From positions 193,662 through 257,661 of the forward strand of contig OZ242222.1 in assembly GCA_965206765.1 (NCBI GenBank): DNA of 64,000 nt, given 5' to 3'. The DNA comes from Candidatus Multivorans sp. (GTDB taxonomy: Bacteria > Acidobacteriota > Thermoanaerobaculia > Multivoradales > Multivoraceae). The translations under genes and the position numbers were made by a program. Below, in pieces: positions 1 to 64,000 of this stretch. The notes under the pieces are model-generated. The model did not search any database. It saw only the letters and a program-made list of their open reading frames with translations, and was not told the origin of the DNA. Each line of letters opens with the position of its first letter. The first letter of the stretch is position 1.

Positions 1-192
1 GCTACCGGCCAAGGGCCGAGGGTGGATCACCTTCTGCGCGGTGGGTGGCTCAGTTTCCGAGCGATGCCTCCACCGAAGCGAAGGCGGAGATCTTCCGGTA
101 CATCGAGGGCTGGTACAACACCCATCGTCGTCACTCCGCAATCGGAGCGATCACCCGTCAACTTCGAGAAGAGCTACCTCGAAGCTCCTTGA
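1..192 (+). pseudogene. IS3-family transposase OrfB C-terminal fragment, 5' truncated by the window edge. A frameshift at about nt 145 displaces the canonical ending SPVNFEKSYLEAP* into the +1 frame, which stops at 190-192.
   Basis: Frame 0 reads ...EIFRYIEGWYNTHRRHSAIG, the typical IS3 integrase-core C-terminus. The expected continuation Y-x-SPVNFEKSYLEAP-stop appears only in the +1 frame. Confidence 0.6.
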
Positions 193-340
193 TTCCCCAA
201 ACACAAACCGTCCATGAAACCGGGGCAACCCCAAGCATCTCCACCATCAACCCGGAAGAGCCCCACAAAGTAAACTACGCACTCGCAACACCGAATGAAG
301 GTCGCAAGGAGGCACGTGGGGAGCTACTGGGTTCACCTCG

Positions 341-356
341 TCAGTCGGCCGACTGA
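341..356. repeat. Perfect 16-bp palindrome TCAGTCGGCCGACTGA containing the stop codons of both convergent reading frames.
   Basis: Read directly: tcagtcgg/ccgactga are exact reverse complements. The minus-strand gene stops at 341-343 and the plus-strand remnant ORF stops at 354-356. Confidence 0.7.
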
Positions 357-3226
357 TACTCCTTCCCGTAGATTGTGACGTTGGTCAACCCATCCAGTGG
401 GGAGAAATCCGCGATCCTGTTGTCTCCCAGAAACAACAGCCGCAAAGAACCCAGACCCGAGAGTGGTGTGACGTCTGTGATTCTGTTGTCCGTAAGGAAT
501 AGGTATAGTAAATCTCTCAGACCTTCAAGCGGCCCGATGTCCACGATCCGATTTCCGCTTAGACCCAAATCCTGGAGGGACGTCATTCCGCTCAACGGCG
601 TGAGATCTACGATCGCGTTGTCGGTGAGTTCCAAGTATAGAAGAGACGTCAGGCTCGCTAGCGATCCAATGTCCACAATTCCGTGACCGGCCAAGTTAAG
701 GTGTTCAAGGGAGGTCATTCCTGCTAGCGGGGTGATGTCGGTAAGGCTGTTGTCACGCATCAACAAGGTCTCCAGAGACAGGGAGCCTAACGGTGATATA
801 TCGACGATCTGGTTTCTATGGAGTTTCAGGAAGCGAAGCGAGTTCAGGCCTGCCAGCGGGCCAACGCTCACTATTCGGTTGTCGGGAATAGTCAAGTATT
901 CCAAGGACACGAGGCCCGCGACTGGAGCTAGATCGGTAACTTCGTTGCGGTCCAGGCTGAGGAATTCAAGCGAAGTGAGCCCCGCCAAAGGCGTGATGTC
1001 TGCAATCCGGTTGCTGGGCAACTCCAGGTGCTCAGTTAGGGTCAACCCCGCCAGGGCAGAGATGTTCACAATCTGGTTGTCGGCGAGCTCCAAACGAGTG
1101 ATGGAGGTCAGACCCGCCAGGTTCGCGATGTTCGCGATCTGGTTGTCGTTGAGTCCCAGGTATTCGAGGGCGATCAGGCCGCCTAGTGGGAGGAGGTCTT
1201 GGATCTCGTTGTTCCCGAGCTTCAGTTGGCGCAGTGAGGTCAGCCTCGCCAAGGGGCTGAGGTTCGAGACAGTGTTGTATCGCAGATCGAGGTGGTCCAA
1301 GGATTGCAGTCGCGCAAGGGAGGTGATATCGGCGATCTGATTCGAGTGCAAACTCAGGTATTCGAGCGACGTCAGGCTCGCGAGGGCGGTGAGATTGGCG
1401 ATCTGGTTCTCGTTCAGTGCCAAGGAGGTGAGATTGACGGCCGCTTCGAGGCCGGTAAGCTCGGTGACACCTTCTGCTGAAGCGGATAGCCTCAGGATGG
1501 TTGCCATTTCTGATCGGTAAACCGTTTCCCCGGTTGTCTTCCCAAGCGTTCGAACGAGAGCGCTCCGTAGGCTCTCGTCCGGGATGTTCACTGGAACAGG
1601 GTCGCTGAGCGTGACGGTTGCGGTGGCTTGAATTCCCGTAGAAACTCCTGCCGGCAAAGTGCCGAAGGAGATTTCGACGGTTTCTGCGACTTCGGTAGCA
1701 TCGTCAGCGAGTGCCCTGAGTTGGACGCTCAGGGTGGTTTCCTCGCCGGTGAAGCTGACGCTCGCCGGCAGCTCGTAGTCGTCGGCCGAGGCGCCGTTGC
1801 CTGGTGTCGCTTGGAGGGGGACCTCAACAACCCGGCCAGGCGCTGCGCTCAAGGTCACTCCTACGTTTGCGCCGCTGCCCTCGTCGGCCGTGTAGGAGGC
1901 GGCCTCGAAAGAGACGCGGACAGCGACCCCGTCGTCGTCGACGATTCTTCCGGTTGCCGCGGCGGTGGTGATTGTTGCGTTTGTAGCAGCAGTGAGGGTG
2001 ACCGTGAAGGTTTCGTCGCCTTCGTAGGCCGAGTCGGCGAGGATGGGCACTTGGATGGTCTGGGGGGCGGCGGCTCCGGCGGGGAACGTCAGCGTCCCGG
2101 ATGTGGAGGTGTAGTCCGTTCCCGAAGTCGCCGTGCCGGCTGCGGTGGCGTACTCGACGGTGACGACGTTTGTGCTCGGTGAGCTTTTGGTGACCGCGAA
2201 GGACATGCGTCCCTCGCTCTCCTCCGCGGTGCCGTTGGCAATGGCCAGCGAAGTGTCGTTGTCGAGGATCGTGAGGGTGTACGGCGCGGTGGAAGTAACG
2301 TTGAAGGGCGCGTAGGTGATGGATAGTTCGATGGTTTCTTCTGCTTCATCGTCGCTGTCGTCCGTGATCGTGACCGTGAACTCGAAAGTGGCGACGTACC
2401 GGGGTGCATCGGTCGACAGGACGAAGGCGTCGGCTGGGAGGGTCAGGTAGTAAGGGAAATCGTAGCTCTCGAAGTCCGCTAGGTAGTTGACGCCTGGGGG
2501 TTTTGCGGTTCCGCGGATGAAGACCTGGAAGCGGATTGCCTGGTGAGGCGCCAGTGCGGCCGCGGTCACGGCCCGTACCGTGATCGTGATGCTCCCACCG
2601 TCCTCGTCAATCTGGCTAGGCCCCTCGAACGAGATCGTGATCGAGGGTTCGTCGTTGTCCTTGAGTGTGAGGCTGTAGGCCGAGGCGAAGGACACATTGT
2701 CCGGAGCGTCGCTGTCGCCTGGCGTCAGGACGATCGTCTCGTCCGGCTCGTCTTCGTTGTCGTCGACGATGTAGATGGTCAGCTCGTGGGTGGCGACGTA
2801 GCGGGAATCCTCCGAGGAGCGAGTGAACGCTTCGGGGGTGAGTGTCACGACGTAGGAGGAAGTCTGAAGGGTCGGGACCTCGTAGTCCGCCGCCTCCGTC
2901 GCTGACCCTCCACGAGCAATGTGAACCTCGACGGCCTCCGTAGGGCGGCGGTCTTCGGCGGTTGCGGCCCGCAGGCTCAGCGTAGCCATGCTGCCATCCT
3001 CGCCGACTTCGTCCGGGCCCTCGACGGAAACCGTGATCGTTGGCTCGCTGTTCTCTTCGGTTTGCGATTGCACGGGCTGGGCGGCGCCGATGACGAAGCC
3101 GAGGAGTGCCAGTGCTACTGAGCCGTGGAGGCCCGGGCGCCTGGGATTCACGGCACTCCGCCGGTACCTGATGCCCTTTTCGGTCGATCGCACAGGTGGG
3201 AGTTGTGGCTTAGCAAGGGTTCGCAC
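341..3226 (-). CDS. Large secreted surface protein: signal peptide, about 5 Calx-beta-like domains, and a C-terminal internalin-like leucine-rich-repeat array of about 17 repeats of 22 aa.
   Basis: N-terminus has a hydrophobic segment ending AAQPVQS. Repeated motifs of the type GxATxxxDY and VxFxxGETxxT indicate Calx-beta. The C-terminal half is LTSLxxLxLxxNQIxDIxPLAxL repeated. Confidence 0.75.
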   Translation of the reverse strand: MRTLAKPQLPPVRSTEKGIRYRRSAVNPRRPGLHGSVALALLGFVIGAAQPVQSQTEENSEPTITVSVEGPDEVGEDGSMATLSLRAATAEDRRPTEAVEVHIARGGSATEAADYEVPTLQTSSYVVTLTPEAFTRSSEDSRYVATHELTIYIVDDNEDEPDETIVLTPGDSDAPDNVSFASAYSLTLKDNDEPSITISFEGPSQIDEDGGSITITVRAVTAAALAPHQAIRFQVFIRGTAKPPGVNYLADFESYDFPYYLTLPADAFVLSTDAPRYVATFEFTVTITDDSDDEAEETIELSITYAPFNVTSTAPYTLTILDNDTSLAIANGTAEESEGRMSFAVTKSSPSTNVVTVEYATAAGTATSGTDYTSTSGTLTFPAGAAAPQTIQVPILADSAYEGDETFTVTLTAATNATITTAAATGRIVDDDGVAVRVSFEAASYTADEGSGANVGVTLSAAPGRVVEVPLQATPGNGASADDYELPASVSFTGEETTLSVQLRALADDATEVAETVEISFGTLPAGVSTGIQATATVTLSDPVPVNIPDESLRSALVRTLGKTTGETVYRSEMATILRLSASAEGVTELTGLEAAVNLTSLALNENQIANLTALASLTSLEYLSLHSNQIADITSLARLQSLDHLDLRYNTVSNLSPLARLTSLRQLKLGNNEIQDLLPLGGLIALEYLGLNDNQIANIANLAGLTSITRLELADNQIVNISALAGLTLTEHLELPSNRIADITPLAGLTSLEFLSLDRNEVTDLAPVAGLVSLEYLTIPDNRIVSVGPLAGLNSLRFLKLHRNQIVDISPLGSLSLETLLMRDNSLTDITPLAGMTSLEHLNLAGHGIVDIGSLASLTSLLYLELTDNAIVDLTPLSGMTSLQDLGLSGNRIVDIGPLEGLRDLLYLFLTDNRITDVTPLSGLGSLRLLFLGDNRIADFSPLDGLTNVTIYGKEYQSAD
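380..1480 (-). repeat. Tandem 66-bp periodic coding repeats (LRR units). This segment has clearly lower GC than the rest of the gene.
   Basis: The protein-level 22-aa LRR periodicity maps here. The local sequence is visibly AT-richer (about 50% GC) than the Calx-beta part upstream. Confidence 0.7.
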
Positions 3227-3401
3227 TCGGTCTCTCCTTCTCGATCAGGCATCGTGGCCTGGTGGCTGAACAGGCTGGTTCCGACTGGTGCCGAACTCTA
3301 GGTGCTACGCCTAGCTCTTGTCACCCCTAGAATTGCGGGGCCACCGACCAAAGGGGGTAGGGCGCACAACGGCTGCCCTCCCGGTCCAGGAACTCGAGCG
3401 G

Positions 3402-4814
3402 TCATTCGGTCGCGGAACCTGTGCGCGGGACGAGACGGATGCCCTGGTTCGGCGGCGGTTGGCGAAGGTCGCCGCGGCCGGTCCGGCGGAGGATCGGGTA
3501 CACACCCGCCGCGTCCGGGTGAATGGCATAGGTCTCCCAGCCGCGAATTGGCAACCGGTCGTCCACCCGCTCCCACAGCGAAAGAGCGCCGGAGATTCCC
3601 GAGTGAAGATGCCTGGCCTCAGGAAAGGTCTCCGCATGGCTGAACCCGCCGAGGATGGTCTTCTCACCGGCCTCGTTCCACCATTCGAGTCGACTATTCC
3701 CAACGTCGCCGATCAGGCGCGGGAGCGGCAGCACCTCACTGCCGGCGCGAAGCGCCAGTCCGCCGCCCCGCAGCGGAACCGTCTGCGCCCCATCATGGGA
3801 TGTGGCCAGCACATGACTCACGTATTCGTGGGCGGCTTCGGGAGCGAAATGGCCGCGCCAGTTCAGCGCGTCGTAGAAGGGGACGCTCAGGTGCAGGCCG
3901 TAGTAGCCGCGGGTCTGGTGGTACGCGTGCACGGAGTCGAGGAAGCCCTGAGCGTTCGGGCTGTCGGCGAACCGGCTGTAGGCGTCGAGCGCAGGGTTGC
4001 GGTCCCGCAGGAAGTGGATGAACCGGGTTTCCGGGGCATGGGCCGGGCGATACACCCGGCCCTGCATCGGGATCAGGTTAAGGATGCCGAGGACGGAGAC
4101 GATGCCGGCGTAGGCGAGGCCGGCGGGCCGTCCGAAGCGCGCCAGAGCGTTGCCGTCGACCGCGGCACGGCCCGCCCGACGCCCGAATCCGGTTGCGAGC
4201 ACGTCGGCGAACAGCAGCAACCATAGCGGGATGAGCGCGAACAGGAAACGGTACTCCCGGTGGTCGAGCATCAGGTGCGGCAGCAGTAGCGACAGCAAAA
4301 CGAGCAGCACCAGACCGCGCCGGCGCAGATCGAGCAGGGCCGCACCGGCGACCGCCGCGGCGCCGCCGCTGGCGATGCCGAACCAGGCCAGGTAGCTCCA
4401 GGGCGTCGACTGGCCGGCGCGGCTCGGCGCGATGACGGCGTTGACGTCGAAGTTCACGAAGTAGGAGCGCAGGAAGCCGCCCCAGGTCAGATAGTCCAGC
4501 GTGCCGACCACGAGCGCCCCGGCCGCGACGGCGCCGCCGAGAACGAGACGGCCGCGAGCAGGCGAGCGGGCGCCCAGGGCCAGCAGCAGAATCCCCGCGG
4601 CGGGCGCGTACTGGAACCGCACGGCGGAGGGCACGAGCCACGACCGCGCGCCGTAGAAGAACTCCCAGTGCAGCACGCCGTTGCCGAACACGAGCCAGGG
4701 GCGGGCTCGAGGTACTGCATGACCTCGTCGGGGTGGAGGATGAACTCGCCGCCAAGGGCGACCGCGGCGCGGGCCGCGAAGGCCGCCGCCAGCACGGTCC
4801 AGAGATGCCGCCAT
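3402..4814 (-). CDS. Polytopic membrane glycosyltransferase, GT22/PIG-B-like polyprenol-phosphate-mannose-dependent mannosyltransferase.
   Basis: Multiple hydrophobic helices and the motif HREYRF (the H-K/R-E-F/Y-RF signature of the Alg9/PIG-B family). N-terminal boundary is uncertain. Confidence 0.5.
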   Translation of the reverse strand: MAASLDRAGGGLRGPRRGRPWRRVHPPPRRGHAVPRARPWLVFGNGVLHWEFFYGARSWLVPSAVRFQYAPAAGILLLALGARSPARGRLVLGGAVAAGALVVGTLDYLTWGGFLRSYFVNFDVNAVIAPSRAGQSTPWSYLAWFGIASGGAAAVAGAALLDLRRRGLVLLVLLSLLLPHLMLDHREYRFLFALIPLWLLLFADVLATGFGRRAGRAAVDGNALARFGRPAGLAYAGIVSVLGILNLIPMQGRVYRPAHAPETRFIHFLRDRNPALDAYSRFADSPNAQGFLDSVHAYHQTRGYYGLHLSVPFYDALNWRGHFAPEAAHEYVSHVLATSHDGAQTVPLRGGGLALRAGSEVLPLPRLIGDVGNSRLEWWNEAGEKTILGGFSHAETFPEARHLHSGISGALSLWERVDDRLPIRGWETYAIHPDAAGVYPILRRTGRGDLRQPPPNQGIRLVPRTGSATE

Positions 4815-5209
4815 GGCGGCTCGGTCGGTCCGGTCGCTGGCCTGGGCACAGAGGGCCGCCGCTGCTTGCGGACGTATTCGCTCTTCCGCTTGCGGCGTCG
4901 CTCGGCCATCGCTCGGTCATGCACCCTAGCTGACTGCCACCGCGCGTCGGCCACTCGCGCGAGCGCGAACCAGAGCGGCGATGCTGGTGTTATCGCCGAG
5001 CTGGGGCGAGTCGTGACTTCCGTCTCACCGACGTCCATACCTCCGTGACGTAGGCGCTACAATGCCCGTGTCCCGAGCATTGTTTGACGGTTTCGTCGCG
5101 CCTCGCGTCAGTCGCTTGCCCGGGGTGCCTCAGCATCGGGAATCGATCCTGCGAAGGCGTCGCCGCGATGGACAGGGGTGGGGCTTTCACCAACCGCCGG
5201 AGGGAGCCC

Positions 5210-6616
5210 ATGAAGCCCCAGCCCCAGCCGCCTTCGTCACGACGGATCGTCCTCAAGGTGCTCCTGGCCGGCGTTGTGCTGCTGCTCGCCGCGTCCGCGG
5301 CGGGAGCGCAGGCGCCCGGGGAAGTCGCCTACGTCTTCAACACGTACGCGTTCCTGGTCTGGGGCGCGTTCATCATGTGGATGTGCGCCGGCTTCACGAT
5401 GCTCGAGGCGGGGTCCGTGCGGACGAAGAACGCATCGGTGATCTGCCTCAAGAACATCGGGCTCTACTCGATCGCCGGGATCGCCTACTACGTGATCGGC
5501 TACAACCTGATGTACGTCGATGTCGGCGGCTGGATCGGTTCGATCAAGCCGCTGTTTGAAGCGTCGGCGGACGAGATGGCGCTTCTTGGCGGCGATGCGG
5601 ACAAGACCGCGGCGGTCGTAGCGAGCGGCTACTCAGAGATGTCGAGCTGGTTCTTCCAGATGACCTTCGTGGCCACTACCGCGTCCATCGTGTCGGGCGC
5701 TCTCGCGGAACGGGTCAAGCTCTGGTCGTTCCTCATCTTCACGGCCGTCCTGACCGCCGTCATCTACCCGATCGTCGGCGCCTGGACGTGGGGCGGCGGC
5801 TGGCTGGCCGAGCTCGGTTTCCAGGACTTTGCCGGCTCGACCATCGTGCATTCGACCGGTGGATGGGCGGCGCTGGCCGGCATCATCATGGTTGGAGCGA
5901 GGCGAAACAAGTTCCGGTCCGACGGCAGCGTCAAGGTGACGCCGCCGTCGAACGTGCCGATCGTGACCCTCGGCGTCTTCATCCTCTGGATGGGTTGGTT
6001 CGGATTCAACGGCGGTTCGCAGCTCGCGCTGGGCGGCGCGGCGGACGCGACTGCGATGGGCAACCTGCTGATCAACACGAACCTCGGCGCCGCCGCCGGT
6101 GTCGTGGCGGCCCTCGCCCTGTCGCGGCCGCTGCTGGGCCGGGTCGACCTGATGGGGGTCCTCAACGGCGCGTTGGGCGGGCTGGTCGGCGTCACCGCCG
6201 GTCCCGACCTTGTCGGCCATCACTGGGCGCTGCTCATCGGCGCCGTCGGCGGCGTGGTCACGGTCTCCGGCATGGCCCTGCTCGAGCGGATGAAGCTGGA
6301 CGACGTCGTCGGCGCCGTTCCGGTCCATCTGTTCGCCGGCATCTGGGGCACCCTCGCCGTCTGCATCGCCGCGGGCGGCAACTTCGTCGATCAGCTCGTC
6401 GGCATCCTGGCCATCGGCGTCTTCGTCTTCGGGATGTCCCTGCTTCTGTGGTGGGCGATCGAGAAGACGATCGGCGTTCGCGTTTCGCCGGAGGTCGAGG
6501 AACTCGGTCAGGACATGGCCGAGCTCGGCATCGAGTCCTACCCCGAGTTCATCCTGATGCCGGACGAGGACGACATGCAGGCCGCCAAGGAGGCGCAGGA
6601 CAGCGTGAGGCACTGA
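5210..6616 (+). CDS. amt: Ammonium transporter (Amt/AmtB family) with signal peptide.
   Basis: Motifs typical of Amt, such as FMWMCAGFTMLEAGSVRTKNA and 11 TM helices. ATG at 5210 is preceded by GGAGGGAG. The tool ORF begins at 5084 but its upstream part is non-Amt-like. Confidence 0.9.
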   Translation: MKPQPQPPSSRRIVLKVLLAGVVLLLAASAAGAQAPGEVAYVFNTYAFLVWGAFIMWMCAGFTMLEAGSVRTKNASVICLKNIGLYSIAGIAYYVIGYNLMYVDVGGWIGSIKPLFEASADEMALLGGDADKTAAVVASGYSEMSSWFFQMTFVATTASIVSGALAERVKLWSFLIFTAVLTAVIYPIVGAWTWGGGWLAELGFQDFAGSTIVHSTGGWAALAGIIMVGARRNKFRSDGSVKVTPPSNVPIVTLGVFILWMGWFGFNGGSQLALGGAADATAMGNLLINTNLGAAAGVVAALALSRPLLGRVDLMGVLNGALGGLVGVTAGPDLVGHHWALLIGAVGGVVTVSGMALLERMKLDDVVGAVPVHLFAGIWGTLAVCIAAGGNFVDQLVGILAIGVFVFGMSLLLWWAIEKTIGVRVSPEVEELGQDMAELGIESYPEFILMPDEDDMQAAKEAQDSVRH

Positions 6617-6643
6617 GGCTGGCCCAGCGCTGGCGTCTAAGAT

Positions 6644-6657
6644 CTATCATTTGATAG
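6644..6657. promoter_or_regulatory. Palindromic candidate operator CTATCA-TT-TGATAG in an AT-rich patch immediately upstream of the HTH-helicase gene.
   Basis: Exact 6-bp inverted arms with a 2-bp spacer, low local GC, 7-46 bp upstream of the candidate starts at 6664 and 6703. Confidence 0.3.
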
Positions 6658-6663
6658 GTCGAG

Positions 6664-9600
6664 TTGTGGTTGTCACGCAATGCTGTGCTAGCGTGCGTCG
6701 CCATGGCGGCGTTCACTTCTGCGGATGGCTCTCCGGTTGACGTCGGCGCCGAGGTGCGGCGCCTCCGAAGTCAGCTCGGGTTGACCCAGGAACAATTCGG
6801 GGACCGTCTAGGCGTCTCGACCATCACCGTTCATCGATGGGAGTCCGGCCAGTCGCAACCGCGGCGGCTTGCGGTTGAGAAGTTGGCGCAACTCTCCGAG
6901 CAGGCGGCGGCAGAGTCGACTCCACGACCGATGCGAGGGCTTCGACTCTCAATTGCGGCTGCCGACGGCGCGCCGCTGGACTTCGCCGGCGATCCGGAGG
7001 CCGTCCTGGCAGTGGCGGACGCTTTGCGACTGTCGTTCGGGCATCAGTTCAACCCGGCGTTCGCGATCGAGACGTCACGCATCGACCCGTTGCTGCATCA
7101 GCGCTTCGCGGTCTACGAGCGGATGCTGAAGCAGGATCCGCTGCGGTTTCTGCTCGCCGACGACGCCGGCGCCGGGAAGACGATCATGACCGGCCTGTAC
7201 GTCCGCGAAATGTTGTCGCGTGGGCGTTTGAAGCGGGTGTTGATCGTTCCGCCAGCGGGTCTCGTGGGCAACTGGCGGCGGGAACTCCAGACCCTGTTTC
7301 GGCTCGACTTCCGGATCGTCACCGGCGCCGACGTGCGGGGGAGCAACCCGTTCCGCGGCGCGGGAAGCGATCGCGTCATTGTCTCCGTGGACACGCTGGC
7401 GGGGGAGACCATGTTCGAGGCTCTTCGCCAAGCCGGTGGTCCGGCCTACGACTTGGTCGTTTTCGACGAGGCCCACAAGCTGAGCGTGCGTGAACGGGGA
7501 GTCCGGGTCGAGCGAACTCTCCGTTACAAGTTGGCCGAGGCGCTGGCTGTCAGGGCCGACTCGGGCAGTTCCTTTGGCGGGCTCGGCTGGACTGCCCGGC
7601 ATCTGCTGCTGCTTACCGCTACGCCGCACATGGGCAAGAGCGTCCCCTACGCATGGCTCTGGAGACTGCTCGATGCCGACGCCTTCGGGGCAGTGGAAGC
7701 CGTACGCCGTGCCCCCCAACTGACCCGCGACCGGCACTTCCTTCGCCGCACGAAGGAGGAAATGGTCGGCCTCGACGGCGAGCCGCTCTACCCGCAGCGC
7801 AAATGCAGCACGTTCACGTACGAGCTGAGCGGAGGGGACTGCGGCGAGCAGGATCTCTACGACCGCACGACGCAGTACCTCGATGAGCACTACGGCCGCG
7901 CTCTCGACAATCAACCGGCGCTGGAACTGGCCAAGACCGTGTTCCAGCGACGCCTTGCCAGCTCGACCTGGGCGTTGTTGCGCTCCTTCGAGCGGCGGAT
8001 CGAGAAGCTCGCGCAGACCGCGGACGCGATCGAGAGCGGCGAACTCACCGCGGAGCTGTTGCAGCGCAGGCAGGCGCTGCTGGGCAACCGCTATCGGCAC
8101 GACTATTTCGACGACACGGCCGCGGACGAGGACGTGGCGTCGGACGGCTTTGCCGAGGGAAACGAGGCCTACGAGGATGCGGTGCTCGGCGCGGTCACCG
8201 TGGTCGGCGTGGAGGAGCTGAGGCGCGAGGCCCGGCAGGTCGAGACGTTGGCGGAGCGGGCGCGCCGGCTGGTCGATTCCGGGCGGGAGACGAAGTTCGA
8301 GCGCTTGCAAGAGGTCCTGGAGAGGCCCGAGCATCAGAACGAGAAGTGGCTCATTTTCAGTGAGCACCGGGACACGGTGGACTACCTGGTGCGGCGACTT
8401 GAGGGGCTCGGATACCGGGGGCAGACAGCGCAGATCCATGGCGGCATGGACTGGAAGGAGCGCGACCGCCAGGTGGAGGCCTTTCGCCGTCCGAACGGCG
8501 CGCGCTACATGGTGGCCACCGACGCCGCGGGGGAGGGCATCAACCTGCAGTTCTGCCGCTTGATGGTCAACTACGACATTCCGTGGAACCCGGCCCGCTT
8601 GGAACAGCGGATGGGCCGGATCCATCGCTACGGCCAGCAGTTCGAGGTCCGAATCGTGAACCTGGTAGCGGGCAGCACGCGCGAGGGACGGGTGCTGCAG
8701 GTGCTTCTGGAGAAGCTCGAGGAGATTCGTGCTGAACTGGCCTCCGACAAGGTGTTCGATGTCATCGGCCGCCTGTTCGAGGGCGAGTCGCTGACCGGGT
8801 TCATGGCCAACGCCGTGACCGCGGAGGGCGAGCGGCTGGCTGTTGACCGGATCGAAGAAGCGCTCGGCACTTCCAGGGTGAAGAGAATCCGCGCGCGCGA
8901 CGCCGAGGTCTACGGCGTGCCGAAACAGAAGGTGACCGGTGAGGACCTGCGACCGGACGTGGAGCGAGAGCGTTACCTGCAGCTCCTTCCTGCACACGTT
9001 CGTCGGCTAGTGGAACGTGGGGCCCGCCTGCTCGACGTCGAGATTCGCGGCGACCTGGACGACCGGTTCGCACTCGAGCCGGGCCGTCCCGGCGCGCTCG
9101 ACCCCTTGCTGTTGGCGCTGGAAGCCTATCCGCCCGAGGCGCGCGACTGGTTGACTGTTCGCCGGCCTCGGGAAGACGACACCGGCATCTGGCTCCATCC
9201 CGGCGAGCCGCTGTTCGACGCTCTGTGCACGCATATCCGGTCTCGCTATGGCAGGGACGCGCAGCGCGGCGCCATCTTCGTCGATCCGAGGGCCGGGGAG
9301 CCCTACCTACTTCATCTCGCCGAGTTGCGGGTGGAGCGGAAGGACGTCCCTGGGAACGCCGTCGCCTCCGTCCCTGGGAACGCGGGCGTCTCGCCCGCAT
9401 CCGGCCCGGAAGGGTCGCCCCAGACCGGTTCGGCGGTACTTCCGGTTGCCGACCGGCGCGTTCTGGAACGCCGGCTGGTGGCGTTGCAGCAACGAGAGGG
9501 CGCCCAGCCGGTTCAGTGCCCCGTTGAGCAACTGCTGTCGCTTTCCGGCACCGGTCTGGCGCCTGGCATGGCGCCGCTGGCGCCGCGCGCCCCTGTGCTG

Positions 9601-10476
9601 CGGGCGCAGGCCGGCGCCCACCTGAACAACGTCCTCCAGGATCTGGTTGCCGACCTCCGCGCCAGACGCGAGGCCGAGTCGCCGGACCTCCGGCGGCGCG
9701 TTGCCGTGGGCTTCGATCTGCGCGCGGCCGAGTTGGCCTCTCGGCGCGGGAAGCTCGCGCGGAAGAGGGTCGGCCCAGGCGAGGCCGACGGCGATGAACT
9801 CAAGGCAGTGAAGCACGAGCAGAGGCGACTGTCCTGCGACCGCGAACTCGCACTGCGGCGGATCGATGAGGAGGCACGGGGCATCGTTCCCGGCGGCTCC
9901 CGGTTCCTGCTTCACGCGCTTGTCGTTCGCCCGGAGGATGTGGCCGGGCTGGAGACCATCGAGCGGTTCGACGAGGCCGTGGAGGAGATCGCAGTCCGCA
10001 TCGCCGCCGATTGGGAGCGTCAACACGGCGCCCAGGTCCAGGACGTGTCAAAGCCTGTGCTCGCCCGCGCGGCGGGTCTGCCCGACTGGCCCGGCTTCGA
10101 CCTTCTGGCGACGCTGCCGGGCGGCGGCCAGCGCTGCATCGAAGTGAAGGGCCGCTCGGCCCGCTCCGCGGTTCCGGTCGAGAACAACGAATGGGCCCAG
10201 GCATGCAAGCTGGGCGACCGGTACTGGCTCTACGCCGTCCTCGACTGCGCCACGCCGGCGCCCGAACTGCTCCGGGTCCGGAACCCGTTCGAGAAGCTGC
10301 TGGCGCACCAGCGGGTCAAGACCGTGTTCGATGTGCCGGTGGGATCGTTGATCGAAGCTGCGGAGGCCGAAGAACCGAAGCTGGAACCCGCGCGGCGCGA
10401 CTCCGCGCCGGGCGCGAACCAGTCCGAGCGTCCGTCAGCGGGCGCACGGATGGCAGGTCGGGGGGGACCAACATGA
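6664..10476 (+). CDS. XRE-family HTH fused to an SNF2/DEXH-box helicase with a C-terminal DUF3883 (restriction-endonuclease-like) domain. This is the helicase component of the DUF499/DUF1156 restriction-modification-like module.
   Basis: HTH: LGLTQEQFGDRLGVSTITVHRWESG. Motif I: DDAGAGKT. Motif II: FDEAHKL. HelicC: GEGINLQ...RIHRYGQ. DUF3883: CIEVKGRSA...NNEWAQA...YWLYAV. TTG start at 6664, with an alternative ATG at 6703. Confidence 0.85.
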   Translation: MWLSRNAVLACVAMAAFTSADGSPVDVGAEVRRLRSQLGLTQEQFGDRLGVSTITVHRWESGQSQPRRLAVEKLAQLSEQAAAESTPRPMRGLRLSIAAADGAPLDFAGDPEAVLAVADALRLSFGHQFNPAFAIETSRIDPLLHQRFAVYERMLKQDPLRFLLADDAGAGKTIMTGLYVREMLSRGRLKRVLIVPPAGLVGNWRRELQTLFRLDFRIVTGADVRGSNPFRGAGSDRVIVSVDTLAGETMFEALRQAGGPAYDLVVFDEAHKLSVRERGVRVERTLRYKLAEALAVRADSGSSFGGLGWTARHLLLLTATPHMGKSVPYAWLWRLLDADAFGAVEAVRRAPQLTRDRHFLRRTKEEMVGLDGEPLYPQRKCSTFTYELSGGDCGEQDLYDRTTQYLDEHYGRALDNQPALELAKTVFQRRLASSTWALLRSFERRIEKLAQTADAIESGELTAELLQRRQALLGNRYRHDYFDDTAADEDVASDGFAEGNEAYEDAVLGAVTVVGVEELRREARQVETLAERARRLVDSGRETKFERLQEVLERPEHQNEKWLIFSEHRDTVDYLVRRLEGLGYRGQTAQIHGGMDWKERDRQVEAFRRPNGARYMVATDAAGEGINLQFCRLMVNYDIPWNPARLEQRMGRIHRYGQQFEVRIVNLVAGSTREGRVLQVLLEKLEEIRAELASDKVFDVIGRLFEGESLTGFMANAVTAEGERLAVDRIEEALGTSRVKRIRARDAEVYGVPKQKVTGEDLRPDVERERYLQLLPAHVRRLVERGARLLDVEIRGDLDDRFALEPGRPGALDPLLLALEAYPPEARDWLTVRRPREDDTGIWLHPGEPLFDALCTHIRSRYGRDAQRGAIFVDPRAGEPYLLHLAELRVERKDVPGNAVASVPGNAGVSPASGPEGSPQTGSAVLPVADRRVLERRLVALQQREGAQPVQCPVEQLLSLSGTGLAPGMAPLAPRAPVLRAQAGAHLNNVLQDLVADLRARREAESPDLRRRVAVGFDLRAAELASRRGKLARKRVGPGEADGDELKAVKHEQRRLSCDRELALRRIDEEARGIVPGGSRFLLHALVVRPEDVAGLETIERFDEAVEEIAVRIAADWERQHGAQVQDVSKPVLARAAGLPDWPGFDLLATLPGGGQRCIEVKGRSARSAVPVENNEWAQACKLGDRYWLYAVLDCATPAPELLRVRNPFEKLLAHQRVKTVFDVPVGSLIEAAEAEEPKLEPARRDSAPGANQSERPSAGARMAGRGGPT

Positions 10477-11021
10477 TGATGAGAAAGGAACAACGAAAGA
10501 TGGGACTCACCCACGTTCAAGTGACTATCCGAAACCCCGCCGACGCCGAGCGAAGCTGGGCAGGCGCCTTCCTGGTCGACACCGGCGCCATCGACTCCCT
10601 CGTGCCGAGAGAGCGACTGGAGCAGATCGGTTTGAAGCCGAAGGGGCGGCGGGTCTACGGATTTGCGGATGGAAGAGAAGCTGCGATGGACATCACGGTT
10701 GCGGAGTTGGAGTTCATGGGGGAGGTCATCGGCAGCACGGTCGTCTTCGGAAGAGAGGGCTCTGAACCTCTCCTGGGCGTTACGGCGCTGGAGTCGATGG
10801 GCATCGAGATCGATCCTGTGAGTCAACGACTGAGGAAGCTGCCTTCGATTCACTTGAAGACGACAGCAGACTCCGAACGGCCCTTGCGGGTGACCTCCGA
10901 GCAAGAGCCGGAAGGCGCGCGTTCCGCCACGGGCCATCCGATGCCCACCGACCTGATGAGGCCGCCCGAGGAGGCCTCGGCCCGGCCGCGTTCGGCAGGA
11001 CCTCTGAGGGGGACTGCATGA
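10473..11021 (+). CDS. Retropepsin-like (clan AA) aspartyl protease. Its start ATG overlaps the helicase stop (ATGA).
   Basis: FLVDTGAIDSLVP carries the catalytic D-T-G. The overall pattern is that of the bacterial PF13650/PF13975-like aspartyl protease family. The tool ORF at 10011 has a 154-aa N-terminal extension that lies inside the helicase gene. Confidence 0.7.
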   Translation: MMMRKEQRKMGLTHVQVTIRNPADAERSWAGAFLVDTGAIDSLVPRERLEQIGLKPKGRRVYGFADGREAAMDITVAELEFMGEVIGSTVVFGREGSEPLLGVTALESMGIEIDPVSQRLRKLPSIHLKTTADSERPLRVTSEQEPEGARSATGHPMPTDLMRPPEEASARPRSAGPLRGTA

Positions 11022-12124
11022 CTGCCTTCGAAGTTGCTGTCGTGCTGCTCGACTCGGTCGAGGAGCACCCCAACGCCGACCGTTTGGAGTTGGCCCGCGT
11101 CGGCGGCTACCGCAGTGTCGTTCCCAAGGGGAAGTACCGGGCCGGTGAGCGGGTCGCCTACATCCCGGAGAACGCGATCGTTCCGGAGGATTTGCTGAGA
11201 AGCATGGGACTTTGGGATGGCGATGCCGGCAAGGGCCGGCTCGGCGGCAAGAAGGGCGACCGGGTCCGGCCGGTCAGGCTGCGGGGCGAGATCTCCCAGG
11301 GTCTGGTATTCAAGCCGGCGGACGATGCAGCGGTCGGCGACGATCTGGCCGCCGCCTACGGCATCACGAAGTACGAGCCGAAGCTCCCCACAACGATGTC
11401 CGGCCAGGTCGCCCACGTCGGCGGCTTCCTCGTTTCCTATGACATCGAGAACATCAAGAAGTACCCGGACGTGTTCGTGCCCGGTGAGATGGTCGTGGTG
11501 ACCGAGAAACTTCACGGGACATACGCGTGCTTCAGCTACATCCCGCCGCCGGACGGCGCCTCGCTCCCCGACGATCTGCCCAACGGCGCCGTGTTGGTGT
11601 CGTCGAAGGGACTCGGCGCGAAGGGCCTGGCGTTCAAGGACGTGGAGGACAACAAGAACAACCTCTACCTGCGAACGTGGAGGGAGCAGTTGCGAGACAC
11701 CGGCGTCTGGCGCCGCGTGGAGGACTCCGCTCAGGGTCCCGTCCACATCATGGCCGAGATCTTCGGTCGCGGCGTGCAGGACCTGCACTACGGGTTGGCG
11801 CGTCCGTCGCTGAGAGTCTTCGACGTGTTCCTGGGGCCGCCCGCCACCGGTTCGTTCCTTGGCTACGACGCGCTCTGCCGGACGACCGACGCCTGGGGCA
11901 TGGACCGGGTGCCGGAACTCGCCGTTGCTCCGTTCAGCGAAGATCTGATCGAAGAGCACCGCGACGGACCCGACACCGTGTCCGGCAACCACATGCGGGA
12001 AGGCATCGTCATCACGCCCAGGCAGGAGCGGCAGGACCGGCGGCTGCACCGGGACAGGGTGAAGCTGAAGGCAGTCAGCCCCGACTACCTGTTCCGCCGG
12101 GGGAAGAGGACGGAGTACGAATAG
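11018..12124 (+). CDS. ATP-dependent RNA ligase (Rnl2/DRB0094-like nucleotidyltransferase) with an N-terminal tRNA-binding OB domain. ATGA overlap with the protease stop.
   Basis: tRNA_bind-like HPNADRL...G. Ligase motif I: EKLHGT (KxHG, as in T4 Rnl2 KIHGT). Further motifs: EIFG, REGIVI, KLK. Confidence 0.65.
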   Translation: MTAFEVAVVLLDSVEEHPNADRLELARVGGYRSVVPKGKYRAGERVAYIPENAIVPEDLLRSMGLWDGDAGKGRLGGKKGDRVRPVRLRGEISQGLVFKPADDAAVGDDLAAAYGITKYEPKLPTTMSGQVAHVGGFLVSYDIENIKKYPDVFVPGEMVVVTEKLHGTYACFSYIPPPDGASLPDDLPNGAVLVSSKGLGAKGLAFKDVEDNKNNLYLRTWREQLRDTGVWRRVEDSAQGPVHIMAEIFGRGVQDLHYGLARPSLRVFDVFLGPPATGSFLGYDALCRTTDAWGMDRVPELAVAPFSEDLIEEHRDGPDTVSGNHMREGIVITPRQERQDRRLHRDRVKLKAVSPDYLFRRGKRTEYE

Positions 12125-12244
12125 CATGCTCGTCTTGCCGGGATCGCGGGATGAAGTAGGGAGAGTGCGTTTGAATGTTCGTGGGCGCATTCGCATCCTG
12201 TATTCCGTATCGCTCTGCCAGACTGGATTGAGGAGAGGTGCGTA

Positions 12245-13480
12245 GTGCGTTGGACGTTGCAACGACCTGAAATCGGAAACGAGGATGGTTTCGAGAAGAC
12301 GGATCTCTTCGGTTACGCGAATCTCGGAGCAAGGCTGGCGAACGTGATCGCCGGTTTGGAGGACGATCCCATTGTCGTTCTGGATGGCGGCTGGGGCAGC
12401 GGCAAGACGACCTTCGCCCTTCAGTGGGCGGGTCTCCTGAGGCGGCGAGGTACAGCGGTCCTCTACTTCGATGCGTTCGCCTGCGACCATGAGGAGGATG
12501 CACTCCTAGCCTTCGCCGAGGAGGTCTACTGCTTCGCCGAGAAGGAAGGCGTGGCCAAGGAGCATCTCGGCAACTTTGCGGCCAAGGGAGCGAAAGCGAT
12601 CAAGGCGGCCTCACTTGCTGCGTTCAAGTCGCTCGGCGGGAACGTTCTGGGGGTCGACATCACCGCCGCCGCGACGGAGATCGCAGGAGTGCTGACGGAG
12701 GAGTCCCGGCTGGAGGCTTGGATCAGCGGAGTCGCGGCTCGCAGGCACGCAGTGGAGGACTTTCGGGCCGAACTCCAGCGGCTTGCCGGCGCGGTGGCGG
12801 AGAAGGCTCGCGAACGAGTCGAGGAGAAGAGTGCCGAGACGGCTGCCGAAAGTGAGCGCCCGCAGGCGGCAGGGCGGCTGGTCATCGTTGTGGATGAGCT
12901 GGACCGCTGCAGGCCAGCTTTCGCGCTGAGCGTACTGGAACGCGTCAAGCATGTGTTCGGCGTTCCGGGAGTGACATTCGTGCTCGTGGCAAACCTGGAC
13001 GAGCTTGGGAAGTCGGTCCGGTTTGCCTACGGCGAGGTGGACGCAGAGAAGTACCTGGAGAAGTTCTACGACCTTGTCGTGCGGCTTCCGGATGCTCGGA
13101 GGGCTGGCAGCGGCGTACCGAAGACGCGGATCTACGCTGCGTATCTCGAAGAGAGGCTGTTGTCGGGGTTCTCGAATCTCGAGATACACATGCGGGCCCT
13201 CACAAGACTCGCCGAGAAGGAGCGGATGTCTTTACGGACTATGGAGCATGTGGTTCGCAATGTCGCCGTTCTGGCGCTTGGAGAACACGGCGGTTGGGAC
13301 AGTTGGAATGCGCTGTCCGTCCCGGTGCTTGTCAGCGTCATTCGTCTCGTCTATCCGGAACTTTTCGCTCAGATAAGAGAGGGGCAGCCTGATGGCTTGG
13401 AAGAAGGGGATTGGGAGAAAGTGACGGAGTTGGCGGAAGAGATTCTGTTTGGCGCGAACCAGGACAGGACACTAGTGTAG
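12245..13480 (+). CDS. KAP-family P-loop NTPase. The native C-terminus of about 29 aa was replaced by IS630 insertion; its last 3 codons are IS-derived.
   Basis: Walker A: LDGGWGSGKTTF. KAP-type Walker B: VIVVDELDRCRP. GTG start at 12245 preceded by GAGGAGAGG. The ORF runs into the IS630 left inverted repeat. Confidence 0.8.
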   Translation: MRWTLQRPEIGNEDGFEKTDLFGYANLGARLANVIAGLEDDPIVVLDGGWGSGKTTFALQWAGLLRRRGTAVLYFDAFACDHEEDALLAFAEEVYCFAEKEGVAKEHLGNFAAKGAKAIKAASLAAFKSLGGNVLGVDITAAATEIAGVLTEESRLEAWISGVAARRHAVEDFRAELQRLAGAVAEKARERVEEKSAETAAESERPQAAGRLVIVVDELDRCRPAFALSVLERVKHVFGVPGVTFVLVANLDELGKSVRFAYGEVDAEKYLEKFYDLVVRLPDARRAGSGVPKTRIYAAYLEERLLSGFSNLEIHMRALTRLAEKERMSLRTMEHVVRNVAVLALGEHGGWDSWNALSVPVLVSVIRLVYPELFAQIREGQPDGLEEGDWEKVTELAEEILFGANQDRTLV

Positions 13481-14611
13481 TGTCTCCGACTTGGGTTGAC
13501 AGTTTCGGTTAAGTTCGTCAGTATTCCGTTCATGTGGGAACCAGCGGAACGAATTGACATCGAAGAGAGCGATCGAGCGCTTCTCAAGAAATGGGTAGAG
13601 GCGCCGACGACCACGCAACGCACGGTCCGGCGTAGCCGGATCGTGCTCGCTGCGGCGGAGGGCATGGCCAATCGGGCGATCGCGGCGAAACTCGGAGTTT
13701 CGCGGCCGACGGTGCTGCTGTGGCGTCGTCGGTTCGCGGAGGACGGACCTTCGGGGCTGACCAGGGATCGTCCCCGCGGTTGCGGAAAGCCGCCGCTCTC
13801 GGAGTCGGTCGTGCGTAAAGTGATCGAAGCGACGCTGCACGAGAAGCCGCCCGGTCAGACCCACTGGAGCGTGCGTTCGATGGCTCGGGCCCAGGGCATC
13901 AGTCCGGCGGCGGTCCAGCGCATCTGGGCGGCGCACGGGCTGAAGCCCCATCTGGTCAAGACGTTCAAGCTGAGCAACGACCCCAGGTTCGTGGAAAAGC
14001 TGCGGGACGTTGTGGGCCTGTACCGGAATCCGCCCGAGAACGCGCTTGTGCTGTGCGTGGACGAGAAGAGCCAGATCCAGGCTCTGGACCGGACCCAGCC
14101 GGGCTTGCCGCTCAAGCGCGGCCGCGCGGGAACGATGACCCACGACTACAAGCGCAACGGGACGACGACGTTGTTCGCTGCGCTGAACGTGTTGGAGGGC
14201 ACGGTGATCGCGGAGTGCATGGGCCGGCAGCGCCATCAGGAGTTTCTCCGTTTCCTCAAGCGTCTCGACCGCGAGATCCCGAACCATCTCGACCTGCACC
14301 TGATCCTGGACAACTACCAGACCCACAAACACGCCGCCGTGCGCGCATGGCTGGAGCGAAAGCCTCGCTTCCACTTCCATTTCATTCCCACTTCGTCGCC
14401 CTGGCTTAACCTGGTCGAACGCTGGCTGGGCGGTCTGACCACGAAGGCGATCCGGCGCGGTGCATTCCAGAGCGTCAACGACCTCGTAAAGACCATCTAC
14501 GACTACGTGGAGAACAGCAACCAAAACTCCCGTCCCTTCGTCTGGACGGCCACCGCCGACAGCATCATCGCAAAGGTTACACGTGGTAAAGCCATGTTGG
14601 AGACAGTACAC
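13475..14611 (+). mobile_element. IS630-family insertion sequence (about 1.14 kb) with imperfect terminal inverted repeats and TA target-site duplication.
   Basis: Left end GTGTAGTGTCTC (13475-13486) and right end GAGACAGTACAC (14600-14611) match 11/12 as inverted repeats. Flanking TA at 13473-13474 and 14612-13. Confidence 0.75.
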
Positions 14612-14614
14612 TAG
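13496..14614 (+). CDS. IS630-family DDE transposase.
   Basis: HTH N-terminus, then LCVDEKSQIQAL...DNYQTHKH...FHFIPTSSPWLNLVERWL. Possible alternative start at 13532. Confidence 0.85.
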   Translation: MTVSVKFVSIPFMWEPAERIDIEESDRALLKKWVEAPTTTQRTVRRSRIVLAAAEGMANRAIAAKLGVSRPTVLLWRRRFAEDGPSGLTRDRPRGCGKPPLSESVVRKVIEATLHEKPPGQTHWSVRSMARAQGISPAAVQRIWAAHGLKPHLVKTFKLSNDPRFVEKLRDVVGLYRNPPENALVLCVDEKSQIQALDRTQPGLPLKRGRAGTMTHDYKRNGTTTLFAALNVLEGTVIAECMGRQRHQEFLRFLKRLDREIPNHLDLHLILDNYQTHKHAAVRAWLERKPRFHFHFIPTSSPWLNLVERWLGGLTTKAIRRGAFQSVNDLVKTIYDYVENSNQNSRPFVWTATADSIIAKVTRGKAMLETVH

Positions 14615-14700
14615 CGAACGAGATACTGGACAAATCGAAGTTGTCGCCCCGCAGCGGGCTGTCCGAGGCCGCACGGAAGCTCGATGCCTTTGATGTATAG
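14615..14700 (+). other. Displaced original 3' end of the KAP NTPase gene. In-frame continuation ...ANEILDKSKLSPRSGLSEAARKLDAFDV* once the IS630 and one TA are removed.
   Basis: Joining 13474 to 14614 restores an open frame that runs to the TAG at 14698-14700. Confidence 0.5.
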
Positions 14701-14716
14701 GGCGATGTGCAGAAAC

Positions 14717-15992
14717 CAGTGCTGTCCCACAAACAGAGACGAGTATGGGTCTGGACCGAGCCTTGTCGTATGATTGGTTTTCACAACAAAGCCAATGACG
14801 GCAAGGAGATCCAGACCCATGGCGCACAATGGTACCGTACTCGGGCAGTTCCTCAAGTTGGTGTCGAGACATGAGTTCGAGCGGGAGGCCGGGCGGCACC
14901 ACAGGGGACGCAAGCTGCGTTCGATGAGCCGGTGGAGCCAGTTCGTGGCGATGGCGACGGCGCAACTCTCTGGACGATGCAGCCTTCGCGACATCGTGTC
15001 GAATCTCGATGCGCAGGCTGCGAAGCTCTATCACCTCGGCGTTCGGCGGGTGGCCCGGTCGTCGCTGGCGCGCGTCAACGAGAGGCAGCCCCACGAGCTG
15101 TACGAGGCGTTGTTCGGTCGTTTGCTGGCGCGATGCCGTACGACGGCGCCGGGGCACGGGTTCCGGTTCCACAACAAGCTGTTCTCGCTGGATGCGACGT
15201 ACGTGGACCTGTGCCTGGAGCTGTTTCCGTGGGCGCAGTACCGCACGACGAAGGGGGCGCTGAAGCTCCACGTGGGGCTTGACCACGAGGGCTTTCTGCC
15301 GGCGTTCCTGCAAGTCACGGACGGCAAGGGGTCGGACGTTGAGGTGGCGCGGTCCCTTCGTCTGCCGAAGGGAAGCATCGTCGCTGCGGACCGGCTGTAC
15401 CTCGACTTCGAGTGGCTGAAATCCCTTGATGCACAAGGGGTTTTCCTGGTCACTCGGCTGAAGCGCAAGATCAAGTACGCGGTTCGAGAGCGGCGGTCGT
15501 TCGCGCCTGGGACGGGCGTGACCTCGGACCAGATCATCGAGTTGACCAGCGTCAGAGGCCGCTCCCGGTGCCCGATTCCGCTGCGTCGAGTCGGCTATCG
15601 CGACCCCGACACGAAGAAGTTCTACGCCTTCCTCACCAACAACTTCAGGCTCGCTCCGAAGACCATCGCGGCCATCTACAAGCAGCGTTGGCAGATCGAG
15701 ACCTTCTTCAAGTGGATCAAGCAGAACCTGCGCATCAAGAGCTTCGTCGGCACTTCGCGCAATGCCGTCATGACGCAGATCTGGATCGCCATGTGCGTGC
15801 ATCTCCTGCTCGCCTATCTGAAGTTCGCCAACAAGATGTCCTGGACCATGAGCGAAATCCTCCGCCTCCTGCAACTCAACCTGTTCGCGCGAAGACCGCT
15901 CCTGGACCTGTTCGAACCCCGGAGCGGACCGCCTGATCCCAGAAACGCACAGACTCAACTCGCACTGCGCTGAAGTTTGTGGGACAGCACTG
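14717..15992 (+). mobile_element. IS4-family insertion sequence (about 1.28 kb) with 17-18 bp perfect terminal inverted repeats and an intact 9-10 bp target-site duplication (G)TGCAGAAAC.
   Basis: Left IR CAGTGCTGTCCCACAAAC (14717-14734). Right IR GTTTGTGGGACAGCACTG (15975-15992). Direct repeats TGCAGAAAC at 14708-14716 and 15993-16001. Confidence 0.8.
14774..15973 (+). CDS. IS4-family DDE transposase.
   Basis: LFSLDATYVDLCLELFPWA...YKQRWQIETFFKWIKQNLRIKSF is the characteristic IS4 C-terminal motif. Confidence 0.85.
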   Translation: MVFTTKPMTARRSRPMAHNGTVLGQFLKLVSRHEFEREAGRHHRGRKLRSMSRWSQFVAMATAQLSGRCSLRDIVSNLDAQAAKLYHLGVRRVARSSLARVNERQPHELYEALFGRLLARCRTTAPGHGFRFHNKLFSLDATYVDLCLELFPWAQYRTTKGALKLHVGLDHEGFLPAFLQVTDGKGSDVEVARSLRLPKGSIVAADRLYLDFEWLKSLDAQGVFLVTRLKRKIKYAVRERRSFAPGTGVTSDQIIELTSVRGRSRCPIPLRRVGYRDPDTKKFYAFLTNNFRLAPKTIAAIYKQRWQIETFFKWIKQNLRIKSFVGTSRNAVMTQIWIAMCVHLLLAYLKFANKMSWTMSEILRLLQLNLFARRPLLDLFEPRSGPPDPRNAQTQLALR

Positions 15993-16020
15993 TGCAGAAA
16001 CACACTAGAGGGAGAGCGAT

Positions 16021-16338
16021 ATGACGGCCGCTGAACCAGGGAAGCAGCAAGTACCGGCACGACTTGAACACGAGATCAGGAAGAGCCGTGTCCGCGTCTA
16101 TGTGACGTACATCATGACCTGGACGTATGCCGTCTCTGCGACTTTCGTGGTGGTCTGGCTTCTCGTCGTTCTCAAGCAGCCCGAGCTGGCTCTGGGCGTC
16201 TTCTCCGGGCTCGCCTCGACCACGGCGGCGATCACAGCCTTCTGGTTCGGTTCACGAGGTTCTGCGGCGGAATCGAAGGTAACGGGTCGGGAGCGTGTGT
16301 CGGCGCCGCGAACCGGTTCGCAGGGCGAAGACCTTTGA
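16021..16338 (+). CDS. Hypothetical small membrane protein (2 predicted TM helices).
   Basis: ORF with hydrophobic stretches YVTYIMTWTYAVSATFVVVWLLVVL and ASTTAAITAFWF. No recognised family. Confidence 0.3.
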   Translation: MTAAEPGKQQVPARLEHEIRKSRVRVYVTYIMTWTYAVSATFVVVWLLVVLKQPELALGVFSGLASTTAAITAFWFGSRGSAAESKVTGRERVSAPRTGSQGEDL

Positions 16339-16562
16339 AGGTATCGAACGACGCCATGAGGAGTTGACGGTGCGCTTGAGTCCGAGAGAGCCTCATGTTG
16401 GCGAGATGGATGGCTTCGCCAAGACGGATGGAGCTTGCTGCGTGCAGCCAGTTCCTGGCAGCCTTCAATGTCTGAACGGCTGGCCGGCGCTGGGCATCGG
16501 CGGTGAGCCCGCGCTTGTGGGGCGAGACCCAGGGCGGGCTGCGAGAGGATGGGAGGAGACCC

Positions 16563-17030
16563 TCAACCAACGGTAGCGCGGGCGCTGCTCGATTCCGGCG
16601 CTGCTCGATCCCCGACGACCAGGCGGCGACCGAGGGTGCGGAGAACAGTCGCGATGTAGTCGAGCCGTGAGGGCCGGTCAAGGTCGAGAAGCCGACGGAC
16701 CTTGGCCTCGCGAACACCCAGAGACCGGGCGAGCGAGCGGGCCGAGACGCCTTTGCGGCGCATTGCGGTGTAGAGAGCCAGTTGCGCCGCCGTCCGTGGG
16801 GGCACGGTGATCAGGTGATGTTCTGCAGAGGCGGGACTTGGGCGAGGGATGTCCTCCTCAGCGTCGACGTACATGCTGAGGGCAACGAGGAGGGCGTCCT
16901 CGGCGAGCGACAGGGATTCCTCCCGCGTAACGCCCGCGGTGAGCGCCTCGGGCAGGTCCGGGAAAGTGACGAGGTAGCACGAGGCGTCGCCGTTGTCGTG
17001 TGTGAGCAGGCAGGGATAGGCGTAGTCCAT
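16563..17030 (-). CDS. hicB: HicB-family antitoxin (RNase-H-like N-terminal domain plus C-terminal DNA-binding region).
   Basis: CYLVTFPDLPEALTAGVTREESLSLAEDALLVAL matches the HicB/UPF0150 N-terminal signature. Lies directly downstream of the hicA-like ORF. Confidence 0.6.
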   Translation of the reverse strand: MDYAYPCLLTHDNGDASCYLVTFPDLPEALTAGVTREESLSLAEDALLVALSMYVDAEEDIPRPSPASAEHHLITVPPRTAAQLALYTAMRRKGVSARSLARSLGVREAKVRRLLDLDRPSRLDYIATVLRTLGRRLVVGDRAAPESSSARATVG

Positions 17031-17041
17031 GCGTCGGGTCC

Positions 17042-17265
17042 TCAGAGGTCTTCTTCGGCAACGCCGAGTTGCTTCAACATCGACTTGAGCAGAGGTTTGG
17101 GGATCTCGCCATGCTTGACGATAGTCCGGCGGTCACCGAGGTAGAGCTTCTCATGACTGCCTTTGCCGCCGGCTTGGTCGAGCTGAACTCCTGTCGAGTA
17201 CGTCTTGCGTGGCGCCGAATGCGCCTGACGAACTCGGCTCCGTTCACGCGGTTGGCATGATACAC
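17042..17265 (-). pseudogene. hicA: HicA-family mRNA interferase toxin. The N-terminal helix and the GSHxxL/LKQLG core lie in different frames, so it is probably frameshifted (or uses an unusual start).
   Basis: C-terminus ...GGKGSHEKLYLGDRRTIVKHGEIPKPLLKSMLKQLGV (YcfA/HicA signature) is in the frame of ORF 17042..18214. A HicA-like N-terminus NGAEFVRRIRRHA is in the frame of ORF 17074..17265 (GTG start). Confidence 0.45.
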
Positions 17266-17404
17266 GGCGGCCAGCCGGGCTACGATTGGCCGCCATGCAT
17301 CCCCGTTGCTCAGCTTCGCGTGGCCGCCAACGATCCCCTGTGTCGCACCGGCGAGGCCGTCGTACTTGATAGATCATCGCCCTCCGAGCGGTAGCGTTGG
17401 CCCA

Positions 17405-20400
17405 GTGAACCCCGACACCCGGCTGATCGAGGCGGCGTTTCCCTTGCGCCAGACGTCGCTGGACTCGGTTCACGAGAAGAACGTCCGGCACGGTCACATC
17501 TCGACGCTTCACATCTGGCCGGCTCGGCGGCCGTTGGCGGCCTGCCGGGCGGCGCTCCTGGCGACGCTCCTGCCTGATCCTGGCGACGCGGAGGGGCGGC
17601 GGCGGTTGATGGCACGGATCGCCGGCGAGGTGCGCCAGCGGCAGACGCCGGCGGGCAAGCTGAAGGACGAGACGGCGGGCGGCGTCCTGCACTGGGGGCG
17701 CGAGAGCTCGCCTGAACTCGAGAAGCTGCGGCACGAGGTCAGGGAGGCGTTCGGGGGGCGGGCGCCACGGGTGCTGGACCCGTTCGCGGGCGGCGGCGCC
17801 ATCCCGCTGGAGGCGATGCGGCTGGGCTGTGACGTCACGGCGTCTGACCTCAACCCGGTGGCCTGGTTCGTGCTGCGCTGCACGCTGCACTACCCGCGGC
17901 TGCTTGCGGGGCAGGAACTGCCGCTGCCGGACTTCGCGGTCCGCGACCGGAGCTTCGTTGAGGCGTTCCTCAAGGCGCAGGGGGTGACGAAGAAGGTCGC
18001 GTTGCGCGAGAGGTTGCGCGAGTTGGGGCATTCGGACGGCGAGCCGGTGCAACTGCGGTCGGCGTTGCTCGACCGTGCTGTGGATTCCACCCGGATCGGG
18101 GAGCGAACAGCGGCGGCGCGGGATAGCGATCCGTCCCTGGGAACGCGGGCGTTCCGCCCGCATCCGGCGCGAGACGGCGCCGGACCCGCCCTGCCTGCCG
18201 ACTTCCCTTGGCATCTACGAGCTTGGGGTCGCCGGGTTCTGGCCGAGGCACGGCGCGAACTGGCGCGGCGCTATCCGACCTACGCGGAGTTCGAGCCCGT
18301 GCGGCGGAAGGGCCGTGGCAGGCGGAATGCCGAGGTCTCGTTCCCTGAGAGGCGCTTCCGGCCGCGGTCGCCGGAACTGCTTGAACCGGACGATGAGGGC
18401 AACGTGTCGGTGGCGGCCGTGAACGCCGAGTTCGATTCGGTCCACCTGGAGAACGAGGCGAACCCGCGCTGGGTAGCGAAGCCGACGGTTGCCTACCTAT
18501 GGGCGCGCACGGTCCGTTGCGCGAACTGCCGGGCGGAGCTGCCGCTGCTGAAGACGCGTTGGCTGTGCAAGAAGCCCGGCAAGCGGATCCTGCTTCAGGT
18601 GACGCCGCGGAAAGACGGTTCGGGCGTGGACTTCGCGCTGGAGCACGGCGTGCCGGAAGGCGAGGGGAACGCGGCCAGGCGGCGCGAGCACGACCGCCGG
18701 CTGGGCGCCGCAACGATGAGCCGCAGCGGGGCCAAGTGCCCTTGCTGTTCTGCCATCGCGACGATGGCCGACCTCCGCAACGAGGGGCGCGCGGGGCGGC
18801 TCGGCGAGAGGATGACGGCGGTTGTTGTGGGCGGTCAGCAGGGCAAGGAGTACCGACTGCCGACCGAGGCGGAGATCGCAGTGGCGGCGGTTGGGGAGGA
18901 AGAGCTGCGTTGCCTCTATGCGGAACTCCCGTTCGGCTTGCCGGAGGAGCCGACCCCCAGCGAGAAGGCGCTCGGGATGCGTGTGCCGCGCTACGGCTTC
19001 GATACATGGCGCAAGTTGTTCACGAACCGGCAGTTGCTGGCTCTGGGGATGTTCGTGCGGTCGATTCGAAGCGCTCCAGCCGGGATGAACGACTATCCGG
19101 AGGAGTGGCGCGAGGCCTTGTCGGTGTGCCTCGCCCCTTCGATCAGTCGATTGACGGATCGCTGCAGCACTCTGGCAACCTGGACGAACGATCACGACAA
19201 GATCCGGAGTACGTTCGCTCGCTTTGCGCTACCGATGGTTTGGGACTTCGCTGAGTCATGTCCCCTTGCCGACACGACTGGCGGCTTTGTCCAGGCGGCG
19301 GAGTGGGTCGCACGGGTGTGCGAACACCTTCAGCGGGCTGCTAAGGACGCCCCGTTGCCCGAGGTCGCTCAGAAGTCCGCGACGCGATCGTGGGGCTCCG
19401 GAGCCTTCGACGTCATCTGCACCGATCCGCCCTACTACGACGCCATTCCCTACTCGGACCTGATGGACTTCTTCTTCGTTTGGCTGCGCCGGACTCTGTA
19501 CGGCGTTTCGGCAGCCGGCGATGACGCCTTCGCCGGGCCTCTCGGCCCCAAGTGGAATGCGGCAGCGTCGAGCGGCCAGGGCGATGGCGAGCTGATCGAC
19601 GACGCCTCCCGCTTCGGCGGCGACCGCCGCGCGTCCAAGCAGAACTACGAGGACGGCATGGCGCGAGCCTTCGGACGTTTCCACGACGCGCTGCGTGATG
19701 ACGGGCGGTTGGTCATCGTCTTCGCGAACAAGCAGCCCGACGCCTGGGAGACCTTGGTTTCTGCCCTGATCCGGGCTGGTTTCGTCGTTTGTGGCTCGTG
19801 GCCGATCCACACGGAACGGCTAAACCGGCAGCGTTCCCTGGCGTCGGCGGCGTTGTCGTCGTCCATCTGGTTGGTTTGCCGCCGCCGCCCGGCGGCTGCA
19901 CGACCGGGCTGGGATGGCGGAGTGCTGGCCGAGATGCGCTCCAACATCACCGATCGCCTGCGACAGTTCTGGGACGCGGGCATTCGGGGCCCGGACTTCG
20001 TATGGGCGGCGACCGGTCCGGCGCTTGAGGCCTTCAGCCGCCATCCTGTCGTCAAGAAGGCCGACGCCCAGGGTGAACTGCTGTCGGTCGCCGAGTTTCT
20101 GCGCCAGGTGCGAAGAATGGTGGTGGGCTTTGCCGTCAGTCGCCTGCTCGCGAACGGGTCGGACGAATCACGAGCGGCGGTGGAACTCGACGACTTGACG
20201 ACCTACTACCTTCTGCACCGCCACGACTACGGGCTGGACGCGGCGCCTGCCGGCGCATGCATTCTCTACGCCGTCTCCTGCAACCTGTCGGACGCCGAAC
20301 TCGCTGGCGGCCTGGATCTGCTGGCGCGCGGCGGCGCCTCCACGACCGCGGTCTCGGACGAAGATGGGGACGAGGACGGGCCAGAGACCGCCGGTTCGGC

Positions 20401-20722
20401 TTCCGAGGCCCGGCTAAAGCCCTGGAACCGCCGCCGCAGCCGCAATCTGGGCCAGCCGGCGGCGGACGGCGCGCCGCCGCCCCTGATCGACTGCGTCCAT
20501 CGGCTGATGCAACTCTGGAAGACCGGCGAGCAGACGCGCGTGGATCGCTACCTGGCCGACCGCGGGCTATGGCGCCACGAACTGTTCGCCCGCGTCGTTC
20601 AGGCGGTCATCGAACTCGCCGGCGAGGGCGCCGAAGAGCGGTCCATCCTGGAGTCGATCCAGAACCACCTGCAGGGCCGCGGCGCCGCCGCGCCCGCTCC
20701 GCGGCAGCGGAGCATGTTGTAG
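17405..20722 (+). CDS. DUF1156 (COG1743) N6-adenine DNA methyltransferase with Zn-ribbon, about 1100 aa. This is the methylase component of the DUF499/DUF1156/helicase module.
   Basis: N-terminus RLIEAAFPL...EKNVRHGHISTLHIWPARRPLAACRA is typical of DUF1156. Motif I: LDPFAGGGAIPLEA. Motif IV: DPPY in FDVICTDPPYYDAIPYSD. Zn-ribbon: CANC...CPCC. Probable GTG start at 17405 (the tool ORF starts at TTG 17306). Confidence 0.85.
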   Translation: MNPDTRLIEAAFPLRQTSLDSVHEKNVRHGHISTLHIWPARRPLAACRAALLATLLPDPGDAEGRRRLMARIAGEVRQRQTPAGKLKDETAGGVLHWGRESSPELEKLRHEVREAFGGRAPRVLDPFAGGGAIPLEAMRLGCDVTASDLNPVAWFVLRCTLHYPRLLAGQELPLPDFAVRDRSFVEAFLKAQGVTKKVALRERLRELGHSDGEPVQLRSALLDRAVDSTRIGERTAAARDSDPSLGTRAFRPHPARDGAGPALPADFPWHLRAWGRRVLAEARRELARRYPTYAEFEPVRRKGRGRRNAEVSFPERRFRPRSPELLEPDDEGNVSVAAVNAEFDSVHLENEANPRWVAKPTVAYLWARTVRCANCRAELPLLKTRWLCKKPGKRILLQVTPRKDGSGVDFALEHGVPEGEGNAARRREHDRRLGAATMSRSGAKCPCCSAIATMADLRNEGRAGRLGERMTAVVVGGQQGKEYRLPTEAEIAVAAVGEEELRCLYAELPFGLPEEPTPSEKALGMRVPRYGFDTWRKLFTNRQLLALGMFVRSIRSAPAGMNDYPEEWREALSVCLAPSISRLTDRCSTLATWTNDHDKIRSTFARFALPMVWDFAESCPLADTTGGFVQAAEWVARVCEHLQRAAKDAPLPEVAQKSATRSWGSGAFDVICTDPPYYDAIPYSDLMDFFFVWLRRTLYGVSAAGDDAFAGPLGPKWNAAASSGQGDGELIDDASRFGGDRRASKQNYEDGMARAFGRFHDALRDDGRLVIVFANKQPDAWETLVSALIRAGFVVCGSWPIHTERLNRQRSLASAALSSSIWLVCRRRPAAARPGWDGGVLAEMRSNITDRLRQFWDAGIRGPDFVWAATGPALEAFSRHPVVKKADAQGELLSVAEFLRQVRRMVVGFAVSRLLANGSDESRAAVELDDLTTYYLLHRHDYGLDAAPAGACILYAVSCNLSDAELAGGLDLLARGGASTTAVSDEDGDEDGPETAGSASEARLKPWNRRRSRNLGQPAADGAPPPLIDCVHRLMQLWKTGEQTRVDRYLADRGLWRHELFARVVQAVIELAGEGAEERSILESIQNHLQGRGAAAPAPRQRSML

Positions 20723-20731
20723 GTTCGCTCG

Positions 20732-21130
20732 ATGCTCACTTCGCTCCGTCTGCGGAACTTCAAGAACTTCGCGGACGAGACGCTGCGCATGGGGCCGTTC
20801 ACCGTGCTGGTGGGCGCCAACGCGAGCGGCAAGAGCAACGTCCGCGACGCGCTCCGCTTTCTGCACGGAATCGGCCGCGGATATCGCCTCGCCGATACAA
20901 TCGGCGGCCGGTACGGCGCCGCCGGACAGGCGGGGTGGGCACCGATTCGGGGCGGGGTCGACGAGATTGTCCGTTTCGGAGAGGACCAGTTCACTCTCAC
21001 GGTCGAGACCGGGCTGCCCGGGATCTTCTTTAACCGATACGGGATCGTGGTTGGTGAGGGCAGTAAGGAAGCCGCCGCATTCCGTGTGGAAGACGAGTAT
21101 CTGCGTTCTCGGACGTTCAAGTCGACCGCG
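20732..21130 (+). pseudogene. N-terminal remnant (about 130 aa) of an AAA_21/ABC-like ATPase. Has Walker A but no Walker B or signature motif.
   Basis: LRLRNFKNFADETLRMGPFTVLVGANASGKSNVRDALRFL is a typical AAA_21 N-terminus. The similarity is lost after about residue 135 and the ORF decays into low-complexity sequence. Confidence 0.55.
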
Positions 21131-21167
21131 TCCATTTCCGCATCGAGGAGACGATGTGCCCGATCTC

Positions 21168-22226
21168 GTGAAACCGAAAGTCGGCGTCAGGCTTCTTGTC
21201 GGAGCGTGGCTGGTCGCGGCGGCCGCGGCCGCCCAGACCGACCCGGCACCGCCCAACTTCCACGACGTCCACTTCCACCTGGCGAACTACGTTCAGCGCG
21301 GCATCACCCTGAACGACTTCCTGGAGATCACAGGCGACCGGGTCGGTCGCGCGGCGGTGTTTGGCATCCCCCTGCAACAGAAGTGGGACTACTTCGAGTC
21401 GGGTGATAGGGCGCCGGACTACTACCTGCACTCGGACGCGGCGCTCTACTACTACTCCTTTGTCGACGCGATCATCGCTGAGCAGTACCAGTCGCTCTCA
21501 CCGGCGGAGCAGGAACGCTTCGATCCGATGATCACGGGCTTCAACCCGACCGACATGTACGCCGCGGACCACATTCGACGGGTGCTGGAGATGTACCCGG
21601 GCGTCTTCTCGGGGATCGGCGAGTTCTCCATCCACAAGGAGTTCGTGACGTCGAAGATCCTCGGTCACGGCGCCAGTCTGCGGAACCCGGCACTGGACCG
21701 TGTGCTCGAGTTCGCGGGCGAAGTGGGCCTGGCGGTCATCCTCCACAACGACATCGACACCGTGCTGCCTACGGGAGCGAACGAGCCGGTCCACCTGGAG
21801 CTGCTCCGCGAGATCTTCCGCTCCCACCCTGATGTCACGATCATCTGGGCGCACACCGGCCTCGGCCGTTTCGTCGGGCCGGCGCCGGACCATGTTCAGT
21901 TGCTCGACGGCCTGCTGTCGGACGAGGCGTATGCACACGTCCACTGCGACCTTTCGTGGGACGAGGTAGCGAAGTACATCGTGCGGGACGAAGCCTCGCT
22001 CGCCGCCTGGGCGGCGCTTCTGGAGCGTCATCCCGGCCGGTTCCTGTTCGGCACCGACTCCGTGGCCCCGGCGAGCCGCGAGCGGTATCTCAAGACTTGG
22101 CGTGACTACAAGCCCCTCTGGGAGCGCCTGAGCGAGGAGACACGTCACGCGATCACTCTCGGTAACTACGAGCGCATCTTCGACACCGCGAACCGCGAGG
22201 TGCGGGCTTGGGAAGCCCGGCGGTAG
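21168..22226 (+). CDS. Secreted amidohydrolase-2 family (TIM-barrel metal-dependent hydrolase) protein.
   Basis: GTG start gives signal peptide MKPKVGVRLLVGAWLVAAAAAAQ. HFH metal-binding motif and PF04909-like pattern follow (HxH...H...D). Confidence 0.6.
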   Translation: MKPKVGVRLLVGAWLVAAAAAAQTDPAPPNFHDVHFHLANYVQRGITLNDFLEITGDRVGRAAVFGIPLQQKWDYFESGDRAPDYYLHSDAALYYYSFVDAIIAEQYQSLSPAEQERFDPMITGFNPTDMYAADHIRRVLEMYPGVFSGIGEFSIHKEFVTSKILGHGASLRNPALDRVLEFAGEVGLAVILHNDIDTVLPTGANEPVHLELLREIFRSHPDVTIIWAHTGLGRFVGPAPDHVQLLDGLLSDEAYAHVHCDLSWDEVAKYIVRDEASLAAWAALLERHPGRFLFGTDSVAPASRERYLKTWRDYKPLWERLSEETRHAITLGNYERIFDTANREVRAWEARR

Positions 22227-22297
22227 GGCACGTAAACAGCGTCGCGGCGGCGTCGGAGAGATCGGGGGATCACCAGTGGACACTTACCCGGTGCTGG

Positions 22298-22330
22298 CCA
22301 CCTGTACACCCTCCCGTAAGTCCACCTGTA
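22298..22330. promoter_or_regulatory. Direct repeat CCACCTGTA twice (22298-22306 and 22322-22330) in a lower-GC intergenic region upstream of the AAA_21 ATPase gene.
   Basis: Read directly. The spacing is 24 bp start-to-start. This is a candidate regulator binding site or promoter element. Confidence 0.25.
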
Positions 22331-22340
22331 AGCTGTCGCG

Positions 22341-23615
22341 ATGATCCGCCGAATCCAGGCGCTCAACTACCGCTGCCTGCGGTCGATCGACATTGAGCTC
22401 GACCGATTTCATGTCCTCGTTGGGCCGAACGGCTCCGGTAAGAGCACGCTGCTCGACGTCGTCGGCTTCCTGGGCGACATGGTGTCCGAGGGCCTGCAGG
22501 CAGCCGTCGACGCACGGACCAGGAACTTCCAGGATCTGGTTTGGGGGCGGCCCAGGAACGGACTCGGCTTCGAACTGGCGGTGGAGTTCGATCTGCCCCA
22601 GGACGTGAAGAGCAAGCTTCCCAAGGAGAAAGGATTCGAGCTGTTTCGCTACGAAATCAAGATCAAGGAGGACGACCGGACCGGGGTACGAATCGAGTCA
22701 GAGAGAGGGCTTCTCCTTTCCCGCGTGGAGGAGGCGGCTCCTCTGCAAGGCGTCCTCCGGTTCCCCGACCCGCCGGAGGCCCCTGCAACGATTCTTCTTG
22801 GTGGCCGGCGACGCGGAGCCAGAACCATACTCAGCAAGTCCAGTGCAGGACGAGACAATTTCAACATCGAAGTGTCTGAAGAGTCGGGCAAGGGATGGGC
22901 AATAAGCATCTCGTTCGGCCCAGGACGATCGACCCTGCGAAACCTGCCGGAGTCCCCAGAGAAGTTCCCCGCTTCGACCTACGTCAAGCGTCTGCTTGAG
23001 ACGGGAACCCACAGACTGTTCCTCGATAGTGAACGAATGCGTCAGTCCAGTCCTCCTGGACGCCAGATCGAAGCCATTTCGTACGACGGCTCCAACCTCC
23101 CCCGCGTCATTAGGAGGCTTCGGGAAGAGTGCGGAGAGAAGTTCGAACAATGGCTGAGCCATGTTCGCGCGTCCCTGCCAGCGGTTCGGGACATTCGCGT
23201 TGAAGAGCGCGATGAGGACCGGCACTGTTATCTCGTGATTTGCTACGAGACGGGAGTAGAGGTTCCCTCATGGATGGTCTCGGACGGGACCCTGCGCCTG
23301 CTGGCTTTGACCTTGCCTGCGTATCTGGTTGACGTAAACAAGATCTACGTGATCGAGGAACCCGAGGACGGATTGCATCCAGGGGTCATGCAGGATGTGT
23401 ACGACGCGCTTTCTTCCGTCTACGACTCCCAGGTGCTGCTGGCGACCCACTCCCCGATCTTCCTGAGCCACGCGGATCTCGAACACGTGCTCTGTTTCGG
23501 CATGGACCCACGTGGTGCGACGCACGTTATTCCTGCAACATGGCATCCCCGGCTCAAGGATTGGCAGGGAGATCCGGACCTGAGTGTCTACTTCGCGGCG
23601 GGAGTCCTGGGATGA
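22341..23615 (+). CDS. AAA_21/AAA_15-family ATPase (OLD/abortive-infection-type ABC ATPase without a nuclease domain).
   Basis: Walker A: LVGPNGSGKSTLLD. Walker B region: VIEEPEDGLHP. C-terminal LLATHSP motif. Confidence 0.8.
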   Translation: MIRRIQALNYRCLRSIDIELDRFHVLVGPNGSGKSTLLDVVGFLGDMVSEGLQAAVDARTRNFQDLVWGRPRNGLGFELAVEFDLPQDVKSKLPKEKGFELFRYEIKIKEDDRTGVRIESERGLLLSRVEEAAPLQGVLRFPDPPEAPATILLGGRRRGARTILSKSSAGRDNFNIEVSEESGKGWAISISFGPGRSTLRNLPESPEKFPASTYVKRLLETGTHRLFLDSERMRQSSPPGRQIEAISYDGSNLPRVIRRLREECGEKFEQWLSHVRASLPAVRDIRVEERDEDRHCYLVICYETGVEVPSWMVSDGTLRLLALTLPAYLVDVNKIYVIEEPEDGLHPGVMQDVYDALSSVYDSQVLLATHSPIFLSHADLEHVLCFGMDPRGATHVIPATWHPRLKDWQGDPDLSVYFAAGVLG

Positions 23616-24253
23616 GAGCCAGCGAGGAACCCCGCAGCCTGATCGTTCTGGCTGCGGACAAGCACATCAAGGCGTCCTTGGAGACGCTGCTTGAGCGGCG
23701 CCGGACGGACTTGGCTATTTGTGACATCACGTTCGAAGCGTATCGTCATCCACAGTCGGATCCGGGCTGCAGGACGAAAGCGGCTGAGTTTCTGCGCTCA
23801 TTCATCAGGCAGTACCGCTACGCACTCGTGGTCTTCGATTGGAACGGATGTGGCAGCACGAGCGCGGCAGAGAGCATTCAAGCCGCGGTCGAGCAGGACC
23901 TTGGCCGCAACGGCTGGATGGAGCGGTCGAAGGTGGTCGTGATCTCCCCGGAAGTTGAGGCTTGGGTGTGGAGTTCTTCCGACCACGTCGCACAGGTTCT
24001 TGGATGGGCCGGAGGGCTAGGCCGTCTTCGTTCGTGGCTCGAGGACAGAGGGCTCTGGTCGGCAGGCGACTTGAAGCCGGCTGATCCCAAGAAGGCTATG
24101 GCCCAAGCACTACGCCATCGGCGCCGAGTGCGATCGTCCGTGCTGTTCAGTGACTTGGCGGCTTCCGTCGAGTTCGACCGTTGCGAGGACCGTGCTTTCA
24201 AGGAGCTCATCGGGACGCTACGAACCTGGTTTCCGCGAAGCAAGGCGGCGTGA
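23612..24253 (+). CDS. DUF4276/RloB-like small partner of the AAA_21 ATPase. ATGA overlap with the ATPase stop and GTGA overlap with the DUF499 start.
   Basis: About 213 aa, immediately coupled to the ATPase. C-terminal EVEAWVW resembles the conserved E-x-E-A-W motif of DUF4276 partners. This assignment is by context and weak motif only. Confidence 0.45.
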   Translation: MRASEEPRSLIVLAADKHIKASLETLLERRRTDLAICDITFEAYRHPQSDPGCRTKAAEFLRSFIRQYRYALVVFDWNGCGSTSAAESIQAAVEQDLGRNGWMERSKVVVISPEVEAWVWSSSDHVAQVLGWAGGLGRLRSWLEDRGLWSAGDLKPADPKKAMAQALRHRRRVRSSVLFSDLAASVEFDRCEDRAFKELIGTLRTWFPRSKAA

Positions 24254-27200
24254 CCAGGCCACGTCCCAAACCCTGGCACGAAGTCGTCCGGCTCAAGGAC
24301 GAGCTGCGCTCGGGCGAACTGTCGCTGGCGGAGTTCGCAGCCGATCTGCATGAGGTCACGCTCAGACGGGGCAAGCGGCCGGTGTACGAGGAGCCGGAGA
24401 AGTTCTTCGCGCTGACCTATCCCACGCACGCGTTGCGGGAGCTCGTTCGTGATGTGGCGGCGCGGCTCGCGGGGCGAAGCGACAAGGCGGTGCGGCAGTT
24501 GGAGTTGACGTACGGCGGCGGCAAGACGCATACGTTGATCGCGCTCTATCACTTGTTCCGGGACCCGGATGGTCTGCCGGACGTGCCGGCGGTGAGTGAG
24601 TTTCGCCAACACGCGGGTCACCAGTTGCCGGGGGCGCACACGGCGGCGCTGTGCTTCGACAAGATCGACGTTGAACGCGGCATTGAGGGTGTGCGTTCTC
24701 CAGGTGGCGAGACCCGGACCCTGCGGCATCCGTGGAGCGTGCTCGCGTATCAACTCGGCGGCGATGACGGCCTGCGGGCGATCCACGGCGCGGGTAGTGC
24801 CGAGGAGCGTGAGACGCCCCCGGCCGAGCCCTTGCTGGTGAAGTTGCTGGAGCGCCCGCAAGAGCGCGGCCTCGGAACGCTCATCCTGGTAGACGAGGTC
24901 CTGATGTACGCGCGGGAGAAGGCCGGCCAGGACCGCGTGTGGCGGGATCGCATCATCGACTTCTTCCAGTACCTCGTGCAGGCGACAACGAAGGTCGACC
25001 GCGCGGCGCTGGTCGCATCCCTGCTCGCGACCGATCCCGCCAAGCAACAGGGCGCCGAGGGCCAGCGGCTGATCGAGGATCTGTTCGACGTGTTCCGCCG
25101 GCAGCGGGAGGAGGGCGTGCAGCCGGTCGGAAGGAAGGACGTGGCGGAAGTGCTGCGCCGGCGGTTCTTCGAGCCGGCGGCGTTGCGGGACACCGAGTCG
25201 TGGCGGTCGCAGGCGATCGGGGCGGTGCGAGAGCTGGCCGGTCTCGACGAGACGACAGCCAAGAACAGGAAGACGGAAGAGGACCGTTTCGAGGACAGCT
25301 TTCCATTTCATCCCGATCTGACCGACGTGTTCTACAGCCGGTGGACGCAGCTTCCGGGCTTTCAACGCACCCGCGGCATTCTGCGTATTCTGGCGACCGC
25401 GTTGCGTGAGGCAGAGTCCTGGGATGGGAGTCCCCTGGTGGGCCCTTCGGCGCTGCTGACGGCCCAAGGGACGGAGGGCATCTCGGAAGCCGTGCGCGAA
25501 CTGGCCGGCGTAGCGAGTTCGGAGGTCGGCGAGGGCGCGAGAACCGACTGGGTCACGCTGCTGGAGGCCGAGTTGGACAAGGCGCGGCAGATCCAGGCGG
25601 AGCTGCCGGCCCTGGCGGCCAGCCGCGAGTTGGAGCAGGCTGTGCTGGCGGTCTTCCTCTACTCTCAGCCGATCGGCCGGAAGGCCTCGACGCCGGAGTT
25701 GCTACGGATGGTCGGCGCCGGCGGTCCCGACAAGATCATGCTCCGCAAGGGGCTAGCCCGCTGGCGTGAACTGTCCTGGTTCCTGGACGACGAGGACGTC
25801 GGCGCCGATGTTCACGGCGTAGAGGGGGGCCTGCCCAAGTCCTGGCGGCTTGGCAATCGTCCCAATCTGCGCCAGATGCACGACGAGGCTTGCAAGGAGC
25901 GCGTGTCGACGCAGGCTGTCGAGGCCCGTCTCGAGGAGGCAGTTCGTCAAGCCAGAGTGCTCACGGACGGCGCCCGCGCTGCCGGCGCCGCCGTCCACAT
26001 GTTGCCGGCGTCCCCAAAGGATGTCGGCGACGATGGCGCCTTCCGCTACGTCGTGCTGGGACCGGATGCCGCCTCGGAATCCGGCAAGCCCAGCGCGCTG
26101 GCGAAGCGATATCTGGCCGAGACCACCAGCCCGGACCGCCCGCGTGTTCATCGCAATGCGGTAGTTCTGGGTGTGCCGTCGCGCGATGGCCTGGCGGCGG
26201 CCCGCGGCGGCATCCGCGCGTTGCTCGGCTGGGAGGACGTGAAAGGCCAGCTCACGGGGCAGACGGTCGATGCGATGCAGGCCGAGCGGCTCGGGCGGCA
26301 GCTTCGAGATGCGCGCGCGCGGGTTCCCGACGCCGTGCGGCAGGCGTACTGCGTGGTTGTTGCCGCGGGCACGGACGGCGACACGCAGGCGTTCAAGCTG
26401 CCGGGCGCCGCCGGGCCGCTGTTCAGCGAAATCAAGGGCGACCAGCGGTCACGGATCCGGGAGACTCCGGTCGACGCGGAAGCCCTCTTGCCGGGCGGAC
26501 CCTACGACTTGTGGCGTGAGGGTGAGCAGGCGCGATTCGTGAAGGACCTTGCCGGCGCATTCGCCCGCTATTCGCATCTCCCCAAGGTACTGAGGCCGCA
26601 GATCGTTCGTGAGACGGTGCTGCAGGGCGTGGAACGCGGTCTCCTCGTTGCCCAACTGGCGCGGCCGGACGGGAGTTGCCGAACCTGGTGGAGGGAGCCG
26701 GTGGATTCGGAATGCGTAGACGATCTTGCGCTTGAGGTGGTACTTCCGGGCGGCGCCGAGCTGAAACGTCTCGCCCCGTCCCTGCTGGAGCCGGGGAGGT
26801 TGCCAGGCCTGTGGCCGGATGGGGGCCGCGGAGTCGACCTCACAGCTCTGTTGGAGTACTTCGGCGGTGACTTCACGGTGACCGTCTCCCACGAGGGTTA
26901 CGACGACGTGGTCGAGATTCCGGGCTGCTCTCAGGCAGTCGCGGAAGAGGTCGTCTGTCAGGCCGTAGAGCAGGGCTTCGTATGGCTGCGCAACGGGCCG
27001 ACCTCGGTGTGGAAGGAGGAGGTTCCCTACGGCGCCCTCAATGAACGTGCGGTGCTGCTGCGGTCGCCCGATGAATTGACGCCCCAGGAACTGGTCGAGG
27101 AAGCGCTACCCGGGGCGTGGAGCGACGAACAGGCGACCGGCTGGGGCCTGTCGCAGGCGCTGTCGCAAGTCCGGGGGGAGCCGGTGCCGTGGGGGTTGCT

Positions 27201-27540
27201 GCGTGAGGGGATCTCCAACGCGGTGCGTAGTCGCTGGTTGGAGGTCGCCGAGGGCAGTACCTCGGCCAGTTCCGAAGACGCCGCCGCTTTGAAGATTCAA
27301 CGCCCAGCGGATGGCCAGACGCCCGAGCCATCGCCGGGTCCTCGTGTCGCCGACGCGCTGCTTGAGGCGAACGAGATCCAGGATCTTGCTGACAGGCTTC
27401 CCGATCTTCTAGGCGCCAGTGCCGGGTGCGGTTTGAAGTTTCGCGTGAGAGTGGAACTTGGCGAGGATGCACCGGCCGAAGCGCGTGACAAACTGAACGA
27501 GGTGCTCCGGGAGGTGTCGGACGATCTGAAGGCCGGGTAG
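24250..27540 (+). CDS. DUF499 (COG1483, BrxC/PglY-like) large AAA+ ATPase. This is the ATPase component of the DUF499/DUF1156/helicase module.
   Basis: GTG start gives MTRPRPKPWHEVVRLKDELRSGELSLAEFAADLHEV (typical DUF499 N-terminus). Walker A: TYGGGKTHTLIALYHL. Length about 1100 aa. Confidence 0.8.
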   Translation: MTRPRPKPWHEVVRLKDELRSGELSLAEFAADLHEVTLRRGKRPVYEEPEKFFALTYPTHALRELVRDVAARLAGRSDKAVRQLELTYGGGKTHTLIALYHLFRDPDGLPDVPAVSEFRQHAGHQLPGAHTAALCFDKIDVERGIEGVRSPGGETRTLRHPWSVLAYQLGGDDGLRAIHGAGSAEERETPPAEPLLVKLLERPQERGLGTLILVDEVLMYAREKAGQDRVWRDRIIDFFQYLVQATTKVDRAALVASLLATDPAKQQGAEGQRLIEDLFDVFRRQREEGVQPVGRKDVAEVLRRRFFEPAALRDTESWRSQAIGAVRELAGLDETTAKNRKTEEDRFEDSFPFHPDLTDVFYSRWTQLPGFQRTRGILRILATALREAESWDGSPLVGPSALLTAQGTEGISEAVRELAGVASSEVGEGARTDWVTLLEAELDKARQIQAELPALAASRELEQAVLAVFLYSQPIGRKASTPELLRMVGAGGPDKIMLRKGLARWRELSWFLDDEDVGADVHGVEGGLPKSWRLGNRPNLRQMHDEACKERVSTQAVEARLEEAVRQARVLTDGARAAGAAVHMLPASPKDVGDDGAFRYVVLGPDAASESGKPSALAKRYLAETTSPDRPRVHRNAVVLGVPSRDGLAAARGGIRALLGWEDVKGQLTGQTVDAMQAERLGRQLRDARARVPDAVRQAYCVVVAAGTDGDTQAFKLPGAAGPLFSEIKGDQRSRIRETPVDAEALLPGGPYDLWREGEQARFVKDLAGAFARYSHLPKVLRPQIVRETVLQGVERGLLVAQLARPDGSCRTWWREPVDSECVDDLALEVVLPGGAELKRLAPSLLEPGRLPGLWPDGGRGVDLTALLEYFGGDFTVTVSHEGYDDVVEIPGCSQAVAEEVVCQAVEQGFVWLRNGPTSVWKEEVPYGALNERAVLLRSPDELTPQELVEEALPGAWSDEQATGWGLSQALSQVRGEPVPWGLLREGISNAVRSRWLEVAEGSTSASSEDAAALKIQRPADGQTPEPSPGPRVADALLEANEIQDLADRLPDLLGASAGCGLKFRVRVELGEDAPAEARDKLNEVLREVSDDLKAG

Positions 27541-27551
27541 CGGCGCGCCGC
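27540..27551 (+). terminator. GC-rich palindrome GCGGCGCGCCGC right after the DUF499 stop. Weak hairpin without a U-tract.
   Basis: 12-bp self-complementary sequence at the stop codon. No T-run follows. Confidence 0.2.
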
Positions 27552-27674
27552 CTACTTCGCTCGCAGCTCCGAGAGCCGCAGCGTTTGCCGCAGGGGGACA
27601 AACCGCGAGAGTAGACGGGTCGGCGAAGCGAGACATGAGGTTCCTACCCGGGGAATGTTAAGGAGCAGACCGAG

Positions 27675-28937
27675 ATGAGTGCGAATCACGTTGCGACGGT
27701 TACGGAGACAGCCGCGTCGGCCTATGTGCCTCCCTTGCAACTCACGAAAGGGCAGCCGCCGCCCGTTGCTGCGAACGGTGGCCTGTCCTACATGTCGTTC
27801 GATCAGGACGGGGATGCGGGAACTGCTGCGGCGACGGAGGCGGCCTTCACGCAGGTTGCCGAGGGGCACGGGAAGGCGTTTGCGGACATGCTCGATAACG
27901 CTTCTCCCGGACCTGTCGAAACCAGGTGGGGTCTCGGGTTTCGGCGCTACGCAGAGTGCCTCGAGTACATTCAGGCGAACAACATCGAAGCCCCTGAAGG
28001 CGGCCTGGCGCTGCCGCTGCGCTACTCGGTCCGCGAGGAGCCTTCCTACTCCATCGTCTCGTCCAATGCACTCTGGCGGGACCCGGCGCGACAAGCCGAC
28101 GCAGAAGCGTTGCGCCGGTACGAACGGGACATAGCGCGGGGATGCCTGTACTTTCCGCAGGTGATGCGCGACGCGCGACGAATCAAGGAGTACTACCCGG
28201 GTCTAGAGCCTGACAGCGCCGAGTGCATGGACAAGCTTGGCCTCTCGCTGGCGCACTGTGAGTCCAGGTGCGGGAACTTCTACGACGCGGCGGAGGTGGA
28301 GCGCGTGTTCTACCCGGAGATGGAGAAGCTCCTCCTGGAGTTCTTCCCGGACGCGACGGATGCGTTTGTGTACAACCACGACGTATTCGACAAGGACTAC
28401 CAGGGAGACCGGACCGAGGACCAGGACAACAAGAACCCGGGTGTGAACGCCAACTACGCCAACCTTGTCCACAACGACTTGAACGACAACAGCGGCCGTG
28501 TACGCTGCCGCGAGCTGCTCACCAGGAACCTGCGGAACTTCGGGCGCGAGCAGCACTACACCGAAGAACAGGCGGGCGCGAAGATGTCGGGGCGCTTCAT
28601 GTCGATCAACCTCGCCAAACCAATGGAGACCGTGCGCCAGAATCCTTTCGTGCTCTGCGCCTGGCCTTCTTTCGCCGACCAGCCGTACATCACCAACTAC
28701 CGCATCTACGATGACCGCGTCGGTGAGACCACGCGCTTCACGTACCGCCCGCACCACGAGTGGTACTGGTTTCCCCAGCAGACGCCCACCGAGGTCTCGA
28801 TGCTCAAGTGCTACGACTCGGTCACCGACGGCTCCGTCTCGCGCTGGTCTTTCCACTCTGCCTGCATTGACCCGACCGCGCCCGACGATGCTCCCTGCCG
28901 GAGGAACGTCGTGGTCCGCTCCTACGTCTTCTTCTAG
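27675..28937 (+). CDS. CmcJ/AsaB (NvfI)-like hydroxylase/oxygenase family protein.
   Basis: Central segment NANYANLVHNDLN...RCRELL...RFMSINLAKP...NPFVLCAWPSF follows the HRVHvD...Rf-IINvWRPi...PLAlcD pattern of the CmcJ family. AAGGAG RBS before the ATG. Confidence 0.45.
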   Translation: MSANHVATVTETAASAYVPPLQLTKGQPPPVAANGGLSYMSFDQDGDAGTAAATEAAFTQVAEGHGKAFADMLDNASPGPVETRWGLGFRRYAECLEYIQANNIEAPEGGLALPLRYSVREEPSYSIVSSNALWRDPARQADAEALRRYERDIARGCLYFPQVMRDARRIKEYYPGLEPDSAECMDKLGLSLAHCESRCGNFYDAAEVERVFYPEMEKLLLEFFPDATDAFVYNHDVFDKDYQGDRTEDQDNKNPGVNANYANLVHNDLNDNSGRVRCRELLTRNLRNFGREQHYTEEQAGAKMSGRFMSINLAKPMETVRQNPFVLCAWPSFADQPYITNYRIYDDRVGETTRFTYRPHHEWYWFPQQTPTEVSMLKCYDSVTDGSVSRWSFHSACIDPTAPDDAPCRRNVVVRSYVFF

Positions 28938-28986
28938 CGCCGCCAAACCTGGCACAGGCTCCGTGCAGCCACGAGCAGCGACGGTG

Positions 28987-30405
28987 CTACTTCGGCTGCA
29001 ACTCCGACAATCGCACCATCTGCCGCAGCAGACTGCGGTTCGCCACGGTGCGCAGCTCGATCCGGATCGCCGGGTCGGCTTCAGTCCAGTCGATCTCCAT
29101 GTAGCCGAAGTTCGGCTCCGTGGTCGCACTGCCGACGCGGTGGCGGTTGGGTCCGATGCCGGCGCCGCGCCGGTTGAGCGAACTCGAGGTGATGTCCCAG
29201 AGCGGGTACGAGATCTCCCCGTCGAGGCGGGAGATCTCGGACCAGGGCGTGTCGCCGCTGAGCAGGAGGACGCCGCTGGCGCGAGTGTCCCGGATCAGGT
29301 CGATCAGCCGCTGCCGTTCGAGCGGCATGTTGGCCCAGCTCTCCCAGCCCGTGAACTCCATGACCGCGGGAATGCTGGTGACGAGCAGGCGCAGGTCGGC
29401 CGGCTGACGGAGTTGCGCCTCGAGCCAGTGCCACTGCTCCTCGCTCAGCATGCGGGCGCGTGCGTGGTCGTTGGGCAGGTAGGGTCCCATTGCCTGCACC
29501 GCGCGGTCCGCGGCTTCGTCGGGTGACACACGCCACAGCGGTCCGCGGTCGTAGCGGGTGTCGAGGAGGATGACCTGGAGGCGGCGTCCCGGCGGTCCGA
29601 AGCGCTGCGAGGTGTAGACGCCCTGCTGCCGGCGCCGGGCGGATCCGGGAGGCACTTCCCAGAAGTCCAGAAAGAGCTGCTGCGACTCGGCCCGCTTCGC
29701 AAAGTCGGCGCCGCCGTCCTCGCGGCCGTAGTCGAGGTCGTTCCAGGTGACCAGGAAGCGGCTCTGCCGGCGCAGTTCGGCAAGACCGGGCTTGGCCGCG
29801 AGCTTGTCGTATTGAAGTTGGAGATCGAGCATGTCGTCCGTGTCGGCGAGGACGCTGTTGCCGAGCATCAGCACGAGGTGGGGCCTCAAGGCGAGCACGG
29901 TGTCCCAGACCGGTTGCGACCGATCCTGATCGGCGCCGGCGCCGAAGGCGATGCGGCTGACGACCTCCCGGGTCAGGGTGTCCGCGGCCCGGCGACGGCG
30001 GTGGAGCGACCACACGTAGGCGGTCAGAGCGTCGACATCGCCTTCGCCGAGCTCCATGCCGCCCAGTGGCCACATCTCGTACTTGCCGCGGAAGCGGCGG
30101 CCGGCGCCGTGACGGAACCCGGTCTCGATCGCCTCGCGGACGGCCGTCGGCGAACCGTCGCCGTGGAGCCAGTCGTCGTCCGTCAGGTCCGGCCCGCGAC
30201 GGTTGCCCTGACCCTCCCAGTGGTGGCAGACGGGACAGGTCCCCTCGCGGTAGATCGCCGCTCCGCGCTCGATCGCCTCCGGGTCCGGGGCAGCCGCGAG
30301 AGCGGGGCCTGCAGCCGGGACCATGAGGCCCAGCAAGCCCAGGAGGATGCCTGGCCGGACCAGTGCCCGTCTACGGGACCGAACGCGAGGCGGTTGGCTT
30401 CGCAT
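28987..30405 (-). CDS. Secreted fusion protein: mono-heme cytochrome c domain plus PhoD-like metallophosphatase.
   Basis: Signal peptide, then CPVCH heme-binding motif. PhoD-like motifs FLVTWNDLDYG and ILLDTRYDR follow. Confidence 0.65.
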   Translation of the reverse strand: MRSQPPRVRSRRRALVRPGILLGLLGLMVPAAGPALAAAPDPEAIERGAAIYREGTCPVCHHWEGQGNRRGPDLTDDDWLHGDGSPTAVREAIETGFRHGAGRRFRGKYEMWPLGGMELGEGDVDALTAYVWSLHRRRRAADTLTREVVSRIAFGAGADQDRSQPVWDTVLALRPHLVLMLGNSVLADTDDMLDLQLQYDKLAAKPGLAELRRQSRFLVTWNDLDYGREDGGADFAKRAESQQLFLDFWEVPPGSARRRQQGVYTSQRFGPPGRRLQVILLDTRYDRGPLWRVSPDEAADRAVQAMGPYLPNDHARARMLSEEQWHWLEAQLRQPADLRLLVTSIPAVMEFTGWESWANMPLERQRLIDLIRDTRASGVLLLSGDTPWSEISRLDGEISYPLWDITSSSLNRRGAGIGPNRHRVGSATTEPNFGYMEIDWTEADPAIRIELRTVANRSLLRQMVRLSELQPK

Positions 30406-31156
30406 GCGCGAAATGTACCCTAGCGGTCAGACAACCGCGCCGGCCGGTGTATCTTCCACGCCGATGTGTGGATGGTCCGGCGCCGGTGCACCATGGGGCT
30501 ACGAGGCCCACAACGGCCCGACGGTTTGGGGCCGGCTGGACGGGGCGTACAGCACGTGCGCCCTGGGAGCGGAACAGTCTCCCATCGACCTGACGGGAGG
30601 CCGGAGAGCCGACCTGCCGCCGGTGAAGTTCGACTACCGGCGGACCGGCGCGACGATCGAGAACACCGGGCAGAGCATCCAGGTGACCCCGGCGCCCGGC
30701 AGCGGCATTGTGCTTGACGGCGTCCGCTGCGAGCTGCTGCAGTTTCACTTCCACCATGGCGGCGAGCACACGGTCGAGGGCGTGAGGCTGCCCCTGGAGA
30801 TGCACCTGGTACACCAGGACGGCAACGGTTCGACCGCGGTGGTCGGCGTTCTCTTCAGAGAGGGCCAGGAGAACGACGCGCTGGCGCCGGTCTGGGCTCA
30901 CCTTCCGGCCCATCCTTCGCCGGCGCGCGCGCTTCCGGGCGAGCTCGACCTGGCGGCGCTGCTGCCGGACAGCCGGACGATGTGGCGATACCGGGGCTCG
31001 CTCACGATGCCGCCGTGCACCGAGGGCGTCGCCTGGGCGATCTTCACCGAGTCGGCCTCGCTCTCCGGCGGTCAGATCGAGGCGTTCGCGGCGATCTATC
31101 CGAACAACTGCCGGCCCGTTCAGCCGCTCGGGAAGCGAGTGCTGTACCGGAGCTGA
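30404..31156 (+). CDS. Alpha-class carbonic anhydrase.
   Basis: SPIDL..., QFHFHHGGEHTVEGVRLPLEMHLVH, GSLTMPPCTEGVAWAIF signatures. Start is ambiguous (ATG at 30404, 30413 or 30464). Confidence 0.85.
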   Translation: MREMYPSGQTTAPAGVSSTPMCGWSGAGAPWGYEAHNGPTVWGRLDGAYSTCALGAEQSPIDLTGGRRADLPPVKFDYRRTGATIENTGQSIQVTPAPGSGIVLDGVRCELLQFHFHHGGEHTVEGVRLPLEMHLVHQDGNGSTAVVGVLFREGQENDALAPVWAHLPAHPSPARALPGELDLAALLPDSRTMWRYRGSLTMPPCTEGVAWAIFTESASLSGGQIEAFAAIYPNNCRPVQPLGKRVLYRS

Positions 31157-31213
31157 CGACTCGGCACTCGCGATCCTACGCATGGCCGAGGCCAGACAGG
31201 TGGGCTTGGCGCC

Positions 31214-31894
31214 TTAAGCCGTTGCCTCCCGGCCAACTCGATAGAGACGGCGAAACCAATCGACGAAGGCAATGGCCTCGTGGCTTTCGTGGCCAAAGTA
31301 CTTTGCCCGTACGGCGACTCCATAGGGACGCCCCGGCTCCTCTTGCCACGCAAGCCAGGCATGGAGCGCGGCCTTGGCTTCATCGCCCTCACGGAACCGG
31401 GCCTCGGCGTCCATGGCTGCAGTCGTGGCCTGCTGAGCGTGGGCAAAGAGAGCGTCTCGGTCGCCGATCAGGGTCTCAAGGAACTGCTCGAGGGCTCCCT
31501 GCGTGCGGTTGTCCGGCATGAGCCACACGCCGACACGTGTCTTGAATTGGGCGCTGACGCCGATGAAGCCTTCCTGCGGGATTGTCTTCGGGATGTCATT
31601 TACTCCGACCGATCGAAGCCGGTCTGAGACTGATTGCCAGCGCTCCTGCAAGGAGCTGTTCGCGTCGAGGACGAATCCCATCGTGAGGCCGGTACCGAGC
31701 CGGACTGCATCGCAGATGCCGCCCAGGACGCCTTCCTTCCCCTTCATCTCCTCGATCTTCGGCAGCTCCCGGGGCCAAGACTCCTCCTCGTACTCCAACT
31801 CCAGACCGTGTCTGATATGCAGATGGATCAGCGCGTGCTTGTCGTCCGGACCTTCGACGCGAAGCTCCGACCGTTTCCCGCTGGCCGCGCTCAT
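31214..31894 (-). CDS. DUF4276/RloB-like small partner of the AAA_21 ATPase (second copy). ATGA overlap with the ATPase stop.
   Basis: N-terminus KRSELRVEGPDDKHALIHL is a TOPRIM-like EG start. C-terminal ALHAWLAWQEE resembles the E-A-W motif. The real start is M74 of the tool ORF 31214..32113. Confidence 0.5.
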   Translation of the reverse strand: MSAASGKRSELRVEGPDDKHALIHLHIRHGLELEYEEESWPRELPKIEEMKGKEGVLGGICDAVRLGTGLTMGFVLDANSSLQERWQSVSDRLRSVGVNDIPKTIPQEGFIGVSAQFKTRVGVWLMPDNRTQGALEQFLETLIGDRDALFAHAQQATTAAMDAEARFREGDEAKAALHAWLAWQEEPGRPYGVAVRAKYFGHESHEAIAFVDWFRRLYRVGREATA

Positions 31895-32990
31895 CGCATT
31901 TCGAGCCCTTGATCGATCGCGATGTGGATCGACTTGGCGTCGAGACGCACCGCCTCGGCGAGTGTCGGTTCGATCTTGTGAACGGACACTTCGCGAGCGA
32001 GATGGGGATTCGATCGGAGCATGGAGTCGAGACCGACGAGGCAGTCCTTGCTGTGAGTCGTCGCGAAGACCTGCGTAGAGGACCTCTTCGCAGCCTCGAC
32101 AATCATCTGCCAAGCCGGTTCCATCGCGTTCCAGTGGAGACCTGTGTCCACTTCGTCAATGAGGAGGAAACCGCCGGATGTATGGACGAGTGCGACGGAC
32201 ATCTCGAGCAGCCGACGCATGCCATCGCCGTAGCTGCCCAGTGGGACTCTCTTTCCTCCGTTTTCGAAGTCGAGCAAGACGCCGGATGCCGAGGAATGTA
32301 GCGGCCGAGTGCCCGGCAGGAAGAGTATCGCCTTGAGTTCCGGTTCAAGGATCTTGAGCGCTGAGACGATCTCGGACTCACGGCTGGTTCTGAGCACTTG
32401 GTCCCAACTCCTTGCGAGGGGCGTGCCGGAGGGGGCATCGATGGCCAGGAACTCGACCGGGGGAAGATCAGAGTTCTCGTCCAGTCCGAATTGACGTCTC
32501 ACTGGGTAGCCGGCCAGGAGGAGCGAGCCGTCAGCCAGGACGTTGGCTGGAGGTCGGTCTCCGACCTTGCCGTCAACCTTCAGGGCAAGCACGAACGCAG
32601 GCCACCCCTCCTCTTCGGCGAGTGCCTCGGGGAGAAGGGACGCCTGCGTATCCGGATCTACAAGGCTTGCGGAAACTGGGCCATAGCCGCTGTCGTCGTT
32701 GAGCAGGAAACTCGCCTCGGGTTCCAGCTTGTGTCCAAAGAAGAAATGCGACACGTCCGGCAGGCGCACGGGGCGCTGGTCGGGTTCGCGAAAGTTGACC
32801 TCGCCCCGTCGGTTGGCCGTCCGGGCAAGAACCCGCGGATCCCCGCGCGACACGAGGAAGTGAATCGCTTCGAGGATGGATGTCTTGCCGCTGTTGTTAG
32901 CGCCTACCAGCAGATTGACGGGTGTGAAGCTGCTCAGTCGATAGTTGCTGAACCCGCGGTAGCCCTTGAGTTCCAGGCTACTGAGCATGA
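31891..32990 (-). CDS. AAA_21-family ATPase (second copy, divergent from the one at 22341).
   Basis: MLSSLELKGYRGFSN...LVGANNSGKTSILEA (Walker A). LLIDEVDTGLH (Walker B). FATTHS motif. The real start is M148 of the tool ORF 31891..33429. Confidence 0.8.
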
Positions 32991-33158
32991 CGTTTGCCTC
33001 CTCGTCCAGTCGGGTCGGATTCGGGTGAAGAAGATGAGGCGGAAGCCGGCCCTTGCCAGGAGACTCTATCCGGCCGCGAAGATCGAGGACGCTTGACCGA
33101 CCACGCTTCTTGGTGAGCCGTGCTTTCGAGCTGCACAAGTCCAGCCCGGCATTGCGCT

Positions 33159-34397
33159 TCAGTTCGCGTCCCGCACCAGCCGCAGCATGGCCTCGCTGAC
33201 GGCGCGGGAGAACCGCGGGTCGTTGATGTTCACGTCGACCTCGGTGACCGGCACCGCCCGCCTCAGATTCTTGCGCAGGGCAGTGAACAGGGCGGCGTCG
33301 GCCGCCGGGTCGTGAAACGGTCCGCCGGGAGCGGCGAGGGTGGAAACTCCGCCGAGCGGAAGGTAGACCTCGACCGGGCCGGTTGAGGCGTTCAACTTGG
33401 AGGCGAGGACCTGACCGAGCTCGGCGCACTCCTTGGGCGACGTGCGCATCAGGGTCATGTTGTCGCTCTGGTGGTGGAACGTGCGGCCCTCGAACTCGGA
33501 CGGGACGGTGTCCCGGGAGAAGAAGCTGACCATGTCCAGGCAGCCGGGTACGACGACGGCGGGCGTGCCGGTCTTGGCCGCGGCTTCCAGGCGGGACGGA
33601 CCCGCGGTGCGGACGCCGCCGACCAGTTCATCCGCGCACTCCGTCGTGGTCAGGTCGAGGACGCCGCGCACGAAACCGCCCTCGATCAAGCTCTCCATCG
33701 TGCGGCCGCCGGCGCCGGTGGCGTGGAAGACGAGAACCTCGAGCCCCTCGGTCTCGAGTCGGCGCCGGCAGGCGTCCACGCAGGAGGTGGCGCTGCGAAA
33801 CGTGGAGGCCGCGATCAGAGGACGGTCATCGCCGCCCTCGATCTCGACTTTGGCCATGGCGCAGACCGCGGCGGCGGTGCGGCTCAGGACCTGGCGGCTG
33901 ATCCGGTTGATGCCGTCGAGGTCGACGATCGAGGGCACCATGACGATGTCCTTGACGCCGACGTAGCCGGAGGCGTCTCCGCCGGCCACGGTGGACACCA
34001 TGACCTTGGGTACGCCCAGGGGCAGCACGCGCATCGCGGTCGTCGCCATCGCGGTGCCGGCCTGACCGCCCAAACCGACGATCGCGTCGAAAGTGCCGTG
34101 ACCGAAACTCCGGCGGACGACCTCCTCGGCGCCGGCGGACATCGCGGCGATCGCCCGCTTGCGGTCAGCCGCCTGGACCAGTTCCCCGATCTTCTCGCCG
34201 CCGGCGTTGGCAACCTCGCGGCGGCTCACGTCGGGGAGCCAGCTTCCGTCGAGTGCGGGCTCGCCGAGCACGCCGAGGTCGATGACGAACGCGCGGCATC
34301 CCCAGTCGCGGACGATGCGATCAACGAGGTAGGAGGCTTCGCCGCCCTTCGTGTCGAGGGTGGCCAGGACCGCGATCGTGCAGGGTGCGTCGGGCAC
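33159..34397 (-). CDS. UPF0261/Tm-1-like family protein.
   Basis: N-terminus IAVLATLDTKGGEASYLVDRI and the overall about 410-aa two-domain pattern of Tm-1-like proteins. Confidence 0.6.
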   Translation of the reverse strand: MPDAPCTIAVLATLDTKGGEASYLVDRIVRDWGCRAFVIDLGVLGEPALDGSWLPDVSRREVANAGGEKIGELVQAADRKRAIAAMSAGAEEVVRRSFGHGTFDAIVGLGGQAGTAMATTAMRVLPLGVPKVMVSTVAGGDASGYVGVKDIVMVPSIVDLDGINRISRQVLSRTAAAVCAMAKVEIEGGDDRPLIAASTFRSATSCVDACRRRLETEGLEVLVFHATGAGGRTMESLIEGGFVRGVLDLTTTECADELVGGVRTAGPSRLEAAAKTGTPAVVVPGCLDMVSFFSRDTVPSEFEGRTFHHQSDNMTLMRTSPKECAELGQVLASKLNASTGPVEVYLPLGGVSTLAAPGGPFHDPAADAALFTALRKNLRRAVPVTEVDVNINDPRFSRAVSEAMLRLVRDAN

Positions 34398-34543
34398 AGC
34401 CCGGCCATCCTACGGAGGAGAAGCGCCCGAAGACAAGATGTTCGGGATAGTAGAGTCGCGAGGATCCTGCGCACCTACCGGGATGAAGGCCGCCGCATCA
34501 GAGGTCCACGACGATAGGCGACTGGTTCCGCAACCCTGCATCA

Positions 34544-37480
34544 ATGAACAACGTCGTCTCCCAGACTCTCGGTCTGACTCTTGCTTCGGTTCTTGTGGCG
34601 GCGCTCGCCGCCGGGGCGAACGCCCAGGAGCTGATGCCGGATCACGACGCGTCGCGCCGGGAGCGGCTCGACTACGCCGGCGGGCGCTTCCGTACCGCGG
34701 AGGGCTTCCAGGTCGAGGCGGCAGCCGAGCCTGGGCTGGTCGGCTCGGTCGTCAACATGACCTTCGACGCCTCCGGCCGAGCCCTGCTGGCGCTCGAGGG
34801 CAACGGTCTGGCGGTGCTCGAGGACAGCGACGGCGACGGCGTCTACGACCGCAGGATCGACATCGCGCCACAGGTCGAGACGGCGCACGGCCTGTACGTC
34901 ATGGGGCCGGGCGACCTGCTGGTGCACGCCAACGGCGACGGCCGGCTGGCCGAGGCCGCCGGCGTCGAGGGTGAGGTGCGCTCCAACGGCTCCGTCGAGG
35001 ACACCGGGCTCTACCGGTTGCGGGATACCGACGGCGACGACCGGGTCGATGCCGTCGAACGGATCGCCCGCGCGACGGGCCGGATCCAGGAGCACGGCCC
35101 GCACACGATCGCCCGCGGTCCCGACGGGGCGCTCTACCTGCTGTACGGGAACTACTCCGGCCCCGATGTGCGGCTGGCGGAGTCGTCGGCGCTGCGCGAG
35201 CTGCAGGAGGACCAGCTCCTGCCGCGCATCCTCGATCCCCGGGGCCACGCCAACAGCCTGCGGGCGCCGGGCGGCACGCTCTACCGGGTTGATCTTCCGA
35301 CGAACACCTGGGAACGGCTGTCCGGTGGTCTGCGCAACCCCTTCGATCTGGCGATCGGGGCGGCCGGCGAGGTCTTCGCCTACGAGGCCGACATGGAGTG
35401 GGACCGCGGCCTGCCGTGGTTCCGCCCGACCAGGGTCGTCCACCTGATTCCGGCCGGAGACTACGGCTGGCGCACGGGCGCCGGGAAGTTCGCCTTCTAC
35501 GAGATCGACACCCTGCCCGGGGTCGTCGATATCGGTCGTGGATCGCCGGTGGGCGTCGCCTTCTACTACCACGACGCCTACCCTGAGCGGTACCAGGGCG
35601 CCTACTTCATGGGCGACTGGTCGCGGGGGCGCATCCGGGTTCTGTTCCCCGAGCGGTCCGGCGCCACCTGGACCGGTGAGGCGCACGATTTCGTGCTCGG
35701 CGAGCCGCTCAACGTGACCGACATGGATGTCGGGCCGGACGGCTGGCTCTACTTCGTCACCGGCGGCCGGGGGACTTCGGGCGGTTTGTACCGCGTGACC
35801 TACGACCAGCCGGGCGCGTCTCCGGAGGCGACCGGCGCACTGCGCGCCGTGAGGCAGCCGATGCCGCGTTCCGGGTGGGGCAGGGAGGCCATTGTCGCCG
35901 CACGGGCGGAGGCGGGCGACGCCTGGGCGCCGGAGCTGTGGCGGATCGTCCGCGATCCGGGCAGCGAAACGCTCGACCGCCAGCGGGCACTGGAACTGCT
36001 CCAGGTCCACGGTCCCAAGCCGACCCTGGACGAGACGTCGGCCTTGCTTTCGAGCGACGAGCCGATGGTGCGCGCGGCGGCGGCGGCGCTCCTCGGCGCC
36101 TACACGTTCGCGCAGGTGCAGGAACCGCTTCGCACGGCACTCGCGGATCCCGACCCCCTGGTGGCGCGGCGTGCGGCCGAGTCGCTGGTCCGGTCGGGGC
36201 TTCATCCGCGTACCCGAGGGCTCAAGGTCGCGACCTCCGAAGCGCTCTACGCCCTGCTCGACCACGAGGACCGGTTCCTGCGCTACGCCGCGCGCGAGGC
36301 GATCCTGCGCATCGCCCACGGCTATTGGGTCGATGCGGCGATCATGGCCGGGCCGGCGCAACGTCCTCGGGGCGTCTTTGAAGCCCTCTTGGCGGTGATC
36401 TACCGCCAGGAGCACAAGCTGGAGTACGGCTTCCTGACCGGGAAGCTGTTCCAGTTGGCCCAGGCCGACCTGGACATCGAGGGAGAGCTCGACTTCCTGC
36501 GCATGCTGGAGATCGCCTTCGTCCGCGACGAGGATCCGGAGGCGCCAGGCCGCGCCGACGCCCGCTCCGGGTTGGGCCCCATGCTGCTCGGTCGCTACCC
36601 GCACGCCGACGATCGCGCCAACCGCCAGCTCGAGCGGCTGCTCGCCTACCTCCAGCCGGAGGGAGCGCTGGCGAAGATGGTCGACCGCCTGGAGGCGGAA
36701 CGACCGGACGCGGAGCGAATCCACACCGCCTACTGCCTGCGCGCGATGGACCGGGAGTGGACACCGGAACTGCGCAGGCGGGTCGTGGCCTGGTTCGACG
36801 CGGCGCGCGAGTTCCGCGGCGCCGCCAGCATGGAGGGGTACATCGACGCGATCTGGACCGACGTGCTGGCGCGGTTCCCCGCCGACGAGCGGAGCGCCGC
36901 CGAAGAACGGCTGGAGCTGCAGCGTGCCGAGCGCGCCCAACGCGCCGCCGACCTGATCACCGAGGTGGAGGGCGACCAGCCCGGCAGGAGCGACCTCGCC
37001 CAGATGAGTTTCGAGGAGCTCGCCGAGTACCTGGAGTACGACGTGATGGCCTACGAGCGCCACAGCCCCGAGCAGGGCGAGCGGGTGTTCCACCGCGCCC
37101 GGTGCTCGGCGTGCCACGTGTTCGGAGACATCGGCCGCGGCGGGGGGCCGGACCTCTCGACGGTGGTCAAGCGGTTCCGCCGCCGCGAGGTGCTGGAGTC
37201 GATCGTGTTCCCGTCGCGGGTCATCTCGGACCAGTACCAGGCGGTCGATGTCGAACTCGACGACGGGAGTTCCCACAGCGGCATGGTCGTCGAGGACACG
37301 GCGGCTCGGCTGACCCTGATCGATGCCGGCGGCAACCGGCTCGACCTGGACCGGGCACGCATTCGCAGCCAGGGGCCGTCAGCGCTGTCGATCATGCCCG
37401 AGGGCCTGCTCGACGCGATGACGCTGAGCGACCTGACCAGCCTGATCCGCTTCCTGGACGAGGGGGCGGAGCAGCAGTAG
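34544..37480 (+). CDS. Large secreted PVC-type protein: membrane-bound-dehydrogenase-like beta-propeller, HEAT repeats and a C-terminal CxxCH cytochrome c domain.
   Basis: Signal peptide, then LYRVDLPT/PFDLAIG propeller motifs. HEAT-like repeats follow, then CSACHVFGDIGRGGGPDLS (Planctomycete-type heme-binding domain). Confidence 0.7.
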   Translation: MNNVVSQTLGLTLASVLVAALAAGANAQELMPDHDASRRERLDYAGGRFRTAEGFQVEAAAEPGLVGSVVNMTFDASGRALLALEGNGLAVLEDSDGDGVYDRRIDIAPQVETAHGLYVMGPGDLLVHANGDGRLAEAAGVEGEVRSNGSVEDTGLYRLRDTDGDDRVDAVERIARATGRIQEHGPHTIARGPDGALYLLYGNYSGPDVRLAESSALRELQEDQLLPRILDPRGHANSLRAPGGTLYRVDLPTNTWERLSGGLRNPFDLAIGAAGEVFAYEADMEWDRGLPWFRPTRVVHLIPAGDYGWRTGAGKFAFYEIDTLPGVVDIGRGSPVGVAFYYHDAYPERYQGAYFMGDWSRGRIRVLFPERSGATWTGEAHDFVLGEPLNVTDMDVGPDGWLYFVTGGRGTSGGLYRVTYDQPGASPEATGALRAVRQPMPRSGWGREAIVAARAEAGDAWAPELWRIVRDPGSETLDRQRALELLQVHGPKPTLDETSALLSSDEPMVRAAAAALLGAYTFAQVQEPLRTALADPDPLVARRAAESLVRSGLHPRTRGLKVATSEALYALLDHEDRFLRYAAREAILRIAHGYWVDAAIMAGPAQRPRGVFEALLAVIYRQEHKLEYGFLTGKLFQLAQADLDIEGELDFLRMLEIAFVRDEDPEAPGRADARSGLGPMLLGRYPHADDRANRQLERLLAYLQPEGALAKMVDRLEAERPDAERIHTAYCLRAMDREWTPELRRRVVAWFDAAREFRGAASMEGYIDAIWTDVLARFPADERSAAEERLELQRAERAQRAADLITEVEGDQPGRSDLAQMSFEELAEYLEYDVMAYERHSPEQGERVFHRARCSACHVFGDIGRGGGPDLSTVVKRFRRREVLESIVFPSRVISDQYQAVDVELDDGSSHSGMVVEDTAARLTLIDAGGNRLDLDRARIRSQGPSALSIMPEGLLDAMTLSDLTSLIRFLDEGAEQQ

Positions 37481-37538
37481 AGGAACGGCTCGCCGACCCT
37501 TCCTTCCGCCTCGGATCGTCACCGCCGACCTCGCTGCC

Positions 37539-37991
37539 ATGCCTCCTCAGTCGCGAACGAAGTCCCGGCGCTCGCGGCATCCGGTTTGCCGCGGTGTCCG
37601 AGGAGCGACGACGGTCGGGGGTTCGAGCCGGGAGGAGATCCTGACCGCAACGGCGGAACTGCTCGAGCGGATGGTTCAGGCCAACGGCATCGAGCCCGAG
37701 GACGTCGCGAGCGCCATGTTCACGACCTCACCCGACCTGACCGCGGAGTATCCGGCCCTCGCGGCACGGTTGATGGGGTGGCGCAACGCGGCCCTGCTGT
37801 GCGGTCACGAGATGGCCGTCCCGGGCGGCCTGGAACGTTGCGTGCGCATCCTGTTGCACTGGAATACGACCCTGCCCGCCGACAAGATTGAACACGTCTA
37901 CATCCACGGCGCCGCCAACCTGCGCCCCGACCGCAGCGAACTCGAGGAACTGCGCCGGCAGGTCGACATCGGGCGGCGCCCTGTGCCGTAG
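37539..37991 (+). CDS. aroH: Monofunctional chorismate mutase, AroH class.
   Basis: VRGATTV...EEILTATAELLERMVQANGI...FTTSPDLTAEYPALAARLMGW...CVRILLHW matches the AroH signature. Confidence 0.85.
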   Translation: MPPQSRTKSRRSRHPVCRGVRGATTVGGSSREEILTATAELLERMVQANGIEPEDVASAMFTTSPDLTAEYPALAARLMGWRNAALLCGHEMAVPGGLERCVRILLHWNTTLPADKIEHVYIHGAANLRPDRSELEELRRQVDIGRRPVP

Positions 37992-38073
37992 CGATAAACG
38001 TGACTAGAATGGTCAACTTTAGGCGCTTCCCAGCAGATCGAGATAACCCGCGACCCGATAGACCGGAGGAACC

Positions 38074-38730
38074 ATGGCGCTCAGAATCAACGACGAGGCT
38101 CCCAACTTCACCGCCCAGACCACCCAGGGAGAGATCGACTTCCACGAGTGGATCGGCGACGGCTGGTGCGTCCTGTTCTCCCATCCCAAGGACTTCACGC
38201 CGGTCTGCACGACCGAGCTGGGCGCCGTGGCCGGTCTCAAGGGCGAGTTCGACCGGCGCAACTGCAAGGTGATCGGCATCAGCGTCGACGGCGTCTCGGA
38301 CCACGAGGCGTGGTCGAAGGACATCGAGGCGTCTCAGGGCCACGCCGTGAACTACCCGTTGATCGGGGACCCGACGCTGGACATCGTCAAGCGCTACGAC
38401 ATGCTGCCCGCGGAAGCCGGCGACACCTCCGCAGGACGGACACCGATGGACAACGCCACCGCCCGTTCGGTCTTCATCATCGGCCCGGACAAGCGGATCA
38501 AGGCGACACTGACCTACCCGATGAGCACCGGCCGCAACTTCGCCGAGATCCTGCGCCTGGTCGACTCCGTGCAGTTGACGGCGAAGGAGCAGGTGGCGAC
38601 GCCGGCGAACTGGGAGCAGGGCGACGACGTGATCATCCTGCCGGCAGTGTCGGACGAGGCCGCCAAGGCCAAGTACCCGCAGGGCTGGCAGCAGCCACTG
38701 CCGTACATCCGGGTCGTCCCGCAGCCGTAA
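38074..38730 (+). CDS. 1-Cys peroxiredoxin (Prx6-like).
   Basis: FSHPKDFTPVCTTELG peroxidatic-cysteine motif. About 218 aa. Confidence 0.9.
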   Translation: MALRINDEAPNFTAQTTQGEIDFHEWIGDGWCVLFSHPKDFTPVCTTELGAVAGLKGEFDRRNCKVIGISVDGVSDHEAWSKDIEASQGHAVNYPLIGDPTLDIVKRYDMLPAEAGDTSAGRTPMDNATARSVFIIGPDKRIKATLTYPMSTGRNFAEILRLVDSVQLTAKEQVATPANWEQGDDVIILPAVSDEAAKAKYPQGWQQPLPYIRVVPQP

Positions 38731-38918
38731 CCGCGCGGACTCCGGGTGGCTAGGAGCTTGCGCGGTAGAACGATCTGACCTGGGAACCCGTGTGGCGCGA
38801 CCCGCGCCACACGCGAACCACTCCGTGCGCACGTCATCGGGCGCACGGATGGCACGCGGGCATCCTGCCCGCATCCGGCGCGAAGCGTCGGCCTCCGGTA
38901 GTTCTGCCGCGCAAGCTC

Positions 38919-39308
38919 CTACTCGGGCGAGTCGAACCGGGAGCCGCCCCGGCAGTCCGGGGACAGGCTCCGGCTCTCGCCGCGTGCGCGCCATTCGGCA
39001 GGGGTCCAGGCGTCGATCGCCAGGGCGTGGACCGGACCCGCCAGCTCATCGGCCAGGGCGCCGTGGACAAGGCGGTGCCTGCGGAGCCGGGTTGCGCCCT
39101 CGAACCGGCTGCTGACGACAACGACCCGGAAGTGGGTCTCGGCCTTGGGCGGTACGTTGTGCATCCCGCTCTCGTTGAGAACCTCCAGCACTTCGGCGCC
39201 GGTCGCCGCTTCGAGCTTGGCGCGGATCGTCCGCTCCAGGAGTGTTCCCTGGACAACCGCCTTCCCGGAGGCGCGGTTGGTGGCGAGGGGGCGGGCGATG
39301 CCGGTCAT
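38919..39308 (-). CDS. bolA: BolA-family transcriptional regulator.
   Basis: ESGMHNVP...THFRVVVVSSRFEG...RHRLVHGAL...HALAIDAWTPAEW. Confidence 0.8.
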   Translation of the reverse strand: MTGIARPLATNRASGKAVVQGTLLERTIRAKLEAATGAEVLEVLNESGMHNVPPKAETHFRVVVVSSRFEGATRLRRHRLVHGALADELAGPVHALAIDAWTPAEWRARGESRSLSPDCRGGSRFDSPE

Positions 39309-39360
39309 GGGCGGAGCATAGCGCTGCCGTCCCGCGGGTGCGTGCTACGGTCCTCCGCCG

Positions 39361-40071
39361 ATGGCTACCGACCGCCGTTCGCCTTGGATCTACGTGCTCC
39401 TGGGCTGTCTGGGCCTCCTGGTTCTAGGAGCCCTGGTCGTCGGCGGCCTGGTGTTCTTCGGTGTTCGCACTGCCCGGAACATTGCTGCCGACAACCAGGA
39501 TCCCGAGCGCCGACGCGAACGGGCTCTCGAGATTCTCGGCGCCGACGAAGCGCCGGGCGGGTACTACCCGGCGGGTGTGATCTCGGTTCCCTTCGTGATC
39601 GACATGGCCGTCCTGTCGGACCTGCCTCCGGGCGCGGAACCGTGGGCCGGCGAGTTCGGGGAACGGGGCTTCTACTACGTTCAGGCCCGGTGGGGAGGCG
39701 ATGACCTGAGGGCGTTCTTCGACGGTGAGACGTCGGAGGCGATAGCCCTGCGGGACATGGGGCTGGAGCTCGATCTCGAGGAGAATCTCGAGCGCGGCGA
39801 TCTCGACCGGGAGGATGTCGCCGCGCGATGGGCGACCTTCCGCGGCAGCACGATGTTCGGGCCGGGGGAACAGATCGGGGAAGTCGTGACGTTGATCGAG
39901 TTTGATTGCCCGGGGGACGAGCGGATGCGCATGGGCATCTGGTTCGGCCCTTGGGGGGAGAGCAGGAGTGCGGATTTTGCTAGTGACGACGGCGCGGTCG
40001 ATTCAGTTCCTGGGAGCGAGGCGATTGCCGCGTTTCTCGAGCCGATGCACCCCTGCGGCGCGCCCGGTTGA
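39361..40071 (+). CDS. Hypothetical N-terminally membrane-anchored protein.
   Basis: Single TM helix YVLLGCLGLLVLGALVVGGLVFFGV. The rest is hydrophilic. No family recognised. Confidence 0.45.
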   Translation: MATDRRSPWIYVLLGCLGLLVLGALVVGGLVFFGVRTARNIAADNQDPERRRERALEILGADEAPGGYYPAGVISVPFVIDMAVLSDLPPGAEPWAGEFGERGFYYVQARWGGDDLRAFFDGETSEAIALRDMGLELDLEENLERGDLDREDVAARWATFRGSTMFGPGEQIGEVVTLIEFDCPGDERMRMGIWFGPWGESRSADFASDDGAVDSVPGSEAIAAFLEPMHPCGAPG

Positions 40072-40084
40072 CGGGAACGCTGCG

Positions 40085-41941
40085 ATGCCCCGAAGAACGG
40101 ATCGCCTTCGCCGTCTGGGCGTCTGCCTGGCGGCGGCGGGCGTCTGCTGCTGGTTGGCCGTCCCCGCGGCCGCACAGTCTTCCGGCGGCGGGTCGGCCAG
40201 GTACCGGCTGACGTTCGAAGGCGCCTGGACGCGCACTGTCACGCCGGGCGGAGTGCCGGGCGGCGCGCACTTCTCCCCGCTGATCGGCGCCGTCCACAAC
40301 AACCAGGTGAGCTTCTGGAGGCGCGGCGGCACAGCCAGCCCGGAGCTCGAACAAGTGGCGGAACTCGGAGTCAATACGAGGATGCGAGCGTTGATGAAGA
40401 GCAGCCGCTCGCAGGTGCTGGAGGTGCTCGAGAAGAACCCGGGGAGAGGCGGTACAGCCCGGACGACGATCGAGTTCGAGGCCACCAGAGACTTTCCCCT
40501 GGTCACCCTGGTCACGATGGTCGCGCCCAGCCCGGACTGGTTCGTGAGCGTCCCCGGGCTGTCGTTGCTCGACGGTCAGGGCGAGTGGCTGACCGGCCGC
40601 GAGGTCGACCTGTTTCCCTACGACGCGGGGACCGAAGAAGGAACCGAGTTCTCCCTCGACAATCGGCCAACCGTGCCCCGGGAAACGATCACGAGCATCC
40701 GGGGGATGGGCAAGTTCACCGATGCGCCGATAGCGCGGCTGACGTTCGAACTGCTGGAGTCTGACGACCCCGACGACACGGACGACACGGACGACACGGG
40801 CGACATGGCGCCGCGGTTTGTTGGGGACGTCGCGGCGCAGGCGTCGGGAGATACCGCGGTCGTCGTGTTCTGGCGAGGGGAGTGGGCCGAGCCCGAAAGG
40901 GGGAGACTCGATGTCGAGGCGCGCGGCCAGAAGACGGACTGGACCGTGCTCGTGACCGCCGACGCCAGTGACGCGCAGGTGCGCATCGACGGCCTGGAGA
41001 CCGGGGCGCCGTACACGTTCCGGCTACGCGGCCAGAACGCTGAGGGAGGGTTCGAGTACTCGCAGCAGGTCAGCGCCACAACCGGCGCCTACGATGGCGC
41101 TTGCCGCGCCGGCGAGGGGTTCCTGTGTCTGCGGGAAGATCGCTTCGAGGTTCAGGTTCACTGGAAGAACAATGCTCGGGCCGGCGATTTCGGGATCGGT
41201 AGCAGTGTGCCCGTGGAGGTCTCCGACGAGTCCGGGCTGTTCTGGTTCTTCAGTCCGGCCAACATCGAGCTCGTGGTCAAGGTCCTCGACGGCCGCGCGC
41301 ACAATGGCAATCACTGGGTGTTCTACGGCGCGCTCTCCGATGTCGAGTACTGGATCACGGTGCGGGACGTCGTGGCGGGCGCCAGGCGCACGTACCACAA
41401 CACGCAGGGTCGGATCTGCGGCCAGAACGACACGAAGGCGTTCCCTCAGAGTGCCGTTGCCGCTGTCGGTGCCCCGGCCGGCGAAAGCGGTTTGCCGGGT
41501 TCTGCCGGTGTGGACCTGCTTCGGATCGAGGCACTCCCGTTCGAAGCGGTCGGGGTCGCGCTGCCAGTTCATGGCAGCGGCCACTGCGAACCCGGCCCGC
41601 AGCGTCTGTGCGTCCTGGACAACCGTTTCTCGCTCGAAGTCCGGTTCATCGACCCCAACGAGTCGAATCCGGGCGTCGATCCGGAGAAGGCGGCGACGGT
41701 GCTGCCCTCGCTGACCACCGCGGAGACGGGCTTCTTCTGGTTCTTCAACGCGTCGAACATCGAGTTGGCGGCGAAGGTGCTCGACGGCCGGGCGAGCAAC
41801 GGCCGCTTCTGGCTGCTCTACGGAGGTGTCTCGGATGTCGAGTACACGCTCACGGTCACGGACACCGTCACCGGCGCTTTCAAGAGCTACCGCAACGAAC
41901 AGGGGAGCATCTGCGGAGAGGTCGACACGGACGCCTTCTAG
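40085..41941 (+). CDS. Secreted Spondin_N-domain protein with a fibronectin-III-like domain and two tandem copies of an uncharacterised Cys-bracketed domain of about 110 aa.
   Basis: Signal peptide MPRRTDRLRRLGVCLAAAGVCCWLAVPAAAQ. Spondin_N-like region RYRLTFEGAWT...HFSPLIGAVHN. Acidic (DDTDDTDDTGD) linker. Then two repeats sharing LC-x-RF-V-W...SGLFWFF...N-E...KVLDG...NG..W..YG..SDVEY...V.DTVTG..K.Y.N.QG.ICG..DT.AF. Confidence 0.7.
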   Translation: MPRRTDRLRRLGVCLAAAGVCCWLAVPAAAQSSGGGSARYRLTFEGAWTRTVTPGGVPGGAHFSPLIGAVHNNQVSFWRRGGTASPELEQVAELGVNTRMRALMKSSRSQVLEVLEKNPGRGGTARTTIEFEATRDFPLVTLVTMVAPSPDWFVSVPGLSLLDGQGEWLTGREVDLFPYDAGTEEGTEFSLDNRPTVPRETITSIRGMGKFTDAPIARLTFELLESDDPDDTDDTDDTGDMAPRFVGDVAAQASGDTAVVVFWRGEWAEPERGRLDVEARGQKTDWTVLVTADASDAQVRIDGLETGAPYTFRLRGQNAEGGFEYSQQVSATTGAYDGACRAGEGFLCLREDRFEVQVHWKNNARAGDFGIGSSVPVEVSDESGLFWFFSPANIELVVKVLDGRAHNGNHWVFYGALSDVEYWITVRDVVAGARRTYHNTQGRICGQNDTKAFPQSAVAAVGAPAGESGLPGSAGVDLLRIEALPFEAVGVALPVHGSGHCEPGPQRLCVLDNRFSLEVRFIDPNESNPGVDPEKAATVLPSLTTAETGFFWFFNASNIELAAKVLDGRASNGRFWLLYGGVSDVEYTLTVTDTVTGAFKSYRNEQGSICGEVDTDAF

Positions 41942-43131
41942 CGGCCGTCCGCGATCCGCTGCAGGTCCCTGCTGCGGTCAACAAACGACTCGAGGAGGGC
42001 GAACTGCACCCGGCAGCGATCCAGGTTCTGCCCCGGTCGCTCGACGCGGAAGTAGACGTCGCCCTGGAGATGGTCGGTCAGGAAGCGGACCGCCTGTTCG
42101 AGCGTCAGCACCAGGGCGCCGTCGACCAGGCTCTGGCGCTCTCCCGCGGTCAGGAAGCGGGCGCCGTCGAGGTAGCCGGAGACAAGGGCGCTGAACAGTT
42201 CCAGGTCGACCTCGATTCCCTCTGGATCGCGGGCATCCTCGTCGGCCCGGTGGGCCATTGACCGGGCCATGTCGCCGAAATCGAAAGCGGCGAGACCGGG
42301 CATCGCGGTATCCAGGTCGACGACGCACAGCGCTTCGCCCCTTGGCCGGTCGAAGAGGATGTTGCTGATCTTGCAGTCGTTGTGGACGATGCGCTGGGGC
42401 ACGCCTCGGGCCGCGGCTTCGATCAACCGGCTGGCCAGACCCCGATGCGCGGCGGCGGCCTGGATTTCGGCCTGCGCCTGCCTGCGGCGGGCCGCGGCGC
42501 CGGCGCCGGCGGGCTCGCCACCCAGCACACGGGCCAGAGCGTCGAAGCGGCTCACCGTGTCGTGGAAGCGGGGAATCGTCTCGAACAGGGGCGGCGGGGG
42601 CAGGTCGGCGAGCATGCCCTGAAAGCGACCGAACGCCTGTGCGGCCCGAAAGACCTGATCGGTGGACGACGCGGTGACCTCGGTCGCCACGTCCTCGATC
42701 AGTTCGTACATTCGCCACCAGCCCCCGGCGCCGCTTCCGCGTTGGGCTTCCTCGCCCTGTGCGCCGTCGCGGTCATCGCGCTGCTGGCGCTGCGGGTCGT
42801 TGATCTCGACCCATGTGCGCCCGCTGTCGGCTGGAATCAGGGTCAGCCGGCGTCGTCGGCTTTGCGGGCCGAGCTTCTCGGCGAGATGACGGGTGATCCG
42901 CTCCACGTTGTCCATCAGCCGCCGTGGCTCGGTGAAGACGTGTTCGTTGATCCGTTGCAGCAGTCCTCGCCGCCCGCCGCGGCTCGAGATGACGTAGGAG
43001 TCGTTGATGTGGCCGCTCCGCAGCTCGTGGGCGGCGGTCGGTTCGCCGCCGAGTCGGAAGCGTGCGGCGATCTCGAGGACGGCCTCCGGTTCAAGGGTCG
43101 GTCGGTTCTTCATCAAGGAGTCATCATCCAT
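41938..43131 (-). CDS. APH/NahK-like phosphotransferase (kinase) family protein.
   Basis: Brenner motif IVHNDCKISNILFD and DLD metal-binding motif. About 400 aa. Confidence 0.6.
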   Translation of the reverse strand: MDDDSLMKNRPTLEPEAVLEIAARFRLGGEPTAAHELRSGHINDSYVISSRGGRRGLLQRINEHVFTEPRRLMDNVERITRHLAEKLGPQSRRRRLTLIPADSGRTWVEINDPQRQQRDDRDGAQGEEAQRGSGAGGWWRMYELIEDVATEVTASSTDQVFRAAQAFGRFQGMLADLPPPPLFETIPRFHDTVSRFDALARVLGGEPAGAGAAARRRQAQAEIQAAAAHRGLASRLIEAAARGVPQRIVHNDCKISNILFDRPRGEALCVVDLDTAMPGLAAFDFGDMARSMAHRADEDARDPEGIEVDLELFSALVSGYLDGARFLTAGERQSLVDGALVLTLEQAVRFLTDHLQGDVYFRVERPGQNLDRCRVQFALLESFVDRSRDLQRIADGR

Positions 43132-43444
43132 GGACAACAAGATGCTAGAGCACGGGGAGGGAGAGAACCCGCGTTCGCACCAGGCCCTTCGGGAGAAGGG
43201 GGAAGAACTGCCGGTACTTCTGAGGTTGGTGAAGATGGACGCACTGCCCCTGTGCGAGAGCGGGGTGAAACACAAGAGGGTGGCTGATCGTCTTCATACT
43301 GGTACACTTGCGCGCCGTCGGCTGTCCAACGATCCGGAACCCGCTGAGGTGCTCCTCCAGCGGGTGGGGTGATCTGTAGGCAGAGGCCCGCCAAGAGAAG
43401 ACACGCCCTACCGCGGCCAAATAGAAACCTCCGGAGAACGAAGC

Positions 43445-45169
<1,725 letters not shown>

Positions 45170-45197
45170 AGCCGACCGGCTCGACAGCAGCTCGACA

Positions 45198-45896
45198 GTG
45201 CGGGTACGCACCGGTACCAGCGGGTTCTCCTACCCGGCGTGGGCGGGGCCGTTCTATCCGGCCGGAACGAAGCGGCCGGACATGCTCGGCTTCTATGCCA
45301 CCAGGCTCGGTGCGGTGGAGATCAACAACACGTTCTACCGGATGCCGAAGGCGGACCTGCTCGAGCGCTGGCGCGGCGCGGTGCCCGGGAGTTTCCGCTT
45401 CGCGCTGAAGGCGTCCCGCCGCATCACGCACCACCAGAGGCTGAAGGACGCCGGCGATTCGGTGGACCATCTCTTCCGTACCGCCGAGGTCCTCGGCGAG
45501 CACCTTGGCCCCTTCCTCTTCCAGTTGCCGCCCTACCTCAAGCGGGACGTCGATCGGCTGGCGAGCTTTCTCGAGATCCTGCCCGACGGTTTGCGAGGGG
45601 CCTTCGAGTTCCGCCATGCCAGTTGGTTCGACGACGAGGTGTTCGCGCTGCTGGAGAGCGCCGGCGCGTCGCTGTGCATCGCGGACAGCGGGAGTGACCA
45701 CGACACGCCCCTGGTGGCAACCGCCGACTTCGGCTATCTGAGGCTCCGCCGCGAGGACTACGACGAAGCCGCGCTCCGTTCCTGGGCCGAGAAGATCCGG
45801 GAGCAACCCTGGAGCGAGGTCTACGTCTTCTTCAAGCACGAAGACGAGGGCGCCGGGCCGCGCATGGCCGGCGAGTTCGAAGCCCTGTTCGGCTGA
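45198..45896 (+). CDS. DUF72 (UPF0759) family protein.
   Basis: GTSGFSYPAW...FYRMP...FALKASR pattern. GTG start. Confidence 0.8.
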   Translation: MRVRTGTSGFSYPAWAGPFYPAGTKRPDMLGFYATRLGAVEINNTFYRMPKADLLERWRGAVPGSFRFALKASRRITHHQRLKDAGDSVDHLFRTAEVLGEHLGPFLFQLPPYLKRDVDRLASFLEILPDGLRGAFEFRHASWFDDEVFALLESAGASLCIADSGSDHDTPLVATADFGYLRLRREDYDEAALRSWAEKIREQPWSEVYVFFKHEDEGAGPRMAGEFEALFG

Positions 45897-45905
45897 CGTG
45901 TCGCG

Positions 45906-47321
45906 ATGACGATCGATATCTCCTATCGCCGCATTCTCGCGCTCACGGCGCCCGTGGTCGTTACTCAGGTGACCCATACCGCGATGGGTGTGATCGACAC
46001 GATGATGGTTGGGCGGCTGGGAGTTGTGGCGCTTGCGGGCGTCGGTCTCGGGGCGATCATCTCCTGGTGGTGCCTGAGCTTCTTTGTCGGGCTGCTCCAG
46101 GGCGTGAACACCTTCGTGGCACAGTTCTTCGGCGCTGGCCGGCGGGATCGGGTTGGCCTTGCCTTCTGGCAGGGTCTGTATCTTGCGCTGGGCGCCGGGC
46201 TGGCGTTGCTGGCGTTGTCGCCGCTCTCGACCTGGGTGTTCAGTCTGACCAAGGCCTCGCCGGAAGCGCAGGCGATTGCCGCCGAGTACACGGAAGTCCG
46301 GATGGCCGCCGCAATCGGGCTGATGATCTTCCTGGTGGCTGAGAACTACTACCGCGGGCTCGGCCGCACCGACATCCCGATGTGGGCGGGCATGATCCAG
46401 TTGGGGCTGAACTGCGGGCTCAACTATCTCTTCATCTTCGGCGCCCACGGGTTCCCGGAACTGGGTCCCGCCGGCGCCGCCGTGGGCACCGTGATCGCGC
46501 AGTTTGTCGTAGCGGTCGCACTCCTGGGCGGCGTGTTGCTGACCCGCCTGGGCAGGGACTACGAGGCCTCGACCCCCAGGCCCCCGGAGTCCGCTCTGAT
46601 GGGGAGGATGCTCCGCGTCAGTGTGCCGATCGGTATCCAGGTGTTCATGGAGCTCGGCGGAATCAGCGTCTTCACGGCCCTCGTCGCCCGCCTGGGCGAC
46701 GCGGAGATGGCCGCGACCAACGCGGTCATTCAGGCGTGGTCGGTCTCCTACATGATTGCGGTTGCGCTCGCGGCAGGCGCCACGACGCTGGTCGGCCAGT
46801 GTCTCGGCGCGCAGCAGCTTCGCGACGCTCGCCTGGTGGTGGGGAAAGTGCTCCGCATCGGCTACGTGGCAATGGCGGCGACGGCGGTCGTCTATGTCGG
46901 CTTTCCCGACCGCCTGATGTCCCTGTTCGTGCCGGAATCCGAACTTGCGCTGGTGATGCCCTATGCCCAGCCGCTGTTCGTGATCGCGGTGGTCTGCCTG
47001 GTCTTCGACCTGCAGTTCAACGTGCTCGCGGGGGCGCTGCGCGGCGCGGGAGACACCACCTACAGCATGCTGGTGAACGTCGGCGTGGCCTGGCTGGTGT
47101 TCGTTCCCCTGCTCTTTGTCGCGACCCGTTCGTGGGGCCTGATCGGCGCCTGGAGCTGCTTCATCATCCACGTCATGCTGATGGCTGCCCTGCTGGCGCT
47201 GCGGGTGCGGGGCCGCACCTGGATCGAGCGCGGCGCCGCGCTGCTCGACGCCGAGCGCGTCGCGGGCGCCGGAGAATCTGCGGTCGAGATCGACGACCTG
47301 CGCTCCTCGCCGGCGCTCTAA
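45906..47321 (+). CDS. MATE-family efflux transporter.
   Basis: 12-TM profile with MATE-like repeats. Length about 470 aa. Confidence 0.8.
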   Translation: MTIDISYRRILALTAPVVVTQVTHTAMGVIDTMMVGRLGVVALAGVGLGAIISWWCLSFFVGLLQGVNTFVAQFFGAGRRDRVGLAFWQGLYLALGAGLALLALSPLSTWVFSLTKASPEAQAIAAEYTEVRMAAAIGLMIFLVAENYYRGLGRTDIPMWAGMIQLGLNCGLNYLFIFGAHGFPELGPAGAAVGTVIAQFVVAVALLGGVLLTRLGRDYEASTPRPPESALMGRMLRVSVPIGIQVFMELGGISVFTALVARLGDAEMAATNAVIQAWSVSYMIAVALAAGATTLVGQCLGAQQLRDARLVVGKVLRIGYVAMAATAVVYVGFPDRLMSLFVPESELALVMPYAQPLFVIAVVCLVFDLQFNVLAGALRGAGDTTYSMLVNVGVAWLVFVPLLFVATRSWGLIGAWSCFIIHVMLMAALLALRVRGRTWIERGAALLDAERVAGAGESAVEIDDLRSSPAL

Positions 47322-47418
47322 GCCGGATATTTCACCGAGGGCCGCAGTAGGTTATCGGTGAAATATCCGGGCTAGCCGGCGGACGTCATCGCAAGCGATT
47401 CACTCGCGCGATCGGTTC

Positions 47419-50070
47419 CTACCGCCGGCACCCCTGGGGGAATGCCGTGCTGTCGGCGATCGCGGCCGCGGCTGTGCCCGGTTCGTTCCGGTACTCCTTG
47501 GTCGTTCCCGTCACCGTGTCCGAAACCCGGATCACGTAACCCAGGTCCGTCGTCGACGCGGCGTAGACCCACACGTGGCCGTTGGCCAAGCAACCGTCCA
47601 GCACCTTGACCAGGACCTCCCAGTTGTCCTCGTTGAAGAACCGGAACAGCCCCGAGTCGTTGGTTCCTTCATGTACGACGCTGCCGCTGCCGCTTGTGCC
47701 GTCGGCCTTCCACCAGTTCACGACGACGGCGTAACGCGAGTCATGCAGGCATAGGGTCACAGGGTCCGCGGCGCAGGCGCCGGAGGGCTCGGCGGCCTGG
47801 ACCAGGAACACCCGCGACGCGGTGGACACGACGTTGCCGTCCGTGACGGTCAACGTGACGGTGTAGAAGCCGGGCGATGACCAGCTATGCGGCACGTTCT
47901 GCCCTCTGGACAGCCGGCCGTCTCCGAACTCCCAGAGGCGCTGGGTAACCGTTCCGGAGCTCGCGTCCGCGAACGCGATCTCCTCGCCGGTGTGGACCTG
48001 GCACGGTTCCTCCGCGCATTCGACGCCGACGGTGAAGGCGGCCTCGGGCGGCACCCGCGGTGGCGGCGGTGGTTCGGGATCAGGTGGCGGATCGGGATCC
48101 GGCGGTGGATCGGGATCAGGCGGTGGTGGCGGCGGCGGAGGGCTGGTCCGGGGTGTGCCGGTTGCCGAGTTGGACCACACGCTGCCTCCGACCACATTGA
48201 CGGCGCGCACCTGGACCTCGATCTGCTCCCCGTTCGTCAGACTGGTGACCGTGTGCTCGCCGTCGGTTCCGGAATCCACGACCGACCAACTCGCGCTCCC
48301 TGCTGTTGTGCGGTGGCGGAGCTTGTAGTCGGAGATTGAGGAGCCGTTGTTGGCTGGTGCGGTCCACTGAATCTCCAGGCGGCCGTTGCCCGCCTGGACC
48401 GTGGGAGTTGAGGGCACGGACGGGGGCGCCATTCCGACGAACAGGAAGACGGCGCTGACCGCGCCCCAGTTGTCGTCCGAGTCCTTCGCGCGCACGAAGA
48501 CGGTATGACGCCCCGCGCTCAGGCCGGTCGTGTTGATGGTCGCGGTCGCACCCTCCGAACTGCTGTCGAACGCCCCGTCAGAGGCCGACAGGGCGCTTGC
48601 AGTCGCTCCCGTCGCCCAGGGCGGCGCGTCGACGTAGTACTCGCCCGCCGCGATGCTCTGCGTCGGTTCGGCGCCGTTGCTGTTCTCGTAGCGGGTGTCG
48701 TCCAGGGTCGCGGACAGGGTGACCGAGGTTCCGGCGGCGACGCCGGTCGTCGATGCGCCGGCGCTCAAACTCAGGTTGCGAGCGTCGGGTCCGGCCGGAG
48801 TGATGTAGGGCGCCCGCGCCACCTTGAAGGCGTAGAGGAGCGACGCGATGTTGCCGTCCAGGATCGACTCCTCGAAGTAGCTGCAACCCTGGAAGAACGT
48901 CGTGCCGATCTCGTACGTGTAGGAGGCGCGCCCGAGGACGCCGTAGCCGTAGTCGTCGGTCGTGCCGCTGGTCGGATACAGCCCGTAGGTCCGTTGCGGC
49001 GTGTAATCATTGAAGAACGCGAGCTTGCGGCCGAGGGTCTGGAGGGCCGTGCCGTTGGGCGCCGCTTCGTCTATGTGGCCCCATGACCAGAGCATGAGTC
49101 GGCCGTGGCTGTGGATGTCGAGGTAGACGCCGCCGGTGTCGGAGGGCGCCGCGTCGTCGTCGTTCGGCCCGCGGGCGTCCGGGAACAGGTTCGCCATGTA
49201 GGTCTGAATCGCCTGCGTCTCAGGCTCCGACGCGGCAGACAGGCCCTGGTAGTTGTTGCGGCATTCAGTCGTGCTGGAGCCGGAGACGCCCCATTTGAAG
49301 TCGAAGTTACGATTCAGATCGACGCCCGGCACAGAGTCCGGACAGTGGGTCGTGTTGTGATTCTTGCGCCAGAGCACACCCGCCTCGGCGCGTTTCCTCC
49401 CGTCCGGATTCGCGTGCAGCATGATGTGGACCTCCTGGTGGTCCAGGAGCCACCGTGCGTCCGCGTCCGTCTCGTAGGCGTCGGCGAGCTGTTCCGCGAA
49501 GCGCAGGCCGAGTTCGGCGGTCGCGTACTCGCGCGGGTGGACTGCCGTGGTGATGAACAGGGCGGGTTTGGTCCCCGAGGTCGCCGAATTCGTGAGGCGC
49601 AGCACCATGAGGTCGTAGCCTTCCGCTGCGTTCTGCTCCTTCTTCCAGGACTTGCCGGCCATGCTCCAGGTGGCGAGCGTCGGATGCTGGCTGACGATCG
49701 TTCCGGCGCTCGCGTACGTCTCCTCGACCGTGCGGTAGCACGGGAAGTCCTTGATGGTTGCCTGTACGACCGCGGTGGGGAGTTCGGAGGGGAGGGCCAC
49801 GAGAACGTAGTCGTCGTCCTCGACGACGCGCATTCCGGCCTGCCGGGCCGCCTCAACGTCTGCGTCCGTGGCCAGCAGGACGATGTAGCCCTTCTCGTAC
49901 TCCGACTCCAGCGCCTCGAGCGAGATCACGGCCCTGGCGGCGACCAGCGGATCGTCGAAGTAGGCGCGCACGACCCGGGTGCCGGCGGGCAGGTCGGGCT
50001 GCTGGGCCCAGGCGGTGCTGGCGGCCGCCAGCACCGCCGACAGGGCGAAGACCTTGGCGCGGCGCCGCAT
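47419..50070 (-). CDS. Secreted M14 zinc carboxypeptidase with fibronectin-III/PKD-like domains, a Pro/Asp-rich linker and a C-terminal copy of the same Cys-bracketed domain found in the spondin-like protein.
   Basis: Signal peptide MRRRAKVFALSAVLAAASTAWAQ. M14 motifs HPREYAT and HSHGRLMLWSWGH. Linker: PPPPPPPDPDPPPDPDPPPDPEPPPPP. C-terminal domain: CAADPVTLCL...SGLFRFFNEDNWEVLVKVLDG...YRNEPG. Confidence 0.8.
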   Translation of the reverse strand: MRRRAKVFALSAVLAAASTAWAQQPDLPAGTRVVRAYFDDPLVAARAVISLEALESEYEKGYIVLLATDADVEAARQAGMRVVEDDDYVLVALPSELPTAVVQATIKDFPCYRTVEETYASAGTIVSQHPTLATWSMAGKSWKKEQNAAEGYDLMVLRLTNSATSGTKPALFITTAVHPREYATAELGLRFAEQLADAYETDADARWLLDHQEVHIMLHANPDGRKRAEAGVLWRKNHNTTHCPDSVPGVDLNRNFDFKWGVSGSSTTECRNNYQGLSAASEPETQAIQTYMANLFPDARGPNDDDAAPSDTGGVYLDIHSHGRLMLWSWGHIDEAAPNGTALQTLGRKLAFFNDYTPQRTYGLYPTSGTTDDYGYGVLGRASYTYEIGTTFFQGCSYFEESILDGNIASLLYAFKVARAPYITPAGPDARNLSLSAGASTTGVAAGTSVTLSATLDDTRYENSNGAEPTQSIAAGEYYVDAPPWATGATASALSASDGAFDSSSEGATATINTTGLSAGRHTVFVRAKDSDDNWGAVSAVFLFVGMAPPSVPSTPTVQAGNGRLEIQWTAPANNGSSISDYKLRHRTTAGSASWSVVDSGTDGEHTVTSLTNGEQIEVQVRAVNVVGGSVWSNSATGTPRTSPPPPPPPPDPDPPPDPDPPPDPEPPPPPRVPPEAAFTVGVECAEEPCQVHTGEEIAFADASSGTVTQRLWEFGDGRLSRGQNVPHSWSSPGFYTVTLTVTDGNVVSTASRVFLVQAAEPSGACAADPVTLCLHDSRYAVVVNWWKADGTSGSGSVVHEGTNDSGLFRFFNEDNWEVLVKVLDGCLANGHVWVYAASTTDLGYVIRVSDTVTGTTKEYRNEPGTAAAAIADSTAFPQGCRR
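48060..48145 (-). repeat. Low-complexity tandem repeat encoding the Pro/Asp-rich linker.
   Basis: Plus strand reads repeated ggtggcggatcgggatc-type units. Confidence 0.6.
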
Positions 50071-50353
50071 GGCCACCCTCAGGGCCGGTAGGGCGGAGCG
50101 GTTGGACCGAGCTGACTCTTGATCACGCGCTGCGCGTCGGCAGCGAACTCGCAGATCGCGGCCCGCTTCGAGTTCTTCGATCTCCGGTTTCCACGTCATT
50201 CGAACGACGATTCGATCACAGGCGGTAGCGGAGGCGCTCGGGCCGTTCTCCGGGTCGATCGGGCCTCGGCTTTGTGGCTATGATCACCGCCGAGCCGGAC
50301 GGCTCGCACGCCCACGAATCACGGACTCGAACTGAGAGAGGACAGAATCCGAG

Positions 50354-51154
50354 ATGGCTTTCCCCGCCGTGTTGAAGCGGCGATCGTTCGGTGAAACCCA
50401 GCGCCAGGACGCCTGGTGGCTGCAGCCGGCAGCCGTCGTCACGGGGCTGGGCATCGCGATCATCTACTCGACCTGGGCCGGCTACCAGGGCGAGCACTAC
50501 GCCCATGGCGGCTACCTGTCGCCGCTCTACTCGCCCGAGGTCTTCGGCTTCACCCACCATGCGTGGTTCCAAGGCTTCCCGAGCTGGTGGCCGAGCTTCA
50601 TCCCGCAGTCGCCAGCGTTCGTCATCCTCATCCTGCCGATCGGGTTCCGCGCCACCTGCTACTACTACCGTGGCGCCTACTACAAGGCGTTCTGGGCCGA
50701 TCCGCCTGCCTGCGGCGTCGGCGAGCCGAGGAACGCCTACCGCGGCGAGAACTCGTTCCCGTTGATCGTGCAGAACATCCACCGTTACTTCCTGTACGCG
50801 ATGATGGCGTGGATCTTCGTCTTCTTTCCGATCGACGTGTACCGCGCGTTCGAGTTCGAGACGGTCGCCGGGGGCCACCAGTTCGGGCTCGGGGTCGGCA
50901 GCTTCGTCATCCTGATCAACTGGGTGATGCTCAGCGGTTACGCCCTGGGGTGCCACTCGATGCGTCACGTGGTCGGTGGCTTCAAGAACGTGATGGCCGG
51001 GCGGCCGTTCCGGCGCGCCTGCTACGACTGCGTGTCGTGTCTGAACCGCGGGCACATGGCCTGGGCCTGGTTCAGCCTGATCTGGGTCACGTTCTCCGAC
51101 ATCTACGTCCGGATGTGCTCGATGGGCATCTGGACCGACTTGAGACTGGTCTGA
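50354..51154 (+). CDS. sdhC: Succinate dehydrogenase/fumarate reductase di-heme cytochrome b membrane anchor (type B, single subunit).
   Basis: 5 TM helices with conserved His residues. Immediately precedes sdhA with a 1-nt TGATG overlap. Confidence 0.6.
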   Translation: MAFPAVLKRRSFGETQRQDAWWLQPAAVVTGLGIAIIYSTWAGYQGEHYAHGGYLSPLYSPEVFGFTHHAWFQGFPSWWPSFIPQSPAFVILILPIGFRATCYYYRGAYYKAFWADPPACGVGEPRNAYRGENSFPLIVQNIHRYFLYAMMAWIFVFFPIDVYRAFEFETVAGGHQFGLGVGSFVILINWVMLSGYALGCHSMRHVVGGFKNVMAGRPFRRACYDCVSCLNRGHMAWAWFSLIWVTFSDIYVRMCSMGIWTDLRLV

Positions 51155-52962
51155 TGGAGCAGACACCCTACGAGTACGACGTGCTGGTGATCGGCGCGGG
51201 CGGCGCCGGACTGCGCGCCGCGATCGAAGTCTCGGCCGCGGGCGCATCCTGCGGCGTGATCTGCAAGTCGCTGCTGGGCAAGGCGCATACGGTGATGGCC
51301 GAGGGCGGCATGGCGGCCGCGATCGGCAACGTGGACGAACGGGACAACTGGAAGGTCCACGTCACGGACACCCTGCGGGGCGGCCAGTACCTGAGCAACC
51401 CGAAGATGGCCGAGATCCACGCCAGGGAGGCGCCGGCGCGGGCGCTGGAGCTCGAAGGCTGGGGCGCCCTGTTCGACCGGACGAAGGACGGCCGCATTCT
51501 GCAGCGGAACTTCGGCGGCCACCGGTATCCGCGGCTCGCCCACGTCGGCGACCGGACCGGGCTGGAGATGATTCGGACCCTGCAGGATCACGGTATCCAC
51601 CACGGCATCGACTTCCACATGGAGTACACGGTGTTCCGGCTCCTCCTGGACGATGGCCGGGTTGCCGGGGCGCTCGCCTACGACCGGGAACGGGGAAGGT
51701 TCCGGGTCTACAAGGCGAAGGCGGTCGTGATCGCCACGGGCGGCATCGGCCGCGCCTTCAAGATCACCAGCAACAGTTGGGAGTACACCGGGGACGGGCA
51801 CACCCTGGCCTACGACGCCGGGGCCGATCTGATCGACATGGAGTTCGTCCAGTTCCACCCGACCGGCATGGTGTGGCCGCCGAGCGTGCGCGGCATCCTG
51901 GTCACCGAGGGCGTGCGCGGCGAGGGCGGGATCCTCACGAACTCGGAAGGCGAACGCTTCCTGTTCGACGAGATCCCGGCTCTGTACAAGGATCAGACCG
52001 CGGACAGTGCCGAGGAGGGCTGGCGCTACGTCGTTGGCGACCGCGACGCGCGCCGGCCGCCGGAACTCCTGACCCGGGACCATGTGGCGCGCTGCATCGT
52101 GAACCAGATCAAGTCCGGCAAGGGCTCTCCCCACGGGGGCGTGTACCTGGACATCGCCTGGATCAAGGAGAAGATCAGCAACTCCGAGGATCACATCAGG
52201 AAGAAGCTGCCGTCGATGTACCACCAGTTCAAGGAGCTGGCCGGCCTCGACATCACGAAGGAAAGGATGGAAGTCGGCCCGACGACCCACTACGTGATGG
52301 GCGGCGTCCGGGTCGACGCGGAGAGCCAGATGTCGTCCGTTCCCGGCCTCTACGCCGCCGGCGAGTGCGCGGCGGGGCTCCACGGCGCGAACCGGCTGGG
52401 CGGCAACTCGCTGTCCGACCTGCTCGTGTTCGGCCAGCGGGCCGGCGAGTACGCGGCAGCGTTTGCCAAGGAGCAAGGCGACGTCCGGCTGGACCAGGCC
52501 GCCGTCGACGCCGGGATCAAGGAAGCCCTCCAGCCGCTCGAGCGGGAGGGCGGCGAAGGGCCGTACCAGATCCAGTACGCGCTCCAGGACCTGATGCAGG
52601 AAAAGGTCGGCATCGTCCGCGTCGAGTCCGAACTGCAGGAAGCGGTGGAGGAGATCGCCGGGTTGGCCGAACGAGCCAAGGCCGTGTCGGCGACCGGCAA
52701 CCGGGAGTACAACCCGGGCTGGCACACCGCCCTGGACCTCCACAACCTGATGGTGGTTTCCGAGGCGGTGGCACGCGCCGGATTGTTGCGGCGCGAGAGT
52801 CGTGGCGCACAGTTCCGCGACGACTACCCGCAGAAGGCCGAACACTTCGGCAAGGTGAACATCCGGGTCGCCAAGGGCCCGGACGGCGAGATGGCGGTCG
52901 AGGAGATCCCGGTGGCGCCGATGAGCGACGAACTGACCAGGTTGGTCGAGGAGATGGGCTGA
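51154..52962 (+). CDS. sdhA: Succinate dehydrogenase/fumarate reductase flavoprotein subunit.
   Basis: YDVLVIGAGGAGLRAA FAD motif, active-site region HPTGM, typical length. The tool ORF starts at 50416 because the upstream frame stays open. Confidence 0.9.
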   Translation: MEQTPYEYDVLVIGAGGAGLRAAIEVSAAGASCGVICKSLLGKAHTVMAEGGMAAAIGNVDERDNWKVHVTDTLRGGQYLSNPKMAEIHAREAPARALELEGWGALFDRTKDGRILQRNFGGHRYPRLAHVGDRTGLEMIRTLQDHGIHHGIDFHMEYTVFRLLLDDGRVAGALAYDRERGRFRVYKAKAVVIATGGIGRAFKITSNSWEYTGDGHTLAYDAGADLIDMEFVQFHPTGMVWPPSVRGILVTEGVRGEGGILTNSEGERFLFDEIPALYKDQTADSAEEGWRYVVGDRDARRPPELLTRDHVARCIVNQIKSGKGSPHGGVYLDIAWIKEKISNSEDHIRKKLPSMYHQFKELAGLDITKERMEVGPTTHYVMGGVRVDAESQMSSVPGLYAAGECAAGLHGANRLGGNSLSDLLVFGQRAGEYAAAFAKEQGDVRLDQAAVDAGIKEALQPLEREGGEGPYQIQYALQDLMQEKVGIVRVESELQEAVEEIAGLAERAKAVSATGNREYNPGWHTALDLHNLMVVSEAVARAGLLRRESRGAQFRDDYPQKAEHFGKVNIRVAKGPDGEMAVEEIPVAPMSDELTRLVEEMG

Positions 52963-52963
52963 G

Positions 52964-53722
52964 ATGGCCGCGACACAGTTCAAGATCTGGCGGCAGGACG
53001 GCGTCGAAGGCGAGGGCGGCTACCGGGACTACACGACCGAGGTCACCGAGGGCATGGTGGTCCTCGACGCCGTACACCAGATCCAGGCCGAGTCGGCGAA
53101 CGACCTCGCCGTGCGCTGGAACTGCAAGGCCGGAAAGTGCGGCTCCTGCTCCGCGGAAGTGAACGGCACGCCCCGGCTCATGTGCATGACCCGGATGAGC
53201 GATTTGCCGACGGACCGCCCGGTGACGGTTGAACCGATGCGGGCGTTCCCGGTGATCCGCGACCTGGTCTGCGACGTGTCGTGGAACTACGAGGTCAAGA
53301 AGAGGATCCAGCCCTTCGAACCGCGGCCGCCGGATGCCGAGGACGGCACCTGGCGAATCGCCCAGGAGGACGTCGAGCGGGTGCAGGAGTTCCGTAAGTG
53401 CATCGAGTGCTTCCTGTGCCAGGACGTGTGCCACGTCCTGCGTGATCACCACCTGCACGACGAGTTCGTCGGCCCGCGCTTCTTCGTCTACAACGCCGCC
53501 CTCGAAATGCACCCTCTCGACACGGGGAACCGGCTGGCTGCGCTCAAGCAGGACGAGGGGATCGGCTACTGCAACATCACCAAGTGCTGCACGAAGGTCT
53601 GCCCCGAGCACATCACGATCACCGACAACGCGATCATCCCGCTCAAGGAGCGCGTGGTCACGGAGTTCTACGACCCGCTGAAGAAGCTGTTCCGGGTGTT
53701 CTCAGGAGGTTCCCGGGCGTAG
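52964..53722 (+). CDS. sdhB: Succinate dehydrogenase/fumarate reductase iron-sulfur subunit.
   Basis: 2Fe-2S CKAGKCGSC, and the CIECFLCQDVC and CTKVCP clusters. Confidence 0.9.
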   Translation: MAATQFKIWRQDGVEGEGGYRDYTTEVTEGMVVLDAVHQIQAESANDLAVRWNCKAGKCGSCSAEVNGTPRLMCMTRMSDLPTDRPVTVEPMRAFPVIRDLVCDVSWNYEVKKRIQPFEPRPPDAEDGTWRIAQEDVERVQEFRKCIECFLCQDVCHVLRDHHLHDEFVGPRFFVYNAALEMHPLDTGNRLAALKQDEGIGYCNITKCCTKVCPEHITITDNAIIPLKERVVTEFYDPLKKLFRVFSGGSRA

Positions 53723-53788
53723 GTTCGTAGCCTGCGGGCGAGTCGACACTGGTTCGCTCGCGCGTTCGGTGGGCGGCCGAAACGGCCC

Positions 53789-55108
53789 CTACATCTGCTC
53801 GAGGGCGGCGCGCGCCACGTCCGCGTTCTCGTCTTCCGGCGCCATCTCGAGGAACTTGTTCAGGTGTTCACGGGCCGCATTGGTGTCGCCGAGGTTCACC
53901 TCGAGCATGCCCAGTTCGTAGTGCGCCGTTGCCCGATCGGTCTCGTCTTCCGGCACCGTCTCAAGGTACTTGGTCAGGTGTTGCTTGGCCAGGGCGGAGT
54001 CGGCGCTGCGACGGTAGATCACGCCGAGCCGCAGGTGGGCACGCGGGTGTTTGTCGTCCCAGGCGATGAGCGACTGATCGTAGAGCTTCGCATTGCCGAA
54101 CGCTTTGGCCTGGAAGAGCTGGTCGGCCTGATGCTGCACCTGGGCCCCCGCCGTCGGATTCACCGCGATCCAGGCTTTGCCGGCCTCGACCGAATCGCCC
54201 AGGTTGCCCTGCAGGGCGTGGCTGAAGAACCTCATGCGCATTGCCTCGGTGTTCCGTGGATCGAGTTCCAGCGTGCGCTCCAGCGCCTCCAGGGCGGGTT
54301 CCCAGTTCTGGTTGTTGAAGTGGATCGTGCCGATGTTCCGGTATGCCTGGTAGAGCTTGGGGTTGAGCGAAGCCGCCTCGGTGAACAATTCGATGGCACG
54401 TTCGTCATCGCTTTCCCGGACCGCCGCGACACCCTGCGAAAAGATGCCGGCCGCGATCTCCATTCCCATGCCGGCGGCGACCGCCTTCTGCTTCGCGTCC
54501 TCGACCCGGGGGTCGCCCGCGGCCAGGAAGATGTCGAAGGCCATACCCGCGAACTCCGGCGGCAGTTCCTCGAACTCGAGGTACTTGTCCAGCGGCGCCA
54601 GCGCCTCAGCGGGTTTCCCCATGCCGTGCAGGATCGCGGCGATCGTCCGGTGGGCGGCGGCGAGCGTTGGATCGAGTTCCACCGCCTTCTCGAACAGGGC
54701 CAGAGCACTGTCGGCGTCGCCTCCCTGGATCGCCCGGATCGCGTCGTTGAAGTTGTCGACTGCTTCCTGCTTGATCATCCCGGCTTCGTCCAAGAGCCGG
54801 ACGGTGAACCTGGCGTCGCGGCCTTCGCTGATGCTGAACCCTCTCTCCTGGTCGGGATAGCCATCCGTCCGCAGCAGCACCTTCCATCGCTCTTCCGCCG
54901 GCTTTAGCCGGATCTTGAGCTGGCCGTTCTTCTTGGTGGCTGCTTCGATCACCTCGCCCTCGGGCGATGTGAACGTGAGGTTTACGGGCCCCACCTCGGC
55001 TTCGTTCATGTCGAGGACCTGCAGTGTCAGCTCGCTGCGCTGGGCCGCCGCGGCGGAGGCGAAGAGGAGCAGGGCGAGGGGAAGGAGGCGGAACGCGAGT
55101 TTCTGCAT
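53789..55108 (-). CDS. Secreted tetratricopeptide-repeat (TPR) protein.
   Basis: Signal peptide MQKLAFRLLPLALLLFASAAAAQ followed by multiple TPR-like A/L/Y periodic repeats. Confidence 0.7.
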   Translation of the reverse strand: MQKLAFRLLPLALLLFASAAAAQRSELTLQVLDMNEAEVGPVNLTFTSPEGEVIEAATKKNGQLKIRLKPAEERWKVLLRTDGYPDQERGFSISEGRDARFTVRLLDEAGMIKQEAVDNFNDAIRAIQGGDADSALALFEKAVELDPTLAAAHRTIAAILHGMGKPAEALAPLDKYLEFEELPPEFAGMAFDIFLAAGDPRVEDAKQKAVAAGMGMEIAAGIFSQGVAAVRESDDERAIELFTEAASLNPKLYQAYRNIGTIHFNNQNWEPALEALERTLELDPRNTEAMRMRFFSHALQGNLGDSVEAGKAWIAVNPTAGAQVQHQADQLFQAKAFGNAKLYDQSLIAWDDKHPRAHLRLGVIYRRSADSALAKQHLTKYLETVPEDETDRATAHYELGMLEVNLGDTNAAREHLNKFLEMAPEDENADVARAALEQM

Positions 55109-55232
55109 GGTCTGGTACCTCTGGGGTCGGCGGCCGCACCCACGGGCCGGCGCTTCACTTGGGAAAGAGTGGAGGGATGGGAATGATCCTATCGCTTGAC
55201 GCGGCCTTCGCGGGTAGGGGATCGTACGGTCC

Positions 55233-55913
55233 ATGAACGCCGACGACTTCTTCGAACTGCTTTCCACTGCGCGCTCCGTGCGGCGCTACAGCCCGGAGCC
55301 GATCCCTGACGAGGATCTCGCGAAGATCCTCTACGCCGCGAGCCGGGCGCCGTCCGGCACGAACCGCCAGCCGTTCCGCTTCATCGTGTTGCGGGACGGG
55401 CCGCGGGCGCGCCGCGCCCGCCGGTTGCTGGGCGAGTCCTTCCGGCGCGGCTGGGCGCGGAAGACGGAGGAGGAGGGCTGGAATCGGGGATCGGCCGCCG
55501 ACCCGAACTCGCCGAAGGCGCGGACCAACCGGGCGATCCAGCACTACGTCGACCACTTCGAGCGGATCCCCGCGGTCATCATCGCCTGCTACGTCCGCTA
55601 CCGGGCGCTGACCCACTCGGAAGGGGCGTCGGTGTTTCCGGCCTGCCAGAACCTGTTCCTGATGGCGCGGGCGCTGGGTTACGGCGCCTGCTACAGCGGC
55701 TGGCATCACGCCGTGGCGGACGAACTGCACGAGATTCTGGAGGTTCCGGACAACGTCGAACTGTCGCTGACGATCACGATCGGCAAGCCCCTGGGCCGGC
55801 ACGGTCCGCTCCGCCGGCTGCCCATCCGCGACACGGTCTTCGACGACGCCTGGGAGCAGGGCGCCGAGTGGATCAGCGATCCGCCGGATGCGCGGCTTTC
55901 CAGGCGGCGTTGA
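55233..55913 (+). CDS. Nitroreductase family protein.
   Basis: RSVRRYSPEPIPDEDLAKILYAASRAPSGTNRQPFRFIV. Confidence 0.85.
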   Translation: MNADDFFELLSTARSVRRYSPEPIPDEDLAKILYAASRAPSGTNRQPFRFIVLRDGPRARRARRLLGESFRRGWARKTEEEGWNRGSAADPNSPKARTNRAIQHYVDHFERIPAVIIACYVRYRALTHSEGASVFPACQNLFLMARALGYGACYSGWHHAVADELHEILEVPDNVELSLTITIGKPLGRHGPLRRLPIRDTVFDDAWEQGAEWISDPPDARLSRRR

Positions 55914-55923
55914 TCGTTCGGCT

Positions 55924-57858
55924 CTACTCCTGCGGCAACGCGTACGCGACGAGGGAGTGCTCCTGGCCGCGGTCGCCGACCGGCACGACCAGGAACTGGC
56001 GCTCGCCTGTGACGTAGGTCATCGGGCCGCCGCCCGGGGTGTCGGGCAACTCCGTGCGCCAGATCTCCTCGCCGGTCGCCTTGTCGAAGGCGTAGAGGAA
56101 GCCGGTCGACGGGCCGCGGGGCGCGAAGTTGCCGGGCGCCTGCTCGCTGGTGACGACGAACACGAGGGTTCGGGTCGCCATCGGCCACCCGGGAGTCAGG
56201 CCGCCGAGCGGCCAGGCGCCGAGCGGGCCGAGGTCGAGGTCGGCCAGCGCCGGATGGTCGCGCGGACCGTCGCCGACCGGCGTCTGCCACAGGATCTCGC
56301 CGCGGTTCAGATCGATCGCGGTGAGCCGGCTCCAGGGCGGCTTGGTCAGCGGCAGACCCTCGGGCCCGGCAGGGAACGTGAATCCCGGCAGGTAGTCGCG
56401 GTCGGAGCGCTGGCGCCCGGTCGGCGGGTTCAGGGACATCGTGCCGAGCCGGGTCTGGGAGGGAACGAACAGGACGCCGCTGTTCGGGTCGACGGCGGCG
56501 CCGCCCCAGTTTGCACCACCCGCCTGGCCGGGCAACTGAGCCATCACCCTCCGGCCCTCGCCGGCCAGGGTCGGCGGCGTGAACATCGGACCTCCCAGGA
56601 GCGTGTCCCGGTAGATCTCGATGGCCTTCGCGTTGAGCTCCGGCGTGAAGTCGATCAGATCGCTCTCGCGCACGCCCTGGCGGTCGAAGGGCGGCGGTTT
56701 GGTGGGGAAGGGCTGCATGCTCGCGGTCCATTCCCCGGGAACCAGGCTCTCCGGCACCTTGCGCTCCTCGATCGGCCACACCGGCTCGCCGGTCTTGCGG
56801 TCGAAGACGTAGGTGAAGGCCTGCTTGCTGACCTGGGCCACCGCCTCGATGCGCTTTCCATCGACCTCGATGTCGAGCAGGATCGGAGCACACGGGAAGT
56901 CGTAGTCCCAGAGGCCGTGCCGCACTGCCTGGAAGTGCCACTTCTTCTCGCCGGTCGCGGTGTCGATGGCGACCAGGCTCTCGGCGTAGAGATTGTCCCC
57001 GTGGCGGTGGCCGCCGTAGTAGTCGCTGGTCGGCGTGCCGGTACCGAAGTAGACCCAGCCCGTCTTGTCGTCGCAGCTCATCCACGACCACACGTTGCTG
57101 TTGCCGGAGTAGCGCCATGACTCGTCGTGCCAGGTCTCCACGCCAGGCTCGTCGCCCTGCGGCACGGTGTGGAAGACCCACTTCTTCTTGCCCGTGCGGA
57201 TGTCGTAGCCGCGGATGTGGCCGGCCGGCATCTCCTGCGTCAGGGAGAAGTCCATGATCGTCATGCCCATGAGAACGGTGTCGCCGCAGACGATCCCCGG
57301 GGAGTTGGCGCCCGTTTCGCGCATCTGCTCCGGTCTGCCGATGTCGCCGCGCATGTCGACCATGCCGGCTTCGCCGAACTCGAGGTCGGGTTTCCCGGTC
57401 CTGGCGTCCAGGGAGACGAGTTGATGGGTACCGGTGACCAGCACGATGCGCTGCATGCCGCGGTGCTCCCAGAACTCGATGCCGCGCTGCGTGAAACCGC
57501 CATGGGTCGGCGTGCCGCGCTCGTAGGCCAACGGATCGTAGGTCCACAGCTCTTCGCCGGTCTCGGGGTTGATCGCACTGACGAGGTTCAGGGCCGACAC
57601 GGCATAGAGCGTGCCGTTCACCATGAGCGGCGTTCCCTTCAGGTCGCCGGCCAGCGCCGGCGCCTCGACGTTGCCGTCGGGTGTGACCCAGCGCCACGCG
57701 ACCTCGAGCTCCGAGACGTTCGAGGCGTCGATCTGCGCCGCCGGCGAGTACTTCGTGCTGGCCCGGTCGGCGGCGTAGTGGCGCCACTCGACGGGTTCCT
57801 GGGCGGCCAGCGCGGCGCCGCAGGCGAGGGAAACGACGAGGGTAAGGCGGGCAAACAC
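55924..57858 (-). CDS. PQQ-dependent dehydrogenase (quinoprotein alcohol/glucose dehydrogenase family, 8-bladed propeller) with signal peptide.
   Basis: Multiple W-motif PQQ propeller blades (VAWRW, LWTYDP...). GTG start gives MFARLTLVVSLACGAALAAQE with AAGGGA RBS. Confidence 0.75.
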   Translation of the reverse strand: MFARLTLVVSLACGAALAAQEPVEWRHYAADRASTKYSPAAQIDASNVSELEVAWRWVTPDGNVEAPALAGDLKGTPLMVNGTLYAVSALNLVSAINPETGEELWTYDPLAYERGTPTHGGFTQRGIEFWEHRGMQRIVLVTGTHQLVSLDARTGKPDLEFGEAGMVDMRGDIGRPEQMRETGANSPGIVCGDTVLMGMTIMDFSLTQEMPAGHIRGYDIRTGKKKWVFHTVPQGDEPGVETWHDESWRYSGNSNVWSWMSCDDKTGWVYFGTGTPTSDYYGGHRHGDNLYAESLVAIDTATGEKKWHFQAVRHGLWDYDFPCAPILLDIEVDGKRIEAVAQVSKQAFTYVFDRKTGEPVWPIEERKVPESLVPGEWTASMQPFPTKPPPFDRQGVRESDLIDFTPELNAKAIEIYRDTLLGGPMFTPPTLAGEGRRVMAQLPGQAGGANWGGAAVDPNSGVLFVPSQTRLGTMSLNPPTGRQRSDRDYLPGFTFPAGPEGLPLTKPPWSRLTAIDLNRGEILWQTPVGDGPRDHPALADLDLGPLGAWPLGGLTPGWPMATRTLVFVVTSEQAPGNFAPRGPSTGFLYAFDKATGEEIWRTELPDTPGGGPMTYVTGERQFLVVPVGDRGQEHSLVAYALPQE

Positions 57859-57863
57859 GACGA

Positions 57864-58673
57864 TCAGCGTCCCTTGAACTGGGCGGGCCGCTTCTCGAGG
57901 AAAGCGAGGACGCCCTCGCGGGAGTCTTCGGTGGCGCCGGCCTCGGCCTGGAGCCTCGCCTCCAGGTCGAGTTGTTGCTCGTACACGTTCTGCCAGGTGG
58001 CCCAGTAGGCCTGGCGGATCATCCCCAGGGAGCGCGGACCGTTGGCCAGGCGGTGGGCCAGCTCGGTGGCGCCCTCCATCAGGGACTCCTGGTCGTCGTA
58101 CAGGCGGTTGATCAGGCCCCACTCGAACGCCTTGTCGGCCGGCAGACGTTCGGCGAGCATCGAGAGTTCGACCGCGCGGCCCCAGCCGATCAGGCGCGGC
58201 AGCATGAAAGTGGCGCCGCCGTCGGGCACCAGGCCGATGCGCGCGAACGCCTGCAGGAAGAAGGCCTGCTTCGAGGCGCAGACAAGGTCGCCGATCAGGG
58301 CGAAGCTCATGCCGACCCCCGCGGCGGCCCCGTTCACCGCCGTGACGATCGGTATGTCGAGGTCGCGGAGCGACAGCAGCAGGGGGTGGTAGTTGTTGCG
58401 CAGGTTCTCGCGGGCGGTCGGGTTCACGGCGCCTTCCGGCTGGATGCCGCGGCCCGAGAGGTTGGCGCCCGAGCAGAAGGCGCGGCCCTCGCCGGTGAGC
58501 AGGAGGGCCCGCACGCCGCTCTCGGGATCGCGGATACGCAGCACGGCGTCGCCCAGTTCCGCGACCATCTGTGCGTCCGTAGCGTTCAGCACCTCCGGGT
58601 GGTTCAGCTTGATGACGGCGAGATTCCCGTCCCGTTCGAGCAGGATCCGTTCGTAGTTCATTGACTCCTTCAT
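57864..58673 (-). CDS. Enoyl-CoA hydratase/isomerase (crotonase) family protein.
   Basis: LNHPEVLNA...FCSGANL oxyanion-hole motif. ATGA overlap with the upstream DUF1801 gene. Confidence 0.85.
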   Translation of the reverse strand: MKESMNYERILLERDGNLAVIKLNHPEVLNATDAQMVAELGDAVLRIRDPESGVRALLLTGEGRAFCSGANLSGRGIQPEGAVNPTARENLRNNYHPLLLSLRDLDIPIVTAVNGAAAGVGMSFALIGDLVCASKQAFFLQAFARIGLVPDGGATFMLPRLIGWGRAVELSMLAERLPADKAFEWGLINRLYDDQESLMEGATELAHRLANGPRSLGMIRQAYWATWQNVYEQQLDLEARLQAEAGATEDSREGVLAFLEKRPAQFKGR

Positions 58674-59092
58674 TCCTCCGGGTACTTCTCCCTCATCGCA
58701 TCGAGGGCGCTCCCGATCAGCTCTTCGAGCACGCCCATGTCGATATCGGCGAGCTTGTTGATGTAGAGGCAGGACCTGCCGGTCCGGTGCTTGCCCAGTC
58801 GGGAGAGGAGTTCGTCATAGCCCGAGAACCCGGGCATGACATAGACGGTCAGGCTCTGCTTGCGGGGCGAGAAACCGATGCGCGGCATCTCTCCGGAGCG
58901 GCCGCTCGCGTACTTGTAGCGGTAGCTGCCGAAGCCGACGATCGCGGCGCCCCACATCCGGGGCTCTTCACCGGTGATCCGCTTCATCAACTCGAGCACG
59001 GTGAAGCTGTCCTCCCGCCGCCGGGCGTTGGCGACGGCGCCCAGGAACGCGTCGACGTCGGCGTCGTTCTGCTTCGTCTTCAGCTCGCTCAC
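58670..59092 (-). CDS. DUF1801 (YdhG-like) domain protein.
   Basis: About 140 aa with a DUF1801-like pattern. GTG start with GAGGA RBS. The tool ORF extends to 59371 upstream. Confidence 0.5.
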   Translation of the reverse strand: MSELKTKQNDADVDAFLGAVANARRREDSFTVLELMKRITGEEPRMWGAAIVGFGSYRYKYASGRSGEMPRIGFSPRKQSLTVYVMPGFSGYDELLSRLGKHRTGRSCLYINKLADIDMGVLEELIGSALDAMREKYPEE

Positions 59093-59170
59093 AGCGGTCC
59101 TCGATCGTGGCGGGGGCCCCCCTGCGAAAGGAAGCGGCAACCGTAGCAGACCGCCATGGGCGGAGAATCC

Positions 59171-60568
59171 ATGGCCTTGGCTTATGCTGGACGGGACATG
59201 AGCGCGAAGGGCCACTACTGCATCATGGGCATCGGCGACATGGGCTTCCATATTGCCGAGGCGTTCGGACGCGAGGGTCGGAGCCTGACCCTGATCGACA
59301 TCGATCCGGAGAAGGGGCATCGGATCGAGGAGGAGCTGGACGCGGCCTTCGTGGTCGGCAACGGCGCCCACCAGGCGGTGCTCGAGCGGGCGCAGGTCGA
59401 TGCCGCGGACCTGTTCATCGCCGCCTCCTCGTCGGAGGAGGCGAACCTGGTGGCGTCCGTGATCGCCCGCAACCTGGGCGCGAAGCGGTGCGTGGTGCGG
59501 CTCGACACGTCCGAGGATCTGACCGTCTACCGCCGCTCCTACGAGCGGTTGTTCGGCGCCGACCTCCTGCTGTCGCCCCAGAGTCTGGCGACCAGCGCGA
59601 TCCTGAACGTCGTGCTAGGCCACCACACCTACGAAGTCGACCATCTGGCCAAGGGCCGCTTCGAGTTGCGCACGATCCGGGTGCAGGCGAACAGCACCGT
59701 CGCCAGCCGGCCGCTGCACGAAGTGCCTTTGCCGGAGGGCGCCCGGATCGTCGGCTACTTCGACGCGGAGCACGAACTGTCGATCCCCGGTCCGGACCTG
59801 CAGGCCCGGTCGGGTGGACTGGCCATGGTCCTGTGCCGCACGAAGTCCACCCACGACGTGGAGGAGTTGTTCGCGTCCCGGGTGGAGCATCCCCGCACCG
59901 TGGCCGTTGCCGGTGGCAGTTCGACCGCGGTTGCGGTGGTCAAGGCGCTGCGGAACGAGGTCAAGCGCCTGCGCTGGATCGAGCGCGACCGGCGGCGCGC
60001 CGAGTACCTGGCCCAGTCGTTTCCCGATGTCGAAGTGCTGCACGGCGATCCGATCGACGCCGCGACCATGGAGAGCGAGGGACTTGGCCGGGCCGATGTC
60101 CTGATCGCGGCCACCAGCCACGACGACAGCAACGTGGTGGCGGGGCTGATCGCCCAGGAGTTGGGCGTGCCGCGGGTGGTCGCCTTGATCCACCACACGA
60201 CGAGCCGGCTCTGGCAACGGGTCGGCGAGGTCGAGCTGGTGTCGCCGCACTCCCTGGCGATCGACCACGTCCGCAACTTCGTCGCCAACGGCTACAAGAC
60301 GAACCTGGTCAACCTGGCCGACGGCGCCCTGCAGGTGGTTCAGCGCGTGATCCACGAGGCCAGCCCGGCGGCCGGCGCCACGCTTGCCGACCTCCAGGCG
60401 CCCAGGGGCCTGATCGTGGGCGCCGTCGTGCGAGGCGACCGGGTGTTCATGCCCGAGCGCAGCAACATGCTGCGCGCGAACGACCAGGTCATCCTGTTCG
60501 TGCACCGCTCGCAGACCCAGATGGCCAAGCTCCTGTTCCCGGGCAGCGAAAGCGAGGTCGCCAGCTAG
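59171..60568 (+). CDS. trkA: Trk potassium uptake system NAD-binding protein TrkA (two KTN/RCK_N plus RCK_C modules).
   Basis: CIMGIGDMGFHIA and a second VAGGSSTAVAVVKAL Rossmann motif. Alternative starts at 59156 and 59198. Confidence 0.8.
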   Translation: MALAYAGRDMSAKGHYCIMGIGDMGFHIAEAFGREGRSLTLIDIDPEKGHRIEEELDAAFVVGNGAHQAVLERAQVDAADLFIAASSSEEANLVASVIARNLGAKRCVVRLDTSEDLTVYRRSYERLFGADLLLSPQSLATSAILNVVLGHHTYEVDHLAKGRFELRTIRVQANSTVASRPLHEVPLPEGARIVGYFDAEHELSIPGPDLQARSGGLAMVLCRTKSTHDVEELFASRVEHPRTVAVAGGSSTAVAVVKALRNEVKRLRWIERDRRRAEYLAQSFPDVEVLHGDPIDAATMESEGLGRADVLIAATSHDDSNVVAGLIAQELGVPRVVALIHHTTSRLWQRVGEVELVSPHSLAIDHVRNFVANGYKTNLVNLADGALQVVQRVIHEASPAAGATLADLQAPRGLIVGAVVRGDRVFMPERSNMLRANDQVILFVHRSQTQMAKLLFPGSESEVAS

Positions 60569-60663
60569 CGCATGGCTCACCCGCCCGCTCCTGCGGCCGG
60601 AGGGGACGGGGTCGGACGGCGTCAGATGGCCGGTGGATTGAGAAAGGCGCCTGGCCCGGCTCG

Positions 60664-61893
60664 TCAGTTCGAGCCGGTCGGGATGTCGCTGAAGGCCCGG
60701 TCGCGGTCGACGCGGATCTCGCCGGGCAGGGTGAGTACGCGTTCGGCGATGATGTTGCGCAGGATCTCGTCTGTGCCGGCGGCGATCCGCATTCCCGGCG
60801 CCGCCAGGTAGGCGTAGTGGAACATGCCCCCCGAGGGGGCGTCTTCACGGCCGCTGACGGAACCGGCGACATCCAGCAGGTCGGCGGCGAATGAGGCGAT
60901 GTCCTGCCGGGCGCTGGCGGTGATGACCTTGCAGATCGAGTTCTCCGGCCCCGGCTGTTTGCCCTGGGAGATGGCGGTCAGGGTGCGCATGAAGGTCAAC
61001 TCGACGCCGCGGCATTGCACGTACCAGTCGGCGATCCGGTCGCGCACGGCGCTCTGCGCCGCCGCGGGTTCGCCGTCGATCTCCAGTTCGGAGGCGATGC
61101 GCAGGGCGTCGCTCCAGTCGGGTGTCATCTGGTAGCGGCCGTGGCGCTCGTTCATCAGCGTCGTGATCGCGACCTGCCAGCCGGCGCCGACCTCGCCGAG
61201 CCGGTTGTGGTCCGGGATCCGCACGTTCTGCAGGAAGACTTCGTTGAACTCGGCGGTGCCCGGAATCTGCCGGATCGGGCGCGGGTCGATGCCCGGCGAC
61301 TTCATGTCGACCACGAAGAAGGTCAGGCCCTTGTGCTTGGGCACGGTCGGATCGTGCCGGGTGACCAGGATGCCCCAGTCGGAAAAGTGGGCGCCCGAGT
61401 TCCAGACCTTCTGGCCGTTGACGACCCATTCGTCGCCGTCGCGCTCGGCGCGCGTGCGCAGGCCCGCGAGATCGGAACCCGCTCCCGGCTCGGAGAAGAG
61501 CTGGCACCAGACCTCCTCGCCGCTCGCGAGCTTGGGCAGGTAGCGGCGCTTCTGCTCCTCGGTGCCGTGGGCCATGATCGCCGGCGCGCAGGTGCCGTGG
61601 CCGATGTTGAGGTAACCGCCGGGAACGTCGAACTTCGCTTCCTCCTGGTCCCAGATCACGCCCTCCATGAAGGTCGCGCCGCGGCCGCCGTGCTCCTGCG
61701 GCCAGGTGATGCAGGCCCAGCCGGCGTCGTACTTCTTCTGCTGCCACTCCTTGACCGTGGCCAGCCCTTCCTGCTCGGGAAGCCCGGCGTACCGGGACGT
61801 GTCGCCGGGAGACAGGGGTTCGGCGTTCGCTCCGAGCCAGGCGCGCGCCTCGGCGCGGAAGGCGGCCTCTCGTGGTGAGTCCTGGAAGTCCAT
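60664..61893 (-). CDS. Acyl-CoA dehydrogenase family protein.
   Basis: Typical ACAD N-terminal alpha, beta and C-terminal alpha layout with a catalytic glutamate region. About 409 aa. Confidence 0.8.
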   Translation of the reverse strand: MDFQDSPREAAFRAEARAWLGANAEPLSPGDTSRYAGLPEQEGLATVKEWQQKKYDAGWACITWPQEHGGRGATFMEGVIWDQEEAKFDVPGGYLNIGHGTCAPAIMAHGTEEQKRRYLPKLASGEEVWCQLFSEPGAGSDLAGLRTRAERDGDEWVVNGQKVWNSGAHFSDWGILVTRHDPTVPKHKGLTFFVVDMKSPGIDPRPIRQIPGTAEFNEVFLQNVRIPDHNRLGEVGAGWQVAITTLMNERHGRYQMTPDWSDALRIASELEIDGEPAAAQSAVRDRIADWYVQCRGVELTFMRTLTAISQGKQPGPENSICKVITASARQDIASFAADLLDVAGSVSGREDAPSGGMFHYAYLAAPGMRIAAGTDEILRNIIAERVLTLPGEIRVDRDRAFSDIPTGSN

Positions 61894-61978
61894 GGATCGT
61901 CTCCTGGTTGGCGTTCGCGGTCGGTTGGCGCCGTCTTGCGACGGGAAGGGCAGATTCTAGTCCGTTCGAGCGACCGTT

Positions 61979-63298
61979 TCAGAGTCGGCCCGAGATGACG
62001 CCCCGGTCGGCCAGTCGGTCGATCTCCGCGGCGTCCAGTCCCAGCTCCCGTAGCAGGTCGCCGGTGTGCTCCCCGAGTTCGGGCGCCGGCTGGGGCTCGA
62101 CCTTCTCGTCGCCGAGGATGGAGACCGGGCTGTCGACGGTCCGCAAGCGGCCGTACCTGGGGTGGTCGAGGTCGCGGAACATGCCGATTGCCTCCAATTG
62201 CTCGTCGCCCACGATGTCGTCGAGGTTCGAGACCAGGCTGTAGGGGATCTCGTAGCGCGTGAAGCGCTCACCCCACTCGGCGAAGTCCCGCAGTGCGAAC
62301 TCGGCGTCGAGCAGGGCGACGAACGCGGGCATGTTCGAGATTCTCTCGGGCGTGGTGCAGTAGCGCTCGTCGGGGATGAGATCGGCGCGGTCCAGGGCGA
62401 GACAGAAGCGCTCCCAGTCCCGGTCCTGCTCGACGATGCTCAGCTTGATCAGGCGGTCGTCGCGGGTCCGGTAGAAGAGCTGGCCGAAGTTCATCGTCTG
62501 TTCGCGCGGCCGCTTCTCGTGGAACTCGGCGCCGACCAGCTTGGCCTGGATGGCGCACGCATTGGCCCAGGCGCCCGCCGCGAGGAGCGAGGTGGTGACG
62601 TAGGAACCCTTGCCCGTCTGCTGGCGCTTCATCAGGCCCAGGAGCACCGCTGAGAACAGGGTCACGCCGGTGGGATGGTCGCCGGTGCCGCAGCCAAGCG
62701 ACCCCAGGTGCCCCTCGACCGGGAAGAACGTCGAGACGAGGCCCGAACGGGTCCAGTAGCAGACCTGGTCGTAACCGGGCTTCTCGGCTTCCGGGCCGGT
62801 GTGGCCGTAGCCGGTGCCGTGCGCGAAGATGAGCCGCGGATTGATCTCGCGCAGCCGGTCCCAGTTCATGCCGAGGTCGTCCAGCACGGAGTTGTGGCAG
62901 TTGGTCAGGAAGACGTCGGCGGTCTCGATCAGCCGGTGGGCGACCGCCTGGCCGTGCTCGTCCTTGAGGTCGATCACCAGGCTCTTCTTGTTGCGGCCGT
63001 CGAGCAGGAAGCAGTAGGGGATCTCCGAGTCCGGCATGCCCGGCAGATCCTGGAAGTAGCGGTAGAGATCGCCCCGCCCCGGCGCCTCGATCTTGATCAC
63101 CTCGGCGCCGAAGTCGGAGAGGATCGCGCATGCCGAGGGCGCCATGACGATGGTGGCGAGTTCCACCACGCGGACGCCGTCGAGCAGCGCCGCTTCGGCG
63201 CTCGTGGGCGAACTTGAGGTCACGCCGGCTTGCTGCCGTGCGCAGGTTGGCGATACATGTCCAGGGCGGCGGGCATTGTGACATAGCGGTTCCAGCAT
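61979..63298 (-). CDS. CoA-transferase family III (CaiB/BaiF) protein.
   Basis: LLDGVRVVELATIVMAPSACAILSDFGAEVIKIE. The tool ORF (664 aa) has a spurious Arg/Pro-rich N-terminal extension. Start is ATG 63298 or GTG 63223. Confidence 0.8.
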   Translation of the reverse strand: MLEPLCHNARRPGHVSPTCARQQAGVTSSSPTSAEAALLDGVRVVELATIVMAPSACAILSDFGAEVIKIEAPGRGDLYRYFQDLPGMPDSEIPYCFLLDGRNKKSLVIDLKDEHGQAVAHRLIETADVFLTNCHNSVLDDLGMNWDRLREINPRLIFAHGTGYGHTGPEAEKPGYDQVCYWTRSGLVSTFFPVEGHLGSLGCGTGDHPTGVTLFSAVLLGLMKRQQTGKGSYVTTSLLAAGAWANACAIQAKLVGAEFHEKRPREQTMNFGQLFYRTRDDRLIKLSIVEQDRDWERFCLALDRADLIPDERYCTTPERISNMPAFVALLDAEFALRDFAEWGERFTRYEIPYSLVSNLDDIVGDEQLEAIGMFRDLDHPRYGRLRTVDSPVSILGDEKVEPQPAPELGEHTGDLLRELGLDAAEIDRLADRGVISGRL

Positions 63299-63357
63299 GG
63301 GCTGCCAGACCGCGGAGTGCGGGATACGATCCCGCCGATGTTCGGTTGGGAGGCAAC

Positions 63358-63717
63358 ATGACCGGGGTCCGGCTGACCAAGCCCTGGCGCGACCTGGACA
63401 ACGCCGCGGTCGCCGCGCTGCCCGGGCAGTTGGGCGTCTTCGAGATCGGTGACGCGGAAGGCGGCACCCTGGAGCTGGGCTTCGCGGGCGGGCGGTCCCG
63501 CTTCGGCCTGCGCAGCGCGGTCGCGGAGACGGCGGCGAAACATGAAGGGGCGGCGCGGTTCCGCTACGAAGTGACGATGCAGTACTGGAGCCGGTTCGAG
63601 GAGTTGCTCGCCGTCTACTTCGCCGATCACGGCGAGTTGCCGCCCGGCAACGCGGACCGCGGCGAGCGGCGCGTCGGCCGATTGGACGTCGGCCGGATCG
63701 CCGCGCCGGGGAGGTGA
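63358..63717 (+). CDS. Hypothetical small protein (weak GIY-YIG-like motif GVFEI...LELGFAG).
   Basis: ATG preceded by GGGAGG. No confident family assignment. Confidence 0.35.
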   Translation: MTGVRLTKPWRDLDNAAVAALPGQLGVFEIGDAEGGTLELGFAGGRSRFGLRSAVAETAAKHEGAARFRYEVTMQYWSRFEELLAVYFADHGELPPGNADRGERRVGRLDVGRIAAPGR

Positions 63718-63722
63718 ACCGG

Positions 63723-64000
63723 TGGACTTCGAACTCAGCACCGAACAGAAGCTGATCCTCGAGACTGTGCGCCGCTTCGTGCGCGAGGAGATCGTGCCGC
63801 TCGAGGCCGACCTCGACCCGGACGCCAGCGAACTTCCGTCCCACCATCGCGAACGGCTGGTGGCGATGACGAAGGAACTCGGCTTCTACGGCCTGGACAT
63901 CCCGGAGGAGTACGGCGGCCCCGGCATCGACCTGGTAACCAGGACGTTGATGGCGTTCGAGATGGCGCAGCACCGGGCCGGCCTCTACGCGCCCTGCTAC
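63723..64000 (+). CDS. Acyl-CoA dehydrogenase, N-terminal part (runs off the window).
   Basis: GTG start. DFELSTEQKLILETVRRFVREEI is the classic ACAD N-terminus. Confidence 0.75.

Follow-up and report, generated by a model that had tools for sequence, protein, structure and literature searches.

Related defense systems

HEC-01 (Hma-embedded candidate 01) consists of an ABC ATPase and a TOPRIM partner embedded in Hma (Payne et al. 2024, 10.1101/2024.01.29.577857; PADLOC-DB v2). The same study places ATPases of the HEC-01 kind among the ABC-type and not the AAA+ proteins, used a search rule of at most three embedded genes between adjacent hma genes, and saw no protection from HEC-01 on its own in E. 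coli tests. In P. aeruginosa, MADS protects, and its defense requires mad3 as well as mad4 (Maestri et al., 10.1101/2023.03.30.534895). A mad3 deletion strain supplied methylated plasmid in that work, indicating that methylation persists without mad3, and mad5 could be deleted only when mad2 or mad3 was also deleted. Its authors class MAD3 and MAD4 as accessory, and their detection model makes MAD6, MAD7, and MAD8 mandatory.

The window analyzed here, a stretch of 64,000 nucleotides from contig OZ242222.1, comes from a Candidatus Multivorans-like acidobacterium with an Hma-type methylation-based antiphage system. As in HEC-01, an ABC ATPase gene followed by a gene for a small Toprim-like partner lies between hma genes, and both kinds of pair also occur outside Hma. 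Unlike HEC-01, the window partner is weak on HEC-01B models (PADLOC, E = 5e-4) and better on mad4 (E = 9e-9), and its slot also houses the stump of another pair as well as a resident metabolic gene. The resemblance to MADS lies in a pair that passes both full-length equivalog thresholds, downstream of a methyltransferase gene and directly upstream of a large gene (here, that for HmaC). However, the rest of the system appears not to be the P. aeruginosa MADS, and relatives can dispense with the pair and keep HmaB and HmaC. In an NCBIfam scan of 16 window proteins, MAD3 and MAD4 alone reached a MADS model, with no equivalent of MAD6, MAD7, or MAD8 among the 16; PADLOC gave a weak mad2 match on HmaB.

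OLD, Gabija GajA, and PARIS AriA/AriB likewise join an ABC ATPase with a Toprim nuclease, whereas the window arrangement has two proteins, a far smaller partner, and a noncanonical acidic motif. In PADLOC, the AriA, GajA, and Old models score far more weakly on the window ATPase than do HEC-01A and MAD3. The stump belongs with PDC-M07, a multigene phage defense candidate of PADLOC, in that it and its intact orthologs match PDC-M07A, but only about 133 codons survive in the window.

Hma locus and the interval between HmaB and HmaC

HmaA, HmaB, and HmaC are all present on the plus strand (PADLOC; Table 1). HmaA matches the Pfam models Helicase_C, ResIII, HTH_31, and NOV_C. The NCBIfam models DUF1156_antiphage (on HmaB) and DUF499_antiphage (on HmaC) scored below threshold, and Pfam DUF499 gave no match to HmaC at E ≤ 10. 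The gap between HmaA and HmaB spans 6.8 kb and contains an RNA ligase gene, two transposase genes, a HicB-like gene, and others; that between HmaB and HmaC contains one stump and three genes. The locus falls outside the search rule of Payne et al. for embedded genes.

The features described in the original prediction are real, and their junctions can be read directly from the DNA. HmaB ends with TAG at 20720-20722, followed by a 9-nt spacer (20723-20731) and the ATG of the next open reading frame (ORF) at 20732; the MAD3 and MAD4 genes overlap by ATGA (23612-23615), and the GTG start of HmaC overlaps the MAD4 stop (GTGA, 24250-24253). Together with the MADS genetics, this tight overlap at the HmaC start would suit an integrated role of the pair better than an accessory one.

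Table 1. Features of the Hma locus, in window coordinates
Feature	Position	Strand	Basis or remark
HmaA (HTH + SNF2/DEAD helicase + NOV_C)	6658..10476	+	First Hma core gene; PADLOC HmaA E 1.5e-157
HmaB (DUF1156 N6-adenine methyltransferase)	17306..20722	+	PADLOC HmaB E 9e-112; Pfam DUF1156 E 4e-17; start codon at 17306 approximate
HmaB last ~8 codons + stop + 9-nt spacer	20699..20732	.	Core TGTTGTAGGTTCGCTCGA 20715-20732; fuzzy search and alignment across loci
PDC-M07A-type ABC ATPase remnant (A2), first ~133 codons, Walker A only	20732..21130	+	PADLOC PDC-M07A
Right edge of deletion (rest of A2, P2, and second repeat copy lost)	21126..21142	.	blastn versus L001, L004, L010, L012, and L090; junction sequences
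Resident amidohydrolase (Amidohydro_2)	21156..22226	+	Pfam E 1.5e-13, above cutoff
MAD3/MAD4 cassette extent	22214..24250	.	Presence/absence difference; blastn of window versus L010 and L011; junction sequences
MAD3/HEC-01A-type ABC ATPase, 424 aa	22341..23615	+	NCBIfam, PADLOC, Pfam
MAD4/HEC-01B-type small partner, 213 aa	23612..24253	+	Toprim-like fold, DUF4276/RloB/OLD C-terminal class
HmaC (DUF499-type ATPase)	24250..27540	+	PADLOC HmaC E 9e-75; PADLOC DUF499 E 7e-17
Resident chromosome resumes	27660..28937	+	blastn versus L007; junction sequences
CmcJ/NvfI-family oxidoreductase (YDMC)	27675-28937	+	NCBIfam NF041278, 131.8 bits (cutoff 80)

Three unrelated things make up the stretch between HmaB and HmaC: the MAD3/MAD4 pair, the PDC-M07A stump, and the resident amidohydrolase. 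Backed by strong homology, these features are ordinary genes and no chance patterns, and the block contains the known MAD3/MAD4 (HEC-01) two-gene antiphage module inside Hma, beside the stump of a second module. We consider this overall reading, of a MAD3/MAD4 cassette, a dead PDC-M07A stump, and a resident amidohydrolase gene within Hma, to be likely.

MAD3/MAD4 pair

The ATPase passes the NCBIfam model antiphage_MADS3 (NF047739) with 453.6 bits (cutoff, 420), its residues 1 to 423 aligning with model positions 1 to 427 of 427. PADLOC matches it to HEC-01A (E = 1.3e-44) and mad3 (E = 6e-37), and Pfam matches it to AAA_21 (E = 4e-27). Its translation is complete and retains the four intact nucleotide-binding motifs expected of an HEC-01 ATPase, namely Walker A (GPNGSGKS), a signature-like SDGT, Walker B (IYVIEEPEDGLHP), and the H-loop (ATHSP). 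The ATPases of this block had been called AAA-type; following Payne et al. 2024, they are ABC-type and not AAA+.

The partner, encoded on the same strand directly after the ATPase as in HEC-01, passes antiphage_MADS4 (NF047734) with 215.7 bits (cutoff, 160), residues 8 to 208 covering model positions 1 to 206 of 206. Its AlphaFold2 model (pLDDT, 91.7) has as top PDB fold match the OLD C-terminal region (6NJV; probability, 0.99; E = 4.9e-3), with a weak TM score of 0.46, and matches an RloB-like viral protein with a similarly weak TM score of 0.48. Toprim proteins are characterized by a fold of three alpha/beta layers, a conserved Glu following strand 1, and a DxD motif following strand 3; at these two sites, the partner carries an Asp and a lone Asp, respectively, in place of the canonical Glu and DxD. 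Among its acidic residues, D76, E114, and E116 are invariant and D16 is nearly so.

In the literature, Mad4 is described as a homolog of DUF4276, which the same paper assigns to the Toprim superfamily. The suggestion that the window partner is DUF4276-like was not supported: it has no match to Pfam DUF4276 (PF14103) at E ≤ 10 and is a distant relative only, with 6 of 45 members of its family matching that model weakly (best E = 1.4e-4). The partner does pass the curated MAD4 model. The Pfam models DUF4435 and OLD-like_TOPRIM gave no match to it. The original prediction of an OLD/PARIS/RloAB-like ATPase with a small partner, coupled to a DUF499-type ATPase in an embedded cassette, was nevertheless borne out.

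By comparison with OLD, Gabija, and PARIS, and in keeping with the MADS genetics, the ATPase would sense infection or foreign DNA and, using ATP, would allow its Toprim partner to cleave nucleic acid. The pair may thereby act as an accessory or second-line effector next to Hma. Because HEC-01 by itself was not protective in E. coli, autonomous activity of the pair stays putative.

Pair as an exchangeable cassette

In the relatives L010 and L011, exactly the sequence corresponding to window positions 22214 to 24250 is absent, with the stop codon of the amidohydrolase gene overlapping the start of HmaC; both retain intact HmaB and HmaC and have no ATPase/Toprim pair. Since the pair is missing precisely between these two genes, it behaves as a discrete cassette. 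Its synonymous divergence (dS, 1.2 to 2.0) is three to five times that of HmaB and HmaC (0.22 to 0.56), which argues that its alleles were exchanged independently of Hma; with a dN/dS of 0.09 to 0.14, this divergence indicates that the pair was replaced by older alleles that have been under purifying selection. The pair stands alone in L005 and L006. Among 80 metagenome loci, the ATPase gene lay directly upstream of the partner gene in 61/61, and tblastn placed HmaC downstream in 0/52 and HmaB upstream in 0/32 of those with room for it, counts that very divergent HmaB or HmaC could escape. The pair thus appears to be a discrete, exchangeable two-gene cassette that is mostly found on its own in other genomes.

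Alternatively, the pair could be an integrated Hma effector, as in the eight-gene MADS, and no independent passenger: HmaB would mark self, HmaA and HmaC would recognize unmethylated DNA, and MAD3/MAD4, controlled by the DUF499 ATPase, would carry out cleavage. The stop/start overlaps running from the ATPase through the partner to HmaC suggest cotranslation at fixed ratios, and the scores above the MAD3 and MAD4 equivalog thresholds fit such a role. So do the reduced defense of P. aeruginosa upon mad3 or mad4 deletion with methylation persisting without mad3, the dependence of mad5 deletion on that of mad2 or mad3, and the inactivity of HEC-01 by itself. However, HmaB and HmaC persist intact without the pair in L010 and L011, related pairs stand alone in all 52 metagenome loci with downstream room as well as in L005 and L006, and the excess synonymous divergence of the pair over its flanks points to allele exchange independent of Hma. 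Furthermore, the other proteins tested reached no MADS model, and the MADS authors themselves call MAD3/MAD4 accessory. We therefore regard integration as possible but doubtful, and we favor the pair as an accessory cassette.

Resident amidohydrolase

The amidohydrolase gene starts with GTG at 21156, with GGAG 6 nt upstream. By inspection, the N terminus resembles a Sec signal (a K/R-rich segment, then LLVGAWLVAAAAAA, then AAA|Q), and the protein is thus predicted to be periplasmic. It has more than 8,000 homologs and a dN/dS of 0.13 to 0.18. It had been taken for cargo of the island, but 20 relatives without the island (Candidatus Multivorans and allied Acidobacteriota) have it at this chromosomal position too, where it follows an ammonium transporter gene; in 17 of the 20, the gene for a CmcJ-like oxidoreductase (YDMC) comes directly after it, ATGA-coupled to it in island-free relatives. 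In the window, the first 15 nt from 27660 onward correspond to the 3′ terminus that the amidohydrolase gene had ancestrally and to the ribosome-binding site, ahead of the YDMC gene. The amidohydrolase gene is an ordinary resident flanked on both sides by Hma genes and probably lies outside the defense system. Intermediate genomes explaining Hma on both sides of it were not found among the relatives, nor were scars of a duplicated HmaC at the locus.

It seems very unlikely that this enzyme was recruited into defense, as an effector or as an anchor guarding the island from deletion. Its retention within the HmaB-HmaC interval in 8/8 island-bearing loci despite heavy turnover nearby, the overlap of its stop with the HmaC start in L010 and L011, and a dS of 0.65 to 0.74 (versus 0.12 for the downstream resident gene), in some comparisons as deep as that of the pair, could be read in that way. 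Nevertheless, it holds the same CmcJ-like-coupled position in island-free relatives, a secretion signal would be odd for a component of DNA defense, and it belongs to a huge housekeeping-like family. The PADLOC search gave no match to it, and in L018, all of the divergent Hma is located upstream of it.

PDC-M07A remnant and its deletion

The mechanical ORF at 20732-21406 encodes 224 aa, of which the tail is out-of-frame read-through overlapping the amidohydrolase gene. Of an ABC-type ATPase, it preserves just Walker A (GANASGKS) and the strand at the N terminus, and it covers only model positions 1 to 50 of the Pfam models SMC_N, AAA_21, and AAA_15. As the original prediction proposed, it is the remnant of an older ATPase gene: its best match is PDC-M07A (PADLOC, E = 5.8e-23), with residues 1 to 132 on positions 1 to 123 of 412, far from the full-length ABC ATPase of about 410 to 445 aa that characterizes PDC-M07A. 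It is 55 to 65% identical over about 130 aa to full-length PDC-M07A-type proteins (55% to P0262), and this homology ends at residue ~125 to 133 (nucleotide ~21103 to 21130). Derivation from the ATPase at 22341 or that at 31891 does not hold for either, as identity is 34 to 39% and limited to the Walker A region.

L012, L018, and L090 have intact A2 orthologs of 432 to 449 aa, again preceded by the 9-nt spacer, and hence the window copy is a truncated pseudogene. The L012 protein matches PDC-M07A with an E value of 2e-66. The partner of A2, P2 (~190 aa), is intact in L012 and L018; in L090, the closest relative, A2 is full length (432 aa) and P2 reads as frameshifted on a contig of 3× coverage. 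In relatives, P2 matched no PADLOC, Pfam, or NCBIfam model. Truncation had been attributed to acquisition of the present cassette, but L012 and L090 carry intact A2 together with the amidohydrolase gene and the MAD3/MAD4 pair, so A2 was cut by a later deletion and not by the arrival of the cassette. In the window, this deletion removed about 1.3 to 1.8 kb, and sequence common to all island-bearing relatives resumes about 15 to 30 nt before the amidohydrolase start. The lesions differ by lineage: the window copy is cut at about codon 133 and that of L010 at about codon 72, that of L001 is frameshifted, and L011 lacks A2 altogether. The second pair would thus once have lain directly behind HmaB and is apparently being lost independently in several lineages.

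That ORF 20732 is instead a maintained small Walker-A-only protein, such as a regulator or decoy, is highly improbable: the best 120 matches of a word-indexed search were all short (92 to 240 aa), some on megabase contigs, the 9-nt spacer behind HmaB is conserved, and the dN/dS of the stump (0.11 to 0.25 versus L001 and L010) is not 1, but an exhaustive search yields many full-length relatives (403 to 467 aa) with the same N terminus, the short ones end at scattered points with unrelated tails typical of frameshifts, the closest relative retains the full gene, the lesions in the window, L010, L001, and L011 are distinct, a low dN/dS suits recent, independent inactivation, and the fragment is without Walker B, the signature motif, and the H-loop.

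Repeats at the HmaB terminus

In relatives, direct repeats of the HmaB terminus (~34 nt; core, TGTTGTAGGTTCGCCCGA) flank the A2/P2 cassette, the HmaB-end sequence recurring on the right-hand border of the slot; only the left copy is present in the window. L004 has an additional copy behind a different Toprim gene. These repeats could mean that the interval behind HmaB is a genuine cassette-exchange site, with circular cassettes inserting and excising at an att-like site, although we think this unlikely. The same exchange process, or nearby turnover, may have locked a resident housekeeping gene in a defense operon across at least eight loci.

Implications for embedding in Hma

The pair alone adds little, being a further MAD3/MAD4 (HEC-01) in Hma from an acidobacterial lineage represented mainly by metagenome-assembled genomes. 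More useful is the comparison across loci, as a natural history of embedding, with two different ATPase/Toprim modules in one slot. One module decays independently, and the other is present or absent at base-pair-precise boundaries, and its alleles far exceed its flanks in age. With a resident metabolic gene caught midslot, the locus also warns that a position between defense genes does not itself make a gene defense cargo. If general, the HmaB-terminus repeats would offer a testable mechanism of cassette exchange, and att-like exchange, if true, would supply the mechanism for embedding that published work has left open.

Organization of the Hma system and its embedded genes

The block lies within an Hma system, a defense system of helicase, methylase, and ATPase. 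Embedded genes are found in 63% of such systems, the commonest family being an ABC ATPase with a TOPRIM, NERD, or PIN partner (HEC-01 to HEC-03) (Payne et al., 10.1101/2024.01.29.577857). Reading of the sequence confirmed, at the coordinates given, every sequence feature of the original prediction, including a complete ATPase gene whose end is ATGA-coupled to a small partner, itself GTGA-coupled to the next large gene, here HmaC. A promoter and terminator scan of 20500-27800 gave a count not above that of shuffled sequence.

Several other genes lie between HmaA and HmaB. The RNA ligase gene occupies the same place in the relatives L004, L011, L012, and L090 and may likewise be an embedded gene, perhaps one serving RNA repair. 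Both transposase genes are missing in L004, L011, and L012, which argues that they are recent IS insertions in the lineage of the window. The HicB-like gene has no match in PADLOC or NCBIfam and was assigned from its position, since the syntenic genes of L001, L004, and L090 have recorded Pfam HicB families. A sequence of ~40 nt with a perfect 7-bp hairpin (GCGGGCG..CGCCCGC) is present inside the coding regions of both HmaA (9367-9408) and HmaB (18130-18171), in different reading frames, and has the appearance of a small palindromic repeat that was inserted in the two genes.

Features of the window and of the compared relative loci (L handles)
Feature	Coordinates	Strand	Remarks
HmaA	6658-10476		PADLOC E 1.5e-157
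ATP-dependent RNA ligase	10766-12124		TIGR02306 (DRB0094 family), above cutoff
Transposase, DDE_3 with HTH	13496-14614		between HmaA and HmaB
Transposase, DDE_Tnp_1 with DUF4372	14774-15973		between HmaA and HmaB
HicB-like antitoxin	16563-17030	minus	just upstream of HmaB; by synteny
HmaB	17306-20722		PADLOC E 9e-112
Amidohydrolase	21156-22226		GTG start
MAD3 ATPase	22341-23615		complete
MAD4 partner	23612-24253		ATGA at 23612; 213 aa
HmaC	24250-27540		GTGA at 24250; PADLOC E 9e-75
CmcJ/NvfI-family oxidoreductase	27675-28937		resident, after HmaC; NCBIfam above cutoff; Pfam 'YDMC' in precomputed tables
PDC-M38B protein	31214-31894	minus	E 2e-41
PDC-M38A/AbiLi-like ATPase	31891-33429	minus	
Extra block 1 versus L007	6635 to ~21155		HmaA to remnant
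Extra block 2 versus L007	22217-27659		MAD3/MAD4 pair and HmaC
Extra block 3 versus L007	31157-33160		another ATPase pair, other strand
HmaB-end direct repeat, window	20699-20732		
HmaB-end direct repeat, L001	11665-11682		
HmaB-end direct repeat, L012	9941-9958		
HmaB-end direct repeat, L017	9941-9958		
HmaB-end direct repeat, L090	6822-6839		
HmaB-end direct repeats, L004	7116-7133 and 7482-7499		
Truncated PDC-M07A-type piece, L002	10001-10591		
Truncated PDC-M07A-type piece, L003	152-742		

The embedded pair encodes MAD3 and MAD4

The top PADLOC match of the ATPase is HEC-01A (E = 1.3e-44), with mad3 second (E = 6e-37), and its partner matches mad4 (E = 9e-9) and, weakly, HEC-01B. Both proteins match NCBI curated equivalog models over their full length, MAD3 with 453.6 bits (cutoff, 420) and MAD4 with 215.7 bits (cutoff, 160). 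Since both cutoffs are passed, the identity of the pair as MAD3/MAD4, named for the methylation-associated defense system (MADS) of P. aeruginosa, is settled.

The partner had been described as DUF4276-like, but none of the Pfam models for DUF4276, DUF4435, and Toprim matches it at E ≤ 10, and weak DUF4276 matches were found for 6 of 45 family members (RloB for 1 of 45). A profile of the family, which is ~213 aa long and well conserved, with D76, E114, and E116 invariant and D16 nearly so, found no match among PDB sequences. For the AlphaFold2 model (pLDDT, 91.7), the top match among solved structures is the C-terminal Toprim region of the Xanthomonas OLD protein (probability 0.99; E = 4.9e-3; TM, 0.46), and a phage RloB-like protein is also matched (TM, 0.48). 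This predicted Toprim-like fold agrees with the published classification of HEC-01B as TOPRIM-like (Payne et al., 10.1101/2024.01.29.577857) and of DUF4276, of which Mad4 is a homologue, and RloB as members of the Toprim superfamily. The canonical Toprim Glu and DxD motif are absent as such from the partner.

The pair as a module within the Hma slot

Two relatives in the genome collection (L010 and L011) carry HmaB, the amidohydrolase, and HmaC without the pair. The DNA that the window has in excess of theirs is exactly 22214-24250, and in both of them the amidohydrolase TGA overlaps the HmaC ATG. Between the window and the pair-bearing relatives, dS of the pair is 1.2 to 2.0, against 0.22 to 0.56 for HmaB and HmaC (a three- to fivefold difference), and its dN/dS is 0.09 to 0.14. 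The low dN/dS and high dS argue that the genes are functional and that their alleles are older than the flanks, and this divergence indicates replacement of the pair as a cassette. The repeat search found no convincing target duplications around the cassette and no flanking repeat resembling the HmaB end.

Functional linkage of the pair with the surrounding Hma system is a live alternative. In the MADS of P. aeruginosa, mad3 and mad4 are each required for defense, and mad5 can be deleted only if mad2 or mad3 is also deleted (preprint, 10.1101/2023.03.30.534895); furthermore, HEC-01 alone gave E. coli no protection (Payne et al., 10.1101/2024.01.29.577857). Against this, the pair stands alone in two loci (L005 and L006), and among 80 metagenome loci with relatives of the partner, the ATPase is directly upstream in 61 of 61, HmaC is downstream in 0 of 52, and HmaB is upstream in 0 of 32. 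Together with the absence from L010 and L011 and the older alleles, these standalone occurrences favor the pair as an autonomous module lodged in the Hma slot.

The amidohydrolase is a resident gene

The amidohydrolase, which has an Amidohydro_2 match and a signal-peptide-like N terminus and whose family is very large and well conserved (at least 8,000 scored matches), had been taken for cargo. Nevertheless, in 20 relatives without Hma genes (Candidatus Multivorans and other Thermoanaerobaculia), the amidohydrolase follows an ammonium transporter and, in 17 of the 20, precedes a CmcJ-like oxidoreductase, PhoD/cytochrome c, carbonic anhydrase (in most), and UPF0261. The amidohydrolase and oxidoreductase genes form an overlapping operon in relatives without Hma genes; in L007, the stop of the former overlaps the start of the latter. 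At 27660-27674, immediately ahead of the oxidoreductase start, the window still has the 15 nt with which the amidohydrolase ended ancestrally. The synteny and this split ancestral 3' end show that the amidohydrolase is a resident gene now enclosed by Hma, and its dN/dS of 0.13 to 0.18 places it still under purifying selection.

In L018, a divergent Hma (68 to 69% amino acid identity) lies wholly upstream of the amidohydrolase, which argues that the site is a hotspot and that the enclosed arrangement is not obligatory. An origin of the split by duplication and loss would predict scars in the slot, but none of HmaA, HmaB, or HmaC was found there, nor were genomes found that are intermediate in the enclosure. 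Upstream of the amidohydrolase, loci with and without Hma genes share homology of ~20 nt around the ribosome-binding site, solely in the comparison with L019. Downstream, the ATGA-coupled PDC-M38A and PDC-M38B genes make up a third ATPase/partner module; this ~2-kb block is missing in all compared relatives, where carbonic anhydrase and UPF0261 are adjacent.

The remnant downstream of HmaB

The HmaB open reading frame ends 9 nt before an ATG at 20732, which opens a 224-codon frame. Only its first ~50 residues (N-terminal strand and Walker A region) match Pfam ATPase models, and in PADLOC residues 1 to 132 align to positions 1 to 123 of PDC-M07A (E = 5.8e-23). Derivation from either of the other two ATPases of the window, as had been proposed, was rejected, since the similarity is confined to the Walker A region (identity of 34% across 44 aa with one and 39% across 61 aa with the other); a full-length PDC-M07A-type protein is 55% identical over 132 aa. 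A word-indexed search with the remnant gave, among the matches listed, short relatives only. A family of short Walker A proteins was nonetheless dropped as an explanation, since an exhaustive search yielded many full-length proteins (403 to 467 aa), two matching PDC-M07A at E ~1e-62, and the closest relative has the gene intact.

The intact orthologue (A2; 433 to 449 aa) follows the same 9-nt spacer in L012 and L018 and is overlapped by a partner gene of ~190 aa (P2). It is also intact in L090, the closest relative (92% nucleotide identity from amidohydrolase to HmaC). Elsewhere the slot has decayed: L001 has a frameshift and internal deletion in A2, P2 carries an insertion in L017, and of A2, 72 codons are left in L010 and none in L011. 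The second partner of L001 gave no significant hhalign match to the MAD4-family alignment. In L004, A2 is replaced after HmaB by a 473-aa protein (5419-6840) that lacks an ATPase domain and matches OLD-like TOPRIM only weakly (E = 1.8e-4).

Compared with L001 and L090, the window lacks 1.3 to 1.8 kb, from codon ~134 to ~15 to 30 nt before the amidohydrolase start. Thus, the original prediction was right in seeing the remnant of an older ATPase gene but not in ascribing its truncation to acquisition of the present cassette: A2, the amidohydrolase, and MAD3/MAD4 occur together in L012 and L090, so the truncation was a later deletion. N-terminal truncated PDC-M07A-type pieces are very common in public data, also on megabase contigs (one adjoins an N6_Mtase/Eco57I and HATPase_c system), which suggests an unusually high frequency of inactivation in this subfamily.

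Repeats of the HmaB 3' end

In L001, L017, L012, and L004, the last ~8 HmaB codons, stop, and spacer recur ~45 to 60 nt before the amidohydrolase, with the core TGTTGTAGGTTCGCCCGA exact in these right-hand copies and ~26 of 34 nt common overall. The right-hand copy is similar in L090 and degenerate in L010, and in L004 the 473-aa gene is followed by one more copy, the third. The window has the left copy alone because its deletion took the right one. The mechanism of embedding is not discussed in the published work on embedding. In the relatives, the repeats bound the A2/P2 slot and may represent a cassette boundary or an att-like site, possibly one of cassette exchange.

Follow-up and report, generated by a model that had tools for sequence, protein, structure and literature searches.

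We identified a large family of extracellular protein domains, found mainly, almost exclusively, in Acidobacteriota, that is undescribed in the domain libraries and the literature that we searched. The domain usually occurs as a tandem pair and is fused promiscuously to Sec-exported proteins whose other domains are mutually unrelated, making it a nonhomologous addition to the accessory modules already known from the ends of secreted proteins. We tentatively favor, at a little under even odds, the reading that the pair is a common putative binding or anchoring unit that keeps diverse exoproteins on a polymer of the envelope, the matrix, or a host.

Three copies of the domain lie in two genes of the window, by which we mean the whole 64,000-nucleotide stretch of Candidatus Multivorans sp. 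DNA that was analyzed. The first gene (nucleotides 40085 to 41941, plus strand; open reading frame list and translation) encodes protein A, which has 618 amino acids followed by a stop codon and consists of a signal peptide, a Spondin_N domain, an fn3 domain, and then domain copies A1 and A2, ending in ...GEVDTDAF-stop. Pfam places Spond_N at amino acids 38 to 206 (E = 3e-39) and fn3 at amino acids 248 to 331 (E = 1e-4), and the NCBIfam spondin domain NF038123 was also found (E = 3.5e-29). Read by eye from the sequence, the Sec-type signal peptide comprises amino acids 1 to 30 (nucleotides 40085 to 40174, plus strand), MPRRTDRLRRLGVCLAAAGVCCWLAVPAAA, with cleavage probably after AAA and ahead of QS. 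In an hmmsearch with a family profile built from 51 members, copy A1 spanned amino acids 332 to 453 (nucleotides 41078 to 41443, plus strand; i-E = 4.8e-51), with cysteines at 340, 348, and 445, and copy A2 spanned amino acids 494 to 618 (nucleotides 41564 to 41938, plus strand; i-E = 1.8e-47), with cysteines at 501, 509, and 610. The final Phe of A2 is the final residue of the protein. The two copies are joined by a linker of approximately 40 amino acids (nucleotides 41444 to 41563, plus strand) that is rich in Ala, Gly, and Pro and mostly of low confidence in the structural model described below.

The second gene (nucleotides 47419 to 50070, minus strand; open reading frame list and translation) encodes protein B, with 883 amino acids followed by a stop codon. 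It consists of a signal peptide, an M14 carboxypeptidase domain (Peptidase_M14, amino acids 124 to 391, E = 1.3e-48), an fn3 domain (amino acids 553 to 638, E = 1.9e-8), a Pro-rich linker, a PKD domain (amino acids 686 to 752, E = 4.7e-11), all placed by Pfam where an E value is given, and a single domain copy, B1. Its Sec-type signal peptide, again read by eye, comprises amino acids 1 to 22 (nucleotides 50005 to 50070, minus strand), MRRRAKVFALSAVLAAASTAWA, and would be cleaved between AWA and QQ. The Pro/Asp-rich linker between fn3 and PKD (nucleotides 48043 to 48141, minus strand) reads PPPPPPPPDPDPPPDPDPPPDPEPPPPP. Copy B1 spans amino acids 758 to 883 (nucleotides 47422 to 47799, minus strand; hmmsearch i-E = 8.4e-50) and has cysteines at 766, 774, 827, and 881; the profile match itself covers nucleotides 47440 to 47799, and a six-residue tail with the last cysteine, in a C terminus that reads ...AFPQGCRR, extends the copy to nucleotide 47422.

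In pairwise BLASTP comparisons, A1 and A2 were 45% identical (E = 1e-37), A1 and B1 were 41% identical (E = 2e-24), and A2 and B1 were 36% identical (E = 1e-22), a resemblance that far exceeds chance. The original prediction, of one domain present twice in a Spondin_N/fn3 protein and once in an M14 carboxypeptidase, is therefore borne out. It had given a size of about 110 amino acids, which we correct to a unit of approximately 115 to 120. No fourth copy was found when a three-copy HMM was compared with the six-frame translation of the window, where the next best match had an E value of 6.6. The window is syntenic with contig OZ253534.1, also from Candidatus Multivorans sp., at 91 to 97% nucleotide identity over 12 kb.

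The domain does not belong to a named family in the libraries that we searched. Neither Pfam-A (2025 copy) nor NCBIfam (June 2026) gave a match at an E value of ≤1 over the domain in proteins A and B, the outcome of the very comparison (Pfam/TIGRFAM) that had been set in advance as the refutation test for its novelty. The fn3 and PKD matches lie upstream of the domain and do not cover it. When 51 diverse members were scanned singly against both libraries, no family matched more than 4 of the 51, and none did so with an E value better than 1e-3; we rejected identity with a named family, given that these matches were scattered and inconsistent and had E values above 1e-3. Precomputed Pfam annotations, made with newer model versions, gave an empty entry ("-") for the domain-only matches listed and otherwise showed nothing but PKD and further partner domains. 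When PDB sequences were searched with a profile, the best E value was 0.34, and a search of the full-text literature found no description of the domain. Models of known terminal modules were equally silent. The type IX secretion system C-terminal domain (T9SS CTD) models TIGR04183, TIGR04131, and PF18962 had no match at an E value of ≤1 in proteins A and B or in the 51 members, and neither PF04151 (PPC) nor any Pfam carbohydrate-binding module (CBM) family matched the domain in these proteins. The C termini of proteins A and B lack an LPXTG motif, a match to TIGR02595 (PEP-CTERM), and a hydrophobic helix. The first reading, which did not recognize the domain as a T9SS CTD, PEP-CTERM, or LPXTG domain, holds for all three. 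A PEP-CTERM tail following the pair was considered for the 38 family proteins with a tail and rejected; only one of them (P0240) has a helix and RKRR, which lie beyond the domain.

The HMM search that had been suggested revealed a very large family. Among 1.84 billion cluster representatives (50% identity), a profile search returned 10,563 representatives at an E value of ≤1e-3 and 5,698 at ≤1e-30, and the named sources of these were nearly all Acidobacteriota metagenome-assembled genomes (MAGs) of Thermoanaerobaculia and Holophagales. A scan of GTDB genomes, one per species, with the three-copy alignment as the query confirmed 464 loci, of which 80 were kept for analysis, several genomes supplying more than one. 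Nearly all of the 80 came from Candidatus Multivorans, Thermoanaerobaculia, Holophagales, Vicinamibacteraceae, or unclassified Acidobacteria MAGs; the sole exceptions were a handful of MAGs labeled Gemmatimonadetes, Deltaproteobacteria, and Syntrophomonadaceae. Some isolate labels resemble sponge- or coral-derived bins, and one carrier came from a forest-soil assembly.

The family is marked by the pattern C-x7-C...R(F/Y)...G-x-FWFF...N-x-E-x3-K-x-LDG...N-G-x2-W...Y...D-T-x-T-G...Y-x-N...D-T-x-A-F. The LC-x3-RF spacing in the repeat pattern first proposed needs correction, the actual spacings being C-x7-C and LC-x4-R(F/Y). Two cysteines, the C9-C17 pair, are family-wide (98 to 100% and 97% of copies), and a third, at profile position 110 in an "ICG" motif, occurs in only about one-third of copies. 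The description of the domain as bracketed by cysteines thus fits the copies in the window but not the family, in which both conserved cysteines are at the N-terminal end. At 22 positions, conservation is ≥94% in both copies of the pair, and ≥97% in all but two cases. These positions include the polar residues R22, N58, E60, K64, D67, D93, N104, and D114, and the aromatic residues FWFF, W76, Y87, and Y102 are also conserved. Such conservation is more constraint than a spacer requires. Copies 1 and 2 share a common consensus, and identity was 0.54 between copies in the same position versus 0.52 otherwise; we therefore rejected a functional differentiation of the two copies, which are essentially equivalent by these measures.

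The prevailing architecture is the tandem pair. Exactly two copies were present in 146 of the 150 best representatives (four copies in 3 of the 150) and in 76 of the 87 carrier open reading frames at the 80 genome loci, with a median linker of 36 amino acids between copies. The three copies in the window were originally described as separate units; their number is correct, but the domain seems to work as a tandem pair. B1 represents a subtype that is linked to PKD and present as a single copy; an additional DGC...GC cysteine pair takes the place of Cys110, and this subtype is common among Holophagales and Thermoanaerobaculia matches carrying PF00801 or PF18911. The C-terminal position first noted for the domain is a majority habit rather than a rule. 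The pair ends within 10 residues of the C terminus in 126 of the 150 best representatives (84%), and 143 of 211 C-terminal carriers stop exactly on the last Phe of the domain, yet the pair lies elsewhere in 24 of the 150 (approximately 16%), in most cases directly behind the signal peptide and ahead of a further 400 to 700 residues. Within the window, A2 and B1 are C-terminal and A1 is internal. Some proteins, such as P0297, P0298, P0372, and P0328, consist of a signal peptide and the pair without other domains; one of them, P0298, has 309 amino acids and comes from a 324-kb contig.

The proteins to which the pair is attached are secreted and highly varied. By a simple heuristic, a Sec-type leader was present in 100 of 126 representatives with an initial Met, few of these leaders being lipoprotein- or Tat-like. 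Peptidase partners include M14, M23, M12B, M6, trypsin-like, subtilase, and MXAN_6640-type HExxH peptidases, and other enzymatic partners include a GH39-like glycosidase, GDSL and class-2 lipases, a Vgb-lyase-type propeller, and PGA_cap. Nonenzymatic partners include Spond_N, BNR/sortilin, Laminin_G_3, VWA, plastocyanin-like, He_PIG, PKD, fn3, BACON, CARDB, and PPC domains. The largest partner class among 240 partner regions comprises ELWxxDGT repeat proteins of approximately 1,170 amino acids (67 regions), followed by a largely unannotated class of approximately 1,200 amino acids (65 regions).

This range of partners bears on the proposal that the domain is a sorting, anchoring, or carbohydrate-binding module. 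Anchoring or binding is still the best reading, but a CAZy-type module that targets a substrate by bringing a catalytic domain onto its polysaccharide is very unlikely, because peptidases, lipases, a glycosidase, and nonenzymatic proteins alike are partners. An all-beta module with conserved aromatic residues would suit such a role. Of approximately 30 partner regions that were scanned, however, only 1 was a glycoside hydrolase, most partners being peptidases, lipases, propellers, VWA domains, and repeat proteins, and the domain resembles no Pfam CBM family in sequence and none clearly in fold.

The structure prediction that had also been suggested gave a confident model. AlphaFold2, run on copy A2 with a 51-sequence alignment, produced a model with a pLDDT of 96 and a pTM of 0.88 that contains nine beta strands and one short helix. 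By this model, the domain is a predicted extracellular beta-sandwich of approximately 115 amino acids, and the prediction shows it as a module that would fold independently. A Foldseek comparison of the domain model with the PDB had a best E value of 0.32 and TM-scores of approximately 0.32 or less, and the fold therefore has no convincing solved neighbor. We also modeled the two copies together (amino acids 331 to 618 of protein A), using an alignment assembled from search matches. This model had a pTM of 0.79, and 25 residues, mainly in the linker, had a pLDDT of <50; those in the A1-A2 linker were residues 132 to 134 and 136 to 152 of the model. Because freely tumbling domains would be expected to fall below this pTM, the value suggests that the copies pack against each other in a defined manner.

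The distribution of the third cysteine points in the same direction. Among 216 two-copy proteins, it was present in both copies in 71, in neither in 145, and in one only in none; after clustering at 70% identity, the corresponding counts were 27, 77, and 0 of 104 clusters. Presence in both copies or in neither fits a disulfide-stapled pseudo-dimer. The mature form of protein A contains six cysteines in total, all of them inside A1 and A2, and the most economical pairing would be 340 with 348, 501 with 509, and 445 with 610. In seven syntenic spondin orthologues without copy 2, Gly or Ser replaces the third cysteine, and two single-copy proteins, at loci L061 and L062, keep it. On a neighbor-joining tree of the 104 clusters, the both-or-neither state changed at least twice, with one further coupled loss, so that few independent events, approximately two state changes, lie behind the co-occurrence. 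From the pTM of the two-copy model and the co-occurrence of the cysteines, we infer that the copies pack as an intramolecular pseudo-dimer and that, in the sub-clade that includes protein A, a disulfide between Cys445 and Cys610 would staple the pair.

The evidence for pairing (the pTM of 0.79, the cysteine co-occurrence, and the disappearance of the cysteine together with copy 2) would also fit a structural or oligomerization module that has no external ligand and instead (pseudo)dimerizes, stabilizes, or protects the attached protein, as a folding aid or PPC-like accessory. Single-copy versions such as B1 would then dimerize their enzyme, and the PKD-linked subtype is indeed a single copy with its own predicted internal extra disulfide. 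We regard this explanation as doubtful. Proteins made of a signal peptide and the pair offer nothing to stabilize, and a simple dimer interface would not usually call for invariant polar residues along the whole sequence. PPC (PF04151) is moreover annotated separately in pair carriers (P0280, P0294, P0301, and others), and the accessory role may therefore already be filled.

We favor instead, still tentatively, the binding or anchoring reading. Partners that are unrelated and both enzymatic and nonenzymatic, occurrence at either end of a protein or alone, and 22 conserved positions indicate that the domain has a function of its own, concerned with localization rather than with the choice of substrate, and such a function is the reason for preferring binding or anchoring. 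In the proposed mechanism, the usual form would be a tandem pair with a linker of approximately 36 residues and the copies packed against each other, stapled in the sub-clade with protein A by the Cys445-Cys610 disulfide. The pair would act as a noncatalytic binding unit that tethers varied secreted enzymes and adhesin-like proteins to a single common target, in the manner of SLH, LysM, or CBM-type modules. The target would most likely be a polymer belonging to the envelope or matrix of the producer itself or, for the probably host-associated Multivorans-like bacteria, to a host matrix; host association of the carriers is suggested by isolate labels. Counting against anchoring is the extreme C-terminal placement in 84% of the best representatives and the frequent stop on the last Phe, which also fit an export or attachment signal.

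With such a signal, the domain would serve as the cargo tag of a pathway dedicated to export or surface attachment, read by an Acidobacteriota-specific outer-membrane translocon or attachment enzyme. Its likeness would be to the T9SS CTD of Bacteroidota, and the tag might later be removed. Besides the C-terminal placement, restriction to one phylum and very high conservation fit a single conserved machine, and the Sec-type leaders (100 of 126 by the heuristic) imply a further step that takes the proteins across the outer membrane. The T9SS carries a similar mix of hydrolases and adhesins to that found here, where peptidases, a glycosidase, lipases, and adhesin-like repeat proteins bear the domain. 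Nonetheless, we consider an export tag unlikely. The 24 of 150 representatives with the pair elsewhere, mostly right behind the signal peptide, and the proteins composed solely of a signal peptide and the pair, which would be tags without cargo, weigh against a C-terminal sorting signal; a tandem duplicate is likewise unexpected for a tag. No conserved neighboring machinery appeared in the window or at L081, one annotated locus, whose neighbors are housekeeping genes only. All-against-all clustering of open reading frames from the 80 loci, in a survey of shared neighbor genes, was swamped by high-GC shadow open reading frames and yielded no credible partner, which leaves this survey uninformative. 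No T9SS CTD was among the structural matches listed for the domain model, which does not have the seven-stranded Ig-like fold of CTDs. We rate as quite unlikely the stronger claim that the tandem domain is the handle of an undiscovered Acidobacteriota-specific outer-membrane export or attachment pathway, a counterpart of the T9SS CTD that would define an extracellular cargo list for this phylum, sponge and coral symbionts included.

Comparison with known systems places the domain beside several terminal modules without making it a member of any. Like the T9SS CTD (Por_Secre_tail, TIGR04183/PF18962), it is a (predicted) beta-sandwich of roughly 100 residues that sits C-terminally on proteins exported by Sec, is confined to a single phylum (Bacteroidota for the CTD and Acidobacteriota here), and occurs on a broad mix of hydrolases and adhesins. 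It differs in having no sequence match to the CTD and no CTD among the fold matches listed, in normally being tandem, in occurring also at the N terminus or as the sole domain rather than strictly at the C terminus, and in having Acidobacteriota as its carriers. SLH, LysM, and CBM modules are noncatalytic, as the domain is predicted to be, and share with it placement at either protein end, multiple copies, unrelated secreted enzymes as partners, and occurrence nearly alone; the domain has no homology to them, a different predicted fold, and no close PDB neighbor. PPC is likewise a small beta domain at the C terminus of secreted peptidases, for which roles in secretion, stabilization, or substrate binding have been proposed, yet its HMM does not match the domain, and in pair carriers it is an additional domain. 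Dockerins of the cellulosome are internally duplicated terminal modules that gather diverse enzymes onto one target, as the pair may do. Unlike the 115-residue all-beta domain, they are calcium-binding helical modules of approximately 70 residues that bind cohesins; no cohesin-like partner for the domain was identified.

An HMM for this family would be a worthwhile addition to Pfam or NCBIfam, since many carriers now bear just the label "hypothetical protein" or are named after the other domains that they contain. The confident model, to which the PDB offers no close neighbor, also recommends the domain for structure determination. Acidobacteriota rank with the most abundant bacteria of soil, sediment, and sponge- and coral-associated communities; few have been cultured, and little is known about the ways in which their many hydrolases are displayed or released. 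A single module that marks thousands of otherwise unrelated secreted proteins (over 10,000 clusters at 50% identity) is a searchable handle on the extracellular proteome of this phylum. As an export tag, the module would indicate an unknown secretion route; as an anchor, it would tell, through its ligand, what the cell surface or matrix presents.

The gene for the spondin protein that carries two copies of the new domain (protein A, window 40085-41941, plus strand) lies in a neighborhood whose synteny extends over genomes of Candidatus Multivorans and Thermoanaerobaculia, as seen when window 38900-46600 is compared with the new-domain loci L057 (OZ253534.1), L002, L010, L016, L022, and others. 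Its syntenic neighbors are genes for an APH-family kinase (41938-43275) and an rpoD-like sigma factor (43445-45169), together with a DUF72-like ORF and a MATE-type transporter-like ORF. Immediately upstream of protein A is a 236-amino-acid ORF (39361-40071, plus strand) with a hydrophobic helix at its N-terminus; no Pfam family matches it.

Orthologues of the spondin protein do not all carry the tandem pair. In one clade, the orthologue has a single new-domain copy and ends in ...RDLEAF. A spondin-type protein encoded at locus L061 (5650-6360) is likewise single-copy; its domain retains the "ICG" cysteine, the third cysteine found in about a third of copies, and resembles a fusion of the front of copy 1 with the back of copy 2. 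The hybrid domain could be the product of a deletion through recombination between the two repeats, or it could reflect assembly collapse.

Two other features were observed elsewhere in the window. The first is a defense island with an Hma-type system at 6664-27540. Its HmaA-like gene (6664-10476; E = 1.5e-157) encodes an SNF2/DEAD helicase that has an HTH and ends in NOV_C, its HmaB-like gene (17306-20722; E = 9e-112) encodes a DUF1156 adenine methylase, and its HmaC-like gene (24181-27540; E = 9.5e-75) encodes an AAA+ ATPase. Inserted among these genes are two candidate defense genes, one PDC-S20-like (12245-13480) and the other encoding a HEC-01A/mad3-like ATPase (22341-23615). The second is a eukaryote-like repeat protein of 961 amino acids (341-3226, minus strand) that contains, besides two Calx-beta domains, numerous leucine-rich repeats (LRR_4; E = 7.6e-59). 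Eukaryote-like repeat proteins of this kind are frequently reported from sponge symbionts.

Beyond the window, one of the two largest classes of tandem-pair carriers consists of ELWxxDGT repeat proteins of about 1,170 amino acids (cluster representatives P0258 and P0126 and some 65 relatives), which match TIGR04534 with E values of 1e-148 or better; no mention of these proteins was found in the literature searched. Several proteins composed only of a signal peptide and the pair (representatives P0297, P0298, and P0372, likewise outside the window) share a short extra tail, PPGTCP, which places one additional cysteine behind the second copy. In some genomes, two or three genes that each have a tandem pair at their end directly adjoin one another (L040, 3871-12174; also loci L031, L078, and L080), and this arrangement suggests that the carrier genes have undergone local paralogue expansion in those genomes.
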